In this document: positions 1 through 64,000 of the stretch, one piece after another | How the letters are laid out: every line of letters starts with the position of its first letter | Numbering within the stretch: position 1 is the first letter of the stretch | NCBI GenBank assembly: GCA_039030015.1 | Contig: JBCCEZ010000014.1 | Coordinates: forward strand, 15,119-79,118 | From: Gemmatimonadota bacterium | GTDB taxonomy: Bacteria; Gemmatimonadota; Gemmatimonadetes; Longimicrobiales; Gaopeijiaceae | Direction: 5' to 3' | DNA: 64,000 bases | The notes under the pieces: generated by a model | Database searches by the model: none | Seen by the model: the letters and a program-made list of their open reading frames with translations, nothing else | Told to the model about the DNA's origin: nothing | Translations under genes and position numbers: made by a program

Positions 1-990
1 CTCGAAGGTTCGACCCTCCGCCAAGCGGACCACCGTGCGGTAGCCCCAGAAGTTCCGGGCCGTCGGGTCGATCGACTGCACGAACCAGACCTGGACGTCA
101 GCCGAGACGTTGCCGCCAGCCCCGAGGTGCAGTGCGAAGTCTTCCGGGAGTACCCCGACCACCGGACGCGGGCGTCCGTTCAGGTTCAGCGTTTGGCCGA
201 CCGCGTCGGGCGCGCCCCCGAGGTGGCTTTGCCAGAAGGCGTGGCTGACGAGGATGACCTCTCCGTCGAGGTCTTCGTCATCTCTCGGTCCGAAGCTTCG
301 CCCGAGCACGGGCGCGACCCCGAGTAGGTCGAGCATGCCGGTCGAGACTCCTGAGGCCAGCACCGGTTCGTATCCCTCGCCGCGCTCCAACGTCGCCGTG
401 AACTCGGCCCGAGCGGCTTCCGCGCCGACGAACGCACCGTCGAGCGCGCGCATGTCCGCTACTTCGGCCTGGGCCAATCCCGGGTGGTTCTGAATCTGAC
501 CCAAGTCGACGCGGACCAGACCGAGGCGGTCGGCGTCCTCATACGGAAGGGGTTGCATCAGCACTCGGTCGAGCACGGACCAGCCTATGAGCCCGGCCCC
601 GATCCCCACGCCCAGGATGAGCGTCATCGACGCCGAGAATCTCCAGTCCTTTGCGAGCCTACGTGTAGCCTGCACCAGTCCAGCCGCCATCGTCGTCACC
701 TCCCATCCCCGTTCTTCACGACCCCGCCTGATGGGGTCTCTCCCAACCGATTCTTCTAACCACCGACGTCGCTCGCCGATCGGATCGCGGACGCGGTCCA
801 CCAGGCCCTGCCCCGCGAAGAGGCCGACCTGACCCCAGTACCAAAGGCGTGCGCGTACCTGCGACTGGGCGGCGCGCACGGTGAAGGCTTCGTGCAGATC
901 ACCCAGGATCTCCTCGCGCTCCCAACGCGGAAGAAGCCGCGATGCGAGCCACACCGCAGGGCGGGGCGGCTGCCGACTCGCTGGAGCCAT
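1..990 (-). CDS. ADOP/MacB-FtsX-type permease, N-terminal part (partial, continues past the left edge)
   Basis: Not in the ORF track because there is no stop in the window. My reverse translation from ATG at 990 is open to position 1: MAPASRQPPRPAVWLASRLLPRWEREEILGDLHEAF...LILGVGIGAGLIGWSVLDRVLMQPLPYEDADRLGLV...GEVILVSHAFWQSHLGG. This is the permease-prefix segment, TM1 and MacB-like periplasmic core typical of PadR-linked ADOP permeases. ATGA overlap with the padR stop at 990-992. Confidence 0.8.
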   Translation of the reverse strand, partial: MAPASRQPPRPAVWLASRLLPRWEREEILGDLHEAFTVRAAQSQVRARLWYWGQVGLFAGQGLVDRVRDPIGERRRWLEESVGRDPIRRGREERGWEVTTMAAGLVQATRRLAKDWRFSASMTLILGVGIGAGLIGWSVLDRVLMQPLPYEDADRLGLVRVDLGQIQNHPGLAQAEVADMRALDGAFVGAEAARAEFTATLERGEGYEPVLASGVSTGMLDLLGVAPVLGRSFGPRDDEDLDGEVILVSHAFWQSHLGGAPDAVGQTLNLNGRPRPVVGVLPEDFALHLGAGGNVSADVQVWFVQSIDPTARNFWGYRTVVRLAEGRTFE

Positions 991-1355
991 CAGCCCTCCG
1001 TCGCCCCGTCGATCTCCGTGGCCACACCGTCCCACAGGCTCAGGAGAGTGCGCCTCGAATCGTGGAGTACGGACATGCCCCCGGCGGTCAATTGCACGAA
1101 CCGCTTCGCCCGACCGCCACGCTCCGGGGTCGGGTCACCGAGTTCCGACCGCACCAGCCCCTTCGCCTCGAGTCGACGCAGGGAATTGTAGACTGCAGGC
1201 CGCAGGATCGGCCGGTTCGTGTGGCCGGTCAGCTCCTCGAAGACCGAGGCCCCGTACGCCTCGTCACTGAGCCGGAGGATCGCGAGTAGGACGAGATGTT
1301 CAAACTCGCCCACCGTCTCGTGCCCCATCACCACCCCCACGCCGTATATCATCAC
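990..1355 (-). CDS. PadR-family transcriptional regulator
   Basis: The winged-helix PadR pattern FEHLVLLAILRLSDEAYGASVFEEL...YNSLRRLEAKGLVRS is present. The size is typical and its stop overlaps the start of the downstream permease. The true start may be the ATG at 1328 (MGHETVGEFEHL). Confidence 0.85.
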   Translation of the reverse strand: MMIYGVGVVMGHETVGEFEHLVLLAILRLSDEAYGASVFEELTGHTNRPILRPAVYNSLRRLEAKGLVRSELGDPTPERGGRAKRFVQLTAGGMSVLHDSRRTLLSLWDGVATEIDGATEG

Positions 1356-1388
1356 CGATGATTAAGTAACCAAAGATTACTATATCGG
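1355..1388. promoter_or_regulatory. Imperfect palindrome in the AT-rich padR upstream region, a candidate PadR operator
   Basis: CCGATGATTAAGTAA-CCAAAGA-TTACTATATCGG has outer arms CCGAT/ATCGG and inner arms AGTAA/TTACT. It lies in the only AT-rich patch of the 1356-1606 divergent intergenic region. Confidence 0.3.
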
Positions 1389-1606
1389 AAGTGCGACGTC
1401 AACGGAGGTTGGTAGTGACCTCCTCGCTTGTCCCCTTTCTTGGACGATGCGGAGCGAGCTCCATCGGGCGAGTGTCGACCTAAAGCGTTGCATAACAACG
1501 GCCTAGTTGCCCAGGCTGTCCCTCACCCCCCTCGGCACACCCGTTGCACCCTGACCCTGTGGATCGCCCAGCCAAACGGGCGTACCTGAACCACAGGGGG
1601 AGCGCT

Positions 1607-2215
1607 ATGACCGCGCGATTGCTGAAGATGGGACTCGTACTCCTGGCCACGCTCGCGATGGACGCGCGCAACGCCACCGCCCAGATCTCTGGGCGCGTGA
1701 TTCTGCGCGAGGGTCCGATCGCCCTTGACGTCGCGATCGGTCGCCGGCCTCACGTGTCGGTCGTGCGCCACCGCGCCCCGCGTGGGAGGGTCGTCGAGGT
1801 GCACCAGCCGCGCCGCTACGAGCCGGGCATGACCTTCGTCGAACTGGAGCGCTACCTCCACTGGGTCGAGGTCGAGTACCGGACGTTCCGCCGTATGGAC
1901 GAGGACGAAGCCTGGTACCGCTTCGGTTGGAGTGAGCGGCAGCTCGACGACTACGTCGATTGGCTCAAGGACGAGCGGAAGTACCTCAAGCGCGAACACA
2001 AACGACTTCGTCGCCTGATTCGCGATGGCCATCGCTATGCCCCATACGACGGATGGCGAGGCGACTGGGACGACGGTGATTGGGAGGACTACTGGGACGA
2101 CCGGTACGACGACTGGGAGGATCGCCGCGAAGACTGGGACGACGAGTGGGAGGACCGGTACAAGGAACGCGCGGACGACGATGATCGCCGTCGTCGTCGG
2201 AGCCGCGGGCGGTAG
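1607..2215 (+). CDS. Secreted hypothetical protein with a Trp/Asp/Glu/Arg-rich repetitive C-terminal tail
   Basis: ATG at 1607 is preceded by GGGGGAG. The signal peptide is MTARLLKMGLVLLATLAMDARNATAQ. The tail reads DWDDGDWEDYWDDRYDDWEDRREDWDDEWEDRYKERADDDDRRRRR. Confidence 0.6.
   Translation: MTARLLKMGLVLLATLAMDARNATAQISGRVILREGPIALDVAIGRRPHVSVVRHRAPRGRVVEVHQPRRYEPGMTFVELERYLHWVEVEYRTFRRMDEDEAWYRFGWSERQLDDYVDWLKDERKYLKREHKRLRRLIRDGHRYAPYDGWRGDWDDGDWEDYWDDRYDDWEDRREDWDDEWEDRYKERADDDDRRRRRSRGR
2050..2160 (+). repeat. Degenerate in-frame tandem repeat (GACTGGGA[C/G]GAC-like) encoding DW[D/E]D units
   Basis: At least five copies of gactggga(c/g)ga or closely related units are seen directly in the sequence, inside the 1607-2215 CDS. 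Confidence 0.5.
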
Positions 2216-2311
2216 GCAGTCCCGGATAACAGGTCTCTAGCGGGGGAGTGGCGAGATAACGGGCCGGGCTCGATCTTGCCGCTCCCCTCGCCGTTCATCG
2301 AGAGAGAGACC

Positions 2312-3271
2312 ATGAAGCCGACCCCGATCGCGCGCCTCGCCACGACCGTCCTCGCCCTCGGGCTCGTAGCCTGCGGAGCGGACGCTCCCGAAGAAGCCGC
2401 GCCCGCCGTCGCAGAGGTCGATCCCACTGCGAATCAGCAGCTCGCGTGGGTCGACCGCTCGGGATCCGTACTCGAAGAGATCGGCCCTCGCATGAACTCG
2501 ATCCTCGATCCCTCGATCTCTCCAGATGGCGAGCGGATCGCCGTCCGTGGTCGCGAGGTCGAGGGCCAGACGGACTACCTCTACATCCTGGAGGGCGCGG
2601 AAGGGGCGAGGCTCACGTCGAACGAAGGCTTCGAGCGGCACATGATCTGGTCCCCGGACGGGTCGCGGATCGCCTACTCGATCCAGGACCCCGAGGGCGT
2701 CTCGAACCTCTTCATCCGCGCCGCGGACGGGACAGGCGCAGACGAGCCGCTCATCGTGAGCGAGGGCATGCACAAGTGGTATCCCTCCTGGACGCCCGAT
2801 GCCTCGACGCTCGTCTTCCACACGAACAACCCGGAGACGCAGGCGCGCGACCTCTGGTCGATCGACGTCGCGACGGGCGAGACGGACGTCGTGGTCGGCG
2901 ACGACGGGATCCAGGCGCTGGCCCGGCTCTCTCGTGACGGTCGGTTCATCGCGTACCAGTCGGACCAGGACGGCCAGATGGAGGTCTACGTGACGACCTT
3001 CCCGGCTTCGGATGCGCGCTGGAAGGTGTCGGCCAACGGCGGGACGTGGCCGAAGTGGAGCGACGACGAGCTCTTCTTCTGGCAGGGCAACGATCTGATG
3101 GTCGCGGGCTTCACCGACGAGGGAGGCTTCACCTTTGCAGACCCCACCATGGTCTTCACGGGTGCGCAGGTCGGAATGGGGGCAGACAACATGATGACGT
3201 CCTACAACCCCGAGTACGACGTGAGCCCGGATGGGACCCGCTTCGTCGTGACGCAGCGCGTCCAGGAGTGA
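2312..3271 (+). CDS. TolB-like beta-propeller lipoprotein (PD40/WD40-like repeats)
   Basis: The signal and lipobox are MKPTPIARLATTVLALGLVAC. SPDG-type blades recur: ISPDGERIA, WSPDGSRIA, WTPDASTLV, LSRDGRFIA, VSPDGTRFV. The start at 2312 follows a purine-rich GAGAGAGAGA. Confidence 0.85.
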   Translation: MKPTPIARLATTVLALGLVACGADAPEEAAPAVAEVDPTANQQLAWVDRSGSVLEEIGPRMNSILDPSISPDGERIAVRGREVEGQTDYLYILEGAEGARLTSNEGFERHMIWSPDGSRIAYSIQDPEGVSNLFIRAADGTGADEPLIVSEGMHKWYPSWTPDASTLVFHTNNPETQARDLWSIDVATGETDVVVGDDGIQALARLSRDGRFIAYQSDQDGQMEVYVTTFPASDARWKVSANGGTWPKWSDDELFFWQGNDLMVAGFTDEGGFTFADPTMVFTGAQVGMGADNMMTSYNPEYDVSPDGTRFVVTQRVQE

Positions 3272-3699
3272 GGGAAAAGTCGAAGGTCGTCGCATTGGCG
3301 CTCTTCGTCGCGATCTTCGTCCTCAGTCGCCCCTGGTCGCCCGCCGCGTCACCAGGGATCGAGGGTGACGGGGAGTCGAGGGTCGCCGAGCTCTTCGAGA
3401 GCCGAAGCAGTGGAGAGATGGTCGTGGTGTCGGGCGTCGTCGACGCGGTTCTCGCCGACGACAACGAGGGCTCTCGACACCAGCGTTTCATCGTCCGATT
3501 GGAGTCGGACCAGACGCTCCTCGTGGCGCACAACATCGATCTAGCCGAACGGGTGCCCTTGGCGGTGGATGACCCGGTCACCGTGCACGGTCAGTACGAG
3601 TGGAACGACCGCGGCGGCGTGCTGCACTGGACGCATCACGATCCGGACGGGCGGCGCGAAGGTGGTTGGATCGACTGGGAGGGGCGCCGTTACCGCTGA
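3268..3699 (+). CDS. DUF3465-family protein
   Basis: The conserved core SRHQRFIVRLESDQTLLVAHNIDLAERVP...VHGQYEWNDRGGVLHWTHHDPDGRREGGWI matches my memory of DUF3465. GTG at 3268 overlaps the upstream TGA (GTGA). An N-terminal hydrophobic segment VVALALFVAIFVL is present. Confidence 0.75.
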   Translation: MREKSKVVALALFVAIFVLSRPWSPAASPGIEGDGESRVAELFESRSSGEMVVVSGVVDAVLADDNEGSRHQRFIVRLESDQTLLVAHNIDLAERVPLAVDDPVTVHGQYEWNDRGGVLHWTHHDPDGRREGGWIDWEGRRYR

Positions 3700-3715
3700 C
3701 TCTCCGGCACGCCCT

Positions 3716-4612
3716 CTAACGCTGATCGTGTTCGGAGATCAGCTGCACGGCCAACTGTGCGATCTCGGCGATCGCCGCATCGGCCTCGCTCGCTTCGGCG
3801 GTCGGCCGATCGATGTAGGCGGATAACACGAACGCCGGCCCACTCGGCGGCCATACGATCCCGACATCGTTGAACGCGGTCCCGCAGCTTCCCGTCTTGT
3901 CGCCGACCCGCCAGCCGTCGGGGATCCCGGCCCGGATGCGCCGGTCTCCGGTCTGGTTGGCCACGGCCCACGCGGCCAACTGCTCGCGACTCTCGGCGGC
4001 GAGGGCGTCGGTGAACGTCAGCCGTTGGATCAGGGCAGCCATCGCGATTGGGCTCGTCGTGTCTCGCTCATCACCAGGGGCGTTCTCGTTGAGCTCGGGT
4101 TCGATTCGGTCGAGCCGAGAGACGTCATCCCCATGGCTGCGGAAGAAGGCGGTCAGTCCTTCGGGGCCACCGATCTCGGCGAGGAGCAGATTCGCTGCGG
4201 TATTGTCCGAGAGTGTCACGGTCCCCTCGGCTGCCTGGCCGATGGTCATCTGTCCGGCGTCGATGTGCTCTCGGGCCACCGGGGCGTAGCTGAGGAGGTC
4301 GGTCTCGCCGAAGGGCAGGGCGTCGTCGAGGGTCATCGTGCCGTCTTCGACGTGCTCGAGCACCGCCGCGCTGAGCGCGAGCTTGAAGGTCGAGCACATG
4401 GCGAAACGCTCATCGCCTCGGTACGCGGCCAGCACCTCGCCGTCCTCCGAGACGATCGCCGTCCCGATGCGTCCGCCGATCCTCTGCTCGATCTCTCCGA
4501 CCGCGGCGTATGGGTCGGTCGCTGCGACCTGCGGCGTCGCATCCTCCTCACCCACACAGCCTAGCCCGACCCACCCGATCGCAACGACAGCTCTCCAACT
4601 CCCCTTCATCAT
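3716..4612 (-). CDS. bla: Class A (Ambler) serine beta-lactamase
   Basis: All class A motifs are present: CSTFK (S70-x-x-K73), SDN (130-132), R-I-EPELNE (E166/N170), RDTT (D179) and KTGSC (234-238). Confidence 0.9.
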   Translation of the reverse strand: MMKGSWRAVVAIGWVGLGCVGEEDATPQVAATDPYAAVGEIEQRIGGRIGTAIVSEDGEVLAAYRGDERFAMCSTFKLALSAAVLEHVEDGTMTLDDALPFGETDLLSYAPVAREHIDAGQMTIGQAAEGTVTLSDNTAANLLLAEIGGPEGLTAFFRSHGDDVSRLDRIEPELNENAPGDERDTTSPIAMAALIQRLTFTDALAAESREQLAAWAVANQTGDRRIRAGIPDGWRVGDKTGSCGTAFNDVGIVWPPSGPAFVLSAYIDRPTAEASEADAAIAEIAQLAVQLISEHDQR

Positions 4613-4660
4613 CGGTCCCCCTGAAGCCCTCGACCCGACCAGCGGTCGGCACCCGTGATC

Positions 4661-4694
4661 CGCTCGCCTCGCGCCGGATGTGGCCGGGCGAGCG
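4661..4694 (-). terminator. GC-rich hairpin downstream of the hydrolase gene, a candidate terminator
   Basis: CGCTCGCC...GGCGAGCG forms an 8-bp stem with inner CCGG/CCGG pairing, about 90 nt past the stop at 4784. There is no clear U-tract. Confidence 0.3.
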
Positions 4695-4783
4695 CAGGGG
4701 GATCCACTTCAAGTGGCGTGCCAAGACGCGATGGCAACGTGAGCCTTGAACCCAGTCGGCGAGGGAGCGAGCCCACCGCCCCG

Positions 4784-5917
4784 TCAGATTGTATTGACGA
4801 GTCGATGAAGCGCTCGGAGGAGAAGTGCGACCTCGTAGGCGTGTTCGACAGGGCTAGACGGCACGTGGTCCTTGCTGTGGTTGAACAGCCCGGTGACAGT
4901 CACCCCTCGTTGATGCGTCGACGGCACTCGCTCCATGAGCCGCATGGCTTCCGTGAACGGGATCAGGCGATCTCCCCGTCCATGGATCACCTGTGTCGGC
5001 ACGCGGACATCCGCGACGCTTCCGAGGGGATCGAGTTGGGGCTCTGCCTCGCAGCAGGTGTCCGCCAAAGCCTTGGCGAACGCCGCGCTCTCCTCGCGAT
5101 CAGGGCGCGGCTCGGTGCTCGGCGTCGCGAGGATATCGAAGAGTTGGCGACGCTCGGGCGCGACCCTTTCCCGAAGCGCGGTGATCATGGGATCGTGATA
5201 GGGCTCCCACGCCGAGACTCTCTTCGAGCTGGCTTCGGTCGCGAGCTGCCGCATGGCGTCCGCCACGTCGTCGGCATCTTCGTAGCCCGGCACCTGGGTG
5301 AGGAAGTTGCTCGCGATGACCCACCGGCCGTACGGGTCAGGCTGCAGTCGGTGGCGGTCGTCGTTCCACTCATGATCGCCGGTCACCATACAGCCCACCG
5401 TACGTCCCAGGCAGCAGTAGCCGCCGAAGACGACAGCGCCGCGCACATGATCGACGACCTGTTCGTCAGAGGCCGCGAGCGCTGCCCCCACGGCGCCGAA
5501 CGAGAAGCCGATCACCCCGTAGCCGTCGGGTCTCACATCTGGACGGGTATTCAGGTAGTCGACGGAGGCCCGGACCGTCGGGAGGATGACGCGAGGGCAC
5601 ACGGAGAGTCGACGCCACTCCGGGAGTCCGGGGACGAGGACGCCGGCCCCGCTCGAGGCGAGAGCTTCAGTGAAGCGAACGAGTTGAGGGTGGAACCGCC
5701 CCTTGAGCGACACCCCTCCGATGGCGATCCACGTGGGGAGACGTCGACTCGTCCCCACGGGTCGGACGAAGGTGGCGGGGATCGTCTGCCCCTCCCGCTG
5801 GATCGCCACTTGAGTGCTTTCGATCGCGGTAGGTCCCCGCTTCCAGCCCCTCGAATAGCGGGCGGTACGCATCAGCTGTCGCGGGTTCATAGCGCTCCCA
5901 TGAGCGGTGCCCAACAC
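4784..5917 (-). CDS. Alpha/beta-fold hydrolase
   Basis: The nucleophile elbow GFSFG (VIGFSFGAVGA) and a late HGRGDRLIP segment are typical of dienelactone-hydrolase/esterase-like proteins. An alternative ATG start lies at 5890. Confidence 0.75.
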   Translation of the reverse strand: MLGTAHGSAMNPRQLMRTARYSRGWKRGPTAIESTQVAIQREGQTIPATFVRPVGTSRRLPTWIAIGGVSLKGRFHPQLVRFTEALASSGAGVLVPGLPEWRRLSVCPRVILPTVRASVDYLNTRPDVRPDGYGVIGFSFGAVGAALAASDEQVVDHVRGAVVFGGYCCLGRTVGCMVTGDHEWNDDRHRLQPDPYGRWVIASNFLTQVPGYEDADDVADAMRQLATEASSKRVSAWEPYHDPMITALRERVAPERRQLFDILATPSTEPRPDREESAAFAKALADTCCEAEPQLDPLGSVADVRVPTQVIHGRGDRLIPFTEAMRLMERVPSTHQRGVTVTGLFNHSKDHVPSSPVEHAYEVALLLRALHRLVNTI

Positions 5918-5971
5918 CGCGGTCGGCGTTGGTGCGGCCGCCTATGGAGCAGGGAGCCGGTCGAGGGGCAC

Positions 5972-6008
5972 AAAAAAGGCGGGATCCCGCTAGAACGAGA
6001 TCTCCGCC
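5972..6008 (-). terminator. Rho-independent terminator of the 6071-7210 gene
   Basis: On the minus strand, GGCGGAGATC-loop-GATCCCGCC (9 bp with one bulge) is followed by TTTTTT. It lies 63 nt after the stop codon. Confidence 0.6.
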
Positions 6009-6070
6009 TCCCTCCCTCACCGGCTGCCAGTCGGGCAGCGCATGAGAATGGGCGCGTGCTCGGGCCAAAG

Positions 6071-7210
6071 TCAAACCTGGCCCTGCACGCAGCCGCCTCG
6101 ACCGACGATGTCGTCTTCGAGGCGCTGAGCCTCGGCGGTTGTGATCTCCAGCTGCTCCCGAAGCACATCGAGCACCGCGCGCTCCTGCTCGTGGATGACT
6201 CCGTCGTCCACGGCCCCTTCCAGGGCCCCGCGGTAGACCCGGAGCTTCCGTGACTCCCTGTATTGAGGAGAGTCTTCGACACCGGACAGGAGTCGACCGA
6301 GTGCATTTGATACGACCCGTTCGACCGGTCGAAGGAAGGCGACGATCACTGCGGCCACGATGAGCCCGAGAATCGTGCTATCGATCGGAACGAGGCCTTC
6401 CAGCAACTCGCTCCCGACAAAGAAGCCGCCGCCGATGAGCGCGCCCAGCGTCGTCTTCTCGAGCGCGAACTTGATCTTCAGATCGAGATCGAAGAGCTGG
6501 TTGTTGAGGACGGCGTACGCCAAGAGGCACTGGTAGATCAGGTAGACCAACGCCTGGATCGGGTTGTAGACCAGGTCGCCCCAAAAGGGGACAGGACGGA
6601 GGATCGGGTACGCCCCCAGCAAGACCGCCATGAACGCGTCTCGAAACCCGAACGCGATCATGAACCACAGCGCCTGGTTGCGCGCCGAAGATCCTCGGTC
6701 CGCTCGCAGGAAGGCGGACAACGCGGCGATCAGGCCGAAGAAGCTCATCGCCGCGTACGAGGCCACGATGGCACTGCCCATCGGCGTGAGCTGGAAGTTC
6801 CACGGCGCCCAGCCAGGGTCGTACAACTCGCCGACGATGAACTGCGGGTTCAGGAGGATCAGCACGCCGCCGAGGACGCTCATCACGGAGAGCGTGCGCC
6901 TCCCGAACGCGGTACTGAACGGCCGAACCAGGGGTGTGTCCACGGCGACGCCGAGGAAGCTCAGGTACTGGAATTGGAGTGCCGTCCAGGCGCACATGCC
7001 GAGCGCGACGGCGACGCGGACATGGTTCGGGTCGGGCAGGTAGAAGAGGAAGCCGAGTGTGAGCGAGGCGGAGAGGCCTTCGAGAACGAGCACGGTGGCG
7101 AGCCGGCGGTTGACCTGTCCGACGCTCAACGTCCGAGCGAGGAAGAGTGCGAGCCCGAGCGAGATCGGCAGGACCACCACGCCCGGCACCCCCCACCACG
7201 TCCACGTCAT
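6071..7210 (-). CDS. Polytopic membrane protein with a C-terminal soluble helical domain
   Basis: About 9 hydrophobic helices run from MTWTWWGVPGVVVLPISLGLALFLA onward. The tail RVYRGALEGAVDDGVIHEQERAVLDVLREQLEITTAEAQRLEDDIV is TerB-like in flavour. The ORF-track extension to 7666 is Pro/Arg-rich and overlaps the divergent promoter, so I rejected it. Confidence 0.7.
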   Translation of the reverse strand: MTWTWWGVPGVVVLPISLGLALFLARTLSVGQVNRRLATVLVLEGLSASLTLGFLFYLPDPNHVRVAVALGMCAWTALQFQYLSFLGVAVDTPLVRPFSTAFGRRTLSVMSVLGGVLILLNPQFIVGELYDPGWAPWNFQLTPMGSAIVASYAAMSFFGLIAALSAFLRADRGSSARNQALWFMIAFGFRDAFMAVLLGAYPILRPVPFWGDLVYNPIQALVYLIYQCLLAYAVLNNQLFDLDLKIKFALEKTTLGALIGGGFFVGSELLEGLVPIDSTILGLIVAAVIVAFLRPVERVVSNALGRLLSGVEDSPQYRESRKLRVYRGALEGAVDDGVIHEQERAVLDVLREQLEITTAEAQRLEDDIVGRGGCVQGQV

Positions 7211-7434
7211 GACACGTGCGTCTGTCGTGCCCGGCAGGACCGAGCGGGGTGGGATTCGAGGTGCATCAGGTCGCCGAGCAATGCGGGGAGCGGAGGGCTC
7301 ACGCATGGTCCGTGGTCGTCGTCCGCATGTCAAAGGACTCGAGGATCCCGTCCCTTGCTCATGTGGCACCTTGCCGAAGGAGGGTTTCGCACTATAGGGT
7401 GAGGCCCTATATGGAGTGACAGGGAGGCGGAACG

Positions 7435-8307
7435 ATGATGCGAAGAGGGCGGGGGATCGTGTGGACGGTCGGATGCCTCGTGGTACTGGTGTCGGCAGCT
7501 GGGCAGCCCGCGGGAGCCCAGGAGGTCGTACCGCTCGATCCGGACGACGCCGCCGCGGGTCGGCTGATCCTGAGCACGGGCGTCTCCACTCGGGACCCCG
7601 TGTGCCCGGCGAGAGCCTACCAGTTCGCGCTCGACCCCGAGGACGACCCGGAGTGGCGACGAGCAAACCGGAGCCTCTGGGAAGAGGAGGAGGTGATCTC
7701 GGCCGTACGGAGGGCGATGGCGCTGGCCCGGTCCGCGCTGCCCTTCGACGGTGTGGTGGTCTGTCTAGGGCTCTCCGGCCGACCCTCGGATCCCACGCTT
7801 GAACGAATGAAGGGAATCTCCGGCGCCGCCTTTGTGCCCAAGACCATCTTCCTGGTGGTGGCGCCGTCGATGAACCCGGACTGGTTAGCGGACCTCGAGG
7901 TCACCGTGGCTCACGAGTACCACCACCTGGCGACCCAGCGGCCGGCCCCCACGGGGCTCCATGTCCTCATCCGAGAGGGGCTCGCGCACAACTTCGCGGC
8001 GAGGCTCTACCCCGATCGCATTCACCCATCGGCGGACGCCCTCCGTCCGGATCAGATCGCTCCGGCTTGGGAGAAGATCCTCGCTCACCTCGACGACGAG
8101 CCTCGATCGTTTCTCCGGACGTATATGTTCGGCGGCCCCTACTACGGCGGTGAGGTCCCCGGTTGGGCCGGGTACACGCTGGGGTACTGCCTCGTGTGGG
8201 CGTATGCGCAAACTCGGCCGGGCATTTCCCCGGCAGAGCTGAGTGAGGTCCCACCGAGTCACTTCGTGGAGCGAGAGGCGCGGTGTCCGGCGGGTGAGAC
8301 TGGGTAG
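7435..8307 (+). CDS. Secreted putative Zn-metalloprotease (DUF2268-like, HExxH)
   Basis: A signal peptide ends in AGAQE. The motif VTVAHEYHHLA (HExxH) is present, and GGAGG lies 6 nt upstream of the ATG. Confidence 0.75.
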   Translation: MMRRGRGIVWTVGCLVVLVSAAGQPAGAQEVVPLDPDDAAAGRLILSTGVSTRDPVCPARAYQFALDPEDDPEWRRANRSLWEEEEVISAVRRAMALARSALPFDGVVVCLGLSGRPSDPTLERMKGISGAAFVPKTIFLVVAPSMNPDWLADLEVTVAHEYHHLATQRPAPTGLHVLIREGLAHNFAARLYPDRIHPSADALRPDQIAPAWEKILAHLDDEPRSFLRTYMFGGPYYGGEVPGWAGYTLGYCLVWAYAQTRPGISPAELSEVPPSHFVEREARCPAGETG

Positions 8308-8374
8308 CTGTGGGCGGCCACGCCCCGGTCAGGTTGCTCGGCGAACCTCCACACCCCTCCGCTGTACCACCCTC

Positions 8375-8704
8375 ATGCCCCGCCTAGCCCTCACCTGGCT
8401 CGGAGTCCTCGGACTCCTCCTCGCCGTCCCGCCCGAGGCGGGTGCGGCCGAGCTTGTCCGCCTGGGCTCAGCCCCGACGAGCGTCGCCCCCCAGGTGGAG
8501 GCTCCAACCCACGGCGCCGCACCTCGCGAGCAGTCTTGGACCAGGGCAGTCTTCGGAGTTCAGCTCCCCGCGGGGATCCGATCGGCGGCTCCGCACGCCC
8601 CACGAGCGGTAGCAGACTCCGCGGCACCCAACCGCGCGCCGACCCATGTCGGCCCAACGGCCACGAGTTGGGTCCTCCCGGACGCCCGGGCACCGCCCGC
8701 GTAG
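8375..8704 (+). CDS. Small hypothetical secreted protein (weak call)
   Basis: MPRLALTWLGVLGLLLAVPPEAGAAE looks like a signal peptide. The remainder is Ala/Pro-rich with mixed third-position composition. It could be non-coding. Confidence 0.3.
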   Translation: MPRLALTWLGVLGLLLAVPPEAGAAELVRLGSAPTSVAPQVEAPTHGAAPREQSWTRAVFGVQLPAGIRSAAPHAPRAVADSAAPNRAPTHVGPTATSWVLPDARAPPA

Positions 8705-8804
8705 ACCCAGCACAAAACGACAAACCCTGAGCGCCCGCGCCACCTGACTGCAGGTGGGGCCGGTTCGCTCGTCAACTCGTTCCTGCTAGGACTACGACAC
8801 GGTC

Positions 8805-11228
8805 ATGAAGACTACCCGATCACGCATCATCCTCATCACGGTGCTGGCGATCGCCAGCCTGGTTTCCCTCCTGCCGCGCACCGTCACGGAGCGCGCCTTG
8901 GACCCCGCGACCGGCCAGGTCACCGAGCACTCTGTCCGTCGGATTCCCATCGATCTCGGGCTGGACCTGAGCGGGGGCGTCCACCTCGCCTTGGAGTTGG
9001 ACCCGTCTCAGCCTGCGGTCGACGACTGCGCGGATGCCATCGAGGGTGCGGCGCGCGTCATCCGCAACCGGATCAGCGAGTTCGGCACAGCGGCTCCGAT
9101 CGTGCAGGTCGCCGCGGGCTGTCGGCTGATCGTCGAACTACCCGGCGAACGCGACCCGGTGCGCGCTCGCGATATCGTGCAACAGACGGCGTTCTTGGAG
9201 TTCCGACTCGTCGACGACCAGGACCGGTTCGATCCGCTCGCTCGCTTCCTGGAGGCCTCGATCGGAGAATCAGGCCTCCTCGTCCGCGGCAGCATGCCGG
9301 GCGAGTACATGGTACCCGATCGTCGCTCGGACGAGATCGAGGAGGCGCTGGCGTCGGCGCCTCGCCGGATCCTGCCCTCCGATACCGAAGTGCGATGGGG
9401 TGCAGAGTCGGACGATCGGTTCGGGGAGGTGTGGCGCCCCTTCTATGTAGTCGACGCCGATCCCGTCATTACGGGTGAGGATCTCGAAGGCGCGACGGCT
9501 GGACACGACCCGATGACGTCTCAGCCCCAAGTCCGGTTCGAGCTGGACAACCGAGGAGGACGAGCCTTCGCTGATGCCACGGGTCGCAACATCGGCGGCT
9601 ACCTCGCGATCGTGCTCGATGGTCGGGTCCAAGGTGCTCCGGCCATGATCCGAGAACGCATCCGGTCGATCGGCAGCATCGAGCTCCCGAACCGAACCAT
9701 GCAGGAGGCGGGGGACCTCGCGCTCGTGCTTCGCGCCGGAGCGCTGCCCGCTCCGCTGCATGTCGTCGAGCAGAGCACCGTGGGGCCATCGCTAGGGGCG
9801 GACTCGATCGCGGCGGGTCTCCGCACCTCGGTGCTGGCGGTCGGCTTCGTGATGCTGGCCATGGTCCTCTACTACCGAATGTCAGGACTCCTCGCGGTGT
9901 GCGCCCTCGGACTCTATCTGCTCTTGTCGTTGGGGGGGCTCGCGGCGCTTGGCTTCACGTTGACGCTGCCCGGCATCGCCGGATTTGCAGTGGCCATCGG
10001 AATGGCGGTCGACGCGAACGTCCTGATCTTCGAACGGATCCGGGAGGAGCAGAACGGCGCCCGAACCGTGCGGGCTGCGGTGGATCGCGGCTTTCGCAAC
10101 GCGCTGAGCGCGATTGTGGATTCGAACGTGACGACCGCGCTGACCGCCTTGATTCTCTATCGGGTCGGGACCGACTCGGTGAAGGGCTTTGCGGTCACAC
10201 TGCTCATCGGGATCTGTGCATCGATGTTCGCCGCGGTCTTCGTGACACGGACCTTCTTCACCGTTTGGCTGAGCAAGAGAGGACGGGTCACGGGGCCGAA
10301 GTTCTGGAAGATCGGATCACTGGCGAGCGCGTCCGTCGACTTCATGGGTGCCCGTCGGTGGGTGCTCTCGGCATCCGGTGCGTTCATCGCCGTGGGTCTG
10401 CTCATGTATGCGTTCCAGGGGATGAGCTACGGGATCGACTTCACCGGGGGGACACTCCTCCACATCCAGACGGACGAGGTGGTTTCGAGCGATGACGTCC
10501 GTGCTGCGCTCACCGCGGGCGCACTGGACGCGTCGGCGGTCCAGAGCTACGGATCCGAGCGCGACTTCCTGATCCGGACGCGGCCCACGGGCGACCTCCC
10601 CGACGTGTCGACGAGCGACGTCCTCGAGCATGCCCGCGCCACTCTCGACGGAGAGTTCGGCGTCGGTGGGTACGAAGTCCGTAGGGGTGAAGCGGTGAAT
10701 CCCCAAGTGGGTGGAGAGCTCCAGCAGCGCGCCGGCGCTGCGATCGGGCTGTCTTTCCTCTCTACGCTCGCGTACCTGGCGGCTCGCTTCGATCGACGGC
10801 TCGGACTCGCCGCGGTGGTGACGACGGCGCACGACATTCTCGCCACGCTGGCCTTCATGAGGTGGCTCGACATCGAGGTGAGTCTGATCACCGTCGCAGG
10901 GGTCCTGACGGTGATCGGCTATTCGCTCAACGACACGATCGTGATCTTCGACCGGGTCCGGGAGAACCGACGCGCATCGCCGGGTTCGCCGTTGCGAGAC
11001 GTACTGAACCGCTCGATCGGTCAGACGTTGCCGCGCACGATGCTCACGACCGGGACGACGCTGGTCGCGGCCCTGCTCCTGGCGACGCTCGGGGGTGCGA
11101 CGATCCGGCCGCTGGCCCTCGTGATGAGTTTCGGGATCGCCGTAGGGACGCTGTCTTCGATCTTCGTCGCGTCGCCCACTTTGCTCTGGCTGAGCCAGCG
11201 GTCGCGGGTACCGGCCGGCGTGGAGTAG
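8805..11228 (+). CDS. secDF: Protein translocase subunit SecDF (fused SecD-SecF)
   Basis: The 807-aa protein has an N-terminal TM, a large periplasmic domain and two six-helix bundles. The bundles carry the SecD/SecF signatures AVDANVLIFERIREE and LNDTIVIFDRVREN. Confidence 0.95.
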   Translation: MKTTRSRIILITVLAIASLVSLLPRTVTERALDPATGQVTEHSVRRIPIDLGLDLSGGVHLALELDPSQPAVDDCADAIEGAARVIRNRISEFGTAAPIVQVAAGCRLIVELPGERDPVRARDIVQQTAFLEFRLVDDQDRFDPLARFLEASIGESGLLVRGSMPGEYMVPDRRSDEIEEALASAPRRILPSDTEVRWGAESDDRFGEVWRPFYVVDADPVITGEDLEGATAGHDPMTSQPQVRFELDNRGGRAFADATGRNIGGYLAIVLDGRVQGAPAMIRERIRSIGSIELPNRTMQEAGDLALVLRAGALPAPLHVVEQSTVGPSLGADSIAAGLRTSVLAVGFVMLAMVLYYRMSGLLAVCALGLYLLLSLGGLAALGFTLTLPGIAGFAVAIGMAVDANVLIFERIREEQNGARTVRAAVDRGFRNALSAIVDSNVTTALTALILYRVGTDSVKGFAVTLLIGICASMFAAVFVTRTFFTVWLSKRGRVTGPKFWKIGSLASASVDFMGARRWVLSASGAFIAVGLLMYAFQGMSYGIDFTGGTLLHIQTDEVVSSDDVRAALTAGALDASAVQSYGSERDFLIRTRPTGDLPDVSTSDVLEHARATLDGEFGVGGYEVRRGEAVNPQVGGELQQRAGAAIGLSFLSTLAYLAARFDRRLGLAAVVTTAHDILATLAFMRWLDIEVSLITVAGVLTVIGYSLNDTIVIFDRVRENRRASPGSPLRDVLNRSIGQTLPRTMLTTGTTLVAALLLATLGGATIRPLALVMSFGIAVGTLSSIFVASPTLLWLSQRSRVPAGVE

Positions 11229-11239
11229 CCGGACACGGA

Positions 11240-11270
11240 CTGCGGCCGCACCTGGTTGGTGCGGTCGCAG
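11240..11270. terminator. Hairpin between the convergent secDF and amidohydrolase genes
   Basis: CTGCGGCCGCACC-TGGTT-GGTGCGGTCGCAG forms a 13-bp stem with one mismatch. There is no U-tract, so it is a possible bidirectional terminator. Confidence 0.45.
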
Positions 11271-11279
11271 GCCGATTCC

Positions 11280-12782
11280 CTAAAAGACCGTCCGCCTCCC
11301 CACTACGGCCTGACCCGGCCGCGCACCCTCCACATTCTCCCCATCCCGCACCACGAGCACCCCGTTCACGAGCACGTGCTCGACGCCGATCGAGAAGGAC
11401 AGGTCGTCCTCGAAGGTGGCGGTGTCGAGGATCCGGTTCGGATCGAAGATCGTGAGATCCGCGTCCGCGCCGATCTGCACCCGCCCCTTACGGGCAGCTT
11501 GTGCGGAGATCGCCTCGAGCCGCTGTGCTGGCATGAGCGTGATCTTCCTCAGTCCGTTCATCAGGGAGACGGTGCCCATGTCGCGGACGTAGCGGCCGAG
11601 GAAACGGGAGAAGGTGCCGGCGCTCCGCGGGTGGGCGCCTGCGGCGTACGGCATGCCATCGGAGGCGACCATGACGTGGTCGGCCTCGAGTGCGGCCTGG
11701 ATCCACTCCTCGCGCATCATGTGAATGATCACGACGCCGCCCTGCTCGCGGTACGAGTGGAAGGTCTCCTCGGTGAGGCGCTCGCCGGTGTCCTGCCACT
11801 GGATGTCGGAGTAGTCGATGCCCAGCCGCTCACGGAAGCCGTCGTCGAAGATCGCGGACTGGAGGGACGTCGACGCGGCCGTGTATGGATAGACCTCGGT
11901 CGTCACATCGACGCCGGCCTCTTGGGCGCCCTTCACGAGCGCGAGGTTCGTCCCGATGTCGCCGAGCGACGAGCTGTTCAAGTGCACGATGTGCAGCGGG
12001 GCGTCGGTCGCCATCGCGTTGGCGAGCACCTCCTGGACGGCTTGGATCCCCATCGATCGGACGTGGGTGTAGATGGGGAAGTCTTCAGCACCCGCCAGTT
12101 CGAAGACGCGGAAGATCTCGTCGTGGCTCGCGCCCGGGTAATACTGATGCGCCATCCCGATCCCGAGTGCGCCCTCGGCCATGCCTTGGCGAATGCGATC
12201 GTGCAGCTCCGGGTACAGGTCTTTCGGGAGGTTCTCATAGTTGCCGGCCATCAGCTCCCACTCGAGCTCCCGTAGCCGAGCCTGATCCTCTTCGTCTTCC
12301 GAGGTGGCGATCTCTTGGGCCTCGGCGGCCAGGGTCGCGAACTGCGGCATGACGGAGACCCGCGACGTCCCGAGGTTCACGGTGGCGCCGTAGTTGATGA
12401 TGGCGTCGCCAGAACGCCCGCCCAGATAGCCGGCCAGGGATGGCACGCCGCTCTCGAGCTCGAGCGCGGTCGTGACTCCGTCCCGAGCCTGGAATTCGTT
12501 CGCACGGTTCGTCTGGCCGTGCGCGTGTAGGTCGATGAAGCCGGGGGCGACGACGAGCCCTTCGGCGTCGATGATCCGCTCGCCCTCGAGCTCATCATCA
12601 CTTATGGCGACGATGGTCTGCCCATTGATACCGACGTTGCGGACCGCATCGAGACCGGTCTCCGGGTCCATGACCCGGCCGTTGCGGATGACGACGTCGT
12701 AGCGCTCCTGAGCACTCACTGGGACGGCGAGCAGGAGGGCGAGGGCGGCGACAGCGAAGGTGGCGGCGTACGAGGACTTCAT
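11280..12782 (-). CDS. Secreted amidohydrolase-family enzyme (D-aminoacylase / N-acyl-D-amino-acid deacylase-like)
   Basis: The signal peptide ends in VSAQE. YDVVIRNGRVMDP...GFIDLHAHG is the HxH metal site and has the typical N-terminal composite-domain layout. Confidence 0.85.
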   Translation of the reverse strand: MKSSYAATFAVAALALLLAVPVSAQERYDVVIRNGRVMDPETGLDAVRNVGINGQTIVAISDDELEGERIIDAEGLVVAPGFIDLHAHGQTNRANEFQARDGVTTALELESGVPSLAGYLGGRSGDAIINYGATVNLGTSRVSVMPQFATLAAEAQEIATSEDEEDQARLRELEWELMAGNYENLPKDLYPELHDRIRQGMAEGALGIGMAHQYYPGASHDEIFRVFELAGAEDFPIYTHVRSMGIQAVQEVLANAMATDAPLHIVHLNSSSLGDIGTNLALVKGAQEAGVDVTTEVYPYTAASTSLQSAIFDDGFRERLGIDYSDIQWQDTGERLTEETFHSYREQGGVVIIHMMREEWIQAALEADHVMVASDGMPYAAGAHPRSAGTFSRFLGRYVRDMGTVSLMNGLRKITLMPAQRLEAISAQAARKGRVQIGADADLTIFDPNRILDTATFEDDLSFSIGVEHVLVNGVLVVRDGENVEGARPGQAVVGRRTVF

Positions 12783-12949
12783 CGCGGGTCACTCCTGTGT
12801 GGTTCCTTCCGACAACAGGCCGCTCGGGGCATACGGTTGCAAGTGGTGACGGCCACTTCGCGCTAGCGACGTCCAGCCACGGCTCGCATTCTATCCGCCC
12901 GCTCGACGAGCGGATCTCGCCTCGCACTCCACCCCGCAGGACCGACCTT

Positions 12950-14317
12950 ATGAAGAAGTCCGGATCCTCCCTCTCTCGCCGTCGTTTCTTCGGCAGCCTC
13001 GCGTCGGGTGCCCTCGCCGCGGGGGCGATGCCGGTCGCGCTCTCGGCGCATACGCAGCGTGAACGTCACACTATGACGGCTCGTCGGCATCAGTCAGCCA
13101 ACGATCAGATCCAGCTCGCCGTCATCGGGGCGGGCGGCATGGGCATGGCGGACGTCAACACGGCCCTGCGTGTCCCGGGCGTGAAGCTCGTGGCGGCGGC
13201 CGACTGCTACGAGGGGCGACTCCAGGCGGCGCGGGAGCGCTACGGATCGGACCTCGTCACGACGCGGGACTACCGGGAGCTGCTCGCCCGAGACGACATC
13301 GACGCGGTCATCGTCGGCACGCCGGACCACTGGCACAAACAGATCTCGGTCGACGCGCTTCGGGCGGGGAAGGCGGTCTACTGCGAAAAACCGATGGTCC
13401 ACAGCATCGGGGAAGGAGCGGAGCTCGTCGCGGCCCAGGAGGAGACGGGCCTGACCTTCCAGGTCGGAAGTCAGGGCATGAGCTCGCTCGGCAACGAGCA
13501 GGCGAAGCGGCTGTTAGAAGAGGGAGCGATCGGGGAGCTCAACTACGCCGAGGGATTCTGGGCACGAAACGACCCGATCGGTGCGTGGCAGTACGAGATC
13601 CCGGCGGACGAATCCGAGGAGACGGTCGATTGGGACATGTTCCTCGGCTCTGCGCCGAGGAGAGCGTACGACCCACTCCGCATCTTCCGGTGGCGGAACT
13701 ACCGAGATTACGGCACCGGGGTCTCCGGCGACCTCTTCGTGCACCTCTTCTCGAGCCTGCACTTCGTCGCCTCGTCGCACGGTCCGCAGACGATCATGGC
13801 GCAGGGTGGGCTTCGCTACTGGAAGGACGGTCGCGAGGTGCCCGACGTACTTCTCGGCATGTTCGACTACCCCGCCGCCGAGACGCACCCGGCGTTCAAC
13901 CTCTCGCTCCGCGTGAACTTCGTCGACGGCACCTCGGGGAGCACCTTCCTCCGCCTCGTCGGCTCCGAGGGTGCGATGGATGTGACGTGGACCGAGGTCG
14001 TGCTCCGGAAGAACAAGGTCGTGAGCCCAACCGACGCCTTCCTCGAGATGAAGACGGACGAGATGGGTGAGGTCATGGCGTCACGGGCATCGATGCTGCC
14101 TCCGGCCGAGAGTGTTTATGTGGCCGAGGACGACTACTGGGGCGCGCACTACGACCACTTCGCGAACTTCTTCCAAGGAGTGCGAGAGGGCACACCGGTG
14201 GCCGAAGACGCGGTCTTCGGGCTGCGAGCCGCCGCGCCCGCGCTCGCGTGCAACGACTCGTACTTCGACAAGAAGGTGGTGTCGTGGGATCCGGAAGCGA
14301 TGGAGGTGGTGTCGTGA
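12950..14317 (+). CDS. TAT-exported Gfo/Idh/MocA-family oxidoreductase
   Basis: The twin-arginine signal is SRRRFFGSLASGALAAGAM and the Rossmann motif is LAVIGAGGMGMAD. EKP (YCEKPM) is also present. The ORF-track start at 12797 was replaced by the ATG at 12950. Confidence 0.9.
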   Translation: MKKSGSSLSRRRFFGSLASGALAAGAMPVALSAHTQRERHTMTARRHQSANDQIQLAVIGAGGMGMADVNTALRVPGVKLVAAADCYEGRLQAARERYGSDLVTTRDYRELLARDDIDAVIVGTPDHWHKQISVDALRAGKAVYCEKPMVHSIGEGAELVAAQEETGLTFQVGSQGMSSLGNEQAKRLLEEGAIGELNYAEGFWARNDPIGAWQYEIPADESEETVDWDMFLGSAPRRAYDPLRIFRWRNYRDYGTGVSGDLFVHLFSSLHFVASSHGPQTIMAQGGLRYWKDGREVPDVLLGMFDYPAAETHPAFNLSLRVNFVDGTSGSTFLRLVGSEGAMDVTWTEVVLRKNKVVSPTDAFLEMKTDEMGEVMASRASMLPPAESVYVAEDDYWGAHYDHFANFFQGVREGTPVAEDAVFGLRAAAPALACNDSYFDKKVVSWDPEAMEVVS

Positions 14318-15072
14318 GGCGCCTCGGGATCGCCTTTGGGCTCGCGCTGATTGGGGCCGCCGCTTGCGCGACCGAGTCGGAGGAGCCTCAACCCGAAGCA
14401 CCGGCCGACGTAGTGGCACACAACAGCCTCACCGCGGAAGAGCAGGCCGCGGGGTGGAAACTCCTCTTCGACGGCGTCTCGACCTCCGGGTGGAAGGGGT
14501 ACGGTCGAGACGACTTCCCCTCGGGCGGGTGGATGGTCGAGAACGGAGAGTTGGTCGGCCTCTCCACGACGGGCGACATGGATGGCGGGGACATCGTCAC
14601 CGTCGACGCCTACGCCGACTTCGAGCTCGTCTTCGACTTCAAGCTCGGCCCGGCGACGAACAGCGGGGTCTTCTATCGCGTCGCCGAACAGGAGGGCGCG
14701 GCGTTGTGGGAGGTCGCGCCGGAGTTCCAGGTGCTCGACGACACGGCGTACTTCGCTCCGGGCACAGACGACGGACGTACCCATCGCACGGGAGACAACT
14801 ACGACCTCCACGAGGCGACCACACGGCCAACGCGCGACCTCGGCGAGTGGAACACCGCTCGGATCGTCGTCGAGGGGACTCGGGTCGAGCACTGGCTCAA
14901 CGGGGAGCAGACGGTCGCGTACGACTACTACTCGGACGAGTGGGAGTCGTTGGTCGAGGCGAGCAAATTCGACTCGGCCCTCTACGGGCGAGCTCCGAGT
15001 GGGTCGATTGGACTCCAGGACCACGGGACGCCCGTGTGGTATCGCAACATCAAGATTCGGCCGATCCAGTGA
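14314..15072 (+). CDS. DUF1080 / 3-keto-disaccharide hydrolase-family lipoprotein
   Basis: GTG at 14314 overlaps the upstream TGA (GTGA). The lipobox is LIGAAAC. Family hallmarks are GWKLLFDG..., FELVFDFKL..NSGVFYR and IGLQDHGTPVWYRNIKIRP. Confidence 0.85.
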   Translation: MRRLGIAFGLALIGAAACATESEEPQPEAPADVVAHNSLTAEEQAAGWKLLFDGVSTSGWKGYGRDDFPSGGWMVENGELVGLSTTGDMDGGDIVTVDAYADFELVFDFKLGPATNSGVFYRVAEQEGAALWEVAPEFQVLDDTAYFAPGTDDGRTHRTGDNYDLHEATTRPTRDLGEWNTARIVVEGTRVEHWLNGEQTVAYDYYSDEWESLVEASKFDSALYGRAPSGSIGLQDHGTPVWYRNIKIRPIQ

Positions 15073-15716
15073 GGCTCGGTCACGCGGACCGACGGAGGAG
15101 ATCGAGCCGCTTCGTCCTCGCGGCGAGCCTCCTGCTCCTCTTCGGAGCGGCCCCCGGAGGCGCACAGGAGGCGGTCTCGATCTTCAACGGGGTCGACCTG
15201 GACGGCTGGACGGTCCACGGCACGGAGCTCTGGTACGTCGAGGGCGGTGAGCTCGTGTGCGAGAGCGGGCCGGACGCCGCGTACGGCTACCTCCGCACGA
15301 ACGCTCAGTACCGAGATTTCGAGCTCACGCTCGACTTCCTCCAGGAGGCCGACGGAAACAGCGGGGTCTTTTTCCGCTCCTCGTTGGATGGGGTCATCAT
15401 CAGCGGCTGGCAGGCTGAGGTCGCCCCACCGGGCCTCTTCACCGGAGGCATCTACGAGTCGTATGGCCGGGGCTGGCTCGTGCAGCCACCGGCCGACCGA
15501 GACAGCGCGCTTCGGATGGGCGAGTGGAATACGATGCGCATCCGGGTCGTCGGGCCCCGAGTGACGACGTGGCTGAATGGAACCGAGATGATCGATCTGA
15601 CCGACGAGCAGATCGGAGAGGCGACGGGCCACATCGCGCTGCAGATCCATGACGGTGGTGGCATCAAGGTGCGCTGGCGGAACCTTCGCGTCGTGGAGTA
15701 CGCCGAAGGGAGCTGA
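15069..15716 (+). CDS. DUF1080 / 3-keto-disaccharide hydrolase-family protein (second copy)
   Basis: GTG at 15069 overlaps the upstream TGA (GTGA). A signal peptide is present. Family hallmarks are IFNGVDLDGW, FELTLDFLQEADGNSGVFFR and IALQIHDGGGIKVRWRNLRV. Confidence 0.85.
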   Translation: MRLGHADRRRRSSRFVLAASLLLLFGAAPGGAQEAVSIFNGVDLDGWTVHGTELWYVEGGELVCESGPDAAYGYLRTNAQYRDFELTLDFLQEADGNSGVFFRSSLDGVIISGWQAEVAPPGLFTGGIYESYGRGWLVQPPADRDSALRMGEWNTMRIRVVGPRVTTWLNGTEMIDLTDEQIGEATGHIALQIHDGGGIKVRWRNLRVVEYAEGS

Positions 15717-15785
15717 CGGGAAGAAACGCCGGACCCCCACCGTCCAACGTCCGGGTTCGAGTAGGCTTCTTCGCGGACGGGCGGG

Positions 15786-18203
15786 ATGGGCAAGGCGCGC
15801 AGGTTCCTGATTCAGACGGCGCTCCTCGGTACGATCGGGGTCGCGGCAGCGGGCGTCGTCTCCCCAGCGGTCCGTGTCGTCCTCTTCGGCTCGCTCCCGT
15901 TCCCAGAGCCCGATCGCCTCGTCCTCCTCTGGGAGACCCTCGACCGCGATCCGGGTCGACAGGTCATCACCTCGATTCCGACGATCGAGTCGTGGGGCGA
16001 GGGGTTGCAGTCGGTCGAAGCAATCGCAGCGGCCCGCCACTTCCAGTCCTTCTTCTACGACCGGGGGGATGGGGCACAGCGGGTCCAGGGCGCCTTCGTC
16101 TCCCGCGGCTACCTCGAGCTGACGGGTGCGACACCGTCGGCGGGTCGACTCTTCACCGCGGACGAGAGTGTGCTCGGCGCTCCGCGGCGGAGTGTGGTCG
16201 TGAGCCATCGCTTCTGGATGGAGGAGCTCGGCGGAGGTGAGGACGTCGTGGGCCGCGTGCTCCGGATCGACGACCAGCCGTGGGAAGTCGTCGGGGTGAT
16301 GGACCCCGAGTATGAGGACTGGGCGGACGCCTTCGTGGACAACGCGCTCTGGTTCCCGCTTCCGAGCGCCGAACTGAAGTTGGGCCGTTCACTCGAAGAT
16401 CGCGGCTTCCGTCGATTTCGAGCCTTCGGTCGCCTGGCCCCCGGTGTGTCGGTGGAAGAGGCGAACGTGGAGCTGGCTGGCCTCCACACGCGCATGGCCG
16501 ACTCCGACCCCGAGTCGTTCGCTCGCTTCGGCGCGCGCGTCGAATCCGCGACGGGTCGTCTGCTCGGCTCCGCCTCTGCCGTGCTGCGCGCGGTCACGAT
16601 GGTCGCGGCGCTCCTCCTCGGTCTCACCATCCTCAACGTCTCGGTCCTCACGGTCCTGCAGGGGTCGGTCCGCGGTCCGGACACGGCGATCCGTCGAGCG
16701 CTCGGAGCGTCTCGCTGGGGCGCGCTCACCCCTCTGCTCAAAGCGTTGGCGCTCTCGTCCGCCATCTCGCTCGTGGCCGGACTCGCCCTCGCCGAGGGAC
16801 TCCGTTCCCTGGTCTTCCGGAACGCGGGCGATGTGCTCCCGCTCTACACGCGCCTCGACTTCACCGTGTTCGACTTGGGCGTGTGTGCCGAGGTCGCCGT
16901 ACTGATGTGGTGCGCGGCGACGCTGGTCCTGCTCCTCGTTCACGGCCGCGAGACCGCGGGCTTCTTCGGAGCGACGCGGGAGCAGGCCGCGACGGGCCTC
17001 GGGTATCTCTCGACATCGCGCTCGGTCTTCGTCTTTCTCACGATCGCGGCATCGATGTCGATCGTCGTGCCCGGGCTGGTCGTTCAGAGAGGCTTCCGAG
17101 ACATCATCGGCGTCGACCCGGGATTCCACACCGAGGGCTACTGGTCGAGTCGCGTCGATCTGCCCCCCGAGGTGGAGGACGCGGGCGAGGCGGGTCGGGT
17201 TCTCGAGGATCTCCTCGTGGCGGTCGAGGAACAGCCAGGGCTACGCGATGCCGTGTTGTGGGGCCCGTCCCTCCCGGGCTACACCGGGGGAGGACGGAAC
17301 TTCGTCGATGCGGCTGCACCCGCGAGCTCGGTCACAGAGGCGACGACGGCGCGCTACCACCAGGCGTCCCGCGAGGGGCTGGAACGGCTCGGCGTCCGAC
17401 TGCGATCCGGTCGGTACCTCGGCGGCGATCTCGACCCCGCGTCGTCCGGAGAGGTGGTGGTGAGTCAGGCGTTCGCGGAGACACTCTGGCCCGGAGAGGA
17501 CGCGATCGGGCGGTCGCTCCAACACTTCGAGATCGATGCCGATGCTCCCGGTCCGTGGACCGTCGTCGGCATCGCGGAAAACGCGCTGATGGGAGGGCGG
17601 ATGAACGACGGCGGCGTGTCGGGTCGCCACGATGCGTACTTCAGTGATCGCCAGCATCAGGCCCGTCTCCAGCAACGCCATCTATTGGTACGGTCCGACC
17701 AGGGCGGGGCGGGGATCCGGACCGCGATCGAGGCGGCCACTCGGAGTGTGAATCCGAGAATCACGGCGGAACAGCCGGAGCTGCTCGAACCTCAGCTCGC
17801 GATCGAGGCGGCGAGTTTGCGTATGGCGTTCGTCATTCTCTCGCTCCTCTCTGCGTGGGCCGTCGTTCAAGCCGCAGCCGGCATCCTCGTTGTCGTCGCC
17901 TTCATCGCACACTCGGCGACGAGAGCGCTCGCGGTGCAGAAAGCCTTGGGCGCCGACGCTCCGCGAGTCGTGGCGCCGCTCGCATTAAGCGTCGCGGGCA
18001 TGGCCACCGCGGCGACGATCGGCGGGGTATTGGCCAGCGCAGCCCTTGGTCGGGTGTGGACTCCACCGGGAATCGAGTGGTCGCTCGGGGCACCATCTCT
18101 GTGGTTCGCGTCTTTCTCGATCACCGCAGTCGCGATCACGATCGCGCTCCTTCCACCTCTACTCCGCATCGTCCGACTTTCGCCGCTGATGCTGATGCGC
18201 TGA
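15786..18203 (+). CDS. ADOP-type duplicated ABC permease (two MacB-like periplasmic plus FtsX modules), orphan
   Basis: The 805-aa protein starts with a TM and PFPEPDRLVLLWE. It has two four-helix FtsX-like blocks separated by a second periplasmic domain. No ATPase gene is adjacent. Confidence 0.9.
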   Translation: MGKARRFLIQTALLGTIGVAAAGVVSPAVRVVLFGSLPFPEPDRLVLLWETLDRDPGRQVITSIPTIESWGEGLQSVEAIAAARHFQSFFYDRGDGAQRVQGAFVSRGYLELTGATPSAGRLFTADESVLGAPRRSVVVSHRFWMEELGGGEDVVGRVLRIDDQPWEVVGVMDPEYEDWADAFVDNALWFPLPSAELKLGRSLEDRGFRRFRAFGRLAPGVSVEEANVELAGLHTRMADSDPESFARFGARVESATGRLLGSASAVLRAVTMVAALLLGLTILNVSVLTVLQGSVRGPDTAIRRALGASRWGALTPLLKALALSSAISLVAGLALAEGLRSLVFRNAGDVLPLYTRLDFTVFDLGVCAEVAVLMWCAATLVLLLVHGRETAGFFGATREQAATGLGYLSTSRSVFVFLTIAASMSIVVPGLVVQRGFRDIIGVDPGFHTEGYWSSRVDLPPEVEDAGEAGRVLEDLLVAVEEQPGLRDAVLWGPSLPGYTGGGRNFVDAAAPASSVTEATTARYHQASREGLERLGVRLRSGRYLGGDLDPASSGEVVVSQAFAETLWPGEDAIGRSLQHFEIDADAPGPWTVVGIAENALMGGRMNDGGVSGRHDAYFSDRQHQARLQQRHLLVRSDQGGAGIRTAIEAATRSVNPRITAEQPELLEPQLAIEAASLRMAFVILSLLSAWAVVQAAAGILVVVAFIAHSATRALAVQKALGADAPRVVAPLALSVAGMATAATIGGVLASAALGRVWTPPGIEWSLGAPSLWFASFSITAVAITIALLPPLLRIVRLSPLMLMR

Positions 18204-18211
18204 GCGGGGGA

Positions 18212-18233
18212 GAGGTCGCGTCGATGCGACCTC
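18212..18233 (+). terminator. Perfect 8-bp hairpin directly after the permease stop
   Basis: GAGGTCGC-GTCGAT-GCGACCTC lies 9 nt after the TGA. There is no U-tract. Confidence 0.35.
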
Positions 18234-18316
18234 ATGCGACCCATCCCTAGCGCTGCGGGGTACACTCCCCAAGTTGGATCCAGGAAGTCCCCCGCTTCCC
18301 CCCACACATCCCCGCA

Positions 18317-20152
18317 ATGAAGCTCCACGCGCACGGCGCTCGCGCACGCCTGTATGGTGTGCTCGCGGTGGCCGCTCTGTCTTCGGCTGATTCCGCGGCT
18401 GCTCAAGAGCAGTGGCGGTGGGAGGGCGTCGAGCGGCAGGTGGTGATCCCGGACGTCCACGGCGCCTTCGACGAGTTCGTGCAGCTCCTCAAGGCGACGG
18501 AGGTGGTCGACGAGAACCTCCACTGGATCGGTGGCGAGACCCACCTGGTCAGCCTCGGCGATCTCCTCGATCGGGGCCCGGCTTCGCGCCAGGCGATGGA
18601 TCTGCTCATGCGGCTCGAGGGGCAGGCGGTCGAGGCAGGGGGGCGGGTGCATGTGATCCTCGGTAACCACGAGGAGTTGGTCCTCACGGGCGACCTCCGC
18701 TACGTCTCCGAAGGGGAGTACGACGCCTTCGCTCCGGACGAGACGGAGGAGATGCGAGAGGCGGGGTACGCGTGGTTCCGCGCCGACGCACTCGGGGGTT
18801 CCCCGGACTCGGAGGGGGCGCGAGCCGCCTTCGACAGCGCATTCCCACACGGCTACTTCGGCCTTCGGGCCGGTTTCGCCTCGGACGGGACGTACGGCAG
18901 TTGGCTCCTCGATCTGCCCACGATCATCGTCATCAACAACACCGCCTACGTGCACGCCGGTCTTCCGGAGCTCATCTCGGAGATGTCGCTGGCCGAGGTG
19001 AACGAGCGCGTGTCGGCGGACCTCAACGCGTACGTGGCCACGTGGGAGATGCTCGTCGACGAAGGGCACCTGGCGCCGTACGGCTTCCAGGACCCGGCCG
19101 GAATGGCCGACGAGGCGCTCGAGCTCGCGGAAGACTCCGGAACGTCGATGAACGCGGAGCGCATGAACGCCCTCGAGCACTTCATCGAGATCGACGAGTC
19201 CGCCTTCTTGGGCGGCGACGGACCGATGTGGTACCGGGGTTCGGTGTACTGCAAGCCGATCCTCGAGGGGCCGGTGCTCCACGCGGCGCTCGATCGGTTG
19301 GGTGCGGAGCGGGTCGTCGTGGGGCACACCCCGACCCTCGACCGCCGCGCCCACAGTCTCTTCGACGGCCGTCTGATCATGATGGATACCGGCATGCTCG
19401 TCTCGTACTACGACGGTCGGCCGGCAGCGCTGATCATCGAGGACGGTGAGACGACGGTGTTCGACCTGCAGTCCGGCGAGTGGGCCGCGCCGTCGACCGG
19501 CGGCCAGCCGATCGCGGGACCGTTCAACCGCGCTGCGGCCTTGAACGCGTTGAACGAGGGTGAGGTCACGGTTCTCGAGGAGTCGCGGCGCGGTCCGTGG
19601 CAGGTGCGCATCAGCCACGAGGGGCACGAGGTCGACGCCCTCTTCTACCGGGACGACGCGGGTGAGTTGGAGCAGGCCGCGTACGTCCTCGACGAGCTCC
19701 TGGGCTTCGACATGGTGCCGCCGACCGTGAGCCGCCGCGTCGACGGGAAGAAGGGTGCGCTACAGCTGTGGTATGGGGACGCGGTCACCGAGTCGCAGCG
19801 GATCGCCAACCAGATGGGGATCGGAGGCTTCTGCGCGATCGACCCACAGTTCGACCTGATGTCGATCTTCGACTTCCTCACGTACAACCGCGGCCGGTCC
19901 GAGGACAACGTCCTGTGGCGTCGGAGTCTGTGGAACCTCTACATCACCGGTCACGGCGATGCCTTCGACGACGAACGGCGACTCGGTGATCGAGTCTCGG
20001 AAGTGCTTTTGACGACGCGAACCGAGTCCGCGCTGAGCGCCCTCGATCAGGACACCCTCGAAGAGGCGATGGACGGGCTACTGAACCGGGGTCAGATCCG
20101 CGCGCTCCTGGCTCGCCGCGACGTCATCCTCCGCGAGGCGCGTAGGCGCTGA
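18317..20152 (+). CDS. Secreted calcineurin-like metallophosphoesterase with an uncharacterised C-terminal domain
   Basis: A signal peptide is present. Phosphoesterase motifs are IPDVHG, GDLLDRGP and GNHE. The last roughly 200 aa are unrelated to the phosphatase fold. Confidence 0.85.
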   Translation: MKLHAHGARARLYGVLAVAALSSADSAAAQEQWRWEGVERQVVIPDVHGAFDEFVQLLKATEVVDENLHWIGGETHLVSLGDLLDRGPASRQAMDLLMRLEGQAVEAGGRVHVILGNHEELVLTGDLRYVSEGEYDAFAPDETEEMREAGYAWFRADALGGSPDSEGARAAFDSAFPHGYFGLRAGFASDGTYGSWLLDLPTIIVINNTAYVHAGLPELISEMSLAEVNERVSADLNAYVATWEMLVDEGHLAPYGFQDPAGMADEALELAEDSGTSMNAERMNALEHFIEIDESAFLGGDGPMWYRGSVYCKPILEGPVLHAALDRLGAERVVVGHTPTLDRRAHSLFDGRLIMMDTGMLVSYYDGRPAALIIEDGETTVFDLQSGEWAAPSTGGQPIAGPFNRAAALNALNEGEVTVLEESRRGPWQVRISHEGHEVDALFYRDDAGELEQAAYVLDELLGFDMVPPTVSRRVDGKKGALQLWYGDAVTESQRIANQMGIGGFCAIDPQFDLMSIFDFLTYNRGRSEDNVLWRRSLWNLYITGHGDAFDDERRLGDRVSEVLLTTRTESALSALDQDTLEEAMDGLLNRGQIRALLARRDVILREARRR

Positions 20153-20219
20153 CGGCCGTCCCGTTGCGGGATGGGACCGCGCGGGGCGCGGGCAGTCGGC
20201 GACCCTGAGTCGATCTCCC

Positions 20220-21605
20220 CTACCGGAAGCTCGACGACGGGAAGACGACCAGACTCTCGTGCCCACTCACGCCGACCGTTGCCACCCCGAAGAGGTAGTT
20301 GTCGATCACCATGTTCTCGAGGGTGAACGCCGTCACGTTCCCGACGTATCGGGAGTGCGTCCATTGTGGGGACGTGGTGTCCCGCCAGTAGATCTTGTAG
20401 CCCGCCAAGTTCGGGTCGTCGACCGCGTCCCAGCGGAGCGTGGTCGACGGTCGCACAGCGCCCCCGATGGCGACGTTTTCCGGCTGCGGCGGAGCCCACG
20501 CGAGTGAGGCGAGTACCGTCGCGTTCACGGCGGTGAGTCGGGAAGCGAAGTCGAAGTCGACGCCTTCGATCACGTCGCCGTATTCGATTCCGTCTTCGAC
20601 GCGGATGTCTTGGTGTTGGCGCTCGTACTGCTCGTTCGTCTCCATGATGCGCACGGCCGGGAAGCCGGCGTCGTTGAACGGCCGGTGGTGGCCGCCGCGC
20701 CCGAAGCGGTCGAGTCGGTAGATCATGATCGCGTCCAGATTCGTGAAGTACCGGTCCGTGATGCGGGCGACGTAACGCGCGATCTGCCGGGAGGGACCAT
20801 CGACCTCGCCGCCGAAGATCCGATACCGACGCAGCTCCTCTTCGGGCGCCGTGATCGGGAAGGGCTCGGAGAAGACCCGGAAGGTGTTGTTCTCGATGAC
20901 GCCGTTGATGCCCTCGATGTTGCCGATCATGTCGTTGTTCAGCACACCGACGATGTCCCACCCCTCGTCGTTGGCGACCTGGGCCATGTGCTGGCCGCCC
21001 CAGAGTCCCTGCTCCTCACCCGACAGGCCGACAAGGACGACGCTCGTGGGGAATTCGTACTGGGTGAGGACGCGGGCCGCTTCGATCACGCCCGCCATGC
21101 CCGATGCATTGTCGTTCGCCCCGGGGGCACCGGTCTCGCCGTCCATCGTGTTCGACGCGCGGGAGTCGATGTCCCCGCTCATGATCACGTAGCGATCCGG
21201 ATGCACGGTGCCGCGAATGACCCCGACGACATTGACCACGTTCACGGGCTGAGACAGCCGTCGGACGTCCGCGGGCCGGAAGACTCGCTCCTGATAGAAG
21301 ACCTCCATGCACCCACCGCAATCGGCGGAGATCTGATCCATCTCGGCCTTGATCCACCGACGCGCGGCCCCGATGCCCTGGGTGGCCGATGTCGTGTCGG
21401 ACAGCGTGTTGCGTGTCCCGAATCCTGCGAGCGCCCGGATGTCCGCTTCGATCCGATCGGGCGACGAGGCCTCGATGATGTCGTAGATGCGGAGGTCGGT
21501 CTCGGGCGGGACGGTCTGTGCGTCGAGGGCGAGTGGGGCGAACGCGACGAGGGCCGCGAGTGTCGCAGCGGCTACGCGGGAGGCAGAGCGGTCGATGTCG
21601 GTCAT
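20220..21605 (-). CDS. M28-family aminopeptidase with a C-terminal FN3-like domain
   Basis: A signal peptide is present. GANDNASGMAGVIEAARVL and LSGEEQGLWG are M28 metal and catalytic motifs. The C-terminal beta-rich segment is LRWDAVDDPNLAGYKIYWR. Confidence 0.9.
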   Translation of the reverse strand: MTDIDRSASRVAAATLAALVAFAPLALDAQTVPPETDLRIYDIIEASSPDRIEADIRALAGFGTRNTLSDTTSATQGIGAARRWIKAEMDQISADCGGCMEVFYQERVFRPADVRRLSQPVNVVNVVGVIRGTVHPDRYVIMSGDIDSRASNTMDGETGAPGANDNASGMAGVIEAARVLTQYEFPTSVVLVGLSGEEQGLWGGQHMAQVANDEGWDIVGVLNNDMIGNIEGINGVIENNTFRVFSEPFPITAPEEELRRYRIFGGEVDGPSRQIARYVARITDRYFTNLDAIMIYRLDRFGRGGHHRPFNDAGFPAVRIMETNEQYERQHQDIRVEDGIEYGDVIEGVDFDFASRLTAVNATVLASLAWAPPQPENVAIGGAVRPSTTLRWDAVDDPNLAGYKIYWRDTTSPQWTHSRYVGNVTAFTLENMVIDNYLFGVATVGVSGHESLVVFPSSSFR

Positions 21606-21762
21606 GCGAGGTCAGTCCGTTGTGGAGCTGGAACGGTTCGTCCGTAGGGTGCGGACGGGTCTCACGTCAGCGAAGTCTCCAACGGGAACCCGCGGAGTGC
21701 AAACGGGGCCCGGGCCGGCTCTTCACGAACGACGTCGCGCGCCCGAGCCTCGCCCACTGCCC

Positions 21763-22998
21763 TTACTCGATGGCTTCGTTGCGTACGAAGACCACAGCTC
21801 TTTGGTGCGCAGTCTCGTGGTCACCGACGGGGAAGCTCCCGTCGTACGCCCACGCCAGCCCACCGCCGAGCCCCGTCGCCGACCAAAGCTGCGGGCCGGG
21901 AAAGAGCTCGGGATAAAGCAGCTGCACCAACGACCAGTTCTTCTCACCCCTCCAATCCCAGCCGAACTCTTCGTCCGTGCGGTGGTGTCGGGTCTCCGAG
22001 ATGAAGCACTGTAGTGAGGCGGACAGTCGCCCGAGTTCGTCGGCCGTAGGCAGGCGCCAATCCACGCGTCCAGCGAAGTGTACGCGGCAACGACCGACCT
22101 CGTAGCCGTGGGCGTAGGCCGAGGCCTGCCGCTTTGCTTCGCCGAACATCGCCATGGTGCCCCCCACGTCGTATCCGACGTCGGAGCCGCGGCCGAACAG
22201 CCCTACGGCCTCCGGCCACGTGAGTTGGACTGGCACACCGTGGAAGCGGTCACCCTCCCACTGCATGCCCCACGGCGCGCGGATCATCCGCAGGTTGCTT
22301 TCGACGTGGGAGACCGTCCCATCCTTGTGGTCGACATAGGTGCCGAACGGCGTGTCGTACCGCGCGGGCTCGGCGCCGGCAGGAGCGGTGACCGGACCGA
22401 AGTGGGTGCTCTTCGTCTTCTTGGCTTCGCGGAGGATTTGGGCGGCGGTCTCCTCGGGAGTCGGCGGTGGCGCGGCCGGGACACCGGCTAGTCCGGTGGA
22501 GAATCCCGCTTCGCCGGCCGCGGGCTGGGTATCCCGGACTCCTCCGCTGCCCCGGCGCATCGAATCGACGAGGCCCATGACTGCTGTCGGGTTCGCCACG
22601 TTCTTCCAGACCATCCGACTCCGGTCGTCGCCGGTCCAGAAGGTCAGCGTGCCGAACCCCAACAGGCGACCCGCGACGGACTGTTCGAGGTCGAGGTGTA
22701 CCTGAGGCGAAAGCTCCAGCTGTCGCTGTTGGCGGGCGATGAACCCACTCGTTCCGCGCAACGTGTGATTCCCCACGAGCTCGTACGACTTCGTGAAGCG
22801 GTCGATGGCGACGGCGGTCAGAATGGGGGCCGCACCGAGGAGCAGTCCGATGGCTGAGAGCTCTGCGGGGATCCCGATGGCGGCGGTGACTCCGTCGAAG
22901 AGCTGGCGTTGTACGAGCCAGAGAGCGTACACGCCCATCAACCCCACTCCTGACGTCCAATACGAGCGCCACGCCGGTCGGAAGGTCAGGGAGGTCAT
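21763..22998 (-). CDS. Membrane protein: N-terminal bacterial PH (bPH_2/YdbS-like) domain fused to a C-terminal DUF1566-like domain
   Basis: Two TM helices are followed by RFTKSYELVGNHTLRGTSGFIARQQRQLEL...GFGTLTFWT. A Pro/Ala linker follows. The C-terminus has WRLPTADEL and WSATG, characteristic of DUF1566 (Lcl C-terminal) as I recall it. Confidence 0.7.
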   Translation of the reverse strand: MTSLTFRPAWRSYWTSGVGLMGVYALWLVQRQLFDGVTAAIGIPAELSAIGLLLGAAPILTAVAIDRFTKSYELVGNHTLRGTSGFIARQQRQLELSPQVHLDLEQSVAGRLLGFGTLTFWTGDDRSRMVWKNVANPTAVMGLVDSMRRGSGGVRDTQPAAGEAGFSTGLAGVPAAPPPTPEETAAQILREAKKTKSTHFGPVTAPAGAEPARYDTPFGTYVDHKDGTVSHVESNLRMIRAPWGMQWEGDRFHGVPVQLTWPEAVGLFGRGSDVGYDVGGTMAMFGEAKRQASAYAHGYEVGRCRVHFAGRVDWRLPTADELGRLSASLQCFISETRHHRTDEEFGWDWRGEKNWSLVQLLYPELFPGPQLWSATGLGGGLAWAYDGSFPVGDHETAHQRAVVFVRNEAIE

Positions 22999-23017
22999 GG
23001 TCGGGCGGCGATCGACG

Positions 23018-23881
23018 TCACTGATGGTCTAATCCGAGCCGTCCCAATCCGCCGCCGGCCTTCCACGCGTCGTAGCGGATCCGGAGCGTCGCGACGGGGC
23101 TCGCACTTTCGGTCGCGGCGGTGTTCTCGTCGTCGACATCGATGAAGAGGCTATACTCGCCATCGCTGTGCCCTTCGCCGATCGGATCCTCCGGCAGGGC
23201 GGCCGCGATGTACGCGACGTGGGCCGTCCGGTGCCGGCATCCGGCTTCGGTCTCCGGGACGGGCTGAGAGCGGCAGCTGCAACGCGCATCGCCTCCGGCC
23301 CGCGCCGCGGCCTCCATCCCGGCCATGACGCGATCGACGACGGTGCCGTCGTCGGCCAGCATCGCTTCGACCGCGTCGAGCACGACGTCGTGGTTCTCGA
23401 GGATGTTGCCCTGTACGGCGAAGTAGATGTTCTCGTCGCGCACCTCGGTCTGGACCGCGAGGGAGGCGAAGCCGTTCCGACTGCCCGAGAAGCCCGCCAT
23501 CCGACCCTGCAGGTCGACGATCCCGAACTGTCTACGCTCGAAGTTCGGATCCTCGGAGAGCATCTCGATGATGTCGTCCGGATCGGTGCCCGCCTGGAGC
23601 TGTTCGAAGATCAGCGTCTGGTTTGCGCGCGTACCGTCCACACCGGCTTGAGCTGCCGCCACGCCAACGCCCGGCACGATCACCGCCTGGATGCTCATGA
23701 GACCACCGCGGGTTCGCAGACCTTCCGCGCTCACACAAGTGGCCGAGGCGATGACGACGACGCCGGACGCGGTGTCCACCGCGATGATCGACCACGTGGC
23801 CTCGACCGGCGCCGGACGGACCGCAAAGGCGAGAGCGAGGAGGGCGAAGAGTACGGCTGAAGGGCGCAGTCGGGCGTTCAT
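23018..23881 (-). CDS. Secreted DUF1028-family Ntn-hydrolase-fold protein
   Basis: The signal peptide MNARLRPSAVLFALLALAFAVRPAPVEA is followed directly by TWSIIAVD, the DUF1028 TFSIVA-type N-terminal nucleophile. The ORF-track start at 24007 was replaced by the ATG at 23881. Confidence 0.8.
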   Translation of the reverse strand: MNARLRPSAVLFALLALAFAVRPAPVEATWSIIAVDTASGVVVIASATCVSAEGLRTRGGLMSIQAVIVPGVGVAAAQAGVDGTRANQTLIFEQLQAGTDPDDIIEMLSEDPNFERRQFGIVDLQGRMAGFSGSRNGFASLAVQTEVRDENIYFAVQGNILENHDVVLDAVEAMLADDGTVVDRVMAGMEAAARAGGDARCSCRSQPVPETEAGCRHRTAHVAYIAAALPEDPIGEGHSDGEYSLFIDVDDENTAATESASPVATLRIRYDAWKAGGGLGRLGLDHQ

Positions 23882-23957
23882 GGAGGCTCCGGCGGAGTGT
23901 CGAGCTTGAACCGAAGCGCAACTTCCCGTCGTGCGCCCGGTGGAGCAAGTGAGCCCT

Positions 23958-24824
23958 TCAGCCGTCTCCGAAGCCGAATGCGCCGATGACCTGCTCGAAC
24001 TCCTCACCGATCGACGTCATGAGGTCGGGGAGCTCGGCGGGATCGAGCGAGAGGGCGTCCCAGACGCCGATCCACCGCGGTGGCACCATCCGTTCGCCGC
24101 TTCGACCGAGCTTGAGTGCGTTCGCGATCAGATCGGCCAGATGGATGGTGCACGCATCGACGATGTGCTCTCCCGATTCGGCCGGACGGTGGTGGTACGT
24201 GACGCTGTCGATGAGGCTCGCGGGCAGATTCCACTGACGCATGAGTTCACCCCCGACCTCCCCGTGGTCGAAGCCGACCAACTCCATCTCGGCGTCGTGG
24301 AGCAGGCATTCGTGGTTCTTGGCGTGGCGCAGGATGATGCGCGCGTCGTCCGGGGCCTGGAGGTAGAAGACCAGCCGCCCGACATCGTGCAGCATCCCTG
24401 CAACGAAGTGGCGCTCGAGGTTCGACTCTCGACGCATCTCCGCGAGCAGTCGTGCGCCAATTCCCACGGCGACGCTGTGGCGCCAAAACTCGTCGATGCT
24501 GATCAGGTCGGGTGGGACCGCGCGGAAGACGCTCGTGACGGACGTCGCGAGGGCGATGTCACGCACGTGGGTCGCGCCGATCATCGAGACGGCCTGGTGG
24601 ACCGAGTCGACCGGTCGCGTGAAGGGGAAGTACGCGCTGTTGGCGAGACGAAGGAGCCGCGCCGTCAGCGACGTGTCCTGGCCGATAATCGCGGCGACCT
24701 CGTGGGATCCGGCCCTCGGATCGGCGAGCACCTCGACCAAGCGCTGATAGACGGCGGGCGGAGATCCGAGATTCGGGGCCTGACGAACCATCTCTTTCGG
24801 ATCGAGCGCGGAGATCAGCGACAT
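23958..24824 (-). CDS. HDOD domain-containing signalling protein
   Basis: LLRLANSAYF, AVSMIGA and GMLHDVGRLVF fit the HDOD pattern across the full 288-aa length. Confidence 0.9.
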   Translation of the reverse strand: MSLISALDPKEMVRQAPNLGSPPAVYQRLVEVLADPRAGSHEVAAIIGQDTSLTARLLRLANSAYFPFTRPVDSVHQAVSMIGATHVRDIALATSVTSVFRAVPPDLISIDEFWRHSVAVGIGARLLAEMRRESNLERHFVAGMLHDVGRLVFYLQAPDDARIILRHAKNHECLLHDAEMELVGFDHGEVGGELMRQWNLPASLIDSVTYHHRPAESGEHIVDACTIHLADLIANALKLGRSGERMVPPRWIGVWDALSLDPAELPDLMTSIGEEFEQVIGAFGFGDG

Positions 24825-25001
24825 GCGGCGAGGTGTCAGAGGTGTGTACGGACACGGGGGAGATCCTCTCTCTGACTAGTGTCGGCGCCTGAGTGGGCTT
24901 CACGTAGTCCCAAATACGGATGACATCGGACGATGGGTGCCCGATCTTCATCGGCGTCCCCGCCGACGGGCCGTCACTCCCCCACGACCTCGTACTTCTC
25001 G

Positions 25002-25829
25002 ATGAGCGACACCCTCGTACCCCCTCTCGCGCTCCACGGCTGGTACATGCTCACCCAGTTCGTCGATCTCCCGACTCCGGAGGACGACGAAGACGTCGCG
25101 GCGCGAGCGGAGCGACTAGGCCAGCTCTCGGGACTCCTGGCCGACTGGTCGGACCTCGGCGACTCGGGGTGGAGCGCGCTCTACCGCGTCGTCGGTGGGG
25201 GCACGGACTACATGATCGTGCACCTGCGCCCGACCCTCGAAGAGCTCGGCGACGTCGAGCGCGAACTACGTCTCCACGGAAGCAGCCAGGATCTCGTGAT
25301 TACGGGTGACTACGTCTCGGTCGTCGAACTCGGCTTGTACGGGCACACGCTCGGGCTCGTGAAGCGGGCGCAGGCCGACGGCGTCGAGTTGGGGACGGAC
25401 GAGTGGGGGGAGCGCGTCGACGCCTTTCTCGAAGAGCAGAAGCAGACGGAGTACAGTCTCCGGCGCCTCTACCCGCGTCAGCCGGACACGATGCCGTACA
25501 TCTGCTTCTACCCGATGAACAAGCGGCGTAGCGTCGAACAGAACTGGTACACCCAGACCCTCGCCGAGCGTGCTCGCCTGATGCAGGAGCACGGCAAGAC
25601 CGGCCGGGGCTACGCCGGCAAGGTGTCCCAAATCATCTCCGGCTCCGTCGGTCTCGACGATTGGGAGTGGGCGGTGACGCTCTTCTCCGGAGATCCGATC
25701 CACTTCAAGGACCTCGTCACGGAGATGCGCTACGATGAGGTGACGTCGGTCTATGGGGAGTTCGGGAGCTTCTGGGTGGGGCACCGGATCGCAGGCGATG
25801 CGATCGCGGGGGAGTTAGCGGGCGACTGA
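25002..25829 (+). CDS. hemQ: Coproheme decarboxylase / hydrogen-peroxide-dependent heme synthase (chlorite-dismutase family)
   Basis: GWYMLTQF, MPYICFYPMNKRR, NWYTQTLAERARLMQEHG, ISGSVGLDDWEWAVTLF and MRYDEVTSVYGEFG are present. The start was moved to the ATG at 25002. Confidence 0.9.
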   Translation: MSDTLVPPLALHGWYMLTQFVDLPTPEDDEDVAARAERLGQLSGLLADWSDLGDSGWSALYRVVGGGTDYMIVHLRPTLEELGDVERELRLHGSSQDLVITGDYVSVVELGLYGHTLGLVKRAQADGVELGTDEWGERVDAFLEEQKQTEYSLRRLYPRQPDTMPYICFYPMNKRRSVEQNWYTQTLAERARLMQEHGKTGRGYAGKVSQIISGSVGLDDWEWAVTLFSGDPIHFKDLVTEMRYDEVTSVYGEFGSFWVGHRIAGDAIAGELAGD

Positions 25830-25845
25830 TCTGGACGAGGCGCAG

Positions 25846-25867
25846 CGGCCGGCCTTACCCTGCCGGC
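25846..25867 (+). terminator. Hairpin after hemQ
   Basis: GGCCGGC-CTTACCCT-GCCGGCC forms a 7-bp GC stem 17 nt after the stop. There is no U-tract. Confidence 0.35.
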
Positions 25868-25904
25868 CCACGCTACGAATCCCGCGCTCGCGGAGCCTCG
25901 ACCC

Positions 25905-28900
25905 ATGACGAAGTACCTGACTCGATTCGCGCTCGTCGCCACCCTCGCGGCCTTCGGTCTACCGGACGCTGGCCACGCCCAAGTGGTCGATGCGCTCGCC
26001 CTCAAGGACCTCTCGTATCGGATGGTCGGACCGTATCGCGGCGGCCGCTCGACGGCGGCGGCCGGCTTCCTGTCCGACCAGGACAAGTGGATCCAGGGCA
26101 CGACCGGCGGAGGGATGTGGCTGACGAACGACAACGGCGTGACATGGGACCCGATCTCGGACGACTACTTCGGCGGGTCGATCGGGGCCGTCGCCGTGGC
26201 CGCGTCGGACGAGAACGTGATCTACGCCGGCACGGGATCGATGGACATCCGTGGCAATACGTCCACGGGCCGCGGCGTCTGGAAGTCGCTCGACGCCGGG
26301 CGGACGTGGCGCTTCATGGGACTCCCGGAGGCGGGGCAGATCGGCCGGATCGAGGTGCATCCCCGGGACGAGGACCTCGTGTATGTGGCGGCGCTCGGTC
26401 ATCCGTTCGGGAAGAACCCCGAACGAGGCATCTTCCGCTCGAGTGACGGGGGGGAGAGTTGGGAGCACATCCTCGCGCTGAACGACTCGACGGGTGCGTC
26501 CGATCTCACGATGAACCCGGTGAACCCACGCGAACTGTACGCCGGCATGTGGCGAGGCGAGCGGAAGCCGTGGGCGATGATCTCCGGAGCCGAAGAGGGC
26601 GGGGTCTACAAATCGAGCGACGGCGGCGACACGTGGATGAAGCTCGAAGGCGGGTTGCCGACCGGAGTCGTCGGCAAGGTCGGCGTCACCGTCTCTCCCG
26701 CGAACTCGGACCGCGTGTGGGCGATCATCGAGGCGGAGCCGGCGGGCGGTGTCTACCGCTCGGACGACGGGGGCGTGACGTGGACGCGGACCAACTCGGA
26801 GAACAACCTGCGTCAGCGCGCCTGGTACTACACCCACGTCCAGGCGGACCCGCAGGATCCGAACACGGTCTACGCACTGAACACCGCGTTGTACCGGTCG
26901 GTCGACGCCGGCGTGACCTTCACCTCGATCCCGGTCCCTCACGGGGACGTCCACGATCTGTGGATCCACCCGGACGACCCGGAGCGGATGGTCGTCGCCA
27001 ACGATGGCGGTAGTCAGGTCACGGTGAACGGTGGCGTCACCTGGTCGACGTACTTCAACCAGCCTACGGCCGAGCTCTACGACGTCATCGTCGACAACGG
27101 CTTCCCCTACCGCCTGTACGGGGCGCAGCAGGACAACACGACGATCTCCGTCCCGGCGTGGTCCTCGAGCAACACGCTCTACCCGAAAGAGCACTGGATG
27201 AACGTCGGTGGATGCGAGACGGGGCCGGTCGCGCTGGATCCGGACCGACCGCACATCGTGTACGCCGGCTGCTACGGGGGCGTGATCGACCGGTACGATC
27301 TGGAGCGTGACCAGGTCGAGAACGTGAACCTCTACCCGCAGCTCCAGCTCGGTATCGCGACGCGCGATCTCGTGCACCGCTTCCAGTGGGTCTCTCCGAT
27401 GCTCGTGTCGGCACACGATTCGGAGACCGTCTACCACGGCTCCCAGTTCGTGAACCGCTCGCGTGACGGTGGGGACACGTGGGAGTCGATCTCGCCGGAC
27501 CTCTCCACGAACAACCCGGCCCACCAGGATCAGTCGGGCGGCCCGATCAATGCGGATGTCACCGGCGTCGAGATCTTTGGGGTCGTCTTCTCGATCGCGG
27601 AGTCTCCGACCGACCCGACCGAGATTTGGGCGGGGTCGGACGATGGGCGCCTGCACATCACCCGAGACGACGGCGCGACGTGGACGGAGATCACGCCGCC
27701 GGGTATGCCGGACCTCGGCACGGTCGACGAGATCGATCTCTCGATGCATGCGCCGGGCCGAGCCTACGTGGCGGTCCAGGCGTACCGACTGGACGACTTC
27801 CGTCCCTACGTCTTCCGTACGGACGACTGGGGGGCGTCGTGGACGCAGATCACGGATGGGATCCCCGACGACTACCCCGTGCGCACGGTACGAGAGGATC
27901 CGGCGCATGAGGACCTCGTCTTTGCCGGCACCGAGTTCGGCCTCTTCGTCTCGTTCAATGGAGGCGGGGTCTGGCAGTCGCTCCAGCAGGACCTCCCCAT
28001 TACGCCGGTTACCGGTATGCGGGTGGCCCACGACGATCTCATCATCTCGACCCAGGGCCGCTCCTTCTACGTGCTCGACGACATGAGCCCGCTGCGGGAG
28101 ATCGCGTCCGGCGCGACCGGGAATGCCGCACACCTCTTCCGTCCTCGGCCCGCCTACCGGGTCAACAACGGCGGGTCAGCGGGTGGTCTCGCCGAGCTCT
28201 CGCCCGACGCCCAGCCACAGGGCGGGCTGATCCACTACTGGCTCGAAGGGGAGGCCGAGTCGGTGACCCTCGAGGTGTTGGATGCTCGAGGCTCGGTCGT
28301 TCGAGGCTTCTCGAGCGACTCCGCGTCCGCGGCCGACTTCCGCACAGGAACGATCACCCGGGAGGCTGGGCTCAACCGCGTCTCCTGGGACCTCTTCTAT
28401 CCCGGCCCGAGGATCTCCGATGACGCGGTGATCTGGGGGTACACGGGAGGCATCAAGGCGCCTCCGGGCACGTACGGGCTGCGCCTGACGGTCGGCGGCA
28501 CTGTGGTCGGGGAATCGTCGATGGACGTGCGGGCGGACCCCCGTATTCCGGAGGTCAGCCAAGCGGAGTACGTCGAGCAGTTGAGTGTCGGGCTCGCGAT
28601 CCGGGACTCGATCGACCAGGTGACGGGTGCGATCGAGACGTTGATCAGCGTGCGCGAACAGGTGGAGCAGGTGATGGCCACGGCGGTGATCGCGAATCAG
28701 GCCGCGGGCCTGCAACCGCTGGCGGATACACTGTCGGAGAACGCGCGCGTCGTGCATGAGGAGCTCATGCAGACGAACAACCGGTCCGGTCAGGATCCGA
28801 TCCGCTTCCCGCCGCAGCTCGATAACCAGCTCGTCGAGCTCTACAACTACGTGACCGGGGTGGATGGCTACATCTCGGGTGGCCGAGAGGGCCGGCCCAC

Positions 28901-29066
28901 GTCGGCCGCGTACCGGCGCTTCGACGATCTGAATGCCGACTGGACTGCGATCCGCGGGCGATACCAGTCCATCCTGGCCAACGAGCTACAACGCTTCAAC
29001 GCGGCGGTGGAGCAGTTGGGGCTGCCGGCGATCGTGCTCACGAGCGACGGGCGACTGATCTCGTAG
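25905..29066 (+). CDS. Secreted Sortilin/VPS10-type BNR (Asp-box) repeat protein
   Basis: A signal peptide is present. There are many Asp-boxes: SLDAGRTW, SSDGGESW, SSDGGDTW, SDDGGVTW, SRDGGDTW, TRDDGATW, TDDWGASW. Confidence 0.9.
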   Translation: MTKYLTRFALVATLAAFGLPDAGHAQVVDALALKDLSYRMVGPYRGGRSTAAAGFLSDQDKWIQGTTGGGMWLTNDNGVTWDPISDDYFGGSIGAVAVAASDENVIYAGTGSMDIRGNTSTGRGVWKSLDAGRTWRFMGLPEAGQIGRIEVHPRDEDLVYVAALGHPFGKNPERGIFRSSDGGESWEHILALNDSTGASDLTMNPVNPRELYAGMWRGERKPWAMISGAEEGGVYKSSDGGDTWMKLEGGLPTGVVGKVGVTVSPANSDRVWAIIEAEPAGGVYRSDDGGVTWTRTNSENNLRQRAWYYTHVQADPQDPNTVYALNTALYRSVDAGVTFTSIPVPHGDVHDLWIHPDDPERMVVANDGGSQVTVNGGVTWSTYFNQPTAELYDVIVDNGFPYRLYGAQQDNTTISVPAWSSSNTLYPKEHWMNVGGCETGPVALDPDRPHIVYAGCYGGVIDRYDLERDQVENVNLYPQLQLGIATRDLVHRFQWVSPMLVSAHDSETVYHGSQFVNRSRDGGDTWESISPDLSTNNPAHQDQSGGPINADVTGVEIFGVVFSIAESPTDPTEIWAGSDDGRLHITRDDGATWTEITPPGMPDLGTVDEIDLSMHAPGRAYVAVQAYRLDDFRPYVFRTDDWGASWTQITDGIPDDYPVRTVREDPAHEDLVFAGTEFGLFVSFNGGGVWQSLQQDLPITPVTGMRVAHDDLIISTQGRSFYVLDDMSPLREIASGATGNAAHLFRPRPAYRVNNGGSAGGLAELSPDAQPQGGLIHYWLEGEAESVTLEVLDARGSVVRGFSSDSASAADFRTGTITREAGLNRVSWDLFYPGPRISDDAVIWGYTGGIKAPPGTYGLRLTVGGTVVGESSMDVRADPRIPEVSQAEYVEQLSVGLAIRDSIDQVTGAIETLISVREQVEQVMATAVIANQAAGLQPLADTLSENARVVHEELMQTNNRSGQDPIRFPPQLDNQLVELYNYVTGVDGYISGGREGRPTSAAYRRFDDLNADWTAIRGRYQSILANELQRFNAAVEQLGLPAIVLTSDGRLIS

Positions 29067-29071
29067 GTGAG

Positions 29072-29494
29072 CTAGAAGACATCCTCACCCGGTAGGGCCG
29101 CGGCCTGCTGGATCCAGCTCACGAGCTGGTCCTCCGACAGGTCGCGGTCCTCCGTGATGGCGAGGTAGCGGACGTGGTCCTGCTTCGACGCTTTGGGCGG
29201 GAGCGGATCGAGCTGCACACCCTTGAAGAAGGTGACCTGCACGTAGTGGGCGTAGCAGTAGAACGCGAGGAACCACCCTCGGCCCGCCAGGCCGTAGAAC
29301 GGCGTGTTCCATCGCACTGCCTTGCGCACCTCCGGCACGTGCTCTTCGACGAGCCGATCGATCCATTGACCCGTCCCCTGATGCCAGCCGGGCATGGCGT
29401 CGATGTACGCCTGCACGGATTCGTCGCCGTCTCCCTTCGGGATGTACGGATTGCCGCCCGCGTTGCGCTTCGTCTGCGTGTCTCTCGTTGTCAT
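29072..29494 (-). CDS. DUF1801 (YdhG-like) domain protein
   Basis: VQAYIDAMPGW...VRKAVRWNTPFYGL...VQVTFFKGVQLDP fits the DUF1801 pattern. The start was moved to the ATG at 29494. Confidence 0.75.
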   Translation of the reverse strand: MTTRDTQTKRNAGGNPYIPKGDGDESVQAYIDAMPGWHQGTGQWIDRLVEEHVPEVRKAVRWNTPFYGLAGRGWFLAFYCYAHYVQVTFFKGVQLDPLPPKASKQDHVRYLAITEDRDLSEDQLVSWIQQAAALPGEDVF

Positions 29495-29534
29495 CCCCTC
29501 CTCCCTCGCCGTCCCGTGCCGCCGTGGGCTCGAA

Positions 29535-31016
29535 TTACGTCCCGCAGAAGGTCGTGTACGATCCGAAGCTGTCCGGGGCGCGCTCGGTAAACGCTCCCAA
29601 ACCATCACGCTCCTCGAAGGGGCGAGCGAGTACGGTGAGGAGGCGGCGAAACGGTTCGAGTTCGCCGTCGATGGCCGCGTCGAGGGCCGCCTGAACGTTG
29701 TGATTCCGAGGGATGTACAGCGGGTTCACGCGGTCCATGGCGTCCGCCCGCGACGCGGCGTCGCCGCCCTCTCCCTCGAGTCGGGTGAGCCAGCGATCCA
29801 TCCAACCGTCGATCTCGCCCTTCTCTCGGAAGAGCATACGCACGGGGGTACGATCGCCTCGCGCGGCGCTGGAGAGCCGCCGGAAGAAGGCCGTGAAGTC
29901 CACGTCCTTCCCTTCCAATACGCCGAAGAGCTCACGGATCAGCTCCTCGTCGCCAGGCAGCGCCTCGAGCAAACCTAGCTTGGCCCGAACGCGCTCGAGC
30001 CAGCGCTCGAGATAGATGCCGGCATAGGCGTCGACCTCGGTCGTCGCCAACTCGATGGCGCGCTCCTCGTCGTCCGGTTCGATGAGAGGAAGCAGCGTCT
30101 CGGCGAGCCGCGCGAGATTCCACTGAGCGATGGCGGGCTGATTGCCGTACGCGTACCGGCCGTGTCGATCGATCGAGCTGAATACGGTCCCCAGGTCGTA
30201 CCCGTCCATGAACGCGCAGGGCCCGTAGTCGATCGTCTCCCCGGCGACCGTCGTGTTGTCGGTGTTCATGACCCCGTGCACGAAGCCGATCGACATCCAG
30301 TGGGCGACGAGCGCGGCCTGGCGATCCCGTACCGCGCCGAGCAGCCGCAGGTATCGGTCGTCCGCATCCACGAGGTCCGGGAAGTGTCGAGCGATCGTGT
30401 ACTCCGCGAGGAGGCGCACCCGCTCGCTCTCGCCGCGTGCAGCGAAGAACTGAAAGGTGCCCACCCGGATATGGCTCGAGGCCACCCGCGCGATGATCGC
30501 CCCGGGCTCGACGCTTTGGGGGCGCCGCACCTCCTCACCCGTCGTGATGGCCGCGAGCGCCCGTGTCGTCGGCACCCCGAGCGCGTGCATCGCCTCGCTC
30601 ATCAGATACTCGCGCAGCACCGGCCCCAGGCCGGCTTTGCCGTCTCCTCCGCGGGAGAAGGGTGTCCGGCCGGACCCCTTGAGCTGGAGGTCCCAGCGCG
30701 CGCCGGCTCGGTCGATCAGCTCGCCCAGGAGGAGCGCGCGGCCGTCCCCGAGCTGGGGTACGAAGTTGCCGAACTGATGCCCCGCGTACGCCTGAGCCAG
30801 TGGGGTCGTGCCTGCCGGGGGATCCATGCCGGCCAAGAGTCTCGCGCCGTCGTCGCTGGCCAAGACGTCGGCGTCGAGACCGAGCTCGGCCGCGAGCGGG
30901 TGATTGAGCTGCACGACCCGTGGCTCGGGCACCGAAGCGCCCTGCCACGGGACGTAGAAGCCCTCGAGCTCAGTCGCGTAACTCTGCTCGAACCCGAAGA
31001 TGTTCTCGACGCTCAC
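29535..31016 (-). CDS. selO: Protein adenylyltransferase SelO (YdiU/UPF0061)
   Basis: AYAGHQFGNFVPQLGDGRALLLGE, LKGSGRTPFSR, REYLMSEAMHALGVPTTRAL, HGVMNTDN and the C-terminal ...TFCGT are present. The GTG start overlaps the upstream TGA (GTGA). Confidence 0.95.
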   Translation of the reverse strand: MSVENIFGFEQSYATELEGFYVPWQGASVPEPRVVQLNHPLAAELGLDADVLASDDGARLLAGMDPPAGTTPLAQAYAGHQFGNFVPQLGDGRALLLGELIDRAGARWDLQLKGSGRTPFSRGGDGKAGLGPVLREYLMSEAMHALGVPTTRALAAITTGEEVRRPQSVEPGAIIARVASSHIRVGTFQFFAARGESERVRLLAEYTIARHFPDLVDADDRYLRLLGAVRDRQAALVAHWMSIGFVHGVMNTDNTTVAGETIDYGPCAFMDGYDLGTVFSSIDRHGRYAYGNQPAIAQWNLARLAETLLPLIEPDDEERAIELATTEVDAYAGIYLERWLERVRAKLGLLEALPGDEELIRELFGVLEGKDVDFTAFFRRLSSAARGDRTPVRMLFREKGEIDGWMDRWLTRLEGEGGDAASRADAMDRVNPLYIPRNHNVQAALDAAIDGELEPFRRLLTVLARPFEERDGLGAFTERAPDSFGSYTTFCGT

Positions 31017-34000
31017 CCCCCACTGCGCCTCACCGACGGGGCCCCGGTCGCCATGACCTCGTCATGGAGTCCATCGACCACGCCCGCCATACGTTCGATC
31101 TCCGCCGCGATCGGCCCGAGCTCAGCGCGGCCTGCGGCGACGGTTTGGCGATGGAGTTGGGTCGGCCCGTACGTGCTGTTGAGGCCGCGGAAGCCGAGAC
31201 CGAGTCGGCTGCCTGGAGTGGGCGGGCTGCGCTCACCGATCTCGCCGCGCGCCTCGCTCCCCTGCATCTGCTCCCGGAGGTCGAGGAGTGCTTGGCGGGT
31301 ATCGTACAGACGCTGGTGCAGCGCAGCGTCTGGGTTGTCGGCTCGGCTCAGCGACGTCTGCAGCGCCTCGATCATGTCGATCGACTCGGAGAGCGAGTTG
31401 CCGGCCTCGGTGAGGTCCATTTGGAACGCCTCGACCTCGCCGCGGAAGGTCTCGATAACCGCGTCCGACACGCGGGGCAGTGCTCCTTCTTCGAGCGCCG
31501 CGACTGCAAACTGGACCGGACCGTCGAGGACGGTCACGGCTCCTGCTTCGACTTTGACGAGCTCCGCCGTGTAGCTGCCGGGCCGAACGTTGAAGCCTCC
31601 GCCACCACCGCCGCCGCCGGGGTTGATCATGCCGTTGGAGGCATAATCCAGCTCCCAGTTGACCCGGTGTACACCCGCGGAGGTCGGACCACTCACGCGG
31701 TTGATCACCGTGCCGTCCATCGCACGCACGACGACGTGTACGCTCGGCCCTTGCTCACGCATCTCAGCCTCGATCGCGTCGTACCCTGGGAAGGGGATGT
31801 CCTGTCCGTCCGGGATGGCTCGCTCGCGGGCCTGCCGCTCGGCTTCGAGCGACCGATAGCCGTCACGCAGGTGATAGGTGAAGACCGCTCCGTACGGCGG
31901 GTTCGACGCCTGGTAGTCGCCGTCTCCTTGGTCATACGAGACGTTGTCCTCGATGAACTGGAAGGCGGTCCTCGTATCGAAGAGCGCTCCTTCACCAGCG
32001 AGCCGCTCCGACGTCATCGCACGCAGCGGCGTGTAGTCGTCCAGGATGTAGATGCCGCGGCCGAAGGTGCCCCCGACGACGTCCTCGTGGTCCCGCTGGA
32101 TGTCGACGTCACGGAAGGAGATCGTCGGCGCGCCGGGGATCTTCACCCACTGCGCACCCCCGTCCACCGTCACGAAGAGTCCGAACTCCGTGCCCGCGAA
32201 GAGGAGGTTCGGCTCGACGTGATCCTGCACCATCCGCCAGACGAGGTGACGCGCCGGCAGGTCGCCCGTGATCGACGTCCAGCTCTGACCGCGGTCCGTG
32301 CTCTTCACCAGGTATGGAGTGAAGTCTCCGTACTTGTGGTTGTCGAGAGCGACGTAGACGGTGTTCGCGTCGAACATGTCGGCCTTGATGTCGTTCACGA
32401 ACGCGGTGGCCGGGACGCCGGGGAGGTCCCCGACTTCGATCTGGCGCCAGTTGTCCCCGGTGTCCTCGGTGACCCAGAGGAGACCATCGTCCGTGCCCGC
32501 GTAGATGACGCCTTCCTCGACCGGCGATTCACCGAGTGAGGTGATCGTGTTGTAGTTCGACATGGCGCCGACATCCCATGCGTTGTCCCAGCTCTGCACG
32601 CGGCCCATGTGCTCGATCTCGATCCGCTCCTGGCTCCGGGTCAGGTCGCCGGAGATCGGCGTCCACGAATCCCCGCGGTCGTCGGTCCTCCACACGCGGT
32701 ACGAGGCGAAGTAGATCCGGGTGGGGCTGTGCGGGCTGACCTCGATGGGAGCGTCCCAGTTGAAGCGCTCGAACGGCTCACCTTCCCGCGCCTGGGGCTG
32801 GATGAAGACCTGATCTCGCGTCGTCAGGTCGACGCGGTGTAGGCCGCCCTGCTGCGTTTCGGCGTAGATGATGTTGGGGTTGCCCGGCTCCGTTGCCGAG
32901 TCGTGTCCGTCGGCGCCGAGCGTCGCGAACCAGTCGGCGTTACGGATGCCGTGATCGAAGGTCGTCCGCGACGGTCCCCCGTTCGACCCGTTGTCCTGCA
33001 TGCCCCCATAAACGTTGTAGAAGGGGCGGCTGTCATCGACCGAGATCTTGTAGTACTGCATCACCGGAAGATTGCGGACGTAGCGCCACGTCTCGGTCAG
33101 ATCGAACGTCTCGTAGAGGCCGCCGTCCGATCCGATCAGGACGTACTCCGGGTTGCTCTTCTTGAACGCGATCGCGTGATCGTCGACGTGCTTGTCCTGA
33201 ACATTCATCCGGGCGAAGTCGGCCCCGTGATTGTCCGAGACGAGCGTATAGTTGTTCACCAGGTAGAGTCGACCTTCCTGGTGCGGCGAGGCGTAGAGCT
33301 CCTGGTAGTAGTGGGGGCCCGTTCCGCCGGAGACCGCGTCGGACATCTTCCGCCACGACTCGCCTCGGTTCTCGGACATCCACACACCACCTTCGGCGCG
33401 GATCGTTTCGATGGCCGCGTAGACCCGGTCGGGATTCTGGGGGGAGATCGCGAGCCCGATCTTGCCGAGCGGACCGCCGGGCAGGCCCGTGGTCAGCTGC
33501 GTCCACGTCTCGCCGCCGTCCTCCGACTTGTGAAGTCCGCTGCCCGGTCCACCGCCGAAGTAGGCCGCGACCGTGCGGTGCCGGTCCCATGTCGCTGCGA
33601 TCAGGACGTCCGGGTTCCGCGGGTCGATCACGATGTCGGTGACGCCGGTCCACTCGCCTTCTCCGAGGACCTTCCGCCAGCTCTCCCCGCCGTCGGTCGT
33701 CTTGTAGAGACCGCGCTCACCGCCGGGGCTCCATAGGGGTCCCTGGGCGGCTACCCACACCACGTCGGAGTTCTCCGGGTGGACGATGATCGTGGAGAGG
33801 TGGTTGGTCCCGCCCAACCCCATGTTCGTCCAAGTGCGCCCGTCGTCCGTGCTCTTGTAAATCCCGTCGCCGAAGCCGACGTGGCGACCTCCGACGTTCT
33901 CGCCGGTCCCGACCCAGACGGTCGACGGCGTGCTCGGGTCGATCGTCACGTCGCCGATCGAATACGACGCCTGGTCGTCGAAGATCGGCTCGAACGTCGT

Positions 34001-34237
34001 GCCGTTGTTCGTCGTTTTCCAGACACCACCCGACCCGACGGCGACGTACCAGACGTTCTCGTCATGCGGGTGGATGTCGATGTCCGAGACTCGGCCGCTG
34101 TTGGTGGCGGGTCCGATTCCTCGGAGAGATAGCCCGGAGATCCGGGTGTCGGCGAGCGTACTCTCCTGAGCCTGAAGCGCGGCCGGGAGTGCGACGACGA
34201 AGAGGGCGAGCAGGAGGGTCGAGACGAGCGACTTCAT
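31013..34237 (-). CDS. Secreted Sortilin/VPS10-type BNR (Asp-box) repeat protein (paralog of 25905-29066)
   Basis: The signal peptide is MKSLVSTLLLALFVVALPAALQAQE. Asp-boxes include STDDGRTW, TTDGGESW, SEDGGETW, TDDRGDSW and STDRGQSW. The ORF-track start at 34420 was replaced by 34237. Confidence 0.9.
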   Translation of the reverse strand: MKSLVSTLLLALFVVALPAALQAQESTLADTRISGLSLRGIGPATNSGRVSDIDIHPHDENVWYVAVGSGGVWKTTNNGTTFEPIFDDQASYSIGDVTIDPSTPSTVWVGTGENVGGRHVGFGDGIYKSTDDGRTWTNMGLGGTNHLSTIIVHPENSDVVWVAAQGPLWSPGGERGLYKTTDGGESWRKVLGEGEWTGVTDIVIDPRNPDVLIAATWDRHRTVAAYFGGGPGSGLHKSEDGGETWTQLTTGLPGGPLGKIGLAISPQNPDRVYAAIETIRAEGGVWMSENRGESWRKMSDAVSGGTGPHYYQELYASPHQEGRLYLVNNYTLVSDNHGADFARMNVQDKHVDDHAIAFKKSNPEYVLIGSDGGLYETFDLTETWRYVRNLPVMQYYKISVDDSRPFYNVYGGMQDNGSNGGPSRTTFDHGIRNADWFATLGADGHDSATEPGNPNIIYAETQQGGLHRVDLTTRDQVFIQPQAREGEPFERFNWDAPIEVSPHSPTRIYFASYRVWRTDDRGDSWTPISGDLTRSQERIEIEHMGRVQSWDNAWDVGAMSNYNTITSLGESPVEEGVIYAGTDDGLLWVTEDTGDNWRQIEVGDLPGVPATAFVNDIKADMFDANTVYVALDNHKYGDFTPYLVKSTDRGQSWTSITGDLPARHLVWRMVQDHVEPNLLFAGTEFGLFVTVDGGAQWVKIPGAPTISFRDVDIQRDHEDVVGGTFGRGIYILDDYTPLRAMTSERLAGEGALFDTRTAFQFIEDNVSYDQGDGDYQASNPPYGAVFTYHLRDGYRSLEAERQARERAIPDGQDIPFPGYDAIEAEMREQGPSVHVVVRAMDGTVINRVSGPTSAGVHRVNWELDYASNGMINPGGGGGGGGFNVRPGSYTAELVKVEAGAVTVLDGPVQFAVAALEEGALPRVSDAVIETFRGEVEAFQMDLTEAGNSLSESIDMIEALQTSLSRADNPDAALHQRLYDTRQALLDLREQMQGSEARGEIGERSPPTPGSRLGLGFRGLNSTYGPTQLHRQTVAAGRAELGPIAAEIERMAGVVDGLHDEVMATGAPSVRRSGG

Positions 34238-34462
34238 GGCACGAGACTCCACGTAGGGCGTGCGGTGGTCGGGAACCTCAGAAACGGCTGCGGCGCGGCG
34301 CGCTTCGAGGGGCCGCGAAACTACAGCCGGAGGAGACGAGCGTCGATACGCGGTGCCGTTTCGTTCAAGGCTGTCGTCCTCCTCCCCGACTACTCTAGGG
34401 ATCCCGCCGCAGCCCGCCATGAGCTGCGCGCTGATCGATGGGCCTAGTCGAGGAGCCTCCCC

Positions 34463-35260
34463 GTGCAGTCCACCCTGATGTTCGCCGCCATCGCGATCGC
34501 CTTCCTTGTGCCCGCTTCGCTATCGGCGCAGGACGAAGAGTCCTCCGACGAGGAGTACTCCACGTACGCCCACGGTGAGTTCACCGTCCACTATCGGGCG
34601 GAGCATGTGCCGATCGAGGGTGTTCGACTCGTCGCTGAGCGGGTCGAGGCATCACTGGAGATCGTTCGCGCGTTCCTTGCTCAAAGCGACGAGTACGAGG
34701 GCCCGCCGTACGAGACGGCGCTCGGCGTCGTGATCGATCCCGACCAGTTCTCGCCCTACCAGTTCGGCAGCAACATCGCCCTCCCCGAGGCCCGTGTGCT
34801 GAACATCGTTCGAGAGGTAGAAGACGCTCGGGTCGATATCGGGATCATTCACGAGCTGACCCACGTGCTCGCGGCGAGTTACAACCGAGAGAACCGCGAT
34901 CGCTTCTACGACGATGGCATCGCGGTCTACCTCCAGCACCGGTTTGGTCCCACACCGAACTATCCGGACTTCGGCGAGGATCTCTACATCGCGACGGCAC
35001 GCGCCGCGGAGATCAACGGAGGGCTGATTCCGCTCGCGATCACCGAGGAAACTCGAGGCTCGTCGGAGACGCGGATCGGGCGGCAGCTCGCCTACCTCCA
35101 GGAGGGCGCGTTCACCCAGTTCCTCATCGAGGGCTACGGGCTCGACACGTACTTTCGGATCTACCACGGCGTCACGCTCGAGGACGCGACGGGGAAGTCG
35201 CTGGCTCAGCTCGAGGCCGAGTGGACGGCGATGATCGAAGCGGCCCCGATCTGGAGGTAG
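34463..35260 (+). CDS. Secreted hypothetical protein with an HExxH motif (putative metallopeptidase)
   Basis: The GTG start is preceded by GAGGAG. The signal peptide ends in LSAQDE. The motif IIHELTHVL is present. Confidence 0.7.
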   Translation: MQSTLMFAAIAIAFLVPASLSAQDEESSDEEYSTYAHGEFTVHYRAEHVPIEGVRLVAERVEASLEIVRAFLAQSDEYEGPPYETALGVVIDPDQFSPYQFGSNIALPEARVLNIVREVEDARVDIGIIHELTHVLAASYNRENRDRFYDDGIAVYLQHRFGPTPNYPDFGEDLYIATARAAEINGGLIPLAITEETRGSSETRIGRQLAYLQEGAFTQFLIEGYGLDTYFRIYHGVTLEDATGKSLAQLEAEWTAMIEAAPIWR

Positions 35261-35264
35261 CCTC

Positions 35265-35693
35265 TCACTCCTCGGCGTAGGTGGTTTCCATGAGGTTGAG
35301 GCACCGGATCCAGAACGGGACGTTCATCGCCTCGTAGCGGATCGAGTCTGGACCGGTCACCGTCGTGAAGAAGATGTTGCTCGGTTCCTCGACGAGCTCC
35401 TCGAAGAGTCGATCGAGGCAGTAGCTGTGGATTTCGTCACGGGCGCCGGAGACAGGGGCCCCCGCGCCGCCCCGGGCGTGATCACGTAGCGCGTCGATGA
35501 TCGCCGAAATGTCTTTCGTGTCGAGCTCGACCCCGAGCGGACGAGCCTCACGACGGTGCTCCTCGACGATCGTCATCAGTCGTTCGACCACCCGCTTGGA
35601 CTCTGCCTTTGGGTGGTCGATGTCTTGTCGGGGTCTTTGAGCGGGGACGTACACCGAGGGGCAGTGGCCCTTTGGGATTTCGGGACGGATCAT
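35265..35693 (-). CDS. Hypothetical cytoplasmic protein
   Basis: The amino-acid composition looks coding (MTIVEEHRREARPLGVELDTKDISAIIDALRDH...FWIRCLNLMETTYAEE). No family was recognised. An alternative ATG start lies at 35576. Confidence 0.5.
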   Translation of the reverse strand: MIRPEIPKGHCPSVYVPAQRPRQDIDHPKAESKRVVERLMTIVEEHRREARPLGVELDTKDISAIIDALRDHARGGAGAPVSGARDEIHSYCLDRLFEELVEEPSNIFFTTVTGPDSIRYEAMNVPFWIRCLNLMETTYAEE

Positions 35694-35841
35694 CGTGGGG
35701 GTGAGCGGCGTGGCTCCGAATCGAGGATGGAGGGCGGCGTTCTCGCCCCGCCGAGAATCTGGGTTCTTGCTTCTCGAGGGACCACCACGTCGCGCCTAGG
35801 CAGATTCGATGCTCGCCGCATCTCCTCGACGCGTCTCGGTC

Positions 35842-36063
35842 CGACGACGGGTTGCTGGTTCCGACCATGTCGGTCTATCATCCGCCGCGAAGAAAGGCGA
35901 TGGGGCTACGGAAGCCGGTCCAAATCCGGCGCGGCCCCGCCACTGTAGGAGGCCAAGCACGACGCGCGCGTCGCGCTGGTTCGGCCCGCTCAACGGCCAC
36001 TGGGGGTGATTCCCGGGAAGGCGAGCGGTGCTGCCTCGAGCCAGGAGACGGGTTCCGTCGCCG
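35842..36063 (+). promoter_or_regulatory. Cobalamin (B12) riboswitch aptamer (Rfam RF00174-like)
   Basis: Conserved core strings are in the correct order. GGAAGCCGGTCCAAATCCGGCGCGGCCCCGCCACTGTAGG spans about 35909-35949. GCCACTG is at 35996-36002, GGGAAGGC at 36015-36022, and the B12-box-like AGCCAGGAGACGGG at 36039-36052. A candidate P1 pairs CGACGACGG (35842-35850) with CCGTCGCCG (36055-36063). Boundaries are approximate. Confidence 0.8.
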
Positions 36064-36138
36064 TTACCCAGAACACCCTCGCGGGAGGGGCGGGTTTCGA
36101 GGCGTGGCCCTTCGTGGCCGCGACAGGATCGGTGCCCC

Positions 36139-36161
36139 TTCCGTCTCGGTACAGGACGGAA
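36139..36161 (+). promoter_or_regulatory. Hairpin sequestering the putative Shine-Dalgarno of the cobN-like gene (candidate expression platform)
   Basis: TTCCGTC-tcggtacag-GACGGAA forms a 7-bp stem. The 3' arm contains the purine-rich GGACGGA located 5 nt upstream of the GTG at 36166. Confidence 0.4.
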
Positions 36162-36165
36162 TCTC

Positions 36166-39100
36166 GTGCACTTCCTCACCGGCCTTGAAGGGATTCGACG
36201 CCCTCGCGCTTCCCGACCCGCGGGTCTCCGACTTGTCGTCGCGGCGCTCGCGCTGAGTGGATGCTCCTCGGAGGGCGGAACGACGCTCATCATCGATTCA
36301 CCGTCGGGCGTGAACCGCTTCGTGCAAGCTGCGCATAGCGTGCACGAGCGCGAGGTGGCGGACGACCTTCCCGAGACTCGGTGGATCATCCGTACCACGC
36401 GGCAGGTCGTCGACGCGCCGGTAGACACCGTGCGCGCCTGGCTCGAGGAGGCGGATCGGGCCGTGATCCGGCTTGCGTACGAGGAGGTGGCCGAGAAGCT
36501 GACCGAGGCGATGCCCCCGGTTGACGCGCGACCTGGGCCCCTCTGGTTCTTCAGCTCTGAGCCGTCGCTGCTTCGCGAAACCACGGGATCGGATGGCCAG
36601 CGCCACCTCGCCGACCGCGACGACGACTTTTTCCGAAGGCTCGCGGATGGTGTCGACTCGATTGGGGTCGCTGGGCCCGAACTGAAAGCGTGGGAGCACG
36701 CGGACCTTCTACTGGACGCCAAGGGAGAGGAGGCCGCCACCCGGCTCCTGGACTTCCTCGCCGCGGCGGAGGCGGAGGGTGAGAGTGTCGCCCTCGCGTC
36801 ATCGTCGTTGCCCGAATCGGAGGCGCTCGACGAGTTGTACGCCCTCGACGGCCTCCCCGACTTCGGTGATGACGCACCCGTCGTCGGGATCATCGACTTC
36901 GATTCGTATGCTCTCAACAGCGAGTCGGTGATCCTCGACAGCATCGCAGCTGCCCTCTCTCGTCACGGCATTCGACCGCGCCCGGTGATCGCGGAGTGGG
37001 GCGAGAGAACCGCCGATGCGATGATGGAGCACTTTGCGGGCGGCCCCACCGGTGAGCCGGAGGTCGACGCCGTGATCAGCTTGCAGACCTTCTTGCTGGG
37101 CGGCGCGGGGGGGCGGGAGGCTGCGGACTCGCTTCTGGCTTCGTGGGGGGTCCCCGTCTTTCGTGCCATCCGGATGACGGACTTCAGCCCGCTTGAGTGG
37201 AGACTTTCAGCGGAGGGCATTCCGTGGGCGAGCGTCTACCACCAGGTCGCCCTTCCCGAGCTGCAGGCCGTCATCGAACCAACCGTCGTTGCGGCCGAGT
37301 CGACGGACGAGTTGGACGAACTGACGGGGGCCCGCCGTGCGTTGTACGCGCCGATTCCTGAGCAGGTCGAGATGCTCGCGGAGCGCACCGCACGTTGGGT
37401 CAATCTCCGACGGACGGAGAACGAAGACCGCCGCGTCGCCTTCATCTACTACAACCACCCTCCCGGGCGTCAAAACATCGGCGCCGACAACCTGAACGTG
37501 ATCGGGTCGTCGGTCCGGATCCTCGAGCTCCTTCGCGACAATGGGTACGACCTGGGGGACTGGTCTGAGGAGCGGTGGCCGTGGGAGCCGGACTCTCTGG
37601 CAGCTCAGTTGGTCCGTCGGGGGGTCAACGCAGGGATGTATGGCGCGGGGATGCTCGACTCGCTCGTCGCGAGCGGTGCCGTGCTTGTGCCCGCGGAGCA
37701 GTACGAGACGTGGTTCCGTGCCCTCCCCGAACTCGTGCAGGTCGAGATCGAAGACGGGCCGCTCGGATACCTTCAGGCGATCCTCGAGGAGTACATCGTC
37801 AGTGGTGCGCATGCGAATCGCTCGGAGGAGACCGAGCGGATCGTGCATGAGATCATCGAGGGAGAAATCGACCTCGTCTTCGCGCAGATGGAGAGCTTCT
37901 TCGACGCCTTCAGCCCCTTCGCCCCAGAGATGCGTACGGGACCCGATGTGTTGGCGGAAGTAGAGCGGGAGGCCAGGCAGGTCCTCGACGAGGGAGCCCC
38001 GCTCAATGGTCTACTCGAGGCGAAGCGGCGCTTCCTGGATCTCGGGATCGAGGCGCTGAGCGGGTGGGGCCCGCCGCCGGGCAACGTTATGCGTGTGACT
38101 CGAGCGGGGCAGGACTACCTCGTGGTGCCTGGAGTGCAGGGTGGCAACGTCTTCCTCGGGCCTCAGCCGGAGCGCGGATTCGCTGCGGATCCGGAGAAGG
38201 TGCACTCGAGTACGCTGGTCGCGCCGCCGCACCAGTACCTCGCCGTGTACGCCTACCTCTCCCACGAGTTCGGCGCGGACGCCGTTGTGCACGTCGGACG
38301 TCACTCGTCGTACGAATGGCTTCCCCGCAAACAGGTCGGACTCTCTGCGTGGGATCACCCGGTAGCGGTGCTGCAGGGGATGCCGTCCATCTACCTCTAC
38401 ACCGTGGATGGGGTTGGGGAGGGTCTTCAGGCCAAGCGTCGTGGGCTCGCCGCGCTCATCGATCACCTCACGCCTCCGATCAAGACGACCGAGCTCTACG
38501 GAGACCTCCTCGCCCTCCATCAACTCCACGACGGCTACTACGCCCAGGAGGCGCCGGAGCGAAGGAGCGCCATCGTCGAGGAGATCCTCGAGATCTTGGG
38601 GCGACCGGAGCTTGCCGACCTCAGGGAGGAGATGGAGGCGGAGAACGGCGGCCTGCCGGTGACGCAAATGGGACCTGACCTCCTTGTGCACGAGGTCGGT
38701 CACGAGACCGGCGCGTTTCGAGAGACGATGATGCCCTTCGGGCTTCACACGTTTGCGCGCCGTTGGTCCGAGGAAGAGGCCAACATGCTCGCGGAGTCCA
38801 TGGCGGGCTTCCAGGTCTCGGCCGACGCTCCGAATCGAGCTCAGGGGCTGGCCGAGGCGACGGCCGCGAACGTCGCGGCCATCCACGCGAGCACGGAAGC
38901 CGAGGGGGAGAGCCTTCTCCGGGCGCTCGCCGGTGAACGGGTGGAGCCGGGAAGTGGGAACGACCCGATTCGCACCCCGAGCGTACTTCCTACCGGCCGG
39001 AACTTCCACGCGTTGGACGCGACGCTCGTCCCGACTTCTCTCGCGATGCGCCTCGGGAACGCGATGGCGGATCAGAGTCTGGAACGGCTGCGGCGCGAGA

Positions 39101-40665
39101 ACGACGACCCGAACCACACACCCGAGCGGGTCAGCGCGGTCCTATGGGCTGTCGAAACAACGCGCGATGAGGGCGCCACCGTAGGTTTCGTGCTCCAACT
39201 GCTGGGGCTCCGAGCGGTGTGGGACGTCCGAGGGAAGGTCGAGCGCCTCGAGCGGATTCCGCTCCGCGAACTCGGCCGACCGAGGGTCGACGTGACGATG
39301 ATCACGTCGGGTCTCTTCCGGGACATCTTTTCCCCGGTACTCCATCTGCTGGACCAGGGTACGCGACTCGCGATCGCGGGATCTGCTCGGACGATCCTCA
39401 CTGAGCAGCCGGGTTTGGCCCCGGCTCTTCGCGCGGCGCTCTTCGACATCCCTGCGGAGTCTTGGGGCACGGAGTCCCTGGCTGAAAACCACGTGGCGGG
39501 ACATTGGTTGGCCGAAGTGAGCGAACGACTCGACGAGGTGACGGCGAGTGGCGCTACCGTGAGAGACGCGCAGCGGGAGCGGGCGGGTCGAGTCGCCCAG
39601 GCGAGGATCTTCGGACCGTCGGTCGGCGACTATGGAGCCGGCTTGAACTACCTGATTGGGCAACCGTGGACGTGGGACGACCGCGGTGAGCTCTCCGGTC
39701 ACTACCTCCGGAACATGCAGTACGCATACGGCGGTGAGGTGTGGGGGGACCCAATGGCGGCCGACGGTCTGGAGCGTAAGCTCGAGGGCACGGAAGCCGC
39801 CTTCCACTCGCGGTCGTCGAACCTCTACGGGGTCGCGGACAACGACGACTTTTTCGACTACTTCGGTGGCTTGTCGATGGCTGTGGAAGCCGTGACCGGC
39901 ACGGCCCCGAAGAGCTTCATCCTCCAGTCTACCGATCCGAACAACGTGAGCGTCGAGCGGCTCCAGACCTTCCTCGGCCGAGAGCTGAGAGCGCGGTACT
40001 ACAACCCGGAGTGGATCGAGGGGCAGATGGACGAGGGGTACGACGGTGCCCGAACCATCTCGAACAAGTTCGTCGAGTTCCTTTGGGGCTGGCAGGTCAC
40101 GAACCCGGACATCGTACGCGATTGGATGTGGACGGAGATCCAGGACGTCTACGTCGAGGACCGGTACGGCCTTGGACTCGAGGAGTGGTTCGACGCTGGG
40201 GATCGAGGCTACGCGCTCCAGAATGTGCTGGCGATCCTCATGACGGCTGCCGAGCGGGGCTTTTGGGGGGCGACGGAGGAAGAGCTCGCGCAGATCGCCG
40301 ACCGACTCGGTACACTGGTCAACGAGATCGGCGTCGCGTGCTCGACGCATCTCTGCGGGAACACCGACGTGATGGAGTATGCCGAGGCTCGGATGACACC
40401 GGAGCTCCAGGACAGCTTCCGAGAGGCGCTCGACGAGGCACGCTTCGCGTGGGCCGACACCGATGGGCCGGTGGACGAGACTGCGGACGGTGATGTGACC
40501 GATCCGTCGGCAGGTGAGCCCTCTGCCGTGGTGACTGAGGTCACGCCGACCCCCGAAGAGTCCGCACCGACGAATACGCCGCGGAACGTCGCCCTCGGGC
40601 TTCTCCTGGCCCTCCTGCTCGCGGCGTTCGGTACCGGGGTGCTGCGCGGACGAGGTCATCGATGA
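36166..40665 (+). CDS. CobN/Mg-chelatase-family protein (HmuS-like), predicted lipoprotein with a C-terminal TM anchor
   Basis: CobN signatures are HVGRHSSYEWLPRKQVGLS, GEGLQAKRRGLAALIDHLTPP, LPTGRNFHALD, VLWAVETTRDEGATVGFVLQLLGLRAVWD and RPRVDVTMITSGLFRD. The start was set to the GTG at 36166 because the ORF-track start (36028) lies inside the riboswitch. The N-terminus RLVVAALALSGC is a signal plus lipobox. The C-terminus NVALGLLLALLLAAFGTGVL is a TM helix. Confidence 0.9.
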   Translation: MHFLTGLEGIRRPRASRPAGLRLVVAALALSGCSSEGGTTLIIDSPSGVNRFVQAAHSVHEREVADDLPETRWIIRTTRQVVDAPVDTVRAWLEEADRAVIRLAYEEVAEKLTEAMPPVDARPGPLWFFSSEPSLLRETTGSDGQRHLADRDDDFFRRLADGVDSIGVAGPELKAWEHADLLLDAKGEEAATRLLDFLAAAEAEGESVALASSSLPESEALDELYALDGLPDFGDDAPVVGIIDFDSYALNSESVILDSIAAALSRHGIRPRPVIAEWGERTADAMMEHFAGGPTGEPEVDAVISLQTFLLGGAGGREAADSLLASWGVPVFRAIRMTDFSPLEWRLSAEGIPWASVYHQVALPELQAVIEPTVVAAESTDELDELTGARRALYAPIPEQVEMLAERTARWVNLRRTENEDRRVAFIYYNHPPGRQNIGADNLNVIGSSVRILELLRDNGYDLGDWSEERWPWEPDSLAAQLVRRGVNAGMYGAGMLDSLVASGAVLVPAEQYETWFRALPELVQVEIEDGPLGYLQAILEEYIVSGAHANRSEETERIVHEIIEGEIDLVFAQMESFFDAFSPFAPEMRTGPDVLAEVEREARQVLDEGAPLNGLLEAKRRFLDLGIEALSGWGPPPGNVMRVTRAGQDYLVVPGVQGGNVFLGPQPERGFAADPEKVHSSTLVAPPHQYLAVYAYLSHEFGADAVVHVGRHSSYEWLPRKQVGLSAWDHPVAVLQGMPSIYLYTVDGVGEGLQAKRRGLAALIDHLTPPIKTTELYGDLLALHQLHDGYYAQEAPERRSAIVEEILEILGRPELADLREEMEAENGGLPVTQMGPDLLVHEVGHETGAFRETMMPFGLHTFARRWSEEEANMLAESMAGFQVSADAPNRAQGLAEATAANVAAIHASTEAEGESLLRALAGERVEPGSGNDPIRTPSVLPTGRNFHALDATLVPTSLAMRLGNAMADQSLERLRRENDDPNHTPERVSAVLWAVETTRDEGATVGFVLQLLGLRAVWDVRGKVERLERIPLRELGRPRVDVTMITSGLFRDIFSPVLHLLDQGTRLAIAGSARTILTEQPGLAPALRAALFDIPAESWGTESLAENHVAGHWLAEVSERLDEVTASGATVRDAQRERAGRVAQARIFGPSVGDYGAGLNYLIGQPWTWDDRGELSGHYLRNMQYAYGGEVWGDPMAADGLERKLEGTEAAFHSRSSNLYGVADNDDFFDYFGGLSMAVEAVTGTAPKSFILQSTDPNNVSVERLQTFLGRELRARYYNPEWIEGQMDEGYDGARTISNKFVEFLWGWQVTNPDIVRDWMWTEIQDVYVEDRYGLGLEEWFDAGDRGYALQNVLAILMTAAERGFWGATEEELAQIADRLGTLVNEIGVACSTHLCGNTDVMEYAEARMTPELQDSFREALDEARFAWADTDGPVDETADGDVTDPSAGEPSAVVTEVTPTPEESAPTNTPRNVALGLLLALLLAAFGTGVLRGRGHR

Positions 40666-41228
40666 CGGCATCGCTTCTTCCCATCCTGCACGGCTTCGTG
40701 CAGGCGCTTCTCGGGCCGGTGCTGCTGACGCTCTTCTTGTCGACCGTCTACCTGACGTACGAGTGCGGCGTCTTCCTACGTGAAGCGTGGTCTCGAAGGG
40801 GCGGGCGCCTCGGGAGCGCCGCCGCCGCGGACCACCCGGGCGACCTCGCCGAGGCGCACCGATTGCTGGCTGACACGGAAGCCGGCTTCGCTCGGCGGCT
40901 GGAGCGCACCGACATTCTCGCTCGCCTCGGCCCGGCCCTCGGCCTCGCCGGTACGTTGATCCCCTTGGGGCCAGGGCTTTCCGGTCTCCAGCGAGGCGAT
41001 GTCTCGGTCCTCGCCAGCGCGTTGACCGTGGCGTTCGACACGACGGTGTTGGGGCTGGTTGTCGGCGTCGTGGCCTTCGTCCTTTCTCGCGTGCGCCGGC
41101 GTTGGTACGAGTCTGAGTTGGACTCGCTAGCGGAGCAGTGGGAGGAGTCGCTTCCGGGCGCCGCGGCGAACGACGGGGTAGGGGACGGCGAGTCCGGCGA
41201 TGGACTTCGCGCGAAGGGCTCAACGTGA
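40662..41228 (+). CDS. MotA/TolQ/ExbB-family proton-channel protein
   Basis: ATGA overlap with the cobN-like stop. Three TM helices are present, with ILARLGPALGLAGTLIPLGPGL and TTVLGLVVGVVAFVLSRV resembling the conserved MotA_ExbB core. Confidence 0.85.
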   Translation: MTASLLPILHGFVQALLGPVLLTLFLSTVYLTYECGVFLREAWSRRGGRLGSAAAADHPGDLAEAHRLLADTEAGFARRLERTDILARLGPALGLAGTLIPLGPGLSGLQRGDVSVLASALTVAFDTTVLGLVVGVVAFVLSRVRRRWYESELDSLAEQWEESLPGAAANDGVGDGESGDGLRAKGST

Positions 41229-41599
41229 ACAAGGGGCCGCGCCTGCGTCGCAGACCTCGCCGAGTGCTCGGTACCGGTCGGTTCTCCCGGGAGCACGACG
41301 ACGATCCGTTAACCGGGCTCGCGAACCTTGTCGACCTGATGCTCGTCTTCGCCTGTGGCCTTTTGATTGCCGTCTTCCTCTCGCTCGACCTCGCCGACCT
41401 CCTTCAGCTTCCTGAGGAAGAGCGAGCCGCCGTTCTCGAGTCCCTCCGGAACGCGCAGGAGCTCGATGCCATCGACACCCGACCCGAGAACGTCACGCAG
41501 AGTGAGATCGAGAGCGCCGGCCAGTATCGGTCGGTCGGGACGGTATATCGTGACACGTTGACCGGCCGGATGTTCGTCATAGAGGGCGACGGCCGCTGA
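41225..41599 (+). CDS. ExbD/TolR-like single-pass protein (DUF2149-like)
   Basis: GTGA overlap with the exbB-like stop. The basic N-terminus is followed by DPLTGLANLVDLMLVFACGLLIAVFL, an ExbD-type TM segment, and then a short soluble domain. The DUF2149 assignment is from memory. Confidence 0.7.
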   Translation: MNKGPRLRRRPRRVLGTGRFSREHDDDPLTGLANLVDLMLVFACGLLIAVFLSLDLADLLQLPEEERAAVLESLRNAQELDAIDTRPENVTQSEIESAGQYRSVGTVYRDTLTGRMFVIEGDGR

Positions 41600-41679
41600 G
41601 CCTCGGGTACCACGACCCTGTTCGTCGGCTCGCGAGGGGGACCCCGACCGAGTAGACGCGGATCCATCCGGCGCTTAGC

Positions 41680-44121
41680 GTGCGCCCCCGCGTCTCGCTC
41701 TGCCTCGGAGGTCCCGTGCGTACCCCACTCCGTACCCTGATCCGACGCCCACTTCGCGCGGCTGGGTGGTGTGTCTCCTTCGCCCTTCTAGGAGTGATCG
41801 CCGCCTGCGGCGACGCCACGAGCGGGGACGGCCCCGCTTCGGCGCCCGGCGACTACACCCAGGTCGCGGCACAGCTCGAGGCGATGATCGAGCGCGAGCG
41901 TGAGGAGAAGGGACTCGAAGCCGTCTCCATTGCTCTCGTGGACGGGGACGACGTGGTGTGGGCGAGCGGATTCGGCGAGCAATCCAACGGCGTTCCCGCG
42001 ACGGCCGAGACCGTGTACCGGGTGGGATCGGTCTCGAAGATGTTCACGGACATTGCCGTGATGCAGCTCCTCGAAGCCGGCGAGATGGACATCGATGCGC
42101 CGGTGCAGGAGTACGTCCCCGACTTCAATCCGACGAACGACTCGGGGACGCCGATCACGCTACGGCAGCTGATGGCCCACCGCGCGGGGATCATCCGCGA
42201 ACCACCTGCCGGCCACTACTTCGACGACACCGGTACCGACCTGGCGACCACGGTTCGTAGCATGGACCTCACGCCGCAGATCTATCCGCCCACGACGCGG
42301 ACGAAGTACTCCAATGCGGGGATCGCCGTCGTGGGGTATGCCCTCGAGACGACGCAGGGACGGCCCTTCGCCGAGTACGTGAAGGAGGCCGTACTTCAAC
42401 CGCTCGGCATGACACGGAGCGCCTTCGAGCCGGAAGTCGAGATCGTGAACGACCTCGCCGATGCATGGATGTGGGGCTTCGACCGGGCGCTCTTTCCCGC
42501 ACCGACCTTCGAGCTCGGCATGGCGCCGGCCGGGAGCATGTATTCGACCGTCCTCGACCTGTCGCGCTTCATGAGTGCGGCTTTCCGCGGTGGAGTCGGG
42601 GAGGACGGACAGCGGGTCCTCGCGGCCGAAACGCTGGAGTCGATGTTCGAACCACAATTCGCCGAGGCCGGCGCGACGACCGGGTATGGATTCGGCTTCC
42701 GCGTGAGCGAGATGGACGGGCACCGCCACCTCGGGCACGGCGGAGCGATCTACGGCTTTTCCACCCAGCTCTCCATGCTCCCGGACGAGGGGTTGGGAGT
42801 GGCCGTCGTCTCTGCGGTGGACGGGACGAACACGGTCGTGGGGCGAATCGCAGACGCCGCGCTCCAGATGATGTTGGCGGCTCGGAGTGGATCCCCTCTC
42901 CCCATGGACGTGATGCTCGGAACCGATCCGATCGATCCCGAGCTCTCCCGCGAGCTCGAAGGCTGGTACGGGACGGGCGACGCGGCGGTGGAGTTGGACG
43001 ACCGGGGCGGCCGCCTCTACGCGATCCCCGCGCGGGGTGGGGCCGTGATGGAGGTGCGGAGCCGGGGGGACACGCTCATCGTCGACGATCGGGTCTCGTT
43101 CGGGCTTCGCATGCTCCGAGAGGGCTCGGACCTGGTGCGGCTCGGTGACTCGCCCGTTCGGCTCGCCCGGCGTGCGGACGGAGGACTGCCGCCAGCCGCT
43201 CCCGCTCGATGGGAGGGGTTGATCGGTGAGTACGGATGGGACCACAACGTCCTCTACATCCTGGAGCGGGAGGGCCAGCTCCATGCCCTGATCGAGTGGT
43301 TCTTCCTCTACCCGCTCGAGGAGATTTCGCAGGACGTCTTTGCCTTCCCCGATTGGGGCCTGTATCACGACGAACGGCTGGTCTTCGAGCGGGACGGCGC
43401 GGGACGAGCGACCTCGGTCGAAGCGGCTTCGGTGCGCTTCGATCGGCGCGAGGTCGGGACCGAGGCCGGGCGGACCTTCCGGATCAACCCTGTGCGCCCG
43501 GTCCGCGAGCTGCGCGCGGAGGCACTCGCCGCCGATCCCCTTCAGGAAGAGGGTGAATTCAGACCGTCCGACTTGGTGGAAGTCGCGACGCTGGATCCGG
43601 GCATCAAGCTGGACGTGCGGTACGCTACGACCAACAACTTCATGTCGTCGGTCTTCTACGACGAGGCGCGGATCTTCCTGCAGCGGCCGGCCGCGGAAGG
43701 CGTCCTCGAGGCGCACCGGGCGCTCACCGAGTACGGGTACGGTCTCCTCCTCCACGACGGGTACCGACCGTGGTACGTCACCAAGACTTTCTGGGATGCG
43801 ACTCCGGAGGAACAGAAGCTCTTCGTGGCGAATCCGGCCAACGGTTCTCGGCACAACCGCGGCGCCGCGATCGATTTGACGATGTACGACGTCAGGACCG
43901 GGGAGCCGGTCGACATGGTTGGCGGCTACGACGAGTTCTCACCCCGCTCGTTCCCCGACTACCTCGGTGGCACATCTCGACAGCGCTGGCTTCGGAATCT
44001 CCTTCGCAACGCGATGGAGGAGGCCGGATTCTCCGTGTACGAGGCCGAGTGGTGGCACTTCGACCACGAAGACTGGCGGATGTACGCGATTCAGAACGCG
44101 ACGTTCGACGAGCTGAGGTAG
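41680..44121 (+). CDS. Exported fusion: beta-lactamase-family serine hydrolase, DUF3471-like middle region and a VanX/DdpX-type D-Ala-D-Ala dipeptidase (M15D)
   Basis: The lipobox is LLGVIAAC. N-domain motifs are SVSK (SxxK), YSN and HGG. The C-domain has DVRYATTNNF, LLLHDGYRPW, GSRHNRGAAIDLTM and AEWWHFDH (VanX zinc and catalytic motifs). Confidence 0.9.
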   Translation: MRPRVSLCLGGPVRTPLRTLIRRPLRAAGWCVSFALLGVIAACGDATSGDGPASAPGDYTQVAAQLEAMIEREREEKGLEAVSIALVDGDDVVWASGFGEQSNGVPATAETVYRVGSVSKMFTDIAVMQLLEAGEMDIDAPVQEYVPDFNPTNDSGTPITLRQLMAHRAGIIREPPAGHYFDDTGTDLATTVRSMDLTPQIYPPTTRTKYSNAGIAVVGYALETTQGRPFAEYVKEAVLQPLGMTRSAFEPEVEIVNDLADAWMWGFDRALFPAPTFELGMAPAGSMYSTVLDLSRFMSAAFRGGVGEDGQRVLAAETLESMFEPQFAEAGATTGYGFGFRVSEMDGHRHLGHGGAIYGFSTQLSMLPDEGLGVAVVSAVDGTNTVVGRIADAALQMMLAARSGSPLPMDVMLGTDPIDPELSRELEGWYGTGDAAVELDDRGGRLYAIPARGGAVMEVRSRGDTLIVDDRVSFGLRMLREGSDLVRLGDSPVRLARRADGGLPPAAPARWEGLIGEYGWDHNVLYILEREGQLHALIEWFFLYPLEEISQDVFAFPDWGLYHDERLVFERDGAGRATSVEAASVRFDRREVGTEAGRTFRINPVRPVRELRAEALAADPLQEEGEFRPSDLVEVATLDPGIKLDVRYATTNNFMSSVFYDEARIFLQRPAAEGVLEAHRALTEYGYGLLLHDGYRPWYVTKTFWDATPEEQKLFVANPANGSRHNRGAAIDLTMYDVRTGEPVDMVGGYDEFSPRSFPDYLGGTSRQRWLRNLLRNAMEEAGFSVYEAEWWHFDHEDWRMYAIQNATFDELR

Positions 44122-44125
44122 GTCG

Positions 44126-44515
44126 CTACCGAATTCCCGTATCGAAGCGCACCACGACATCCGTGAACTCCTCTTCGAGCACCGTGACGTCCTGCGCGCT
44201 CACGGCCGGGAAGGGAGTCCCTCCCTCCGGACTCAAGACGTAGCTCCCCGGCTCCAAGCCGACGCGGAAGGTGCCGTCCGTCTCCGAGCGAATGCGCACG
44301 ACGAAGTCGAGGTCGGCGTCGAGGACGTCGATCCACGCTTGGTGGGGAAGGTCCGGACACGGATTCGCCTGTGACTGCACCGGACACTGCGGACCGATCA
44401 ACGCCGTCCCGTCGATTCCTTGTGGAAGCGCGGGATCGAAGAGGTGACTGCTGTCACATGCGGAGGCGGCCAGCGTCATGGAGGCCAGCAGCGCACCGAG
44501 TCGTGCTGCGGACAT
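44126..44515 (-). CDS. Small hypothetical lipoprotein
   Basis: MSAARLGALLASMTLAASAC is a signal plus lipobox. The body is beta-rich (TDGTFRVGLEPGSYVLSP). The ORF-track start at 44728 was replaced by 44515. Confidence 0.6.
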   Translation of the reverse strand: MSAARLGALLASMTLAASACDSSHLFDPALPQGIDGTALIGPQCPVQSQANPCPDLPHQAWIDVLDADLDFVVRIRSETDGTFRVGLEPGSYVLSPEGGTPFPAVSAQDVTVLEEEFTDVVVRFDTGIR

Positions 44516-44656
44516 GGGTCGGCTCGCTATGGGTCGGGTCCAGGATGCACCCATGCAACGTCTCGTCCGCCGGGATCCTGACAGTCCGGCGCCCGAACGG
44601 GGACGGGGCCTGCTAGCTTCCGCGACCGAATCCCCTCGATCCGTTCCGCGCCCCGA

Positions 44657-45709
44657 ATGACTCCAACCGCACATACCGTGGTGATCGGTGCCGGCGTGAG
44701 CGGTCTCGCCACGGCCCGAACGCTTCAAGCGGCGGGCGTCGACGTCGTCGTGCTCGAAGCTCGTGACCGGGTCGGCGGGCGGCTGCGTTCCGTGCCCCTC
44801 GGAGACGCGGGGGTCGACCTAGGCGCAACGTGGTTCTGGGCGAACGAACCCCGGGTGGTCGCCCTGGTCGAGGAGTTCGGCTTGGCGACCCATGCGCAAC
44901 ATCTGGCCGGCGACGCCTTGTACCAGATCCCCGGTGTTGTCCAACGAATCGCGGGGAATCCGATCGATGGACCCGCGTGGCGACTCTCCGCGGGCACCCA
45001 GCGCCTGGCCGAAGCGCTCGCGGAATGTCTCGACGAAGGCACGGTGCGCCTCGAGCATGTCGTGTCCGCGATCCGAGCCGTCGATGGGCTCCTCTCGGTC
45101 GAGGGTTCGTTCGGATCGATCGAGGGGCGACACGTTGTGGTCGCGCTGCCGCCGGTTCTGGCCGTGCACGCTCTGGACTTCGATCCCCCCCTCCCGGAAT
45201 CGACCCGGGCGATTGCAGGCCAGGTCCCTGTCTGGATGGGGTCGATGACGAAGGTCGTGATCCGGTACGCGACCCCGTTCTGGAGGGAGAGGGGGCTGGC
45301 CGGCGCGGTGATGAGTCATGCAGGGCCGATGCGGGAGATGCACGACATGAGCGGCCCGGCCGGAGACCCGGCCGCGCTCTTCGGATTCGCGCCGCCACTC
45401 CATCCCCAAGCCCCGACGGTCTCGGAGGACGCCGTACGGCGGCAGCTCACCGAGCTCTTCGGCGCGGACGCCCCCGAGCCCGTCGACGTCGCCATCACAG
45501 ACTGGCGCATGGAACGCTTCACGACCCCGCCCGGAGCGGTGTCACTCCAGTCGTACGAGACGTATGGCCATCCGGTCTTCCAAACCCCGACGTGGGAGGG
45601 GCGCCTCCACTGGTCGTCGACCGAGACATCTCGTGACTTCCCCGGGCACATCGAAGGAGCGCTCTCGGCCGCAGCACGGACCGCCGAAGCGATCCTCTCG
45701 GGCGCGTAA
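44657..45709 (+). CDS. FAD-dependent amine oxidase (flavin monoamine oxidase family)
   Basis: VVIGAGVSGLATARTL...VVVLEARDRVGGR is the dinucleotide-binding motif. The C-terminal FPGHIEGALSAA is also present. Confidence 0.9.
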   Translation: MTPTAHTVVIGAGVSGLATARTLQAAGVDVVVLEARDRVGGRLRSVPLGDAGVDLGATWFWANEPRVVALVEEFGLATHAQHLAGDALYQIPGVVQRIAGNPIDGPAWRLSAGTQRLAEALAECLDEGTVRLEHVVSAIRAVDGLLSVEGSFGSIEGRHVVVALPPVLAVHALDFDPPLPESTRAIAGQVPVWMGSMTKVVIRYATPFWRERGLAGAVMSHAGPMREMHDMSGPAGDPAALFGFAPPLHPQAPTVSEDAVRRQLTELFGADAPEPVDVAITDWRMERFTTPPGAVSLQSYETYGHPVFQTPTWEGRLHWSSTETSRDFPGHIEGALSAAARTAEAILSGA

Positions 45710-45722
45710 CCCGTCCTCGAAG

Positions 45723-45753
45723 CCCGAGGCCCTCCTCGATCGAGGACCTCGGG
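45723..45753. terminator. Long hairpin between convergent genes
   Basis: CCCGAGG-CCC-TCCTCGATCGAGGA-CCTCGGG has 7-bp outer arms plus an inner palindrome. It lies between the stops at 45709 (+) and 45772 (-). Confidence 0.45.
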
Positions 45754-45771
45754 CAGAGGATCGCTCACTGA

Positions 45772-47166
45772 CTACGGCGTGGGGCAGGACCCCCGTCGCC
45801 CGATGTCGGAGGCGAAGGCGTAGGCGATGGCTTCGATCGCGTCCTTGTGGAGCATGAGTCGGTCCCGACGGAGCTCACGCACCTGACGGACGACATCGCG
45901 TAGGTACGTCCCGCGCCTGGGGAATCGGACGCTCCCGTCCGCCGCGGGCGTGCACGAGATGTCTTCGAACGCTCCGGTCAGGAATCCGACCTGCGCGTTC
46001 GGGTCCGCAGCCTGGGCGCGCCACACACCGAGCTCGACCTCGGGAAGGCGCACACCGCCGAGCGCGTTTGTATCTGCGTTCCGGGCGATCTGAGTCGGGA
46101 AGCCGTAGACCGGATCCGGGTCTCCCGACGTGTCGTCGTCGAGGAAGACGCTCGCGGTCGGGCTTCGGTGCCACCGGTGCCAACGGTCCCCTGCGACGAA
46201 CGCCGCGCGTGCGATGATCGACCAGTCCACCGGATTCGTACCCTCGATGCCCGGGCCGAAGACGGGGTTGTCGTAGTTCTCGGGGATGTCGGGGATGTGC
46301 GCGGCCCCCGCGACTTCATACACGCGGTACGTGCTCGGTCGGTCAGCGGCGGCCCGAAGTACACGACCGTCCGAGATGACGAGATCGGCCTCGGCTTGCA
46401 CGATCATGACCTTTCCGACTCCGGTCACGGGCGTGTACTCGCCCTGGAAGCCGCCGCCCTGCCACCACGTGGCGGCGAGCATCGTGAAGTCGAAGAGGCC
46501 CGGGCCGTGCTCGGAGCGGAGCAGCCGATGCATGAGCCAGCTCGTCTGAGAGAAGCCGAAGCCGTAGAAGCGATGAGCTTTCCCGAGCAGCTGTGCACCC
46601 TCGTGGGAGTGCTTCAGAGCGTTCACGAATTGCACCACGATCTCGTCGTCCTGCCCGCCCGGGATCTCCACATCCGTGGCCTCGGGATCCAAGACGCTCT
46701 GGGCGAAGGTCGACCATCCGACGCTCGCCCACCGGTACCCCCGGTTGAAGAGGAAGTCCTGCCCGAGGTAGTCGTCCCGGCCGGAGAAACGTTGGGCGAA
46801 GTGGGGCGGCTCGATCAGCACGGTCCCGTTTCCGTCGTGCGCGTGCTCGGGGACGACGATCTCGAAGGGGACCCGGTACTCTCCTGCGCTCGTCGTGCCC
46901 TCGAATCGACCGGTGATCCGCACGTAGTCGCGACCGAGGAAGCGGCCGAACGCCTCGGCCTCGCCGACCTCGACGAATTGACCGGCCGGCGCCGCCGCGA
47001 CGAGCGACGCCTGGGGCGTCGTCACCTCGGTCGGGAGAATCGGGTCCTGACAGCCCGTGAACGCCACGGCGATCGCGATCGCGGACAGGCCGAGTCGCCT
47101 GTGCGGCCGCGCGCGATGTGACGCAGTGGAGCGTCGTGTGTATCCGAATGTCATAGAGTCCTCCAT
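45772..47166 (-). CDS. Hypothetical lipoprotein, possibly an alpha/beta-hydrolase-domain protein
   Basis: The signal and lipobox are LSAIAIAVAFTGC. YRVPFEIVVPEHAHDGNGTVLIEPPHF and FYGFGFSQTSW resemble an alpha/beta-hydrolase-domain family, from memory only. Confidence 0.65.
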   Translation of the reverse strand: MEDSMTFGYTRRSTASHRARPHRRLGLSAIAIAVAFTGCQDPILPTEVTTPQASLVAAAPAGQFVEVGEAEAFGRFLGRDYVRITGRFEGTTSAGEYRVPFEIVVPEHAHDGNGTVLIEPPHFAQRFSGRDDYLGQDFLFNRGYRWASVGWSTFAQSVLDPEATDVEIPGGQDDEIVVQFVNALKHSHEGAQLLGKAHRFYGFGFSQTSWLMHRLLRSEHGPGLFDFTMLAATWWQGGGFQGEYTPVTGVGKVMIVQAEADLVISDGRVLRAAADRPSTYRVYEVAGAAHIPDIPENYDNPVFGPGIEGTNPVDWSIIARAAFVAGDRWHRWHRSPTASVFLDDDTSGDPDPVYGFPTQIARNADTNALGGVRLPEVELGVWRAQAADPNAQVGFLTGAFEDISCTPAADGSVRFPRRGTYLRDVVRQVRELRRDRLMLHKDAIEAIAYAFASDIGRRGSCPTP

Positions 47167-47339
47167 TCCGGCGCGACTTCACCTCGCGCCGATGTGTGTG
47201 AAGCGGGCTCCGTGGCCCTGGAGGCTCACGTACGCCCGCGCGCGTCCGCTCACCGTCCGCTGGGCGTCATCCGCGGTGGGCTCGCTCGTATCTCCCTGCA
47301 CGACAACGGAATCCGGCATGGCTGCGAAGGGAGGACGAG

Positions 47340-50159
47340 GTGGCGGAGCGGCGGGAGACACGGGAGACAGGGGTGCGCCTGACGACGTTGGGCCGTTTGG
47401 ACCTCCACGGGCCGGACACCGGTGTGGCTCGGGTGCTTCGTCAGCCGAAGTCTCTCGGCGTGCTCGTCTTCCTCGCCGTGGAGTCGAGGGAGGGCTTCGT
47501 GCGCCGCGACCGGGTCGTCGGGATGTTCTGGCCGGACCTCGATCACAAACGGGCACGGGCCGCGCTCCGCAACGTGGTCTACCAGCTGCGGCGTGCGTTG
47601 CCCCCTGGAGCGATCGACGCCGAGGGCGACGAGATGCTGCGCGTGGATCCCGCGATCGTGCGGACGGACGCGGTCGACTTCGAGAGGGCGGTGGATCGAG
47701 GGGCGACCGACGCAGCGCTCGACCTCTACCGAGGTGACTTCATGCCGGGCTTTCACCTGCATGGGGCGAGCGAATTCGATGCGTGGCGAGATGGCGTGGA
47801 ACGGACGTACCGCCGCACCGCGCTCGCCGGCGCGGCCGATCTCGCGGCCCGGGCCGAAGAGGAAGGAGCCTCCGCCGACGCGATCCGTTGGCTGGAGAAG
47901 GCCGTCGCCGTGGCCCCGTACGACGAGGAGCCGGTACAACGCCTGATCGTCGCACTGCTGGCACGCGGAGATCGCGGCGCGGCGCACGCCGTGTACCGTA
48001 CGCACGAAGGTCGTCTCCGACACCTCGAGCTCGCCCCCGCAGCCAAGACGACCGAGCTGCTCACGGCGAGCGACGAGCCTCGGATCGGCCCGCGGCTCCG
48101 ACCTCCGAGTCGGGAAGCGAGTGCGGCTGCGGCCCAGGTCCACGCGCCCGCCCGAAACCGTTCCGCTCTCCCGAGGCGATCGCTCCGTCCACTTCTGGCC
48201 GCCGCAGCCGGTGCCGTGCTTCTCGGAGTCGGCCTCGTCGGAGTCGCACGGCCGCGCCTCCTCGCGCATCAGGCGTGGACGGAGGGCTTCGCCCACTTCC
48301 GAGCCGATGTGGCCCGCGGCGACGCCGTCGAGGCGTACGAACGCGGTCGACGGCTCCGTCCCTGGCTCGCGGGCGACGACGAGTTCGACGCCTTGTGGGA
48401 GCAAATCACCACCCCGGTGACGATCCGCACGAATGCGGGCCACGCCACCGTGTCGGTCCAGGACTACGCGCACCCCGATCGACCGTGGGTGACGCTCGGT
48501 ACGACCCCGCTCGTCGACGTCCCGCTACCCGCCGCGTATCTCCGATGGCGCATCGAGCGCCCGGGGCACCGTCCGGTCGAGCGCGCCGGTTTCGACGTGG
48601 CGTTCCGGAGCGACATCACCTTCGATCTACCGAGCGAGAACGGGCCCACCGATATGGCCTACGTCTCCGGAGACGCGCTCAATCCCGGCGCCCCCGTTCG
48701 TGCCCGTCTGCAGCCGTATTGGATGGATCGGTACGAAGTCACGAACGTCGAGTACGACCACTTCGTGCGCGGAGGCGGGTATCGGACGGTCCACACCGCG
48801 TCGACCAGCCCGGACGATCGGCTGCCCGGGCTCTCGGGGTTTGTCGATCGATCGGGCCTACCCGGCCCGTCCACCTGGTCGGGCGGAACGTGGCCGAGCG
48901 GCCGGGATCGCCATCCGGTGCGCGGCGTGAGCTGGTTCGAGGCGGCTGCGTACTGCGCGTGGGTGGGGAAGGAGCTTCCGACGGCGTCTCACTGGTTCGC
49001 CGCGGGTGGCTTTGCCGGCTACTCGGACATCCTGACCCTGGCCAACTTCTCCCGCGTAGGACCTATCGCTGTGGGCGAGGCGGGCGCGATCGGGCCGTAC
49101 GGCCATCACGATCTTGCGGGTAACGTGCGCGAGTGGGTCGCGAATGAAGTGGACGGCGGGCACGCGATTCTCGGCGGGGCGTGGGACACTCCGGCGTACC
49201 AGTTCATGTCGACCGACGTGTCGGACCCCTTCGACCGATCCGATCACAACGGCTTCCGGTGCGCGCGAGTGCTCGAAGGCGCGACGCACGAGTCCCGGGA
49301 GCCACTGGTCCGACGTCGTGCCGCGTTGGAGGCGCCCGCAGTGCCGGCTGCTTCGTTGGAGGACCGGATCGACCGGTTCGGCTACGACGCGACGCCTCTC
49401 GAGGCACGTGTCGACAGTACGGCCGACGGACATCCGATGTGGCGCCGAGAGTTCGTCAGCTTCGACGCCGCATACGGCGACGAGCGAATGGGTGCGGTCG
49501 TGTACATGCCGCGGCACGGCTCTCCTCCGTTCGAGCCCGTCGTGGTGCACCCGGGCGCGGATGCGACGCTACTTCCGCACGCGGCCTCCGCTCGGACGTA
49601 CTGGTTCGACTTCCTCGCGCGGGGCGACTACGCCGTGGTGTACCCGGTGTACAAGGGGACGTACGAGCGCCGGGCTCCGATCAGTGGCCCGATCGGACTT
49701 CGCGATCGAGTCGTCGAGCGGGTGAAGGATGTCCGGCGAGCCCTCGACTACATCGAATCGAGAGACGACCTCGACGGCCCGATCACCTACTACGGCTTCA
49801 GCCAGGGGGCGGCGTTGGCCCCACTCGTCGCGGCGGCGGAGCCGAGAATCGGCTCGGTCGTCGTGCTGTCGGGCGGACTGGGTCGGGCGAGGCTCGACGA
49901 TGCGGTAGAGCCGAGACACTACCTTCCGCACGCCGACCGGCCGCTCCTCATGATCGGCGGCGAGCTGGACTTCCTCTTCCCGTTCGCGACGGCACAGCGT
50001 CGATACTTCGAGGCGTGGGGGAGCGCCGAGCCCGAGAAGCGCTTGGTCGGGATGCCCTTCGGCCACACGCCCCGGGACATGCGGCCGGTGGCCGACGAGG
50101 TACTGGCCTGGCTGGCAGCACGGACAACGGCGCCGACGACGGACGAGCCCGGCTCTTGA
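47340..50159 (+). CDS. Membrane-tethered SARP/BTAD transcriptional regulator with extracytoplasmic FGE-sulfatase (SUMF1) and alpha/beta-hydrolase domains
   Basis: The GTG start is preceded by GGGAGGA. The N-terminus has a winged helix plus BTAD (LYRGDFMPGF...EFDAWRD...PYDEEPVQRLIVALLARGDRGAAHAVY). One TM helix follows (LLAAAAGAVLLGVGLVGV). FGE motifs are YWMDRYEVTNVEYDHF, HPVRGVSWFEAAAYCAWVGKELP and LAGNVREWV. The C-terminal nucleophile elbow is GFSQG. Confidence 0.85.
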   Translation: MAERRETRETGVRLTTLGRLDLHGPDTGVARVLRQPKSLGVLVFLAVESREGFVRRDRVVGMFWPDLDHKRARAALRNVVYQLRRALPPGAIDAEGDEMLRVDPAIVRTDAVDFERAVDRGATDAALDLYRGDFMPGFHLHGASEFDAWRDGVERTYRRTALAGAADLAARAEEEGASADAIRWLEKAVAVAPYDEEPVQRLIVALLARGDRGAAHAVYRTHEGRLRHLELAPAAKTTELLTASDEPRIGPRLRPPSREASAAAAQVHAPARNRSALPRRSLRPLLAAAAGAVLLGVGLVGVARPRLLAHQAWTEGFAHFRADVARGDAVEAYERGRRLRPWLAGDDEFDALWEQITTPVTIRTNAGHATVSVQDYAHPDRPWVTLGTTPLVDVPLPAAYLRWRIERPGHRPVERAGFDVAFRSDITFDLPSENGPTDMAYVSGDALNPGAPVRARLQPYWMDRYEVTNVEYDHFVRGGGYRTVHTASTSPDDRLPGLSGFVDRSGLPGPSTWSGGTWPSGRDRHPVRGVSWFEAAAYCAWVGKELPTASHWFAAGGFAGYSDILTLANFSRVGPIAVGEAGAIGPYGHHDLAGNVREWVANEVDGGHAILGGAWDTPAYQFMSTDVSDPFDRSDHNGFRCARVLEGATHESREPLVRRRAALEAPAVPAASLEDRIDRFGYDATPLEARVDSTADGHPMWRREFVSFDAAYGDERMGAVVYMPRHGSPPFEPVVVHPGADATLLPHAASARTYWFDFLARGDYAVVYPVYKGTYERRAPISGPIGLRDRVVERVKDVRRALDYIESRDDLDGPITYYGFSQGAALAPLVAAAEPRIGSVVVLSGGLGRARLDDAVEPRHYLPHADRPLLMIGGELDFLFPFATAQRRYFEAWGSAEPEKRLVGMPFGHTPRDMRPVADEVLAWLAARTTAPTTDEPGS

Positions 50160-50265
50160 TGTAGGGGGTCGGACTCCGCACTCCACTACTGCGGACGGCC
50201 GGTCGCTTCGCGATCTTGGAAGGACGTGCACCCCGCACTGGACCTTCCGAGGAGGCCGTGACGTA

Positions 50266-52083
50266 GTGAGCGAAGCACCCGGCCGCCGGCTCCGAGAGGA
50301 GCTCGGCGCACAGCTGTCCAACGGCGCATGGGCCCTGGGCCGTGCGTGGGAGGAGAGTCGGATGCTGCTCTCGGGCCTGGCCGTCAGCATGTTGGTGCGC
50401 GGTCTTCTGCCCGCAGCGTTGGCGCTGACGCTCAAGGCGCTCATCGACGCAGTGGCGGAGCCTGGAGTCGGTGCCGATGAGGCGGCCGTGCTCGGACTCG
50501 TCGTCGCCATCTTCCTCTTGGCGCTGCTCGAGGGGCTCAGCTGGTTCGGGGAGCGGTACCTGTCCGCGCGGCTACGCGACGACCTCGACCTCCGGATCTC
50601 GGTCGACGTGCTCGAGCACGCGAGCAAGATGAGCCTGACCTACATCGAGGATCCGGCGAAGCGGGACCTCATCGATCGGGCTCGTGCCAATCCGGGCACG
50701 CGCGTGGCGCTCCTCGTGAAAGAGCTCCGCGTCGCGGTGACGATGGGACTCCAGGCCGTCTCCCTCTTCGGTGTGCTCATCGCGATTGAGCCCCTGGTCG
50801 CGGTCGTGGTCCCGCTCGTGGCGGTGCCCTTCCTCTTCTTCCAATGGCGGCTGGGTACGCGTCGGTACCTCGAACAGCACGAACGGGTGACGCGGGCGCG
50901 GTGGTCCTGGTACTACTCGGACCTCGCGCTCGGGCCGTACTCCGCGTCGGAGACCCGCCTCCTCGATCTCGGACCGCTCCTCGTCGATCGATACCGCGGG
51001 CTGCTCGACGGCTTCCGTCGTCGGGACGGCTCACTACACCGGCAGGACTTCTTCGGGAGCTCGATCGCGACGATCCTGCTCTCGCTCGGGCTGTACGGAC
51101 TCTTCGCGCTGGTCACCCTGGACGTGCTGAACGGGACCGGGACGATCGGGGATCTGGCGATCTTTACCGGAGCCGCGGCTCGTCTGAGGTCGTCGGTCGA
51201 TCAGGCCATTCGATCCGTTTCGACTGCGCTGGAGCACAGCCTCTTCGTCGCCGATCTCCGAGAGTTTCTCGACACGGCTCCGGCTCTCGAACACGGAGCG
51301 GAGACGTTCCGACCCGTCCCCGGCAGTGCCCGCGTCTCCGTTGAAGACGTGAGCTTTGCCTACCCGAACGGGACGGCGGTCTTGGATGGTGTCTCCTTCG
51401 AGATGCGTCCGGGCGAGACCGTGGCGTTGGTCGGAGAGAACGGGGCGGGGAAGACGACGCTGGCCAAGCTCATCGCGGGTCTCTATCCGCCTGCGGCGGG
51501 CACGATCCGATGGCAGGGTGTCGACCTGAGGGACATCGACCCCGGCGACCTGCACGAGCACGTGAGCTTCATCTTCCAGCGCTTCGGCCGGTACGAAGGC
51601 ACGGTCACCGACAACATCGCGTTCGGAGATTGGCGACAGCTTCTGAGTCGGCCCGACGAGGTACGGGAGATCGCCGGACGGGCCGGTGTGGACTCGATCG
51701 CCGAAGCGCTGCCCGACGGCTTCGACACGGTGCTCGGGCGGCTTTTCGGAACGGTGTCGCTGTCGGGTGGACAGTGGCAGCAGCTCGCCCTCGCGCGTGG
51801 GCTGGCTCGCGAGAGTTCGCTCATCATCCTCGACGAGCCGACGGCCAACCTCGATCCGCGGGCCGAGTACGAGCTCTTCACCCGCTTCAAGCAGCTGGCC
51901 GCGGGTCGCACGGCGCTGATCGTTTCGCACCGTTTCAGCACAATCGCGATGGCCGACCGGATCGTCGTGCTCTCGGAAGGTCGGGTGATCGAGGATGGCT
52001 CCCACGACCAGCTCCTCGGCTTGGGCGGGACGTACGCCGCCCTCTATGAGCTGCATCGACAACGACTACCGGACGCGCCTTGA
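50266..52083 (+). CDS. ABC exporter, fused permease and ATPase (MsbA/type I exporter-like)
   Basis: Six N-terminal TM helices are present. Walker A is GENGAGKTT, the signature is LSGGQWQQ and Walker B is LIILDEPT. Confidence 0.95.
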   Translation: MSEAPGRRLREELGAQLSNGAWALGRAWEESRMLLSGLAVSMLVRGLLPAALALTLKALIDAVAEPGVGADEAAVLGLVVAIFLLALLEGLSWFGERYLSARLRDDLDLRISVDVLEHASKMSLTYIEDPAKRDLIDRARANPGTRVALLVKELRVAVTMGLQAVSLFGVLIAIEPLVAVVVPLVAVPFLFFQWRLGTRRYLEQHERVTRARWSWYYSDLALGPYSASETRLLDLGPLLVDRYRGLLDGFRRRDGSLHRQDFFGSSIATILLSLGLYGLFALVTLDVLNGTGTIGDLAIFTGAAARLRSSVDQAIRSVSTALEHSLFVADLREFLDTAPALEHGAETFRPVPGSARVSVEDVSFAYPNGTAVLDGVSFEMRPGETVALVGENGAGKTTLAKLIAGLYPPAAGTIRWQGVDLRDIDPGDLHEHVSFIFQRFGRYEGTVTDNIAFGDWRQLLSRPDEVREIAGRAGVDSIAEALPDGFDTVLGRLFGTVSLSGGQWQQLALARGLARESSLIILDEPTANLDPRAEYELFTRFKQLAAGRTALIVSHRFSTIAMADRIVVLSEGRVIEDGSHDQLLGLGGTYAALYELHRQRLPDAP

Positions 52084-53918
52084 GCGACGTAGGCGCGACC
52101 TCCGTTCGGGCGGACCGCTTCGTCGCCGGGGCCGTGCTGGTCGGCATCGTCGCGCGAGCGGTGTCGCTGGCCGATGACCCGGTCCATCGGAGTTGGATCG
52201 GCTGGGTTCAGGACGAGGGGCGCTGGGCAGAGGCCGCTCGGGCGTGGTCGCTCTTCGGTTCGCTCGACGGGATCAGCAGCGTCGCGACCGTCCACCTCGC
52301 CCTCGGCCCGATGTGGCACGCCGTCTCCGCCGCCTTCTTCGCAGTCTTCGGTGTCGGCGTCGTATCGGCCCGACTCCCGAGTCTCATCGCGGGTTCGGCT
52401 ATCCTCGTCCTCCTCGCGATCGGCCTGAGGGGGAGGGTGCCCCTGTGGTCGGTGGCGATGGCCGTCGGACTCGCCGCCGTCGACCCCGCGCTGGTCTACT
52501 TCAGCGGGGTGGCGATCCCGGAGATGATGGCGCTGCTCTGGCAGCTGAGTGCCTTCATCGTGCTCGTGCGGCATCCGGAGTCGAACCGGGCAGCCTTCTT
52601 CGCCGGCGTACTCGCGCTCTGTTCTCTCGCCACGAAGGCGACGACTGCCCCCGCGGTCGTCGGGATCTTCGTATCGCTCGTCGCGATGCACCGCGGTTCG
52701 CCGCACTCGATCGTGCGACACGGTGCGGCGTTTTGCGCCCCGATCGGAGGGGCCGTCGTTGTCGCCGTGGTCGCCTCGTCGGGTGGCGGACGGGGCGGCG
52801 CCGTGGCCCAACAGCTCCTCGGCTTCATCGCACTGAACCCGGTGTCCGAGGTGCTTTCCGTCCTGTATGCGAGCGGGCGCGGCATCTCTCGGGGAGACCC
52901 GTCGGCCGTGAATCTGCTCTTGATCGGGGTGTGGACGGCCGGGATGGTGCTGCTCCCGCTCCGCTCGCGGGCGAGGCTCTCCGAGTCGGAGCGCGTCTTC
53001 CGTGGCGCGATCGTGTGGGCTGCCGCGATCCTCGGCGCCTGGGCCGTGCTCGACTACTTCCCGGATCGTTGGGTCGTCCACCTCCACCTCCCCTTGATCG
53101 TCGCACTCGCAAGCGGGTCCGCGGCCGCGGCAGAGGCGGACCGAGACGAGGTTGCCGAGCCCAGTCGGTTCGGGAGGGCGCTCCTCGTTCTTCCCGCCGC
53201 GATCACGGTGGCCGCGTGGCTCGTGCCCCTCGTGTCCAGCCTCGGGGTCGACGCGGACCGTGTTCGCTGGCATGTCCTTCTCGTGCTCGGAGCCTTCGGC
53301 GTGCTCAGTGCGGTCACGCGGTTCGGGGCCGACTCCTCCCGAGCGGCGATGCTCGCGGGGTGGGGACTCTTCGCCCTTCTGGCGTGGCGAGCCATCGCCG
53401 GCCCCTACCCGTGGGGACGTTTCTGGCGGGTGGACGACGGTGCCCTCCTCGGCACGACACTGACCCTCGTCGCGGCGGGCGGGGCGACGCCACTCGTATG
53501 GTCCAGGATCGGCGGCGAACGAGAGCGCCTGACCGTCGTCGTCCGAAGCTTCGTGGTCGGGCTCGGCGTGTGTTGGCTCGGCTTCGGCGTCGCGCGCCAC
53601 GCTCCCGGCAGCCGCGCGCTCGCGGACGTCGCCTCACACCTCGAACGGGAGTACACGCCGGGCACGATGATCGGCGTCGACGGGGCCGCGACGGTGATGC
53701 TCGGCACGAGCCACGTCTATCGGGAGGTCGAGGCGACGGACCCTCTTCCGGACGTCCTCGTCGTCTTGTCCGGCGGAGGGTGGGCTCCACCCGCCACCAC
53801 CGACCGTCGGGCCGATTTCGCTCTGGCGATGGAGGTCCGACTCCCCCGCTACGAACGTGGAACGGCGGAGCCCGCGTGGGTGCGGGTGTACGAACGAGCC
53901 GACTCGGGCACGGACTAG
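52080..53918 (+). CDS. GT-C-fold membrane glycosyltransferase (ArnT/PMT_2, GT39/GT83-like)
   Basis: The TTG start overlaps the upstream TGA. About 12 TM helices are present, with an early periplasmic loop DDPVHRSWIGWVQDEGRW and a soluble C-terminal domain. The architecture is typical of polyprenyl-phosphate-sugar-dependent transferases. Confidence 0.75.
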   Translation: MSDVGATSVRADRFVAGAVLVGIVARAVSLADDPVHRSWIGWVQDEGRWAEAARAWSLFGSLDGISSVATVHLALGPMWHAVSAAFFAVFGVGVVSARLPSLIAGSAILVLLAIGLRGRVPLWSVAMAVGLAAVDPALVYFSGVAIPEMMALLWQLSAFIVLVRHPESNRAAFFAGVLALCSLATKATTAPAVVGIFVSLVAMHRGSPHSIVRHGAAFCAPIGGAVVVAVVASSGGGRGGAVAQQLLGFIALNPVSEVLSVLYASGRGISRGDPSAVNLLLIGVWTAGMVLLPLRSRARLSESERVFRGAIVWAAAILGAWAVLDYFPDRWVVHLHLPLIVALASGSAAAAEADRDEVAEPSRFGRALLVLPAAITVAAWLVPLVSSLGVDADRVRWHVLLVLGAFGVLSAVTRFGADSSRAAMLAGWGLFALLAWRAIAGPYPWGRFWRVDDGALLGTTLTLVAAGGATPLVWSRIGGERERLTVVVRSFVVGLGVCWLGFGVARHAPGSRALADVASHLEREYTPGTMIGVDGAATVMLGTSHVYREVEATDPLPDVLVVLSGGGWAPPATTDRRADFALAMEVRLPRYERGTAEPAWVRVYERADSGTD

Positions 53919-54925
53919 GGCCGCGGCCGTCGCCCCGACAGCCGCCCGCCGACGTACACGACGGTGCCGAAGACCGCAGCCATGAAGCTCGTTGCGTAGT
54001 AGAGGGTGTTCAGGGGCACGACGCCGAGAGCGAAGCCGCTCCCGCGGCGTCGCGCGAACCAGCGGTATAGACCGGCGTTCGACGCGGTCACCGCCAGGAG
54101 TACGAGCAGCCCGACGAGGAGGGGAAGGGCCGACCTGATCCAGGCCGCCCAAGGGAGTGCGAGGAGTGTTGCGCCGACCGCGACGGTTTTGATCCGCTCC
54201 GCTCGATCGATGTTCAGGCTCGGAGGGTGGTTACCGCCGAGGAGCAGGGCCATCCACGGGACGCCGCGGTCGCGGAAGTCGGTCGTCACCACGCCGCCGA
54301 GTGTCCACGCCTTCAGGTGTCGGCACTCGAGCTCGGGGTCCAATTCGATCGGCCATCCCGATGCGCGGAGGCGGTATCCGAGCTCGATGTCCTCGATCTG
54401 CGGTCGGGGGAATCGTATCTCGTCGAAGCCGCCGGACGCCTCGAAGGCGGAACGTCGCACCGCGCCGCACCCGGCCCAGAAGGTCTCCGCCGGCCCAGCG
54501 CCGTGAAGGTGGACGTAGCGGTGGTAGAGGTTCCGGTACTGAGACACGAAACCCGTATGCTCGGGCTGATCATCGTACGCCCCGAACGCGGCCCCCAGTT
54601 CGGGCCGTTCCTCGAAGAGGGACGCGAATCGCTCGAGGGTCTGCGGCGATACACAGACGTCCGCATCGACGAAGACGACGACGTCTCGGGTGGAGCCACG
54701 CGCTCCGAGGTTCCGCGCCGCGGCCGGCCCGAGCGGCCCATCGGCGACCTGGCGCACCTCCAAGCCATGCTCCCTCGCCCACGCAGCCGAGTCATCCGTG
54801 CTCCCGTCGTCGACAATGACGAGGTCCCACCGACCCTCGGGCAGGGTCGAGGCCTCGAGCGCGGCGACACACCGCGGTAGGGTTGTGATCCCGTTGTGAA
54901 CCGGAACGACGACGGTGAGGCTCAA
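53915..54925 (-). CDS. GT2 glycosyltransferase with C-terminal TM helices (GtrB/ArnC-like polyprenyl-phosphate glycosyltransferase)
   Basis: VVVPVHNG, IVDDGSTDDS and the VFVDADV DxD motif are present. Two to three C-terminal hydrophobic helices follow. Confidence 0.85.
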   Translation of the reverse strand: MSLTVVVPVHNGITTLPRCVAALEASTLPEGRWDLVIVDDGSTDDSAAWAREHGLEVRQVADGPLGPAAARNLGARGSTRDVVVFVDADVCVSPQTLERFASLFEERPELGAAFGAYDDQPEHTGFVSQYRNLYHRYVHLHGAGPAETFWAGCGAVRRSAFEASGGFDEIRFPRPQIEDIELGYRLRASGWPIELDPELECRHLKAWTLGGVVTTDFRDRGVPWMALLLGGNHPPSLNIDRAERIKTVAVGATLLALPWAAWIRSALPLLVGLLVLLAVTASNAGLYRWFARRRGSGFALGVVPLNTLYYATSFMAAVFGTVVYVGGRLSGRRPRP

Positions 54926-54932
54926 CGGCCAC

Positions 54933-56447
54933 CTACCCCGTGGGCACGAGTTCCCGTTGTTCGAAGACCCTCGGACCCTTGGGCAGACGCTGCTCCTCGA
55001 GGTACTCGAAGTCGGTGTTCACAGCCCAGATGTCGTGCGCCTCACCCTGCATGTTCCACAGCGCCATGAGCGCCGTCAGCATCGAGTGATCGGCGTTGTT
55101 GTACTTGTGCATGCCGTTCCTGCCGACGGTGTGCAGGTTCGGTATCGGGTCGAGGTGCGCGCGGATCTCGCGAACACACTCCGCGTAATCGAAGTCGTAG
55201 ATCGGGTATGCCTTCGGCATTCGGATCACGGTGCCGTCGACGATGTTCGCCCCGCGCGCCACCCCGATCTCCCCGAGCTCCTTCTTGGCGAGGTCGATGA
55301 GATCCTGATCGTCGGCGGCCCACATGCCGTCGCCTTCGAAACAGAAGTACTCCATGCCCAGACAGGTGCGACCCTCGTCCGGGACCATCGCCGGGCTCCA
55401 GTTCTTGAAGTTCTGAATCCGACCGACCTTCAGTCCGGGCGTGTGGACGTAGAGCCAGTTGTCCGGGAAGAGATCGTCGGCGTCGAGGATGAGGGCTACG
55501 ACGATGAAATCTCGGTACCTCAGTCCGGCGGCGCTCTCTCGGAGCGCAGCAGAAGGCACCGGGGACAGCGACTTCGCGAGCGCGCTGAGTGGCATCGTCG
55601 AGATCACGTGATCGGCCTCGAAGGTTCGGACGCCGTCGGGCGTCCGGGCTCGCACTGACGTCACCTCACCGTCCTCGAGCGTGATCTCCTCGGCGGTGTG
55701 ATGGAGAAGGACCTCGCCACCCATTTCCTCGATTCGAGCGGCGCACGTCTCCCACATCTGACCCGGCCCGAGGCGTGGGTAGCGAAACTCGTTGATCAGT
55801 GACTTCACTTTGGCCGGGCGGTGGTTGAGGGCCGCGGAGAAGAGGATGGCGCGGGGCAGGGACAGTCCTTTGATGCGCTGCGCCGCCCACTCTGCTCTGA
55901 TCTCCGTGCACGGCAGTCCCCAGACCTTCTCCGTGTACGTCTTGAAGAAGATCTCGTACAGACGGCGACCGAACCGATTCGTGACCCACTGCTCGAAATT
56001 CTCTTCGTCCGGGTAGGGCCAGATGTGCCACTTGGCGTAGCTGGCCACGATCCGGAGTGAATCGATGAGCCCCAGCCCCAGGAGTGCGCTCGCGGGTTTG
56101 AGGGGATAGTCGAAGAAGCGCCCCTGGTAGTGGATTCGCGAGAGTCGTGGTACCGAGATGAACTCGTCTCCGAGGATCTCCTCCCAGAGGTCCTGGACGG
56201 GTTCGATCTTGGTGAAGAAGCGATGACCCCCGATGTCGAACCGATATCCGCGATACTCTGCGGTCTGCGAAATACCCCCGAGCGCCGACGTGCCTTCGAG
56301 CACGGTCACGTCGATCCCCAGCTGCCTCAGCCGGTACGCGGCCGTCAGTCCGGCCGGCCCGCCACCGATGACCACGACGTGGTCACCGGCACGGAGCTGA
56401 CGGACGCGACGAGGCGACGCGTCGCTGTATGTAGGCTCAGCGCTCAA
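54933..56447 (-). CDS. NAD(P)/FAD-dependent oxidoreductase (amine-oxidase/UDP-galactopyranose-mutase-like)
   Basis: VVVIGGGPAGLTAAYRL...VLEGTSALGG is the dinucleotide motif. GGHRFF and TVGRNGMHKYNN are also present. Confidence 0.9.
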   Translation of the reverse strand: MSAEPTYSDASPRRVRQLRAGDHVVVIGGGPAGLTAAYRLRQLGIDVTVLEGTSALGGISQTAEYRGYRFDIGGHRFFTKIEPVQDLWEEILGDEFISVPRLSRIHYQGRFFDYPLKPASALLGLGLIDSLRIVASYAKWHIWPYPDEENFEQWVTNRFGRRLYEIFFKTYTEKVWGLPCTEIRAEWAAQRIKGLSLPRAILFSAALNHRPAKVKSLINEFRYPRLGPGQMWETCAARIEEMGGEVLLHHTAEEITLEDGEVTSVRARTPDGVRTFEADHVISTMPLSALAKSLSPVPSAALRESAAGLRYRDFIVVALILDADDLFPDNWLYVHTPGLKVGRIQNFKNWSPAMVPDEGRTCLGMEYFCFEGDGMWAADDQDLIDLAKKELGEIGVARGANIVDGTVIRMPKAYPIYDFDYAECVREIRAHLDPIPNLHTVGRNGMHKYNNADHSMLTALMALWNMQGEAHDIWAVNTDFEYLEEQRLPKGPRVFEQRELVPTG

Positions 56448-56535
56448 AGGATCAGCGGACCGGGGGGACGGTTATGTGATGGTTCTTCCTACCTACACGG
56501 TACCGCCAACGGATGCTTCAAGTCCAAAGGTCCGT

Positions 56536-57645
56536 TCAAGGCCCGTCCGGCCGCATGGGTGGGGTGACGGGGCCGAAGTGCCGCACGAGCAGCTCGTGGT
56601 ACGTCTGGGCGCGCGCGCTCCACGTGTGTTCACGGAGGATGAAGTCGCGGGCTTCGTCGGGGTCTCCGCCTGGCCCCGCGACGGCCGCGTCGGCCATCGC
56701 CTCGAGGTCGTCCGTGGGGACGACCGTCCCGTGCCCAGACGCGAGCACGACACCGTCGTTCGGGAAGCCGGTTTCAGAGACCATCGGGAGGCCGGCTCTG
56801 AGGTAGTGGTAGATCTTCGTGCTCTCGTTGTTGTGCATGAAGATGCCCGCGGACAGGAGCACCCCGACGTCGGCGTGGTGCAGGTACGACCACGACTCCT
56901 CGAAGGACACGCTCCCCAGGTGATGCACGTACTGCGGATCCAGGTCGGTGACGCGCCCGCTCCCCAGCAGATAGAGCCGGCCCCCGCGTTCCCCGAGGAG
57001 TCGCCCGAGCTCGTTGAGCTTGCGGACCAATACCCGATTCGCCTCGGGCTGAGTCGCGCGGTTGTAGATGTTGCCGGCGAAGATGCACCGGAGGCCCTCT
57101 TGGGCCGGGAACGGGTCGGGACCGGGCGGTGGGATGTCGGTGGGAGCGGCCCCGGGAACGAGGAGAATCTCGGCCGGTTTATCGTGCATCTCTCGCCACA
57201 ACGCTTCGGCAGGGTCCGTGAGCACCGTCACATAGCGACTGGCCGCCGCCACCGCCCGCTGGGTTCGGAAGAGCCGCTCGCGGATCCGGCCGTAGAAGAG
57301 GATGCCGTCGCGGTCTTCGTCTGCGACGACCGACCCGAGCTTCGTGATGAGGAAGGGGTGTTCGGATCCGCCGTACCGGCGGAGCGTCTCGAAGCCCTGG
57401 TGGAAGAGCACCTTCACGACGTCGTACTGTCCCCATCGGACGCTAGAGAGTGGGACCCTGCGCAAGCGTGGCCCCATGGGGACGACGGGCCTTCGGAGCC
57501 TCCACTTGTACTCGGCCGTCGCCATGTCCACGTGGTGGCCGAGCGCCGCGAGCTCCTCCGAGATCTTGAACCAACGGATGTACGACATGTCGCCGATATC
57601 GGCGATGCGCCGCGCCGTGTTGTACACGGTGACGACCCTAGCCAT
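56536..57645 (-). CDS. GT-B-fold glycosyltransferase
   Basis: The C-terminal half has ESTKIYHYLRAGLPMV, an E-x7-E-like region. The ORF-track start (58326) runs through the upstream GT4 gene in another frame, so I used the ATG at 57645 (8-nt overlap). Confidence 0.7.
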   Translation of the reverse strand: MARVVTVYNTARRIADIGDMSYIRWFKISEELAALGHHVDMATAEYKWRLRRPVVPMGPRLRRVPLSSVRWGQYDVVKVLFHQGFETLRRYGGSEHPFLITKLGSVVADEDRDGILFYGRIRERLFRTQRAVAAASRYVTVLTDPAEALWREMHDKPAEILLVPGAAPTDIPPPGPDPFPAQEGLRCIFAGNIYNRATQPEANRVLVRKLNELGRLLGERGGRLYLLGSGRVTDLDPQYVHHLGSVSFEESWSYLHHADVGVLLSAGIFMHNNESTKIYHYLRAGLPMVSETGFPNDGVVLASGHGTVVPTDDLEAMADAAVAGPGGDPDEARDFILREHTWSARAQTYHELLVRHFGPVTPPMRPDGP

Positions 57646-58864
57646 GGACGGCACCGAGGAGCACGTCTTCGTAGGCGCGGACCGTGCGCCCGACGGAGAG
57701 CTCGGCCACCCGAGACAACCCGGTGTCCCGGAGGGCGCCTCGGCGGTCCGGATCGCCGAATAGGCGGCTGAGCGCCGCCCCGAGTGCCGGCGCGTCGTCG
57801 GGGGGGACGAGGACGCCGCACGCGCCGCCGTGCAGGTACTCGCGCACGCCCGGTGCGCAGTCGGCCGCCACGACGGGTACGCCGAGCGCGAGCGCCTCGC
57901 CGATGACATTCGGGAACGCCTCCGTGCGGGAAGGCACGGCCACGACGGTCGCTTGGGCCATGTATCCCCATGGATTCTGCACCTGGCCGACCATGTGCAG
58001 TCGATCGGAGAGCCCAAGGCGAGCCCCGAGCTGTTCGAGCTCGGTCTTCTCCGGTCCGTCCCCCACGAGGACGACCGTCGGACGGGCCCGTGGGTCCATG
58101 CGCGCGACGGCCTCGAGGAGGAGATCGAAGCCCTTGAGGCGCTCCATCCGTCCAACGCCCACGACGACCGGGCGGCCTCCGTCGTCCACCGTCGGCCCCT
58201 TCGTGGACTGCCGGCGAATGTGCTCGGCGTCGATGGCGTTCGGGATGACGTGCAGTCGCTCTTCCCGTAGGGGAGCGTGTGCGCGGAGCTCGTCGGCGAC
58301 CCCATCGGCGACGGTGATGACTGCACCCGCCGTCGGAAAGACGTGCCGGACGAAGTCGCGCATGATCCGCCGCGATACCGGGTCTGGGAAGAGGTAGCGC
58401 TCCGACTGGATCATCATCGAGTGGACGTTGAAGACGAGCTGGAGGTCGGGACACCAGAGCCTCTTCGTGAGATACGCCACGATGTGGGCTCGCAGGAGGA
58501 ATGAGCTGACGAGGGAGGCGCCCGTCGCTCGAACGACGTCGCGGAGGTGCCATGCCTCCACCAGGATCCGCCACTGAGCGGCGCGCACTGCCGCCCCTGT
58601 GGCCTGGCCTCGCCCGGGTGCCATCGGCGCGGAGCCGAGGGCGAGATCGTAGATCGCGCGTCCGTCGCTCAACTCGTCGGCGAGCGGGCCGGACGCGTCG
58701 AGGAGTGCCCCGATCGGGTCGAGCGTCTCTGCGTGGTTGAGATACTGCACGAAGACCCGCTCCGCCCCGCCCACATGGAGGTTTCGTCCCAAGTAGATCA
58801 CGCTCGGGTGGTCCGGCAGCATCGAAGCTCCGTGGAGGTGGCGACCGCCTGTGCGGCCATTCAT
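57638..58864 (-). CDS. GT4-family glycosyltransferase (glycosyl transferases group 1)
   Basis: GGAERV, GRMERLKGFDLLL and PSRTEAFPNVIGEALALGVPVVA are present. An alternative ATG start lies at 58822. Confidence 0.9.
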   Translation of the reverse strand: MNGRTGGRHLHGASMLPDHPSVIYLGRNLHVGGAERVFVQYLNHAETLDPIGALLDASGPLADELSDGRAIYDLALGSAPMAPGRGQATGAAVRAAQWRILVEAWHLRDVVRATGASLVSSFLLRAHIVAYLTKRLWCPDLQLVFNVHSMMIQSERYLFPDPVSRRIMRDFVRHVFPTAGAVITVADGVADELRAHAPLREERLHVIPNAIDAEHIRRQSTKGPTVDDGGRPVVVGVGRMERLKGFDLLLEAVARMDPRARPTVVLVGDGPEKTELEQLGARLGLSDRLHMVGQVQNPWGYMAQATVVAVPSRTEAFPNVIGEALALGVPVVAADCAPGVREYLHGGACGVLVPPDDAPALGAALSRLFGDPDRRGALRDTGLSRVAELSVGRTVRAYEDVLLGAVHG

Positions 58865-58958
58865 GTTTGAACGATGGCTCGTGACCCGCGCTCACGGCCA
58901 TAGTTCGCCGCGACCTGCGAACCCGTCGAGCCGACTCTCGCGGAGCGCTTCTCCCAGA

Positions 58959-60170
58959 ATGATCCGAGTCTCTGCACCCGTGGTGACATCCGTCGACGGC
59001 CCCTCCGCGGGTTGGCGTGTGACGGTGCGGTACAGCCCGACGCCCGGTGACCCGGGCGAGGAGTTGTGGTTCGAAGGGGCAGGCGGATTGGACGACGTCG
59101 ACCCCACGGGGACCCCATGGGCCGTCGCACTGGCGCCCTTGGCGTTCCACACGGGGCGGGGGCTTCGGCTCGATGCGCCGGTGGACGACCGGGTCGCGAA
59201 GGGAATCGCCTCGGTGACAGAGATCTGGTCCCGATGGTACGGGGGCCGTGGTGCGGTCGACGTCGACGCGCCCCCCCTGGCCCGGGCTACGGACGCGCCG
59301 ATCGGGTCGGGGACCGACGAACGCAGGGCCGCCTTCTTCAGTGGCGGGGTCGACTCCTTGTGGACCGCCCTCGCACACCGAGACCGAGCGGGTGCGTTGC
59401 GTGATCTCGTGACGGTGCACGGCTTCGACATCCCGCTCTCGGAGGGTCCGGCCTTCGAGCGCATGATCGATCGGTTCACTCCGTGGGCTGCGTCGTGGGG
59501 AGCCCGAGTCGTGCCCATCCGAACCAACTATCGGGAGGCGGCGACCGGTCGCGTGCCGTGGGGGGAAGTCGCACACGGGAGTGCGTTGATCGCCGCGGGG
59601 CTCGTTCTCGCGCCCCGGTACGATCGGCTCTTGATCGCCGCGACGGGCGGTGAGCGGGACCCTCACCCGTGGGGCTCTCACGTGGAGACGGACGCGCACC
59701 TCGGCAGCTCTCGGACTCGTGTCGAGCACCACGGCGCCGATGCGACGCGATGGCAAAAGGTGCGGCGCATCGCCGAAGACGAGGACGCGCTCTCGATCCT
59801 CCGGGTGTGTTGGCGCTCCGGAACCGATCTCAACTGCGGCCGGTGCTCGAAGTGTCTGCGGACGATGGCGCTCTTGGATTTGTGGGGTGCTCTGGAGCGC
59901 GCTCCCACCTTCCCGGACTACGTGTCCCTCGAGGAGCTGACCCGCGTGCACGTCGCCGAGTCGTGGGACGTCCGCGAGTTCAGTGACCTCGAGCAACAGG
60001 GCATGGCGCAGGGTCGGCCGGACCTCGCGCGGGCTGCTCGGCGCGCGATGCTTCGCACGCAGCGACGGGAGCGTGCCCTGTCGGCGGCGGCGTTCTTTTC
60101 GAGGACGCCGGGGCTTCGCACCGTATCGCGCCTTCTGCAGGCGCGGGTACGGGCGGGGTGGATCGCGTGA
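58959..60170 (+). CDS. PP-loop (adenine-nucleotide alpha-hydrolase) superfamily protein with a QueC-like Cys cluster
   Basis: AAFFSGGVDSLW is an SGGxDS PP-loop. NCGRCSKCLRT is a CxxCxxC motif. The N-terminal roughly 150 aa are unassigned. The start was moved to the ATG at 58959. Confidence 0.7.
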   Translation: MIRVSAPVVTSVDGPSAGWRVTVRYSPTPGDPGEELWFEGAGGLDDVDPTGTPWAVALAPLAFHTGRGLRLDAPVDDRVAKGIASVTEIWSRWYGGRGAVDVDAPPLARATDAPIGSGTDERRAAFFSGGVDSLWTALAHRDRAGALRDLVTVHGFDIPLSEGPAFERMIDRFTPWAASWGARVVPIRTNYREAATGRVPWGEVAHGSALIAAGLVLAPRYDRLLIAATGGERDPHPWGSHVETDAHLGSSRTRVEHHGADATRWQKVRRIAEDEDALSILRVCWRSGTDLNCGRCSKCLRTMALLDLWGALERAPTFPDYVSLEELTRVHVAESWDVREFSDLEQQGMAQGRPDLARAARRAMLRTQRRERALSAAAFFSRTPGLRTVSRLLQARVRAGWIA

Positions 60171-61183
60171 GGAGCCGATGGCCCGCGGAAGAGGGCCTCA
60201 ACGAGCTTCAGGCTCGTCTGCGCGCGACGGTCGCGGCGGCGCTACCGCCTCCGCCTTCCCGGTGGGGCTTCATGCCGCTCCCTCTCCACGGAAACGTCGG
60301 GGAGAGCGCGATGGTGCTCGGCGCCTTCGCGTTGTTGGAGTCGATGGGCTGGCCGGCGCCGACGGTCATCTCCGACATCGAGACCTTCGACCCCCGTTCG
60401 ATCGAACGACGGCTCGGACGCGGGCCGATCGTCATCGGTGGCGGCGGCAACTTCGGGGACCTCTGGCCGCGGGAGCACGCGATTCGGCTACGGATCCTCC
60501 GAGAACTTCCGGACAATCCCGTGATCCAGCTTCCCCAATCGGTCTACTTCGGAAGGGAAGAGTCGAGGGCGGAGACGGCGGAGGCCCTTACCGGTCGTGC
60601 GGGAGTGACTCTGTTCATTCGGGACGCACGAAGTGTGGCGACCGTCGAGGGTTTGTTTCCCGGCGCGGCGCCGATCCTATGCCCGGACGTCGCCTTCGCC
60701 CTCGGTCTACTCGATCGTGGCGAGGCCACGACGGATACCGTTCGGTTGATCCGCCACGACCACGAATCGCGCTTCGGCCCGGAGTCGGACGAAGCGACGA
60801 CCGGGGTGGACTGGGTCGCCGAGCCATCGGCTCCTCCGATCCGGGCGGAGCGGCGGCTTCGGGACCTCGGGATCCGCTGGCCGTGGATCAGGCCCGGTAC
60901 GGACCGCCTCCGGCAAGAGCTCCACAAGCCGATGGCTCGGACACGTTTGAGTCGGGGTGTCGCCCTGCTCTCGAACGGTCACCGCGTCGTGACCGACCGG
61001 ATGCACGCACACATCCTCGGCCTCATGCTCGGGATCCCTCACGTGATCGTCGGGGACCGACACGGGAAGATCGAGAGCTTCATCGAAACGTGGACGACCG
61101 GACTTCCGGGCTTTCGCTTCGCCCCATCGTTGGCCGACGCGGATCGGATGCTCTCGGACGTCACCACGACGACGACCTCATGA
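60167..61183 (+). CDS. Polysaccharide pyruvyl transferase family protein
   Basis: GGGGNFGDLWP and VVTDRMHAHILGLMLGIPHV are present. The GTG at 60167 gives a GTGA overlap with the upstream stop. The ORF-track start is 60158. Confidence 0.85.
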   Translation: MRSRWPAEEGLNELQARLRATVAAALPPPPSRWGFMPLPLHGNVGESAMVLGAFALLESMGWPAPTVISDIETFDPRSIERRLGRGPIVIGGGGNFGDLWPREHAIRLRILRELPDNPVIQLPQSVYFGREESRAETAEALTGRAGVTLFIRDARSVATVEGLFPGAAPILCPDVAFALGLLDRGEATTDTVRLIRHDHESRFGPESDEATTGVDWVAEPSAPPIRAERRLRDLGIRWPWIRPGTDRLRQELHKPMARTRLSRGVALLSNGHRVVTDRMHAHILGLMLGIPHVIVGDRHGKIESFIETWTTGLPGFRFAPSLADADRMLSDVTTTTTS

Positions 61184-62115
61184 GCGAGGGCGCGATCGAG
61201 GTGTCGGTCGTCGTGTGCACCCGGAATCGATCGGCGCGGCTCCGGGCGACGCTGGACAGCCTGTCGGCGCAGGCCTCGGACGGCATCCGGTGGGAGGTGG
61301 TCGTCGTCGACAACGGCTCCGACGACGGGACGGCCGACGTCGTGGCGGACTTCGAGTCCGATCTGCCGATCCGCTGCGTACCGGAGCCGGAGCTCGGCCT
61401 TTCCCATGCTCGAAATCGAGGCGTTCACGAAGCCCGCGGGGGGACGATCGTCTGGATCGACGACGACGTCATCCTCTCGGCCGGTTGGCTCTCCGCGTGG
61501 GTCGACGGAATTCGAGCGTATCCGGACGCCGCGTTCTTCGGTGGCGGGATCGAGGTTCACTTCGAGGCCGCACCACCGCCGTGGATCGACGCAGGATGGC
61601 GTTGGTTCGGATCTCTCTTCGCGGAGCGACACGTCCCCGAGCCGGGCGCGCGGGTCCAGGCCGACTACTTGCCGTTCGGGGCCAACTACGCGGTCCGAAC
61701 GGCCGCGCAGCGACGTGTCCCGTACGATCCCGCACTGGGGCGCCGGGGGGGGCAGGTCGCCGGAGGTGAAGAGACCACCCTCCTCGCCGATCTCCTGGAT
61801 CGGGGGCTGGAGGGGCGGTGGGTGGCGGGGTCGGAGCTCCACCACGTCATCGGGCCCGAGCGCGTCACCCTCGAACGATTGCATACGCAGATCCGCGAGA
61901 ACGCCCGCCTCCTCGCCGATCCCCCACGCGGGTCGTCCGGCGATCCACTCTCGGCGGCGCAGATCCGTCGGCGATGGATCCGTAGCGCCGTCGTACATGG
62001 GATCCGTCGGCGGACGAGCGGTCCGGAGCGTTGGGTGAACTCCTTCGTGGAGGCCGCGGTCTGGCGGGGTCACCTCGATCGGGTCGAGGCCGCGGGCCGA
62101 GGACAGGACGTCTAG
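61180..62115 (+). CDS. GT2 glycosyltransferase
   Basis: ATGA overlap with the upstream stop. VSVVVCTRNR, VVDNGSDDGT and WIDDDV are present. Only the last 311 codons of the 710-aa track ORF are credible. Confidence 0.9.
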   Translation: MSEGAIEVSVVVCTRNRSARLRATLDSLSAQASDGIRWEVVVVDNGSDDGTADVVADFESDLPIRCVPEPELGLSHARNRGVHEARGGTIVWIDDDVILSAGWLSAWVDGIRAYPDAAFFGGGIEVHFEAAPPPWIDAGWRWFGSLFAERHVPEPGARVQADYLPFGANYAVRTAAQRRVPYDPALGRRGGQVAGGEETTLLADLLDRGLEGRWVAGSELHHVIGPERVTLERLHTQIRENARLLADPPRGSSGDPLSAAQIRRRWIRSAVVHGIRRRTSGPERWVNSFVEAAVWRGHLDRVEAAGRGQDV

Positions 62116-63857
62116 CCGTACCGCTCGAGCCAGAGGGCCAGACCGACGAGCAGCTTAGGGCCCTGGTGTGCCGCGAAGTCCACCCGCGTCAGAGGGCCAC
62201 CCGGCGGGGGCAGGTAGGCGTCGAGGGCGGCGGGTTCGACGACGTCGTGGAGTCTCGTCCGCAGCGGCTCGGCCCGCTCACGGAGTGCGGACCACCCGGG
62301 ATTGAAGAAGTCGGTGTTCCGCCACACGAAGCGCCGATCTCCCCGCCACGCGACCGGACCAGGGCGCCTCGCTCGTCCGAAGAGCCGGTCGCGCATCTGG
62401 TCGACCATCGACGGCGTCAGTGGGGTACCGGGTGACGCGTTCTCGACCGTGTGGGCGATCGTGGCCATATCCGGGTAGTAGCGTCGGAGCATACGATCTT
62501 GGCCCTGACGCGCCCCGAAGTGCCGACTGTCCAGCTGCGCAGCCACCCGGATCAACGCGCGGTCGAGCACCGGTACGATCGGCCACGTGTATCGGGAGAT
62601 CGGTTGGAGCACCATGCCGACCTGGAAGCGGACGAAGTGGTCGAGTACCCACCGCCACACCCGGTGGACGGTGGGTAGTGCCAGGTAGGCGTGGTGCATC
62701 GTCTCGTCGGCCCACGCGACGCCCTCGCCGACGGCGGGATCCTTCAGGCTCTCGAGTACTCCGTCCGACACGCCGAACCGACGCTCGAACGGGCGGGCGA
62801 ATTCCCACGGGATGTCCATCCCGAACTCCGACACACCGGTCGGCCGGAGCATACCCCCGACGATTACGTCGTGGACGTGGCCCGTAACGGACCGTTCGGG
62901 GAGTTCGTCGAGCGCCGTCCCTGCGCCGCGCCACCAGCACTGTGAGGCGCCCGTCCCGAAGTGATCGAGCTCCAGATGGCGATCCATCCCGGCGACGAAG
63001 GCGTCCTCCGGGAGCGGCGCGATGCTGTGCCGCTGTTCGAGCCGCTCGGCCACGCGCGCCGCGAGGGTGGCGTCGTGGTCGGCAGGCTGCCCCACCGTGC
63101 GTGCATGAACCGTTCGCCCGAGTTGGGCGAGTCGGCCTGCCAAGGTGCGCGAATCCCGTCCTCCGGTGAGGAGCAGCCCAACCTCCCCCGATGGGGGAAG
63201 CTGCGCATCAAGCGCCTGGGTGAAGGCTTCGTGGAGCAATGCGTCCTGCTCCTCGACGGGCTTCGACGCCAGGACTTCCTCGGCAGGCCACACGAAGACC
63301 GACTCCTCGCGGGCCTCCGTCGGCGTCAGCACGAGCGCGTGTCCCGAGCGCACCCGTCGAACGCCGGGGATGATCAGACGGCCGCCGACCGGGCCGTGGA
63401 ACTCCAGCAGGCCCGCGAGGCCCTGTGGGTCGAGCGACCCGTCGACTCCGAGGGGGATCGAGGACGCGTAGAGGGGAGACCCCGTGCCTCGGTACACCGG
63501 GAAGAGGCCGAGCACGTCGCTCAGGACGACGGCCCGTTCGCCATCGCAGACGATCGCGAGGAAGTACCCGTCGAGCGCCCACGATTCGGGGTCGGTCGAG
63601 GCGAGGACACGTCGGGCAACGGCCTCCGCGTCCAAGCTTCCTCGGGCACCGTCGACGGCGTCGCCGATCACGAGTGCCCCCGCGTCACCCTCCTGCCACG
63701 TCGACCGTGGGGCTCGTGCGCCGACCGACCAGTGGACATCCCACGGGCCGACGGGGAGGCGGCCGGTCGACAGCTCCGACCCGGTAGCGAGACCCGTCCA
63801 TTCGGCCTCTAGGATGGTCCCGGCTGCCCCACGCTCGGTGAGGAGGAAGTTCGCCAC
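62112..63857 (-). CDS. Asparagine-synthetase-B-like PP-loop protein lacking the N-terminal catalytic Cys
   Basis: LLLTGGRDSRTL is a PP-loop variant and the overall AsnB-like length is 581 aa. The N-terminus is VANFLL rather than MCG. The GTG start is preceded by GGAG with a 10-nt spacer, and a stop codon lies immediately upstream, so no longer N-terminus is possible. Confidence 0.85.
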   Translation of the reverse strand: MANFLLTERGAAGTILEAEWTGLATGSELSTGRLPVGPWDVHWSVGARAPRSTWQEGDAGALVIGDAVDGARGSLDAEAVARRVLASTDPESWALDGYFLAIVCDGERAVVLSDVLGLFPVYRGTGSPLYASSIPLGVDGSLDPQGLAGLLEFHGPVGGRLIIPGVRRVRSGHALVLTPTEAREESVFVWPAEEVLASKPVEEQDALLHEAFTQALDAQLPPSGEVGLLLTGGRDSRTLAGRLAQLGRTVHARTVGQPADHDATLAARVAERLEQRHSIAPLPEDAFVAGMDRHLELDHFGTGASQCWWRGAGTALDELPERSVTGHVHDVIVGGMLRPTGVSEFGMDIPWEFARPFERRFGVSDGVLESLKDPAVGEGVAWADETMHHAYLALPTVHRVWRWVLDHFVRFQVGMVLQPISRYTWPIVPVLDRALIRVAAQLDSRHFGARQGQDRMLRRYYPDMATIAHTVENASPGTPLTPSMVDQMRDRLFGRARRPGPVAWRGDRRFVWRNTDFFNPGWSALRERAEPLRTRLHDVVEPAALDAYLPPPGGPLTRVDFAAHQGPKLLVGLALWLERYG

Positions 63858-63929
63858 TCAAGGACTCCGATACGTATCGAAGTGCCGCCCACCGGTTGCG
63901 TCGGTTTCAGCTTGAACCGAATATTTCAT
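63858..63929 (-). CDS. 23-codon ORF abutting the asnB-like start (speculative small peptide)
   Basis: My own translation is MKYSVQAETDATGGRHFDTYRSP. Its TGA is immediately followed by the GTG of the asnB-like gene. GGGGGGA lies 5 nt upstream of the ATG. Its codons are AT-rich and atypical for this genome. It may simply be 5' UTR. Confidence 0.2.
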   Translation of the reverse strand: MKYSVQAETDATGGRHFDTYRSP

Positions 63930-64000
63930 CTCGGTCCCCCCTGATTCAGGAGTACGATCATGTATCAAGGACCTGGTGGCGGCCCTTCGTTCTAGGCTGC

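Follow-up and report, generated by a model that had tools for sequence, protein, structure and literature searches.

The haem dechelatase HmuS is membrane-bound and periplasmic, and its gene adjoins those for the MotA/ExbB protein HmuU and the DUF2149 protein HmuV (PMC12583661, PMC12094164). Purified HmuS dechelates haem with NADH in the absence of HmuU and HmuV. In Pseudomonas aeruginosa, the Zur-regulated genes PA1922–PA1925 encode a TonB-dependent receptor (TBDR), a CobN-like protein, an 'ExbD' and a hypothetical protein (PMC4542158, PMC11761036). B12-regulated exported CobN-like proteins were named BtuS in 2003 (B. fragilis BtuS1), and the role proposed for them, in the summary given by PMC6460266, lies in metalloporphyrin salvage, not in B12 synthesis. 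The operon analysed here belongs to this already known type of module (HmuS-HmuU-HmuV, P. aeruginosa PA1923-25 and BtuS of Rodionov 2003).

Results

Locus organization and riboswitch

In the window (the whole 64 kb stretch of DNA that was analysed, from a Gemmatimonadota MAG), three genes on the plus strand follow a cobalamin riboswitch (Table 1). They are joined by 4-nt overlaps, ATGA (40662–40665) and GTGA (41225–41228), both read straight from the sequence. RF00174 was the sole Rfam match in the whole window (35910–36049, plus strand, model positions 47–167, E = 1.9e-12), and its 60.3 bits against a gathering score of 31.5 bear out the cobalamin-riboswitch leader recognized in the first-pass annotation, as the overlaps do the joining of the three ORFs. 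An nhmmer profile seeded on Rfam-confirmed relatives moved the riboswitch start out to 35855. The aptamer contains GCCACTG and the B12-box-like GAGCCAGGAGAC. In the minimum free energy (MFE) fold, GGGUUCCGUC (36050–36059) is able to pair with the SD-like AGGACGGAAUCUC immediately before the GTG; the leader MFE fold was no better than that of shuffled sequence (z = –0.55), and no intrinsic terminator was found in the leader. The riboswitch should turn the operon off when the corrinoid cofactor is plentiful.

Table 1. Features of the riboswitch-preceded operon, in window coordinates.
Feature	Position	Strand	Basis
Cobalamin riboswitch aptamer (RF00174)	35855..36049	+	Rfam match plus nhmmer extension
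Leader / putative expression platform	36050..36165	+	inference only
ORF1, CobN/ChlH-family protein, 1499 aa, GTG start	36166..40665	+	PF02514 (CobN-Mg_chel), E 1.3e-258
ORF2, ExbB/TolQ-fold MotA-family protein, 188 aa, 3 TM	40662..41228	+	PF01618 (MotA_ExbB), E 4e-9
ORF3, DUF2149 single-pass membrane protein, 124 aa, GTG start	41225..41599	+	PF09919 (DUF2149), E 5e-12

All large ORFs between 23.9 and 54 kb of the window were scanned with Pfam. The scan found no ChlI/ChlD/CobS/CobT AAA+ or vWA genes, no TonB or TonB-dependent receptor and no further cob/cbi genes, in agreement with the earlier impression that AAA+ partners were missing and that TonB, receptor and other cob/cbi genes were absent within 10 kb.

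An exported CobN-like protein in a separate clade

The assignment of the first ORF to the CobN/ChlH family held up against Pfam (Table 1). A Gemmatimonadota MAG protein matches the ORF1 product at 100% identity. The product is annotated by NCBI as CobN, and it falls under every NCBIfam CobN/BchH cut-off (score 695 vs 1619; other CobN equivalog models score lower still). Core identity of its clade to HmuS, ChlH and CobN is 33–37% each, nearer to none of them, and the clade branches separately in a core tree of the superfamily. Judged from sequence, the CobN-like protein is a class I chelatase large-subunit homologue whose clade forms a deep branch of its own within the CobN/ChlH/HmuS superfamily. 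Residue mapping placed the active-site equivalents at H713, E752 and D1227/D1228. H713 and E752 are invariant in the clade and align with HmuS His538/Glu577, equivalent to CobN H554/E593 (bioRxiv 10.64898/2026.07.21.739949; PMC12583661). The third active-site position of the clade reads D/N-D. Its invariant Asp matches the Asp of genuine CobN; HmuS and ChlH carry His there.

The N-terminus, MHFLTGLEGIRRPRASRPAGLRLVVAALALSGC, has a basic n-region, a hydrophobic core and the lipobox LSGC with Cys33 at 36262–36264. One C-terminal hydrophobic helix (aa 1475–1493; 40588–40644) is followed by RGRGHR. The combination of signal peptide, C-terminal TM helix and basic tail was found in 78/83 clade members and in just 4/40 other CobN matches. 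Given the lipoprotein signal peptide at one end and the membrane anchor at the other, the catalytic body should face the periplasm; the protein is thus predicted to be exported, membrane-anchored and periplasmic, as the first-pass annotation had supposed in placing it outside the cytoplasm.

These features make it very improbable that the protein serves de novo B12 synthesis as the true cobaltochelatase of the organism, the membrane pair standing in for CobS/CobT. The signal peptide/lipobox and anchor would put the body away from both hydrogenobyrinic acid a,c-diamide and ATP, and the sub-threshold CobN equivalog scores and the separate clade point the same way, against the NCBI annotation, the CobN-type Asp at the third position, the adjacency in ~20 loci of cbiA/cobB and cobO, whose steps lie on either side of chelation, and the location of a relative within a de novo cluster in Thioalkalivibrio.

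The MotA-like and DUF2149 proteins

The MotA/ExbB-type partner predicted earlier was recovered by both profile and structure. The AF2 model of the MotA-like protein (pLDDT 86.8) had exclusively ExbB/TolQ/PomA chains among its top 45 Foldseek matches, ExbB/TolQ being best with probability ~1; as modelled, the protein has the ExbB/TolQ fold. Its invariant motifs are LGLxGTLIPLGPGL, AFD(TT) and RRRWY.

The third ORF had been called ExbD/TolR-like. What stands is the single-pass topology and a membrane Asp: in the alignment, the DUF2149 protein has an invariant TM Asp37 within ANLVDxMLVFACGL, in register with ExbD D25 and TolR D23, and a C-terminal motif GxVYRDPxTG. Membership of the ExbD/TolR family was rejected. 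Pfam ExbD matched neither ORF3 nor any of its relatives (0/24), hhalign of DUF2149 against ExbD/TolR gave probabilities of 5% and 0.9% over the membrane helix only, and no structural match to ExbD/TolR was found. Homology between DUF2149 and ExbD/TolR is not detectable past one helix, an observation that speaks against a motor reading.

Distribution and gene neighbourhoods of the clade

At least 586 species representatives, drawn from >10 phyla, have a member of the clade. In a survey of homologous loci, the MotA-like and DUF2149 genes lie directly downstream of the chelatase gene in ~76/86, with junctions mostly ≤30 nt or overlapping, so that the trio is conserved as a neighbourhood. At least 60 of ~74 informative loci have a B12 riboswitch upstream on the same strand (12/13 sampled matches were confirmed by Rfam), and in one locus where the chelatase gene stands apart from the MotA/DUF2149 pair, a separate riboswitch is retained at each (L054). 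The commonest arrangement, in ~32 loci, is the bare riboswitch-plus-trio without receptor, the same as in the window. The first-pass annotation had taken the receptor-less, riboswitch-controlled form for a distinct and essentially uncharacterised variant. A distinct, rare variant it is not: the window trio is a typical representative of a family that is large and had been noticed before, and such B12-regulated exported CobN-like proteins have borne the name BtuS since 2003 (cited in PMC6460266).

No AAA+ partner recurs in 80 homologous loci, nor does a TonB gene recur as a neighbour in them. Counted neighbours were TBDR (37 of 84 loci), BtuF (27), CbiA (21), CobO (20), CobU (17), CobQ (13), CobT (12), CbiB (11), CobS (9), a PepSY_TM reductase-type protein (7) and CbiZ (7). 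Elsewhere in the clade the neighbours are btuB, btuFCD and cobO/cbiA/cobQ/cobU/cobST-type salvage genes; the nearest relative (58% identity) is located within cobC-cobQ-cobO-...-bluB/cobT, and the trio is followed in 7 loci by genes for two exported proteins, a CbiZ-like amidohydrolase and an amidase. Riboswitch and B12 uptake/salvage neighbours together uphold the link to corrinoids that had been drawn from the leader.

Alternatively, the pair could be a specialised ExbB/ExbD surrogate energising BtuB-type outer-membrane receptors, and the CobN-like protein would then act on its own in the periplasm, as a corrinoid enzyme or binding protein in need of no motor. The frequency of TonB-dependent receptors, the commonest neighbour, the ExbB/TolQ fold, the activity of HmuS in vitro without its pair, and literature models of HmuU/HmuV and PA1924 (PMC12583661 Fig. 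1 legend, PMC4542158, PMC8456098) are in line with this; however, no TonB gene is found in the window or recurs nearby, the ~32 receptor-less loci keep pair and chelatase together, the pair in most loci overlaps or closely follows the chelatase gene, the periplasmic domain of ExbD is missing from DUF2149, and the chelatase C-terminal TM anchor is near-universal. We consider this account unlikely. A similarly low probability is given to an inert large protein, acting as a periplasmic corrinoid receptor/chaperone or inner-membrane import part that hands corrinoids on whole, to BtuF/BtuCD or some other carrier, their release being driven by PMF. Strong co-localisation with btuF, btuCD and cytoplasmic salvage enzymes requiring intact corrinoids would fit it, as would the order riboswitch, BtuF-like, CobN-like in a Gemmatimonadota relative (L007). 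Against it, the trio is frequently alone and distant from btu genes, and the His/Glu/Asp residues are invariant though the clade has diverged to 35–40% identity, which argues for retained catalysis.

Discussion

A proposed proton-assisted periplasmic chelatase

The reading that we prefer, and to which we give about an even chance, is a periplasmic enzyme processing cobalt tetrapyrroles or corrinoids, probably a dechelatase, assisted by a proton-driven pair that replaces the ATPase motor. On B12 or cobalt shortage, the CobN-like enzyme would be displayed in the periplasm and act there on cobalt tetrapyrroles or corrinoids as they arrive. HmuS turns haem into PPIX plus Fe2+, and on that model metal removal would be the likeliest reaction, the product being re-used by a salvage or biosynthesis pathway. 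The MotA-like/DUF2149 pair may form a small proton-driven motor of the 5:2 type, acting on the chelatase via the chelatase C-terminal helix and supplying conformational work, as AAA+ ChlI/ChlD or CobS/CobT do in the cytoplasm. This energisation is what we infer; the motor may be dispensable for catalysis, since purified HmuS is active without HmuU/HmuV. To our knowledge, there is no precedent for an enzyme taking cobalt out of a corrin, and the step is chemically hard.

Many of the neighbours (btuFCD, cobO, cobU/S/T) suggest import of intact corrinoids, where free cobalt is of little use; this observation speaks against dechelation. The equal distance of the clade from HmuS, ChlH and CobN, and a leader fold that does not beat shuffles, also count against the preferred reading.

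Comparison with known systems

HmuS of the Bacteroidota hmuYRSTUV haem-uptake operon (PDB 9d26) is likewise an exported, anchored CobN/ChlH-family protein of ~1450–1500 aa, having a signal at its N-terminus and a TM helix at its C-terminus (PMC12583661, PMC12094164, PMC13227078). A MotA/ExbB-family gene and then a DUF2149 gene accompany it without a ChlI/ChlD-type partner, and the site-2 His/Glu is conserved. This shared architecture, with its partner genes and His/Glu site, would suit a haem dechelatase with HmuS function, taking iron from haem, whose riboswitch association is incidental, but we find that hardly credible. Across phyla, members of the clade are as a rule under riboswitch control and beside B12 genes, whereas the hmu operon is under iron/haem control; the window trio lacks the HmuY hemophore, the HmuR receptor and HmuT; an invariant Asp stands where HmuS has His1209; the HmuS N-terminal head, with its Met79/His254 haem site and Met-rich insert, cannot be aligned with the window protein; and HmuS is no nearer than ChlH or CobN, the core identity being only ~36% and the deep branch a separate one.

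BtuS resembles the window protein, by published description only, in being CobN-like yet distinct from CobN/ChlH, in its B12-regulated btu loci and in its predicted periplasmic, anchored state (PMC6460266); BtuS1/2 have been studied experimentally only for haem iron in Bacteroides. PA1922–PA1925 likewise combines an exported CobN-like protein with two small membrane proteins in one operon (PA1923 by description), but is zinc (Zur)-controlled and always has the receptor. A Brevundimonas locus (L087) has this layout with DUF2149, and its clade differs in being shorter (~1285 aa), retaining the HmuS/ChlH-type His and having no riboswitch.

With CobNST, the class I enzyme of the aerobic B12 pathway, the window protein shares the PF02514 fold, the H/E/D pattern with Asp at the third position, the B12-riboswitch regulon and the neighbours cobB/cbiA and cobO. 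CobN is cytoplasmic, soluble and driven by a CobS (AAA+) and CobT (vWA) motor, whereas the window protein is predicted to leave the cytoplasm and stay anchored, lacks an AAA+ partner and lies below all CobN equivalog cut-offs. The ExbB-ExbD(-TonB) and TolQ-TolR(-TolA) 5:2 proton motors share the fold of the MotA-like protein, which is short by comparison (~145–190 aa), and ExbD/TolR share with DUF2149 a single pass, an N-terminus in and the aligned membrane Asp; DUF2149 differs from them in having neither a periplasmic domain nor HMM-level homology. Unlike those systems, the window trio has no TonB/TolA-type third subunit, and the chelatase C-terminal helix is a candidate for the third motor partner.

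A cobalamin riboswitch leads an operon of three overlapping genes

From the sequence alone, the first-pass annotation had proposed a B12-riboswitch leader followed by three genes joined by 4-nt overlaps, the first two coding for a CobN/ChlH-like protein and a MotA-like protein. The Rfam scan placed a cobalamin riboswitch (RF00174) well above its gathering score (60.3 against 31.5 bits) and returned no other family in the whole 64 kb window. The riboswitch lies on the same strand as the chelatase gene, with a spacing of 116 nt to the GTG codon at 36166, a 5'-leader position that is repeated in ~33 homologous loci. The overlaps (ATGA and GTGA) were read in the sequence as claimed, and the Pfam identities of the first two products (1499 and 188 aa) were matched (see the table of window features). 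The expression-platform fold of the leader was no better than that of shuffled sequences, and terminator scans around the operon gave nothing significant.

Features of the operon and its neighbourhood in the window
Feature	Position	Strand	Match or remark
Chlorite-dismutase/HemQ-family gene	24933-25829	+	~10 kb upstream of operon
Sortilin-Vps10/BNR protein	25905-29066	+
SelO adenylyltransferase	29535-31016	-
Sortilin-Vps10/BNR protein	31013-34420	-
Cobalamin riboswitch RF00174	35910-36049 (to 35855 by nhmmer profile)	+	Rfam 60.3 bits, E 1.9e-12
ORF1, CobN/ChlH-like	36166 (GTG)-40665	+	PF02514 CobN-Mg_chel, E 1.3e-258
ORF2, MotA-like	40662-41228	+	PF01618 MotA_ExbB, E 4e-9
ORF3, DUF2149	41225 (GTG)-41599	+	PF09919, E 5e-12
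Class-C beta-lactamase/PBP-like + VanX-type M15 D-Ala-D-Ala dipeptidase fusion, 813 aa	41680-44121	+	81 nt 3' of the DUF2149 gene
Flavin amine-oxidase-family gene	44657-45709	+	~3 kb downstream of operon

Pfam scans of the large ORFs between ~24 and 54 kb agreed with the earlier claim that no AAA+ partner, TonB, receptor or cob/cbi gene lies nearby. These ORFs code for an HDOD protein, a chlorite-dismutase/HemQ protein, two Sortilin/BNR proteins, SelO, a beta-lactamase/M15 fusion, an amine oxidase, an alpha/beta hydrolase, a BTAD/FGE-sulfatase protein and an ABC ATPase, and none was an AAA+/vWA chelatase partner, a TonB, a TonB-dependent receptor or a cob/cbi product. Neither CobS (AAA+) nor CobT (vWA) partners were found within ~12 kb on either side of the operon, nor TonB or an outer-membrane receptor within 10 kb of it, and in a BLAST comparison of all window ORFs with the B12-related neighbour families of homologous loci none matched. 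No terminator was detected in the gap between the DUF2149 gene and the PBP/M15 fusion gene; the latter was rejected as a fourth operon member because it stands next to the trio in no homologous locus.

The two Sortilin-Vps10/BNR proteins (~1050-1135 aa) flank the SelO gene. The HemQ-family and amine-oxidase genes possibly belong to a haem pathway.

The CobN-like protein is predicted to be exported and forms a separate clade

The N-terminus of the CobN-like protein (MHFLTGLEGIRRPRASRPAGLRLVVAALALSGCSS) consists of a basic n-region, a hydrophobic core and an L-S-G-C lipobox, and its C-terminal end carries one hydrophobic helix (aa 1475-1493) followed by RGRGHR. Given the lipobox signal and the C-terminal helix, most of the protein should be periplasmic, held by a predicted lipid anchor and by the helix with its cytoplasmic basic tail. 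This plan of signal plus C-terminal helix was found in 78/83 members of the clade of B12-linked exported CobN-like proteins, against 4/40 other CobN matches, of which the remaining 36 have neither feature; clade members usually have a type I signal peptide followed by the conserved mature start TLFGVVSDRSA.

PF02514 matched the large protein over its full length (861 bits), and a 100% identical Gemmatimonadota MAG protein is annotated as CobN by NCBI. Homologue scores were bimodal, with ~78 proteins of 1400-1530 aa at 750-1770 bits and scores of ordinary CobN (1200-1300 aa) falling to <400 bits against the window protein. All nine CobN/BchH equivalog models of NCBIfam stayed below their cut-offs (best, 695 against 1619), and the distances to solved structures were approximately equal (ChlH, 380 bits; HmuS, 370; CobN, 346 and 334). 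In a rough neighbour-joining tree (511 core columns, without bootstrap) the clade formed its own deep branch, with the window protein in a Gemmatimonadota/Acidobacteriota sub-branch, and core identity of the clade to the ChlH, HmuS and CobN groups was 33-37% each. A bona fide cobaltochelatase CobN was rejected on the sub-threshold equivalog scores, the signal and membrane helix and the lack of CobS/CobT within ~12 kb; the reading of the protein as a cytoplasmic cobaltochelatase is unlikely.

The catalytic residues were compared with those of characterized relatives. H713 (GRHSSYEW) and E752 (VDGVGEG) of the window protein are invariant across the clade alignment and correspond to His538/Glu577 of HmuS and to H554/E593 of CobN, which, as resolved by cryo-EM of CobSTN, adjoin two Co2+ ions (bioRxiv 10.64898/2026.07.21.739949). 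The third active-site motif was compared by alignment, a regex-only check having failed for CobN. At the position of the Asp1208/His1209 dyad of HmuS, the window protein has D1227/D1228 and the clade has D or N followed by an invariant Asp (DN[DN]DxFD); genuine CobN has DSDD, D1100 being the third residue (9uk9 numbering), and the last position of the motif is His in HmuS and ChlH. Because the residues map in this way, the active site of the clade looks intact as judged by residue conservation, and CobN-like at one position rather than haem- or Mg-like. With phmmer, the protein could be aligned to the HmuS structure (9d26) only from its residue 327 onward (residue 268 of HmuS), so that the head region of HmuS, with haem site 1 (Met79/His254) and the Met-rich insertion, was left unaligned.

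The MotA-like protein has an ExbB fold and the DUF2149 protein an Asp-bearing membrane helix

Hydropathy analysis gave three hydrophobic segments for the MotA-like protein, and its AF2 model reached a pLDDT of 86.8 with a 35-sequence alignment. The first 45 Foldseek matches of this model, at full length, were exclusively ExbB, TolQ and PomA chains (probability ~1, TM-score 0.4-0.56). Invariant motifs of the family are LGLxGTLIPLGPGL, AFD(TT)xxGL and RRRWY. Besides the Asp of DUF2149, the pair has an invariant Asp within the third membrane helix of the MotA-like protein (D126, AFDTTVLGL); ExbB and TolQ are not known to have an acidic residue at this place.

ORF3 had been called ExbD/TolR-like. 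Its product (124 aa) instead matched PF09919 (46.4 bits, gathering score 27.1), as did 24/24 relatives. It consists of a basic N-terminus, one TM helix with an invariant Asp (ANLVD(37)xMLVFACGL), a variable linker and a conserved GxVYRDPxTGKLILI hairpin. None of the 24 relatives matched Pfam ExbD (PF02472) at E<=1, a PDB profile search found nothing, and Foldseek returned no fold match for the AF2 model, which was poor (pLDDT 68.7). In hhalign against provisional E. coli ExbD and TolR reference sequences, D37 fell on D25 of ExbD and D23 of TolR, but the alignments were confined to the membrane helix and their probabilities were only 5% and 0.9%, respectively. Thus the single-pass topology stands from the earlier description, with an invariant Asp in the one N-terminal TM helix, and family membership does not, as there is no HMM match or ExbD periplasmic domain; assignment to the ExbD/TolR family was rejected since Pfam, PDB profile, hhalign and Foldseek all failed beyond the membrane helix.

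In one further locus (L088:1815-2767), a 213-aa MotA_ExbB gene overlaps a DUF2149 gene on a metagenome contig whose available portion lacks a CobN-like gene, and the 213-aa MotA class takes in a Methanobacterium protein; the pair may therefore also work without the chelatase.

The trio is widespread and usually preceded by a B12 riboswitch

Two peptide patterns specific to the clade were used to search for homologous loci, each GTDB species being represented by a single genome. The trio-type clade is present in at least 586 species representatives, and the best 80 of these at least 586 loci were examined. The loci examined come from Gemmatimonadota, Acidobacteriota, Nitrospirota, Nitrospinota, Verrucomicrobiota, Planctomycetota, Myxococcota, Binatia and Campylobacterota, and from many Gamma- and Betaproteobacteria. 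The chelatase gene was directly followed by ORFs for the MotA-like and DUF2149 proteins in ~76/86 loci, and most trio junctions were overlapping or <=30 nt. In one locus (L054) the chelatase gene (9668-14407, +) and the MotA/DUF2149 pair (1335-2572, -) are 7 kb apart, each with its own RF00174.

An alignment of four riboswitches (MAFFT) was too poor for a covariance model; an iterated nhmmer profile seeded on Rfam-confirmed relatives was used instead and checked by Rfam on 19 loci. Rfam agreed with 12/13 sampled nhmmer matches, the weak match in L011 not being confirmed. At L015:9463-10017, Rfam identified two divergent cobalamin riboswitches back to back, one toward a btu/cob operon and one toward the trio; because both escaped the nhmmer profile, the riboswitch counts are lower bounds. 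A same-strand upstream cobalamin riboswitch was found in at least 60 of the ~74 loci with enough upstream sequence. The bare layout of the window (riboswitch, chelatase, MotA, DUF2149) was the commonest (~32 loci), and the riboswitch headed a longer operon in 27 further loci.

Neighbour families, counted after clustering of neighbours and then Pfam, were dominated by B12 uptake and synthesis genes (see the table of neighbour families), and no AAA+ or TonB family was recurrent among the neighbours in these 84 loci. In the closest relative (58% identity) the trio lies inside cobC-cobQ-cobO-cobC-[trio]-bluB/cobT, and another Gemmatimonadota locus has riboswitch, BtuF-like gene and chelatase in that order.

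Neighbour families of the trio in homologous loci
Family	Loci (of 84)
TonB-dependent receptor	37
BtuF	27
CbiA/CobB	21
CobO	20
BtuD-type ATPase	17
CobC/D-type aminotransferase	17
CobU	17
BluB-type nitroreductase	13
CobQ	13
CobT	12
CbiB	11
BtuC	9
CobS	9
CN_hydrolase	8
PepSY_TM	7
CbiZ	7

In seven riboswitch-less loci (L030, L031, L048, L063, L064, L078 and L084), two enzymes with signal-peptide-like N-termini are encoded 3' of the trio (for example, L030:6795-8953): a CbiZ-like amidohydrolase of 400-465 aa and an amidase of the nitrilase superfamily (~300 aa). An exported CbiZ would be unusual and suggests a periplasmic corrinoid-dismantling set.

Two other observations concern the surroundings of the trio. 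In methylotroph loci, a 189-207 aa multi-TM protein is encoded right after the B12 riboswitch and receptor (L037:9290-9862; L060:6882-7451 and 18739-19311; L067, L074, L075 and L076). It had no Pfam or NCBIfam match; a role as a small carrier of B12 or cobalt, perhaps comparable to BtuM, is possible. In Massilia timonae (L004), a group II intron (RF00029) with a reverse transcriptase ORF (5939-8090) lies ~1.5 kb upstream of the riboswitch.

A proton-driven periplasmic chelatase as a tentative model

The proposed mechanism builds on a leader predicted to respond to B12, an exported chelatase fold with an apparently intact His/Glu/Asp site, obligatory partners with an ExbB fold and an Asp-bearing helix, and a B12 uptake and salvage context. 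Corrinoid shortage would lead to a chelatase-like enzyme exposed in the periplasm, with cobalt tetrapyrroles entering the cell as its substrates. The analogy with HmuS, together with the exported CbiZ/amidase and the reductase-type PepSY_TM proteins among the neighbours, would make reductive removal of the metal, or a kindred step of demetallation or remodelling, the most likely reaction. The MotA-like/DUF2149 pair would be a proton-driven motor acting on the chelatase via its C-terminal helix, replacing the AAA+ motor. That a chelatase fold has moved outside the cytoplasm and there, with an ExbB-like/DUF2149 proton motor, strips corrinoids or cobalt complexes resembling them of their cobalt, or otherwise de- or remetallates them, is put forward tentatively, as a proposal of rather low probability in its entirety.

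The main rival takes the MotA-like/DUF2149 pair for an ExbBD surrogate serving BtuB-type receptors, which would fit the activity of HmuS in vitro without HmuU and HmuV, its MotA/ExbB and DUF2149 proteins. It is weakened by the missing TonB, ~32 receptor-less loci, the tight gene coupling of the pair to the chelatase and the lack of an ExbD periplasmic domain in DUF2149. Since the pair is welded to the chelatase gene even where receptor and TonB are lacking, a motor for the enzyme is favoured over a role in outer-membrane transport, a point that concerns the Hmu, PA1922-25 and BtuS modules alike. The second rival treats the large protein itself as a non-catalytic corrinoid chaperone or import factor.

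Present in at least 586 species representatives, the trio belongs to the core of the B12 regulon; among its carriers are marine Gammaproteobacteria, methylotrophs, Nitrospirota, Nitrospinota, Myxococcota, Verrucomicrobiota, Acidobacteriota and Gemmatimonadota. Because HmuS was shown in 2025 to be a periplasmic haem dechelatase, the B12-linked clade becomes a concrete candidate for an as yet undescribed step by which cobalt or corrinoids could be scavenged or remodelled. In the literature searched, no cobalt or corrinoid dechelatase and no DUF2149 protein tied to B12 was described. If the proton-motor model with cobalt removal is true, the enzyme would be the first dechelatase for cobalt, metal chemistry on extracytoplasmic tetrapyrroles would be energised in a new way, and bacteria of many phyla would reach a tightly complexed environmental pool of cobalt and corrinoids.

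Relation to known systems

The haem dechelatase HmuS of Bacteroides thetaiotaomicron is bound to the membrane (PMC12583661). Its gene precedes, in the hmu operon (hmuYRSTUV), those of HmuT, HmuU (a MotA/ExbB protein) and HmuV (PMC12094164), and HmuS proteins have N- and C-terminal membrane segments that are absent from CobN and ChlH (PMC13227078); according to the HmuS authors, most homologues cannot yet be annotated. Like HmuS, the window protein is predicted to be exported, carries a signal at its N-terminus and a membrane helix at its C-terminus, and is encoded together with MotA/ExbB and DUF2149 genes. In contrast, the His of the HmuS dyad is an invariant Asp in the clade, hmuY and hmuR are absent from the window, and the predicted regulation is by a B12 riboswitch rather than by iron or haem. 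A haem-specific HmuS orthologue is thus unlikely, and this reading was rejected.

As summarised by Rocha et al. (PMC6460266), the BtuS proteins of Rodionov et al. 2003 are CobN-like, distinct from CobN and ChlH and under B12-element control, and BtuS1 and BtuS2 of B. fragilis are predicted to be periplasmic and anchored. The window protein, in a clade separate from CobN and ChlH and under a B12 riboswitch, agrees with this description of BtuS, by which the comparison was made.

In Pseudomonas aeruginosa, the Zur-regulated operon PA1922-25 codes for a receptor, a CobN-like protein, an 'ExbD' and a hypothetical protein (PMC4542158, PMC8456098, PMC11761036). A Brevundimonas locus (L087:5041-11620) has the same layout, with Dyp peroxidase, TonB-dependent receptor, CobN-like, 158-aa and DUF2149 proteins in this order and no riboswitch. 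It represents a second exported CobN-like clade (P0086, P0090, P0104 and P0108) of ~1285 aa, whose members are hydrophobic near both termini and retain the His found in HmuS and ChlH (STDHPFE). The window trio, initially taken for a distinct variant, is a typical member of a widespread module type (at least 586 species representatives) that is already known as BtuS, HmuS-U-V and PA1923-25.

Follow-up and report, generated by a model that had tools for sequence, protein, structure and literature searches.

An exported CobN-like protein under a cobalamin riboswitch, a possible periplasmic cobalt or corrinoid (de)chelatase

CobN is the corrin-binding subunit of cobaltochelatase, and CobS/CobT constitute the cytoplasmic AAA+ motor of this enzyme. 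The occurrence, in the 64-kb stretch of DNA analysed here (hereafter the window), of a CobN-family gene whose product bears signals for export and membrane anchoring raises the question of what such a protein could do outside the cytoplasm, and with which source of energy. From sequence, modelled structure and analogy, we propose with moderate confidence that it is a periplasmic cobalt/corrinoid (de)chelatase-like enzyme, encoded in a B12-repressed operon and probably energised by the proton gradient. The features of the locus are given in Table 1.

Table 1. Features of the locus, in positions of the window
Feature	Position	Strand	Basis or remark
Cobalamin (B12) riboswitch aptamer	35910..36049	+	Rfam RF00174; lies 116 nt before the CobN-like GTG
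Presumed expression platform, AGGA 9 nt before GTG	36050..36165	+	Read from the sequence
Exported CobN/Mg-chelatase-family gene, 1499 aa	36166..40665	+	Pfam PF02514, 861.5 bits
Lipoprotein-type signal peptide, residues 1-33, lipobox L30-S-G-C33	36166..36264	+	Position matches the cleavage region of homologues
Active-site motif HVGRHS, His713	38290..38307	+	phmmer alignments to PDB CobN, ChlH
Motif VGEGLQAKRR, Glu752	38413..38442	+	Alignment; Glu752 equivalent to CobN Glu593
Motif ADNDDFFDYFGG, Asp1227	39835..39870	+	Alignment; Asp1227 equivalent to CobN Asp1100
Acidic Pro/Thr/Ser-rich disordered linker, residues 1431-1473	40456..40584	+	Composition; AlphaFold pLDDT
C-terminal transmembrane helix and basic cytoplasmic tail RGRGHR	40585..40662	+	Conserved in 82/82 full-length relatives
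MotA/ExbB/TolQ-family channel protein, 188 aa	40662..41228	+	Pfam PF01618, 36.7 bits (cut-off 22.9)
DUF2149 protein, 124 aa	41225..41599	+	Pfam PF09919, 46-47 bits

The open frame extends over 36028-40665 and offers only two in-frame starts before the lipobox, GTG 36028, which falls within the riboswitch aptamer, and GTG 36166, which is the credible start because of the AGGA preceding it; the displaced start that an earlier note on this DNA had envisaged was considered, and GTG 36166 stands. The RF00174 match (60.3 bits, E 1.9e-12; gathering score 31.5) is aligned over GCCACUGG...CCCGGGAAGG...GCCAGGAGAC, including the B12 box, and is the sole Rfam match over the window. The minimum-energy fold, not better than those of shuffled sequences (z -1.29), pairs the 3' end of the aptamer with the ribosome-binding-site segment, and no intrinsic terminator was found; the segment following the aptamer would presumably exert the control. 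The stop codon of the CobN-like gene and the start codon of the ExbB-like one overlap within ATGA, as do, within GTGA, the ExbB-like stop codon and the GTG start of the DUF2149 gene. The riboswitch upstream and the ExbB-like/DUF2149 genes downstream, both overlooked in the earlier note, place the CobN-like gene in the B12 regulon and provide a candidate energy source. The operon structure and the membership of the B12 regulon are regarded as shown, like the protein architecture, the fold and the residue conservation. We propose that 35910-41599 is a single B12-repressed operon, from the riboswitch through the genes for the exported CobN-like protein and the ExbB-like channel protein to the DUF2149 gene; taken jointly with the function given above, of which substrate, reaction direction and coupling to the proton gradient are inferred, this proposal is evenly poised.

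Of 85 loci of the clade to which the window protein belongs, 46 carry a strong same-strand match to the cobalamin riboswitch upstream of the gene, at 600 nt or less in 30 cases and at the head of longer operons in the other 16. One of these longer operons reads TBDR-CobO-CobB-CobN-like-ExbB-DUF2149 (TBDR, TonB-dependent outer-membrane receptor). Within the fetched DNA the riboswitch was absent at 24 of the 85 loci, and the negatives of the riboswitch profile hold, since none of the 16 negative loci tested passed Rfam. The conserved neighbour families of the 85 loci, named with NCBIfam, are B12 uptake and late-synthesis genes (TBDR at at least 36 loci, CobO 26, BtuF 25, BluB 24, ABC ATPase 21, CobB 20, CobD 16, CbiB 14, BtuC 14 and CobS 11), and no CobS/CobT-type (chelatase) family was found among them. 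In the closest relative (P0002, 58% identity), the gene is flanked by cobO/cobC and bluB-cobT.

Homologues of the ExbB-like and DUF2149 genes are found directly downstream at 78/85 and 75/85 loci, respectively, and are thus commoner than the TBDR (36/85, none in the window), which, together with the translational coupling, ties this pair to the CobN-like protein. When the family profile of the ExbB-like protein is compared with the PDB, MotA is matched at E 0.0016, and PomA, ExbB and TolQ weakly. The DUF2149 protein consists of a single N-terminal transmembrane helix bearing Asp37 (ANLVDLMLVF), an Asp invariant across 40 sequences, and of a small periplasmic domain. A comparable membrane-helix Asp is present in ExbD, TolR and MotB. 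DUF2149 displays no detectable sequence similarity to ExbD/TolR in Pfam and PDB, so an ExbD-like role is proposed from its architecture only.

The window protein begins with MHFLTGLEGIRRPRASRPAGLRLVVAALALSGC33SSEGG, composed of a basic n-region, a short hydrophobic core and the lipobox. The type I signal peptide of P0002 ends at the same alignment position, and the TVLIVDTPSG that directly follows it is aligned to TTLIIDSPSG of the window protein. At the other extremity, the 43-aa linker contains 11 Asp/Glu, one Arg and 18 Pro/Thr/Ser, is disordered in the AlphaFold model (pLDDT <50 from about residue 1428) and leads to a hydrophobic helix of 20 aa (residues 1474-1493). In each of the 82 full-length family members examined, a signal-like hydrophobic segment stands at the N-terminus and a hydrophobic 17-mer, with Arg/Lys after it, at the C-terminus, and both are missing from six of the seven shorter CobN proteins tested; the terminal features of the window protein are therefore not due to chance. 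As judged from sequence, the bulk of the protein is outside the cytoplasm, with the positive charges of both termini on the cytoplasmic side. Motif and conservation point to a lipoprotein-type signal in the window protein. The lipobox is not conserved in the clade: the homologues mostly carry A-x-A type I sites, and lipobox-like motifs occur in few of them; in most relatives the C-terminal anchor alone would thus remain after cleavage by signal peptidase I. The double anchoring put forward in the earlier note consequently fits the window member and not most of its relatives. The note's description of a CobN-family protein with an L-S-G-C signal peptide, an acidic linker, a C-terminal anchor and an RGRGHR tail is confirmed by the homologues, the composition and the model. 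The note's observation of an unusual length is also borne out (1499 aa vs 1184-1332 aa for weaker-scoring CobN hits), the excess being due to the 33-aa signal peptide, the 69 aa of linker, helix and tail, and about 100-115 residues between YYNHPPG and HVGRHS, which are separated by 281 residues in the window protein vs ~164 in Brucella CobN and ~176 in ChlH.

[quoted passage not shown] In the Foldseek comparison with the PDB, evoked in the earlier note and performed here, the body is nearest to HmuS (9d26, TM 0.73), followed by CobN (0.68) and ChlH (0.65), and CobN is the nearest solved structure for the head/neck. The CobN Co2+ site is formed by H554, E593 and D1100 (10.64898/2026.07.21.739949), and the roles of chelatase active-site residues have been described (10.64898/2026.07.21.739949; PMC12583661). 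By alignment, the window protein keeps these three residues as His713 (also equivalent to HmuS His538), Glu752 and Asp1227. The clade alignment shows G711, R712, H713 and S714, then V750, G751, E752 and G753, and finally D1225, N1226, D1228, D1231 and the GG to be invariant; the position of CobN D1100 is occupied by Asn in most of the clade and by Asp in the window subclade only. Similarity to CobN of the ATP-driven CobNST (PDB 7c6o, 9uk9) encompasses the six-domain fold, the Co2+-site residues and the motifs HxGxH..E.LP.K and DxDDxxxxxGG, whereas the window protein differs by its export and membrane tethering, a ~110-residue helical insertion and the lack of AAA+ partner genes near its gene.

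The window clade is widespread, with at least 586 genome loci in many phyla (Gemmatimonadota, Pseudomonadota, Myxococcota, Nitrospirota and others, not Bacteroidota). The window protein scores far below the cut-offs of all NCBIfam CobN/BchH equivalogs (best CobN 695 bits vs 1619), scores fall from at least 750 bits inside the clade to less than 400 bits for CobN, and an unrooted tree separates the long clade from seven shorter sequences in 100/100 bootstraps; the window protein does not group with the CobN-annotated proteins of 1200-1300 aa, and the placement inside cytoplasmic CobN that the earlier note had recognised as fatal to its reading was thus not obtained. The extracytoplasmic topology announced in that note is upheld and its novelty is not: HmuS/BtuS of Bacteroidota are periplasmic, anchored to the membrane by terminal helices and of demonstrated heme de-chelatase activity (PMC12583661, PMC6460266, PMC13227078), with a cryo-EM structure available since 2025 (PDB 9d26; PMC12583661). 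Exported membrane-anchored CobN homologues are therefore a class already known, within which a separate, widespread clade accommodates the window protein. HmuS appeared in the earlier note merely as a clade for a tree.

According to the proposed function, this large protein would be secreted and held at the outer face of the inner membrane, in the window by an N-terminal lipid and by the C-terminal helix on its flexible acidic linker. When B12 is scarce, it would act in the periplasm on a cobalt-tetrapyrrole, a corrinoid or cobalt itself, most likely by removing or exchanging the metal, by analogy with the heme de-chelatase HmuS, and the ExbB-like/DUF2149 pair could be a proton-driven stator replacing the CobS/CobT motor. 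Periplasmic tetrapyrrole-type chemistry with an energy source other than ATP, as the earlier note had inferred, is reasonable. Precedents are the periplasmic de-chelation of heme by HmuS (PMC12583661) and the link of the Zur-regulated P. aeruginosa homologue operon to raised cobalt in the cell (PMC4542158). Destroying corrinoids for their cobalt seems wasteful beside BtuF/BtuCD uptake genes, which speaks against this reading, as do the NADH and membrane-fraction dependence reported for HmuS and the assignment of HmuU/HmuV to the receptor (PMC12583661), the Asn at the D1100 position in most of the clade, and the 24 loci without a riboswitch in the fetched DNA.

BtuG/BtuH are accessory proteins of corrinoid capture and hand-off on the Bacteroides surface. 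The CobN-like domain could similarly be non-catalytic, binding periplasmic cobamides or cobinamide and passing them to BtuF/BtuCD, as suggested by the corrin-binding role of CobN and by the frequent adjacency of btuF, btuC, btuD and TBDR genes under a single riboswitch. HmuS also binds its tetrapyrrole, at the head/neck interface (PMC12583661). Invariance of H713, E752 and D1228 across phyla is unexpected for a mere binder, however, the dedicated proton-channel pair is almost always attached and the window operon has no btu genes, and we consider this alternative unlikely.

Rather unlikely, too, is that the pair powers a TBDR importing a cobalt (or zinc) complex, with the CobN-like protein as an uncoupled periplasmic chaperone or release factor. 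Besides the TBDR-containing gene strings of the clade, this would account for the P. aeruginosa PA1922-PA1925 (PMC4542158) and Brevundimonas (P0090) loci, which associate a TBDR with an exported CobN-like protein, an ExbB-like protein and a DUF2149-type small protein, and the authors of the HmuS and ZnuA studies proposed such a role for the ExbB-like genes (PMC12583661, PMC4542158), HmuU/HmuV being assigned to the outer-membrane receptor rather than to HmuS (PMC12583661). PA1922-PA1925 is under zinc control as part of the Zur regulon (PMC4542158, PMC13083405), and raised cellular cobalt has been linked to it (PMC4542158); an involvement with cobalt or zinc has been suggested for these loci. 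The P0090 protein carries both a signal peptide and a helix at its C-terminus, but is shorter (1284 aa) and groups separately from the long clade. In both loci the first gene is that of the receptor, and the P0090 locus (L085) has no cobalamin riboswitch. Against such a receptor role in the clade, no TBDR was detected within 7 kb at 49/85 loci (one TBDR cluster scored) or anywhere in the window, the conserved neighbours include no TonB-like gene, and overlapping start/stop codons couple the pair to the CobN-like gene.

There is only a slim chance that the window protein is strictly orthologous to HmuS and serves iron acquisition as a periplasmic heme de-chelatase. HmuS (BtuS2), whose removal of heme iron in the periplasm reportedly depends on NADH and the membrane fraction (PMC12583661), is likewise a periplasm-facing class I chelatase homologue of ~1450 aa held by terminal hydrophobic helices. 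A MotA/ExbB-family gene and a DUF2149 gene come after its gene (PMC11681262), the window partners being hmuU- and hmuV-like, the superfamily His is common to both proteins, and HmuS is what the body resembles most in structure. Conversely, a B12 riboswitch takes the place of iron control, the Met-rich insertion is missing (at most 6 Met/60 residues vs 21/120 in HmuS), and Asp1228 and Asp1231 replace His1209 and Glu1212 in the domain V motif (HmuS LSLDHxxEFMGG). The neck barely matches HmuS (15.7 bits, E 0.06) and is nearer to CobN and ChlH (~50 bits), hmuY, hmuR and hmuT are lacking, the signal peptide has a lipobox, and the clade occupies phyla other than Bacteroidota. A further comparison is with BtuS1 and the Bacteroides 'Hmu-like' operons, in which an exported CobN-like protein is likewise preceded by a cobalamin riboswitch. 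In passing mentions restricted to Bacteroides and to operons with TonB-dependent receptors, these were proposed to have corrinoids or other metalloporphyrins as substrates and not to serve B12 synthesis (PMC10100974; Rodionov et al. 2003 via PMC6460266).

Lastly, an ordinary cytoplasmic CobN subunit of aerobic cobaltochelatase, which the CobN annotation of relatives, the CobN-like metal-site residues and the frequent cobB and cobO neighbours could evoke, is hardly tenable, being contradicted by the equivalog scores, the score gap, the conserved signal peptide and C-terminal anchor, the lack of CobS/CobT-type neighbours and the bootstrap split. Members of the family are publicly annotated as 'cobaltochelatase subunit CobN'.

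The frame that encodes the CobN-like protein (36028-40665, forward strand) offers two start codons ahead of the hydrophobic N-terminal segment, GTG 36028 and GTG 36166, and no others. Since the former lies within a cobalamin riboswitch aptamer located 5' of the gene on the same strand, the latter, which an AGGA precedes by 9 nt, is the credible start and the only plausible one, and the lipobox described in the earlier note is therefore not displaced from the N-terminus. The riboswitch match is partial (model positions 47-167) and is the only one returned by an Rfam scan of the whole 64 kb, whose G+C content is 66-70%. A terminator search of the expression platform found none, and the fold of this region was no better than that of shuffled sequence. 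The two ORFs directly 5' of the riboswitch display a coding-like GC3 and have no significant match in Pfam or NCBIfam.

Features of the CobN-like operon and of its surroundings in the window
Feature	Position	Strand	Description
Chlorite-dismutase-family gene	24933-25829	+	Possibly coproheme decarboxylase HemQ/ChdC
Sortilin-Vps10/BNR-repeat protein	25905-29066	+	1053 aa
Sortilin-Vps10/BNR-repeat protein	31013-34420	-	1135 aa
ORF	34463-35260	+	
ORF	35265-35693	-	
Cobalamin riboswitch aptamer	35910-36049	+	Rfam RF00174, 60.3 bits (gathering threshold 31.5)
CobN-like gene	36166-40665	+	1499 aa
Signal peptide of CobN-like protein	N-terminus		MHFLTGLEGIRRPRASRPAGLRLVVAALALSGC33SSEGG, lipobox L30-S-G-C33
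Linker of CobN-like protein	residues 1431-1473		43 aa; 11 Asp/Glu, 1 Arg, 18 Pro/Thr/Ser
Hydrophobic C-terminal helix of CobN-like protein	residues 1474-1493		20 aa, then tail RGRGHR
ExbB-like gene	40662-41228	+	MotA/ExbB family, 188 aa; PF01618 36.7 bits (cut-off 22.9); ATG overlaps CobN-like stop (ATGA 40662-40665)
DUF2149 gene	41225-41599	+	124 aa; PF09919 about 46 bits; GTG overlaps ExbB-like stop (GTGA 41225-41228)
Serine beta-lactamase/PBP-like and D-Ala-D-Ala dipeptidase (M15) fusion	41680-44121	+	813 aa; 81 nt past the DUF2149 stop
Flavin amine-oxidase-family gene	44657-45709	+	Short

The architecture announced in the earlier note, a lipobox signal, an acidic linker and a C-terminal helix ended by a basic tail, can be read from the 1499-aa product. 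Taking as a lipobox the motif [LVI][ASTVI][GAS]C preceded, from the true start of the protein, by a basic n-region and then a hydrophobic core, the product initiated at GTG 36166 is a predicted lipoprotein. Each hydrophobic segment has positive charges on its terminal side, a pattern that predicts an extracytoplasmic location for the 1400-aa body. The ten homologues examined at full length (10/10) have a signal peptide as well as a C-terminal helix with Arg or Lys behind it, and all 82 full-length members retrieved from genome loci have both an export signal and a C-terminal helix; this association of export and C-terminal anchoring is a family trait and not a product of chance. The cleavage sites of the homologues are mostly of the A-x-A type I and are lipobox-like in a few of them, including the window protein. 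Among seven shorter CobN proteins, six have neither a signal peptide nor a C-terminal helix, the exception being P0090 from Brevundimonas, which has both.

In the nearest genome relative, a Gemmatimonadetes MAG (locus L005, 5619-8776), the riboswitch is followed by a BtuF-like gene with its own lipobox (LAAC) and then by the CobN-like gene, whose signal looks like type I (ASA/QGK), so that the lipobox of the window protein is not conserved even inside the phylum. Twin-arginine (Tat) export was considered on account of the R11-R12 pair and rejected, as the residues around it (IRRPRAS) do not fit the Tat consensus and the examined homologues have no twin-arginine motif. Across the C-termini of the family, the cytoplasmic end of the helix often reads G-[LIV]-[WL]-R-G-R, with a nearly invariant Gly corresponding to residue 1491 of the window protein. 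This end is more conserved than a plain anchor requires and could be in contact with the ExbB-like/DUF2149 pair.

The match to Pfam PF02514 (CobN-Mg_chel; 861.5 bits for a cut-off of 24.5) and a six-domain fold with a central cavity place the protein in the class I chelatase H/N-subunit superfamily. The CobN/ChlH fold, for which the earlier note suggested a structural check, was recovered in an AlphaFold2 model of residues 400-1445 (pLDDT 90.3, pTM 0.90). Foldseek comparison of this body to the PDB gave HmuS first (9d26; TM 0.73, E 1e-49), followed by Mycobacterium tuberculosis CobN (TM 0.68) and ChlH (about 0.65), with E values between 1e-49 and 1e-39 for the three proteins. The head/neck model (residues 34-430, pLDDT 84.5) is closest to CobN (TM 0.50), then to ChlH, and the neck sequence scores about 50 bits with CobN and ChlH and 15.7 bits with HmuS. 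The cryo-EM structure of Brucella CobN has two Co2+ ions at H554, E593 and D1100 (10.64898/2026.07.21.739949), and phmmer alignments place these residues at H713 (HVGRHS), E752 (VGEGLQAKRR) and D1227 (ADNDDFFDYFGG) of the window protein. The predicted exported and membrane-tethered protein therefore has a complete class I chelatase fold, together with a CobN-type metal site and an HmuS-type topology.

A search of a 5.8-billion-protein collection retrieved about 80 proteins at 599-1769 bits, nearly all of 1407-1528 aa with two shorter, the top matches sharing 58% and 42% identity with the window protein; below this step, the next proteins all scored under 400 bits and were 1184-1332 aa long. 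The 1500-aa family was aligned in a single phmmer pass. The window protein falls outside the shorter CobN proteins: when the body regions of the long clade and of seven shorter sequences were compared in an unrooted neighbour-joining tree, the two groups split in 100/100 bootstraps. HmuS and ChlH were compared through region-wise PDB scores and motifs. A scan of one genome per species gave at least 586 loci encoding relatives, the best 80 of which belong to Gammaproteobacteria, Betaproteobacteria, Myxococcota, Nitrospirota, Nitrospinota, Acidobacteriota, Verrucomicrobiota, Planctomycetota, Binatia, Campylobacterota, Gemmatimonadota and one Actinomycetota MAG. An actinobacterial, hence monoderm, origin of the window, which its 66% G+C could suggest, was rejected. 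The window itself agrees with the diderm phylum Gemmatimonadota, to which belong the nearest named relatives of its SecDF (65-68% identity) and the best genome match of its CobN-like protein (60%). Two members of the clade, P0065 (Massilia oculi) and P0067 (Duganella sp. Root336D2), are named “hydrogenase expression protein HypE” in UniRef/NCBI and others “cobaltochelatase subunit CobN”, both names being probably misleading.

The CobN-like gene is tightly coupled genetically to the ExbB-like and DUF2149 genes, with which it forms a trio. In a set of 85 loci, window included, the ExbB-like gene is found directly downstream on the same strand in 78 and the DUF2149 gene in 75, the exceptions being mostly at contig ends. 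By PF01618, the ExbB-like protein belongs to the MotA/ExbB/TolQ channel family, and a profile of 39 such proteins matched MotA in the PDB (E 0.0016) and, weakly, PomA, ExbB and TolQ. In forty DUF2149 proteins, the only membrane helix contains an invariant Asp (ANLVDxMLVFACGL), and the motif VGxVYRDPxTGK is conserved at the C-terminus. No similarity to ExbD, TolR or MotB was found for these proteins, either in Pfam (40 proteins, E up to 10) or, with a profile, in the PDB. ExbD, TolR and MotB have an essential Asp in their membrane helix, and what DUF2149 has in common with them is architecture alone, namely an Asp inside a lone membrane helix, joined to a small domain in the periplasm; by this analogy, the pair may work as a stator. 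In the literature searched, DUF2149 is mentioned in seven papers, none of which deals with it in a B12 context.

Control by, and insertion in, the cobalamin regulon extend across phyla. A cobalamin riboswitch was identified by Rfam upstream of the genes, on the same strand, in six of the first eight loci tested, and a sequence profile built from Rfam matches and run over the 85 loci gave a strong upstream match on the same strand in 46 of them. Thirty of these matches are within 600 nt of the gene and 16 stand at the front of longer operons, arranged as riboswitch-TBDR-CobO-CobB-CobN-like-ExbB-DUF2149 (TBDR, TonB-dependent outer-membrane receptor). Weak matches alone were obtained for 15 loci (5/9 tested pass Rfam), and 24 have none upstream on the same strand; among 20 loci devoid of any profile match, 16 were tested and 0/16 pass Rfam. 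The neighbour families, named by NCBIfam, include TBDR (36 of the 85 loci), CobO/BtuR (26), BtuF (25), BluB (24), an ABC ATPase (21), CobB (20), CobD (16), CbiB (14), BtuC (14) and CobS (11), and the 58%-identical relative is flanked by cobC/cobB-or-Q/cobO and a bluB-cobT fusion. Based on these riboswitches and recurrent B12-gene neighbours, the clade is part of the B12 regulon. The window protein is thus a member of a distinct, widespread and B12-riboswitch-linked clade characterized by an exported CobN-like/ExbB-like/DUF2149 module.

Cultivable carriers of riboswitch-linked copies include Stutzerimonas stutzeri (L016), Pseudomonas indica (L079), Massilia (L004) and Methylobacillus (L058). 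Some loci have a composition of their own. A Nitrospirae MAG (L008) has four cobalamin riboswitches (793-984, 3267-3465, 12019-12182 and 16015-16234) in 18 kb, all on one strand and interspersed with three TBDR genes, cobB, the trio, cobO and bluB. In Massilia timonae (L004; 3939-6090, 13110-16625), a group II intron (RF00029 and a reverse-transcriptase ORF) lies 2 kb 5' of the riboswitch, and the trio is followed by genes for a TBDR and a PepSY_TM protein, a family tied to periplasmic siderophore reduction. An Arenicellaceae MAG (L028) has a glycine riboswitch on the opposite strand (11551-11668, reverse), about 6 kb downstream of the trio.

We infer a periplasmic role for the protein in the acquisition of B12 or cobalt, with cobalt or a cobalt-macrocycle as its target and, by analogy with HmuS, metal removal or exchange as its most likely activity. 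No match to the AAA+ proteins CobS/CobT or ChlI/ChlD was found among the annotated ORFs of the 64-kb window, nor was such a type present among the named neighbour families, and a proton gradient used through the small pair would stand in for this motor. The whole scheme, a proton-motive-force-driven periplasmic cobalt (de)chelatase with a minimal ExbB-like/DUF2149 stator as its motor, is advanced tentatively, as a possibility rather than an expectation. The stator would hold the exported CobN-like protein by its linker and C-terminal helix and supply the mechanical work done in the cytoplasm by AAA+ CobS/CobT; at low B12, cobalt would be stripped from, or reinserted into, scavenged corrinoids or cobalt-porphyrins outside the cytoplasm. 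Alternatively, the protein could hand off corrinoids passively, a role to be weighed with the B12-gene neighbours on one side and with the conserved metal-site residues and the recurrent pair on the other. The pair could also energise a receptor, the CobN-like protein being a metal chaperone, as the TBDR genes of 36 loci might suggest. The pair is nonetheless more constant than any receptor gene and occurs in the 64-kb window with no receptor gene, which favours, without proving it, a coupling of the pair to the CobN-like protein over outer-membrane transport. The other annotated ORFs of the window include no TBDR, btu gene or cob gene.

A true heme de-chelatase is a further alternative, and draws on the resemblance to HmuS of Bacteroides thetaiotaomicron, a heme de-chelatase that works in the periplasm, exceeds 1400 aa and has a predicted single helix at each end and a 2.6-Å structure (PMC12583661). 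Terminal helices were reported in 2026 to be present in HmuS homologues and absent from CobN and ChlH (PMC13227078), and the window protein is likewise periplasmic by prediction with membrane elements at both ends, its N-terminal one being a lipoprotein signal where HmuS has an anchor helix. The hmu operon also includes an ExbB-type gene, hmuU, and a DUF2149 gene, hmuV (PMC11681262, PMC10434189); compared with hmuYRSTUV, the window has counterparts of these two genes and no hmuY, hmuR or hmuT. The defining traits of HmuS are a Met-rich insertion in domain IV, the motif LSLDHxxEFMGG (His1209, Glu1212) and, where head and neck meet, heme ligation by Met79 and His254 (PMC12583661). In contrast, the window protein has at most 6 Met per 60 residues (maximum of 7 among the proteins of the 85 loci) and reads VADNDDFFDYFGG at the motif, with Asp1228 for His1209 and Asp1231 for Glu1212. 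The weak match of its N-terminal 412 residues to HmuS (E 0.06) covers chain residues 268-372, a span that excludes Met79 and His254. The finding reported in the earlier note is real and was correctly described, and its unprecedented status is not retained, HmuS being a characterised iron version of the module. Other precedents are BtuS1 and BtuS2 of Bacteroides fragilis, predicted to be periplasmic and membrane-anchored (PMC6460266), BtuS having been considered by Rodionov et al. 2003, as cited in PMC6460266, as a third CobN type involved in metalloporphyrin salvage. Bacteroides Hmu-like operons behind cobalamin riboswitches have also been noted, without follow-up (PMC10100974).

The last alternative, an ordinary CobN, shares the residues aligned with His554, Glu593 and Asp1100 and is contradicted by the lipobox signal peptide and by the basic tail and helix at the C-terminus, CobN being soluble and cytoplasmic, and by NCBIfam CobN/BchH/ChlH equivalog scores all far under the curated cut-offs required of the whole protein (TIGR02257, 495 for 822; NF004643-46, the best being NF004645 with 695 bits for 1619; NF008973). 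Among PDB sequences, the protein is roughly equidistant from ChlH (380 bits), HmuS (370) and CobN (346 and 334).

If a periplasmic cobalt chemistry is the right reading, HmuS (iron), PA1923 (zinc or cobalt) and this clade (cobalt) would be three regulatory versions of one “metal-from-macrocycle” machine. The B12 regulon of many environmental bacteria, among Pseudomonadota, Myxococcota, Nitrospirota, Gemmatimonadota, Acidobacteriota, Verrucomicrobiota and others, holds this large conserved and predicted periplasmic chelatase-like machine; if it releases or inserts cobalt outside the cytoplasm, one more step would have to enter models of cross-feeding and of how cobalt and corrinoids are acquired. 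That a MotA/ExbB-type channel and a single-pass protein with an Asp constantly accompany it suggests an ATP-free powering of chelatase-type chemistry, an idea that bears also on the workings of HmuS and HmuTUV in gut Bacteroides. In hundreds of genomes the gene is labelled “cobaltochelatase subunit CobN”, or in some “HypE”, and treating it as diagnostic of the aerobic B12 pathway would lead to false pathway calls.

A second and shorter exported CobN-like type is represented by P0090 (1284 aa, signal peptide and C-terminal helix), encoded in a Brevundimonas MAG (L085, 4041-10620) just downstream of a DyP-type peroxidase gene, in the order TBDR, CobN-like, 158-aa protein, DUF2149. No cobalamin riboswitch was found at this locus, which resembles PA1922-25 of Pseudomonas aeruginosa, a Zur-regulated operon with the same gene types (PMC4542158, PMC13083405). 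The homologue P0007 from Thioalkalivibrio sp. AKL7 has an insertion of about 75 aa rich in His, Asp and Glu (HHHDHGHHHDDHGDHH...) between ...ELARG and TSLAEMDEELLVHEIGHYL, in domain IV where HmuS has its Met-rich insertion and with no equivalent in the proteins of the 85 loci; this loop may serve to collect metal, its composition being suited to Co, Ni or Zn. In the window, the chlorite-dismutase-family and flavin amine-oxidase-family genes both lie less than 10 kb from the operon, and a link of these two genes to tetrapyrrole metabolism is a guess. The beta-lactamase/dipeptidase fusion gene closely follows the trio, and the two very large Sortilin-Vps10/BNR-repeat proteins are encoded on either side of a SelO gene.
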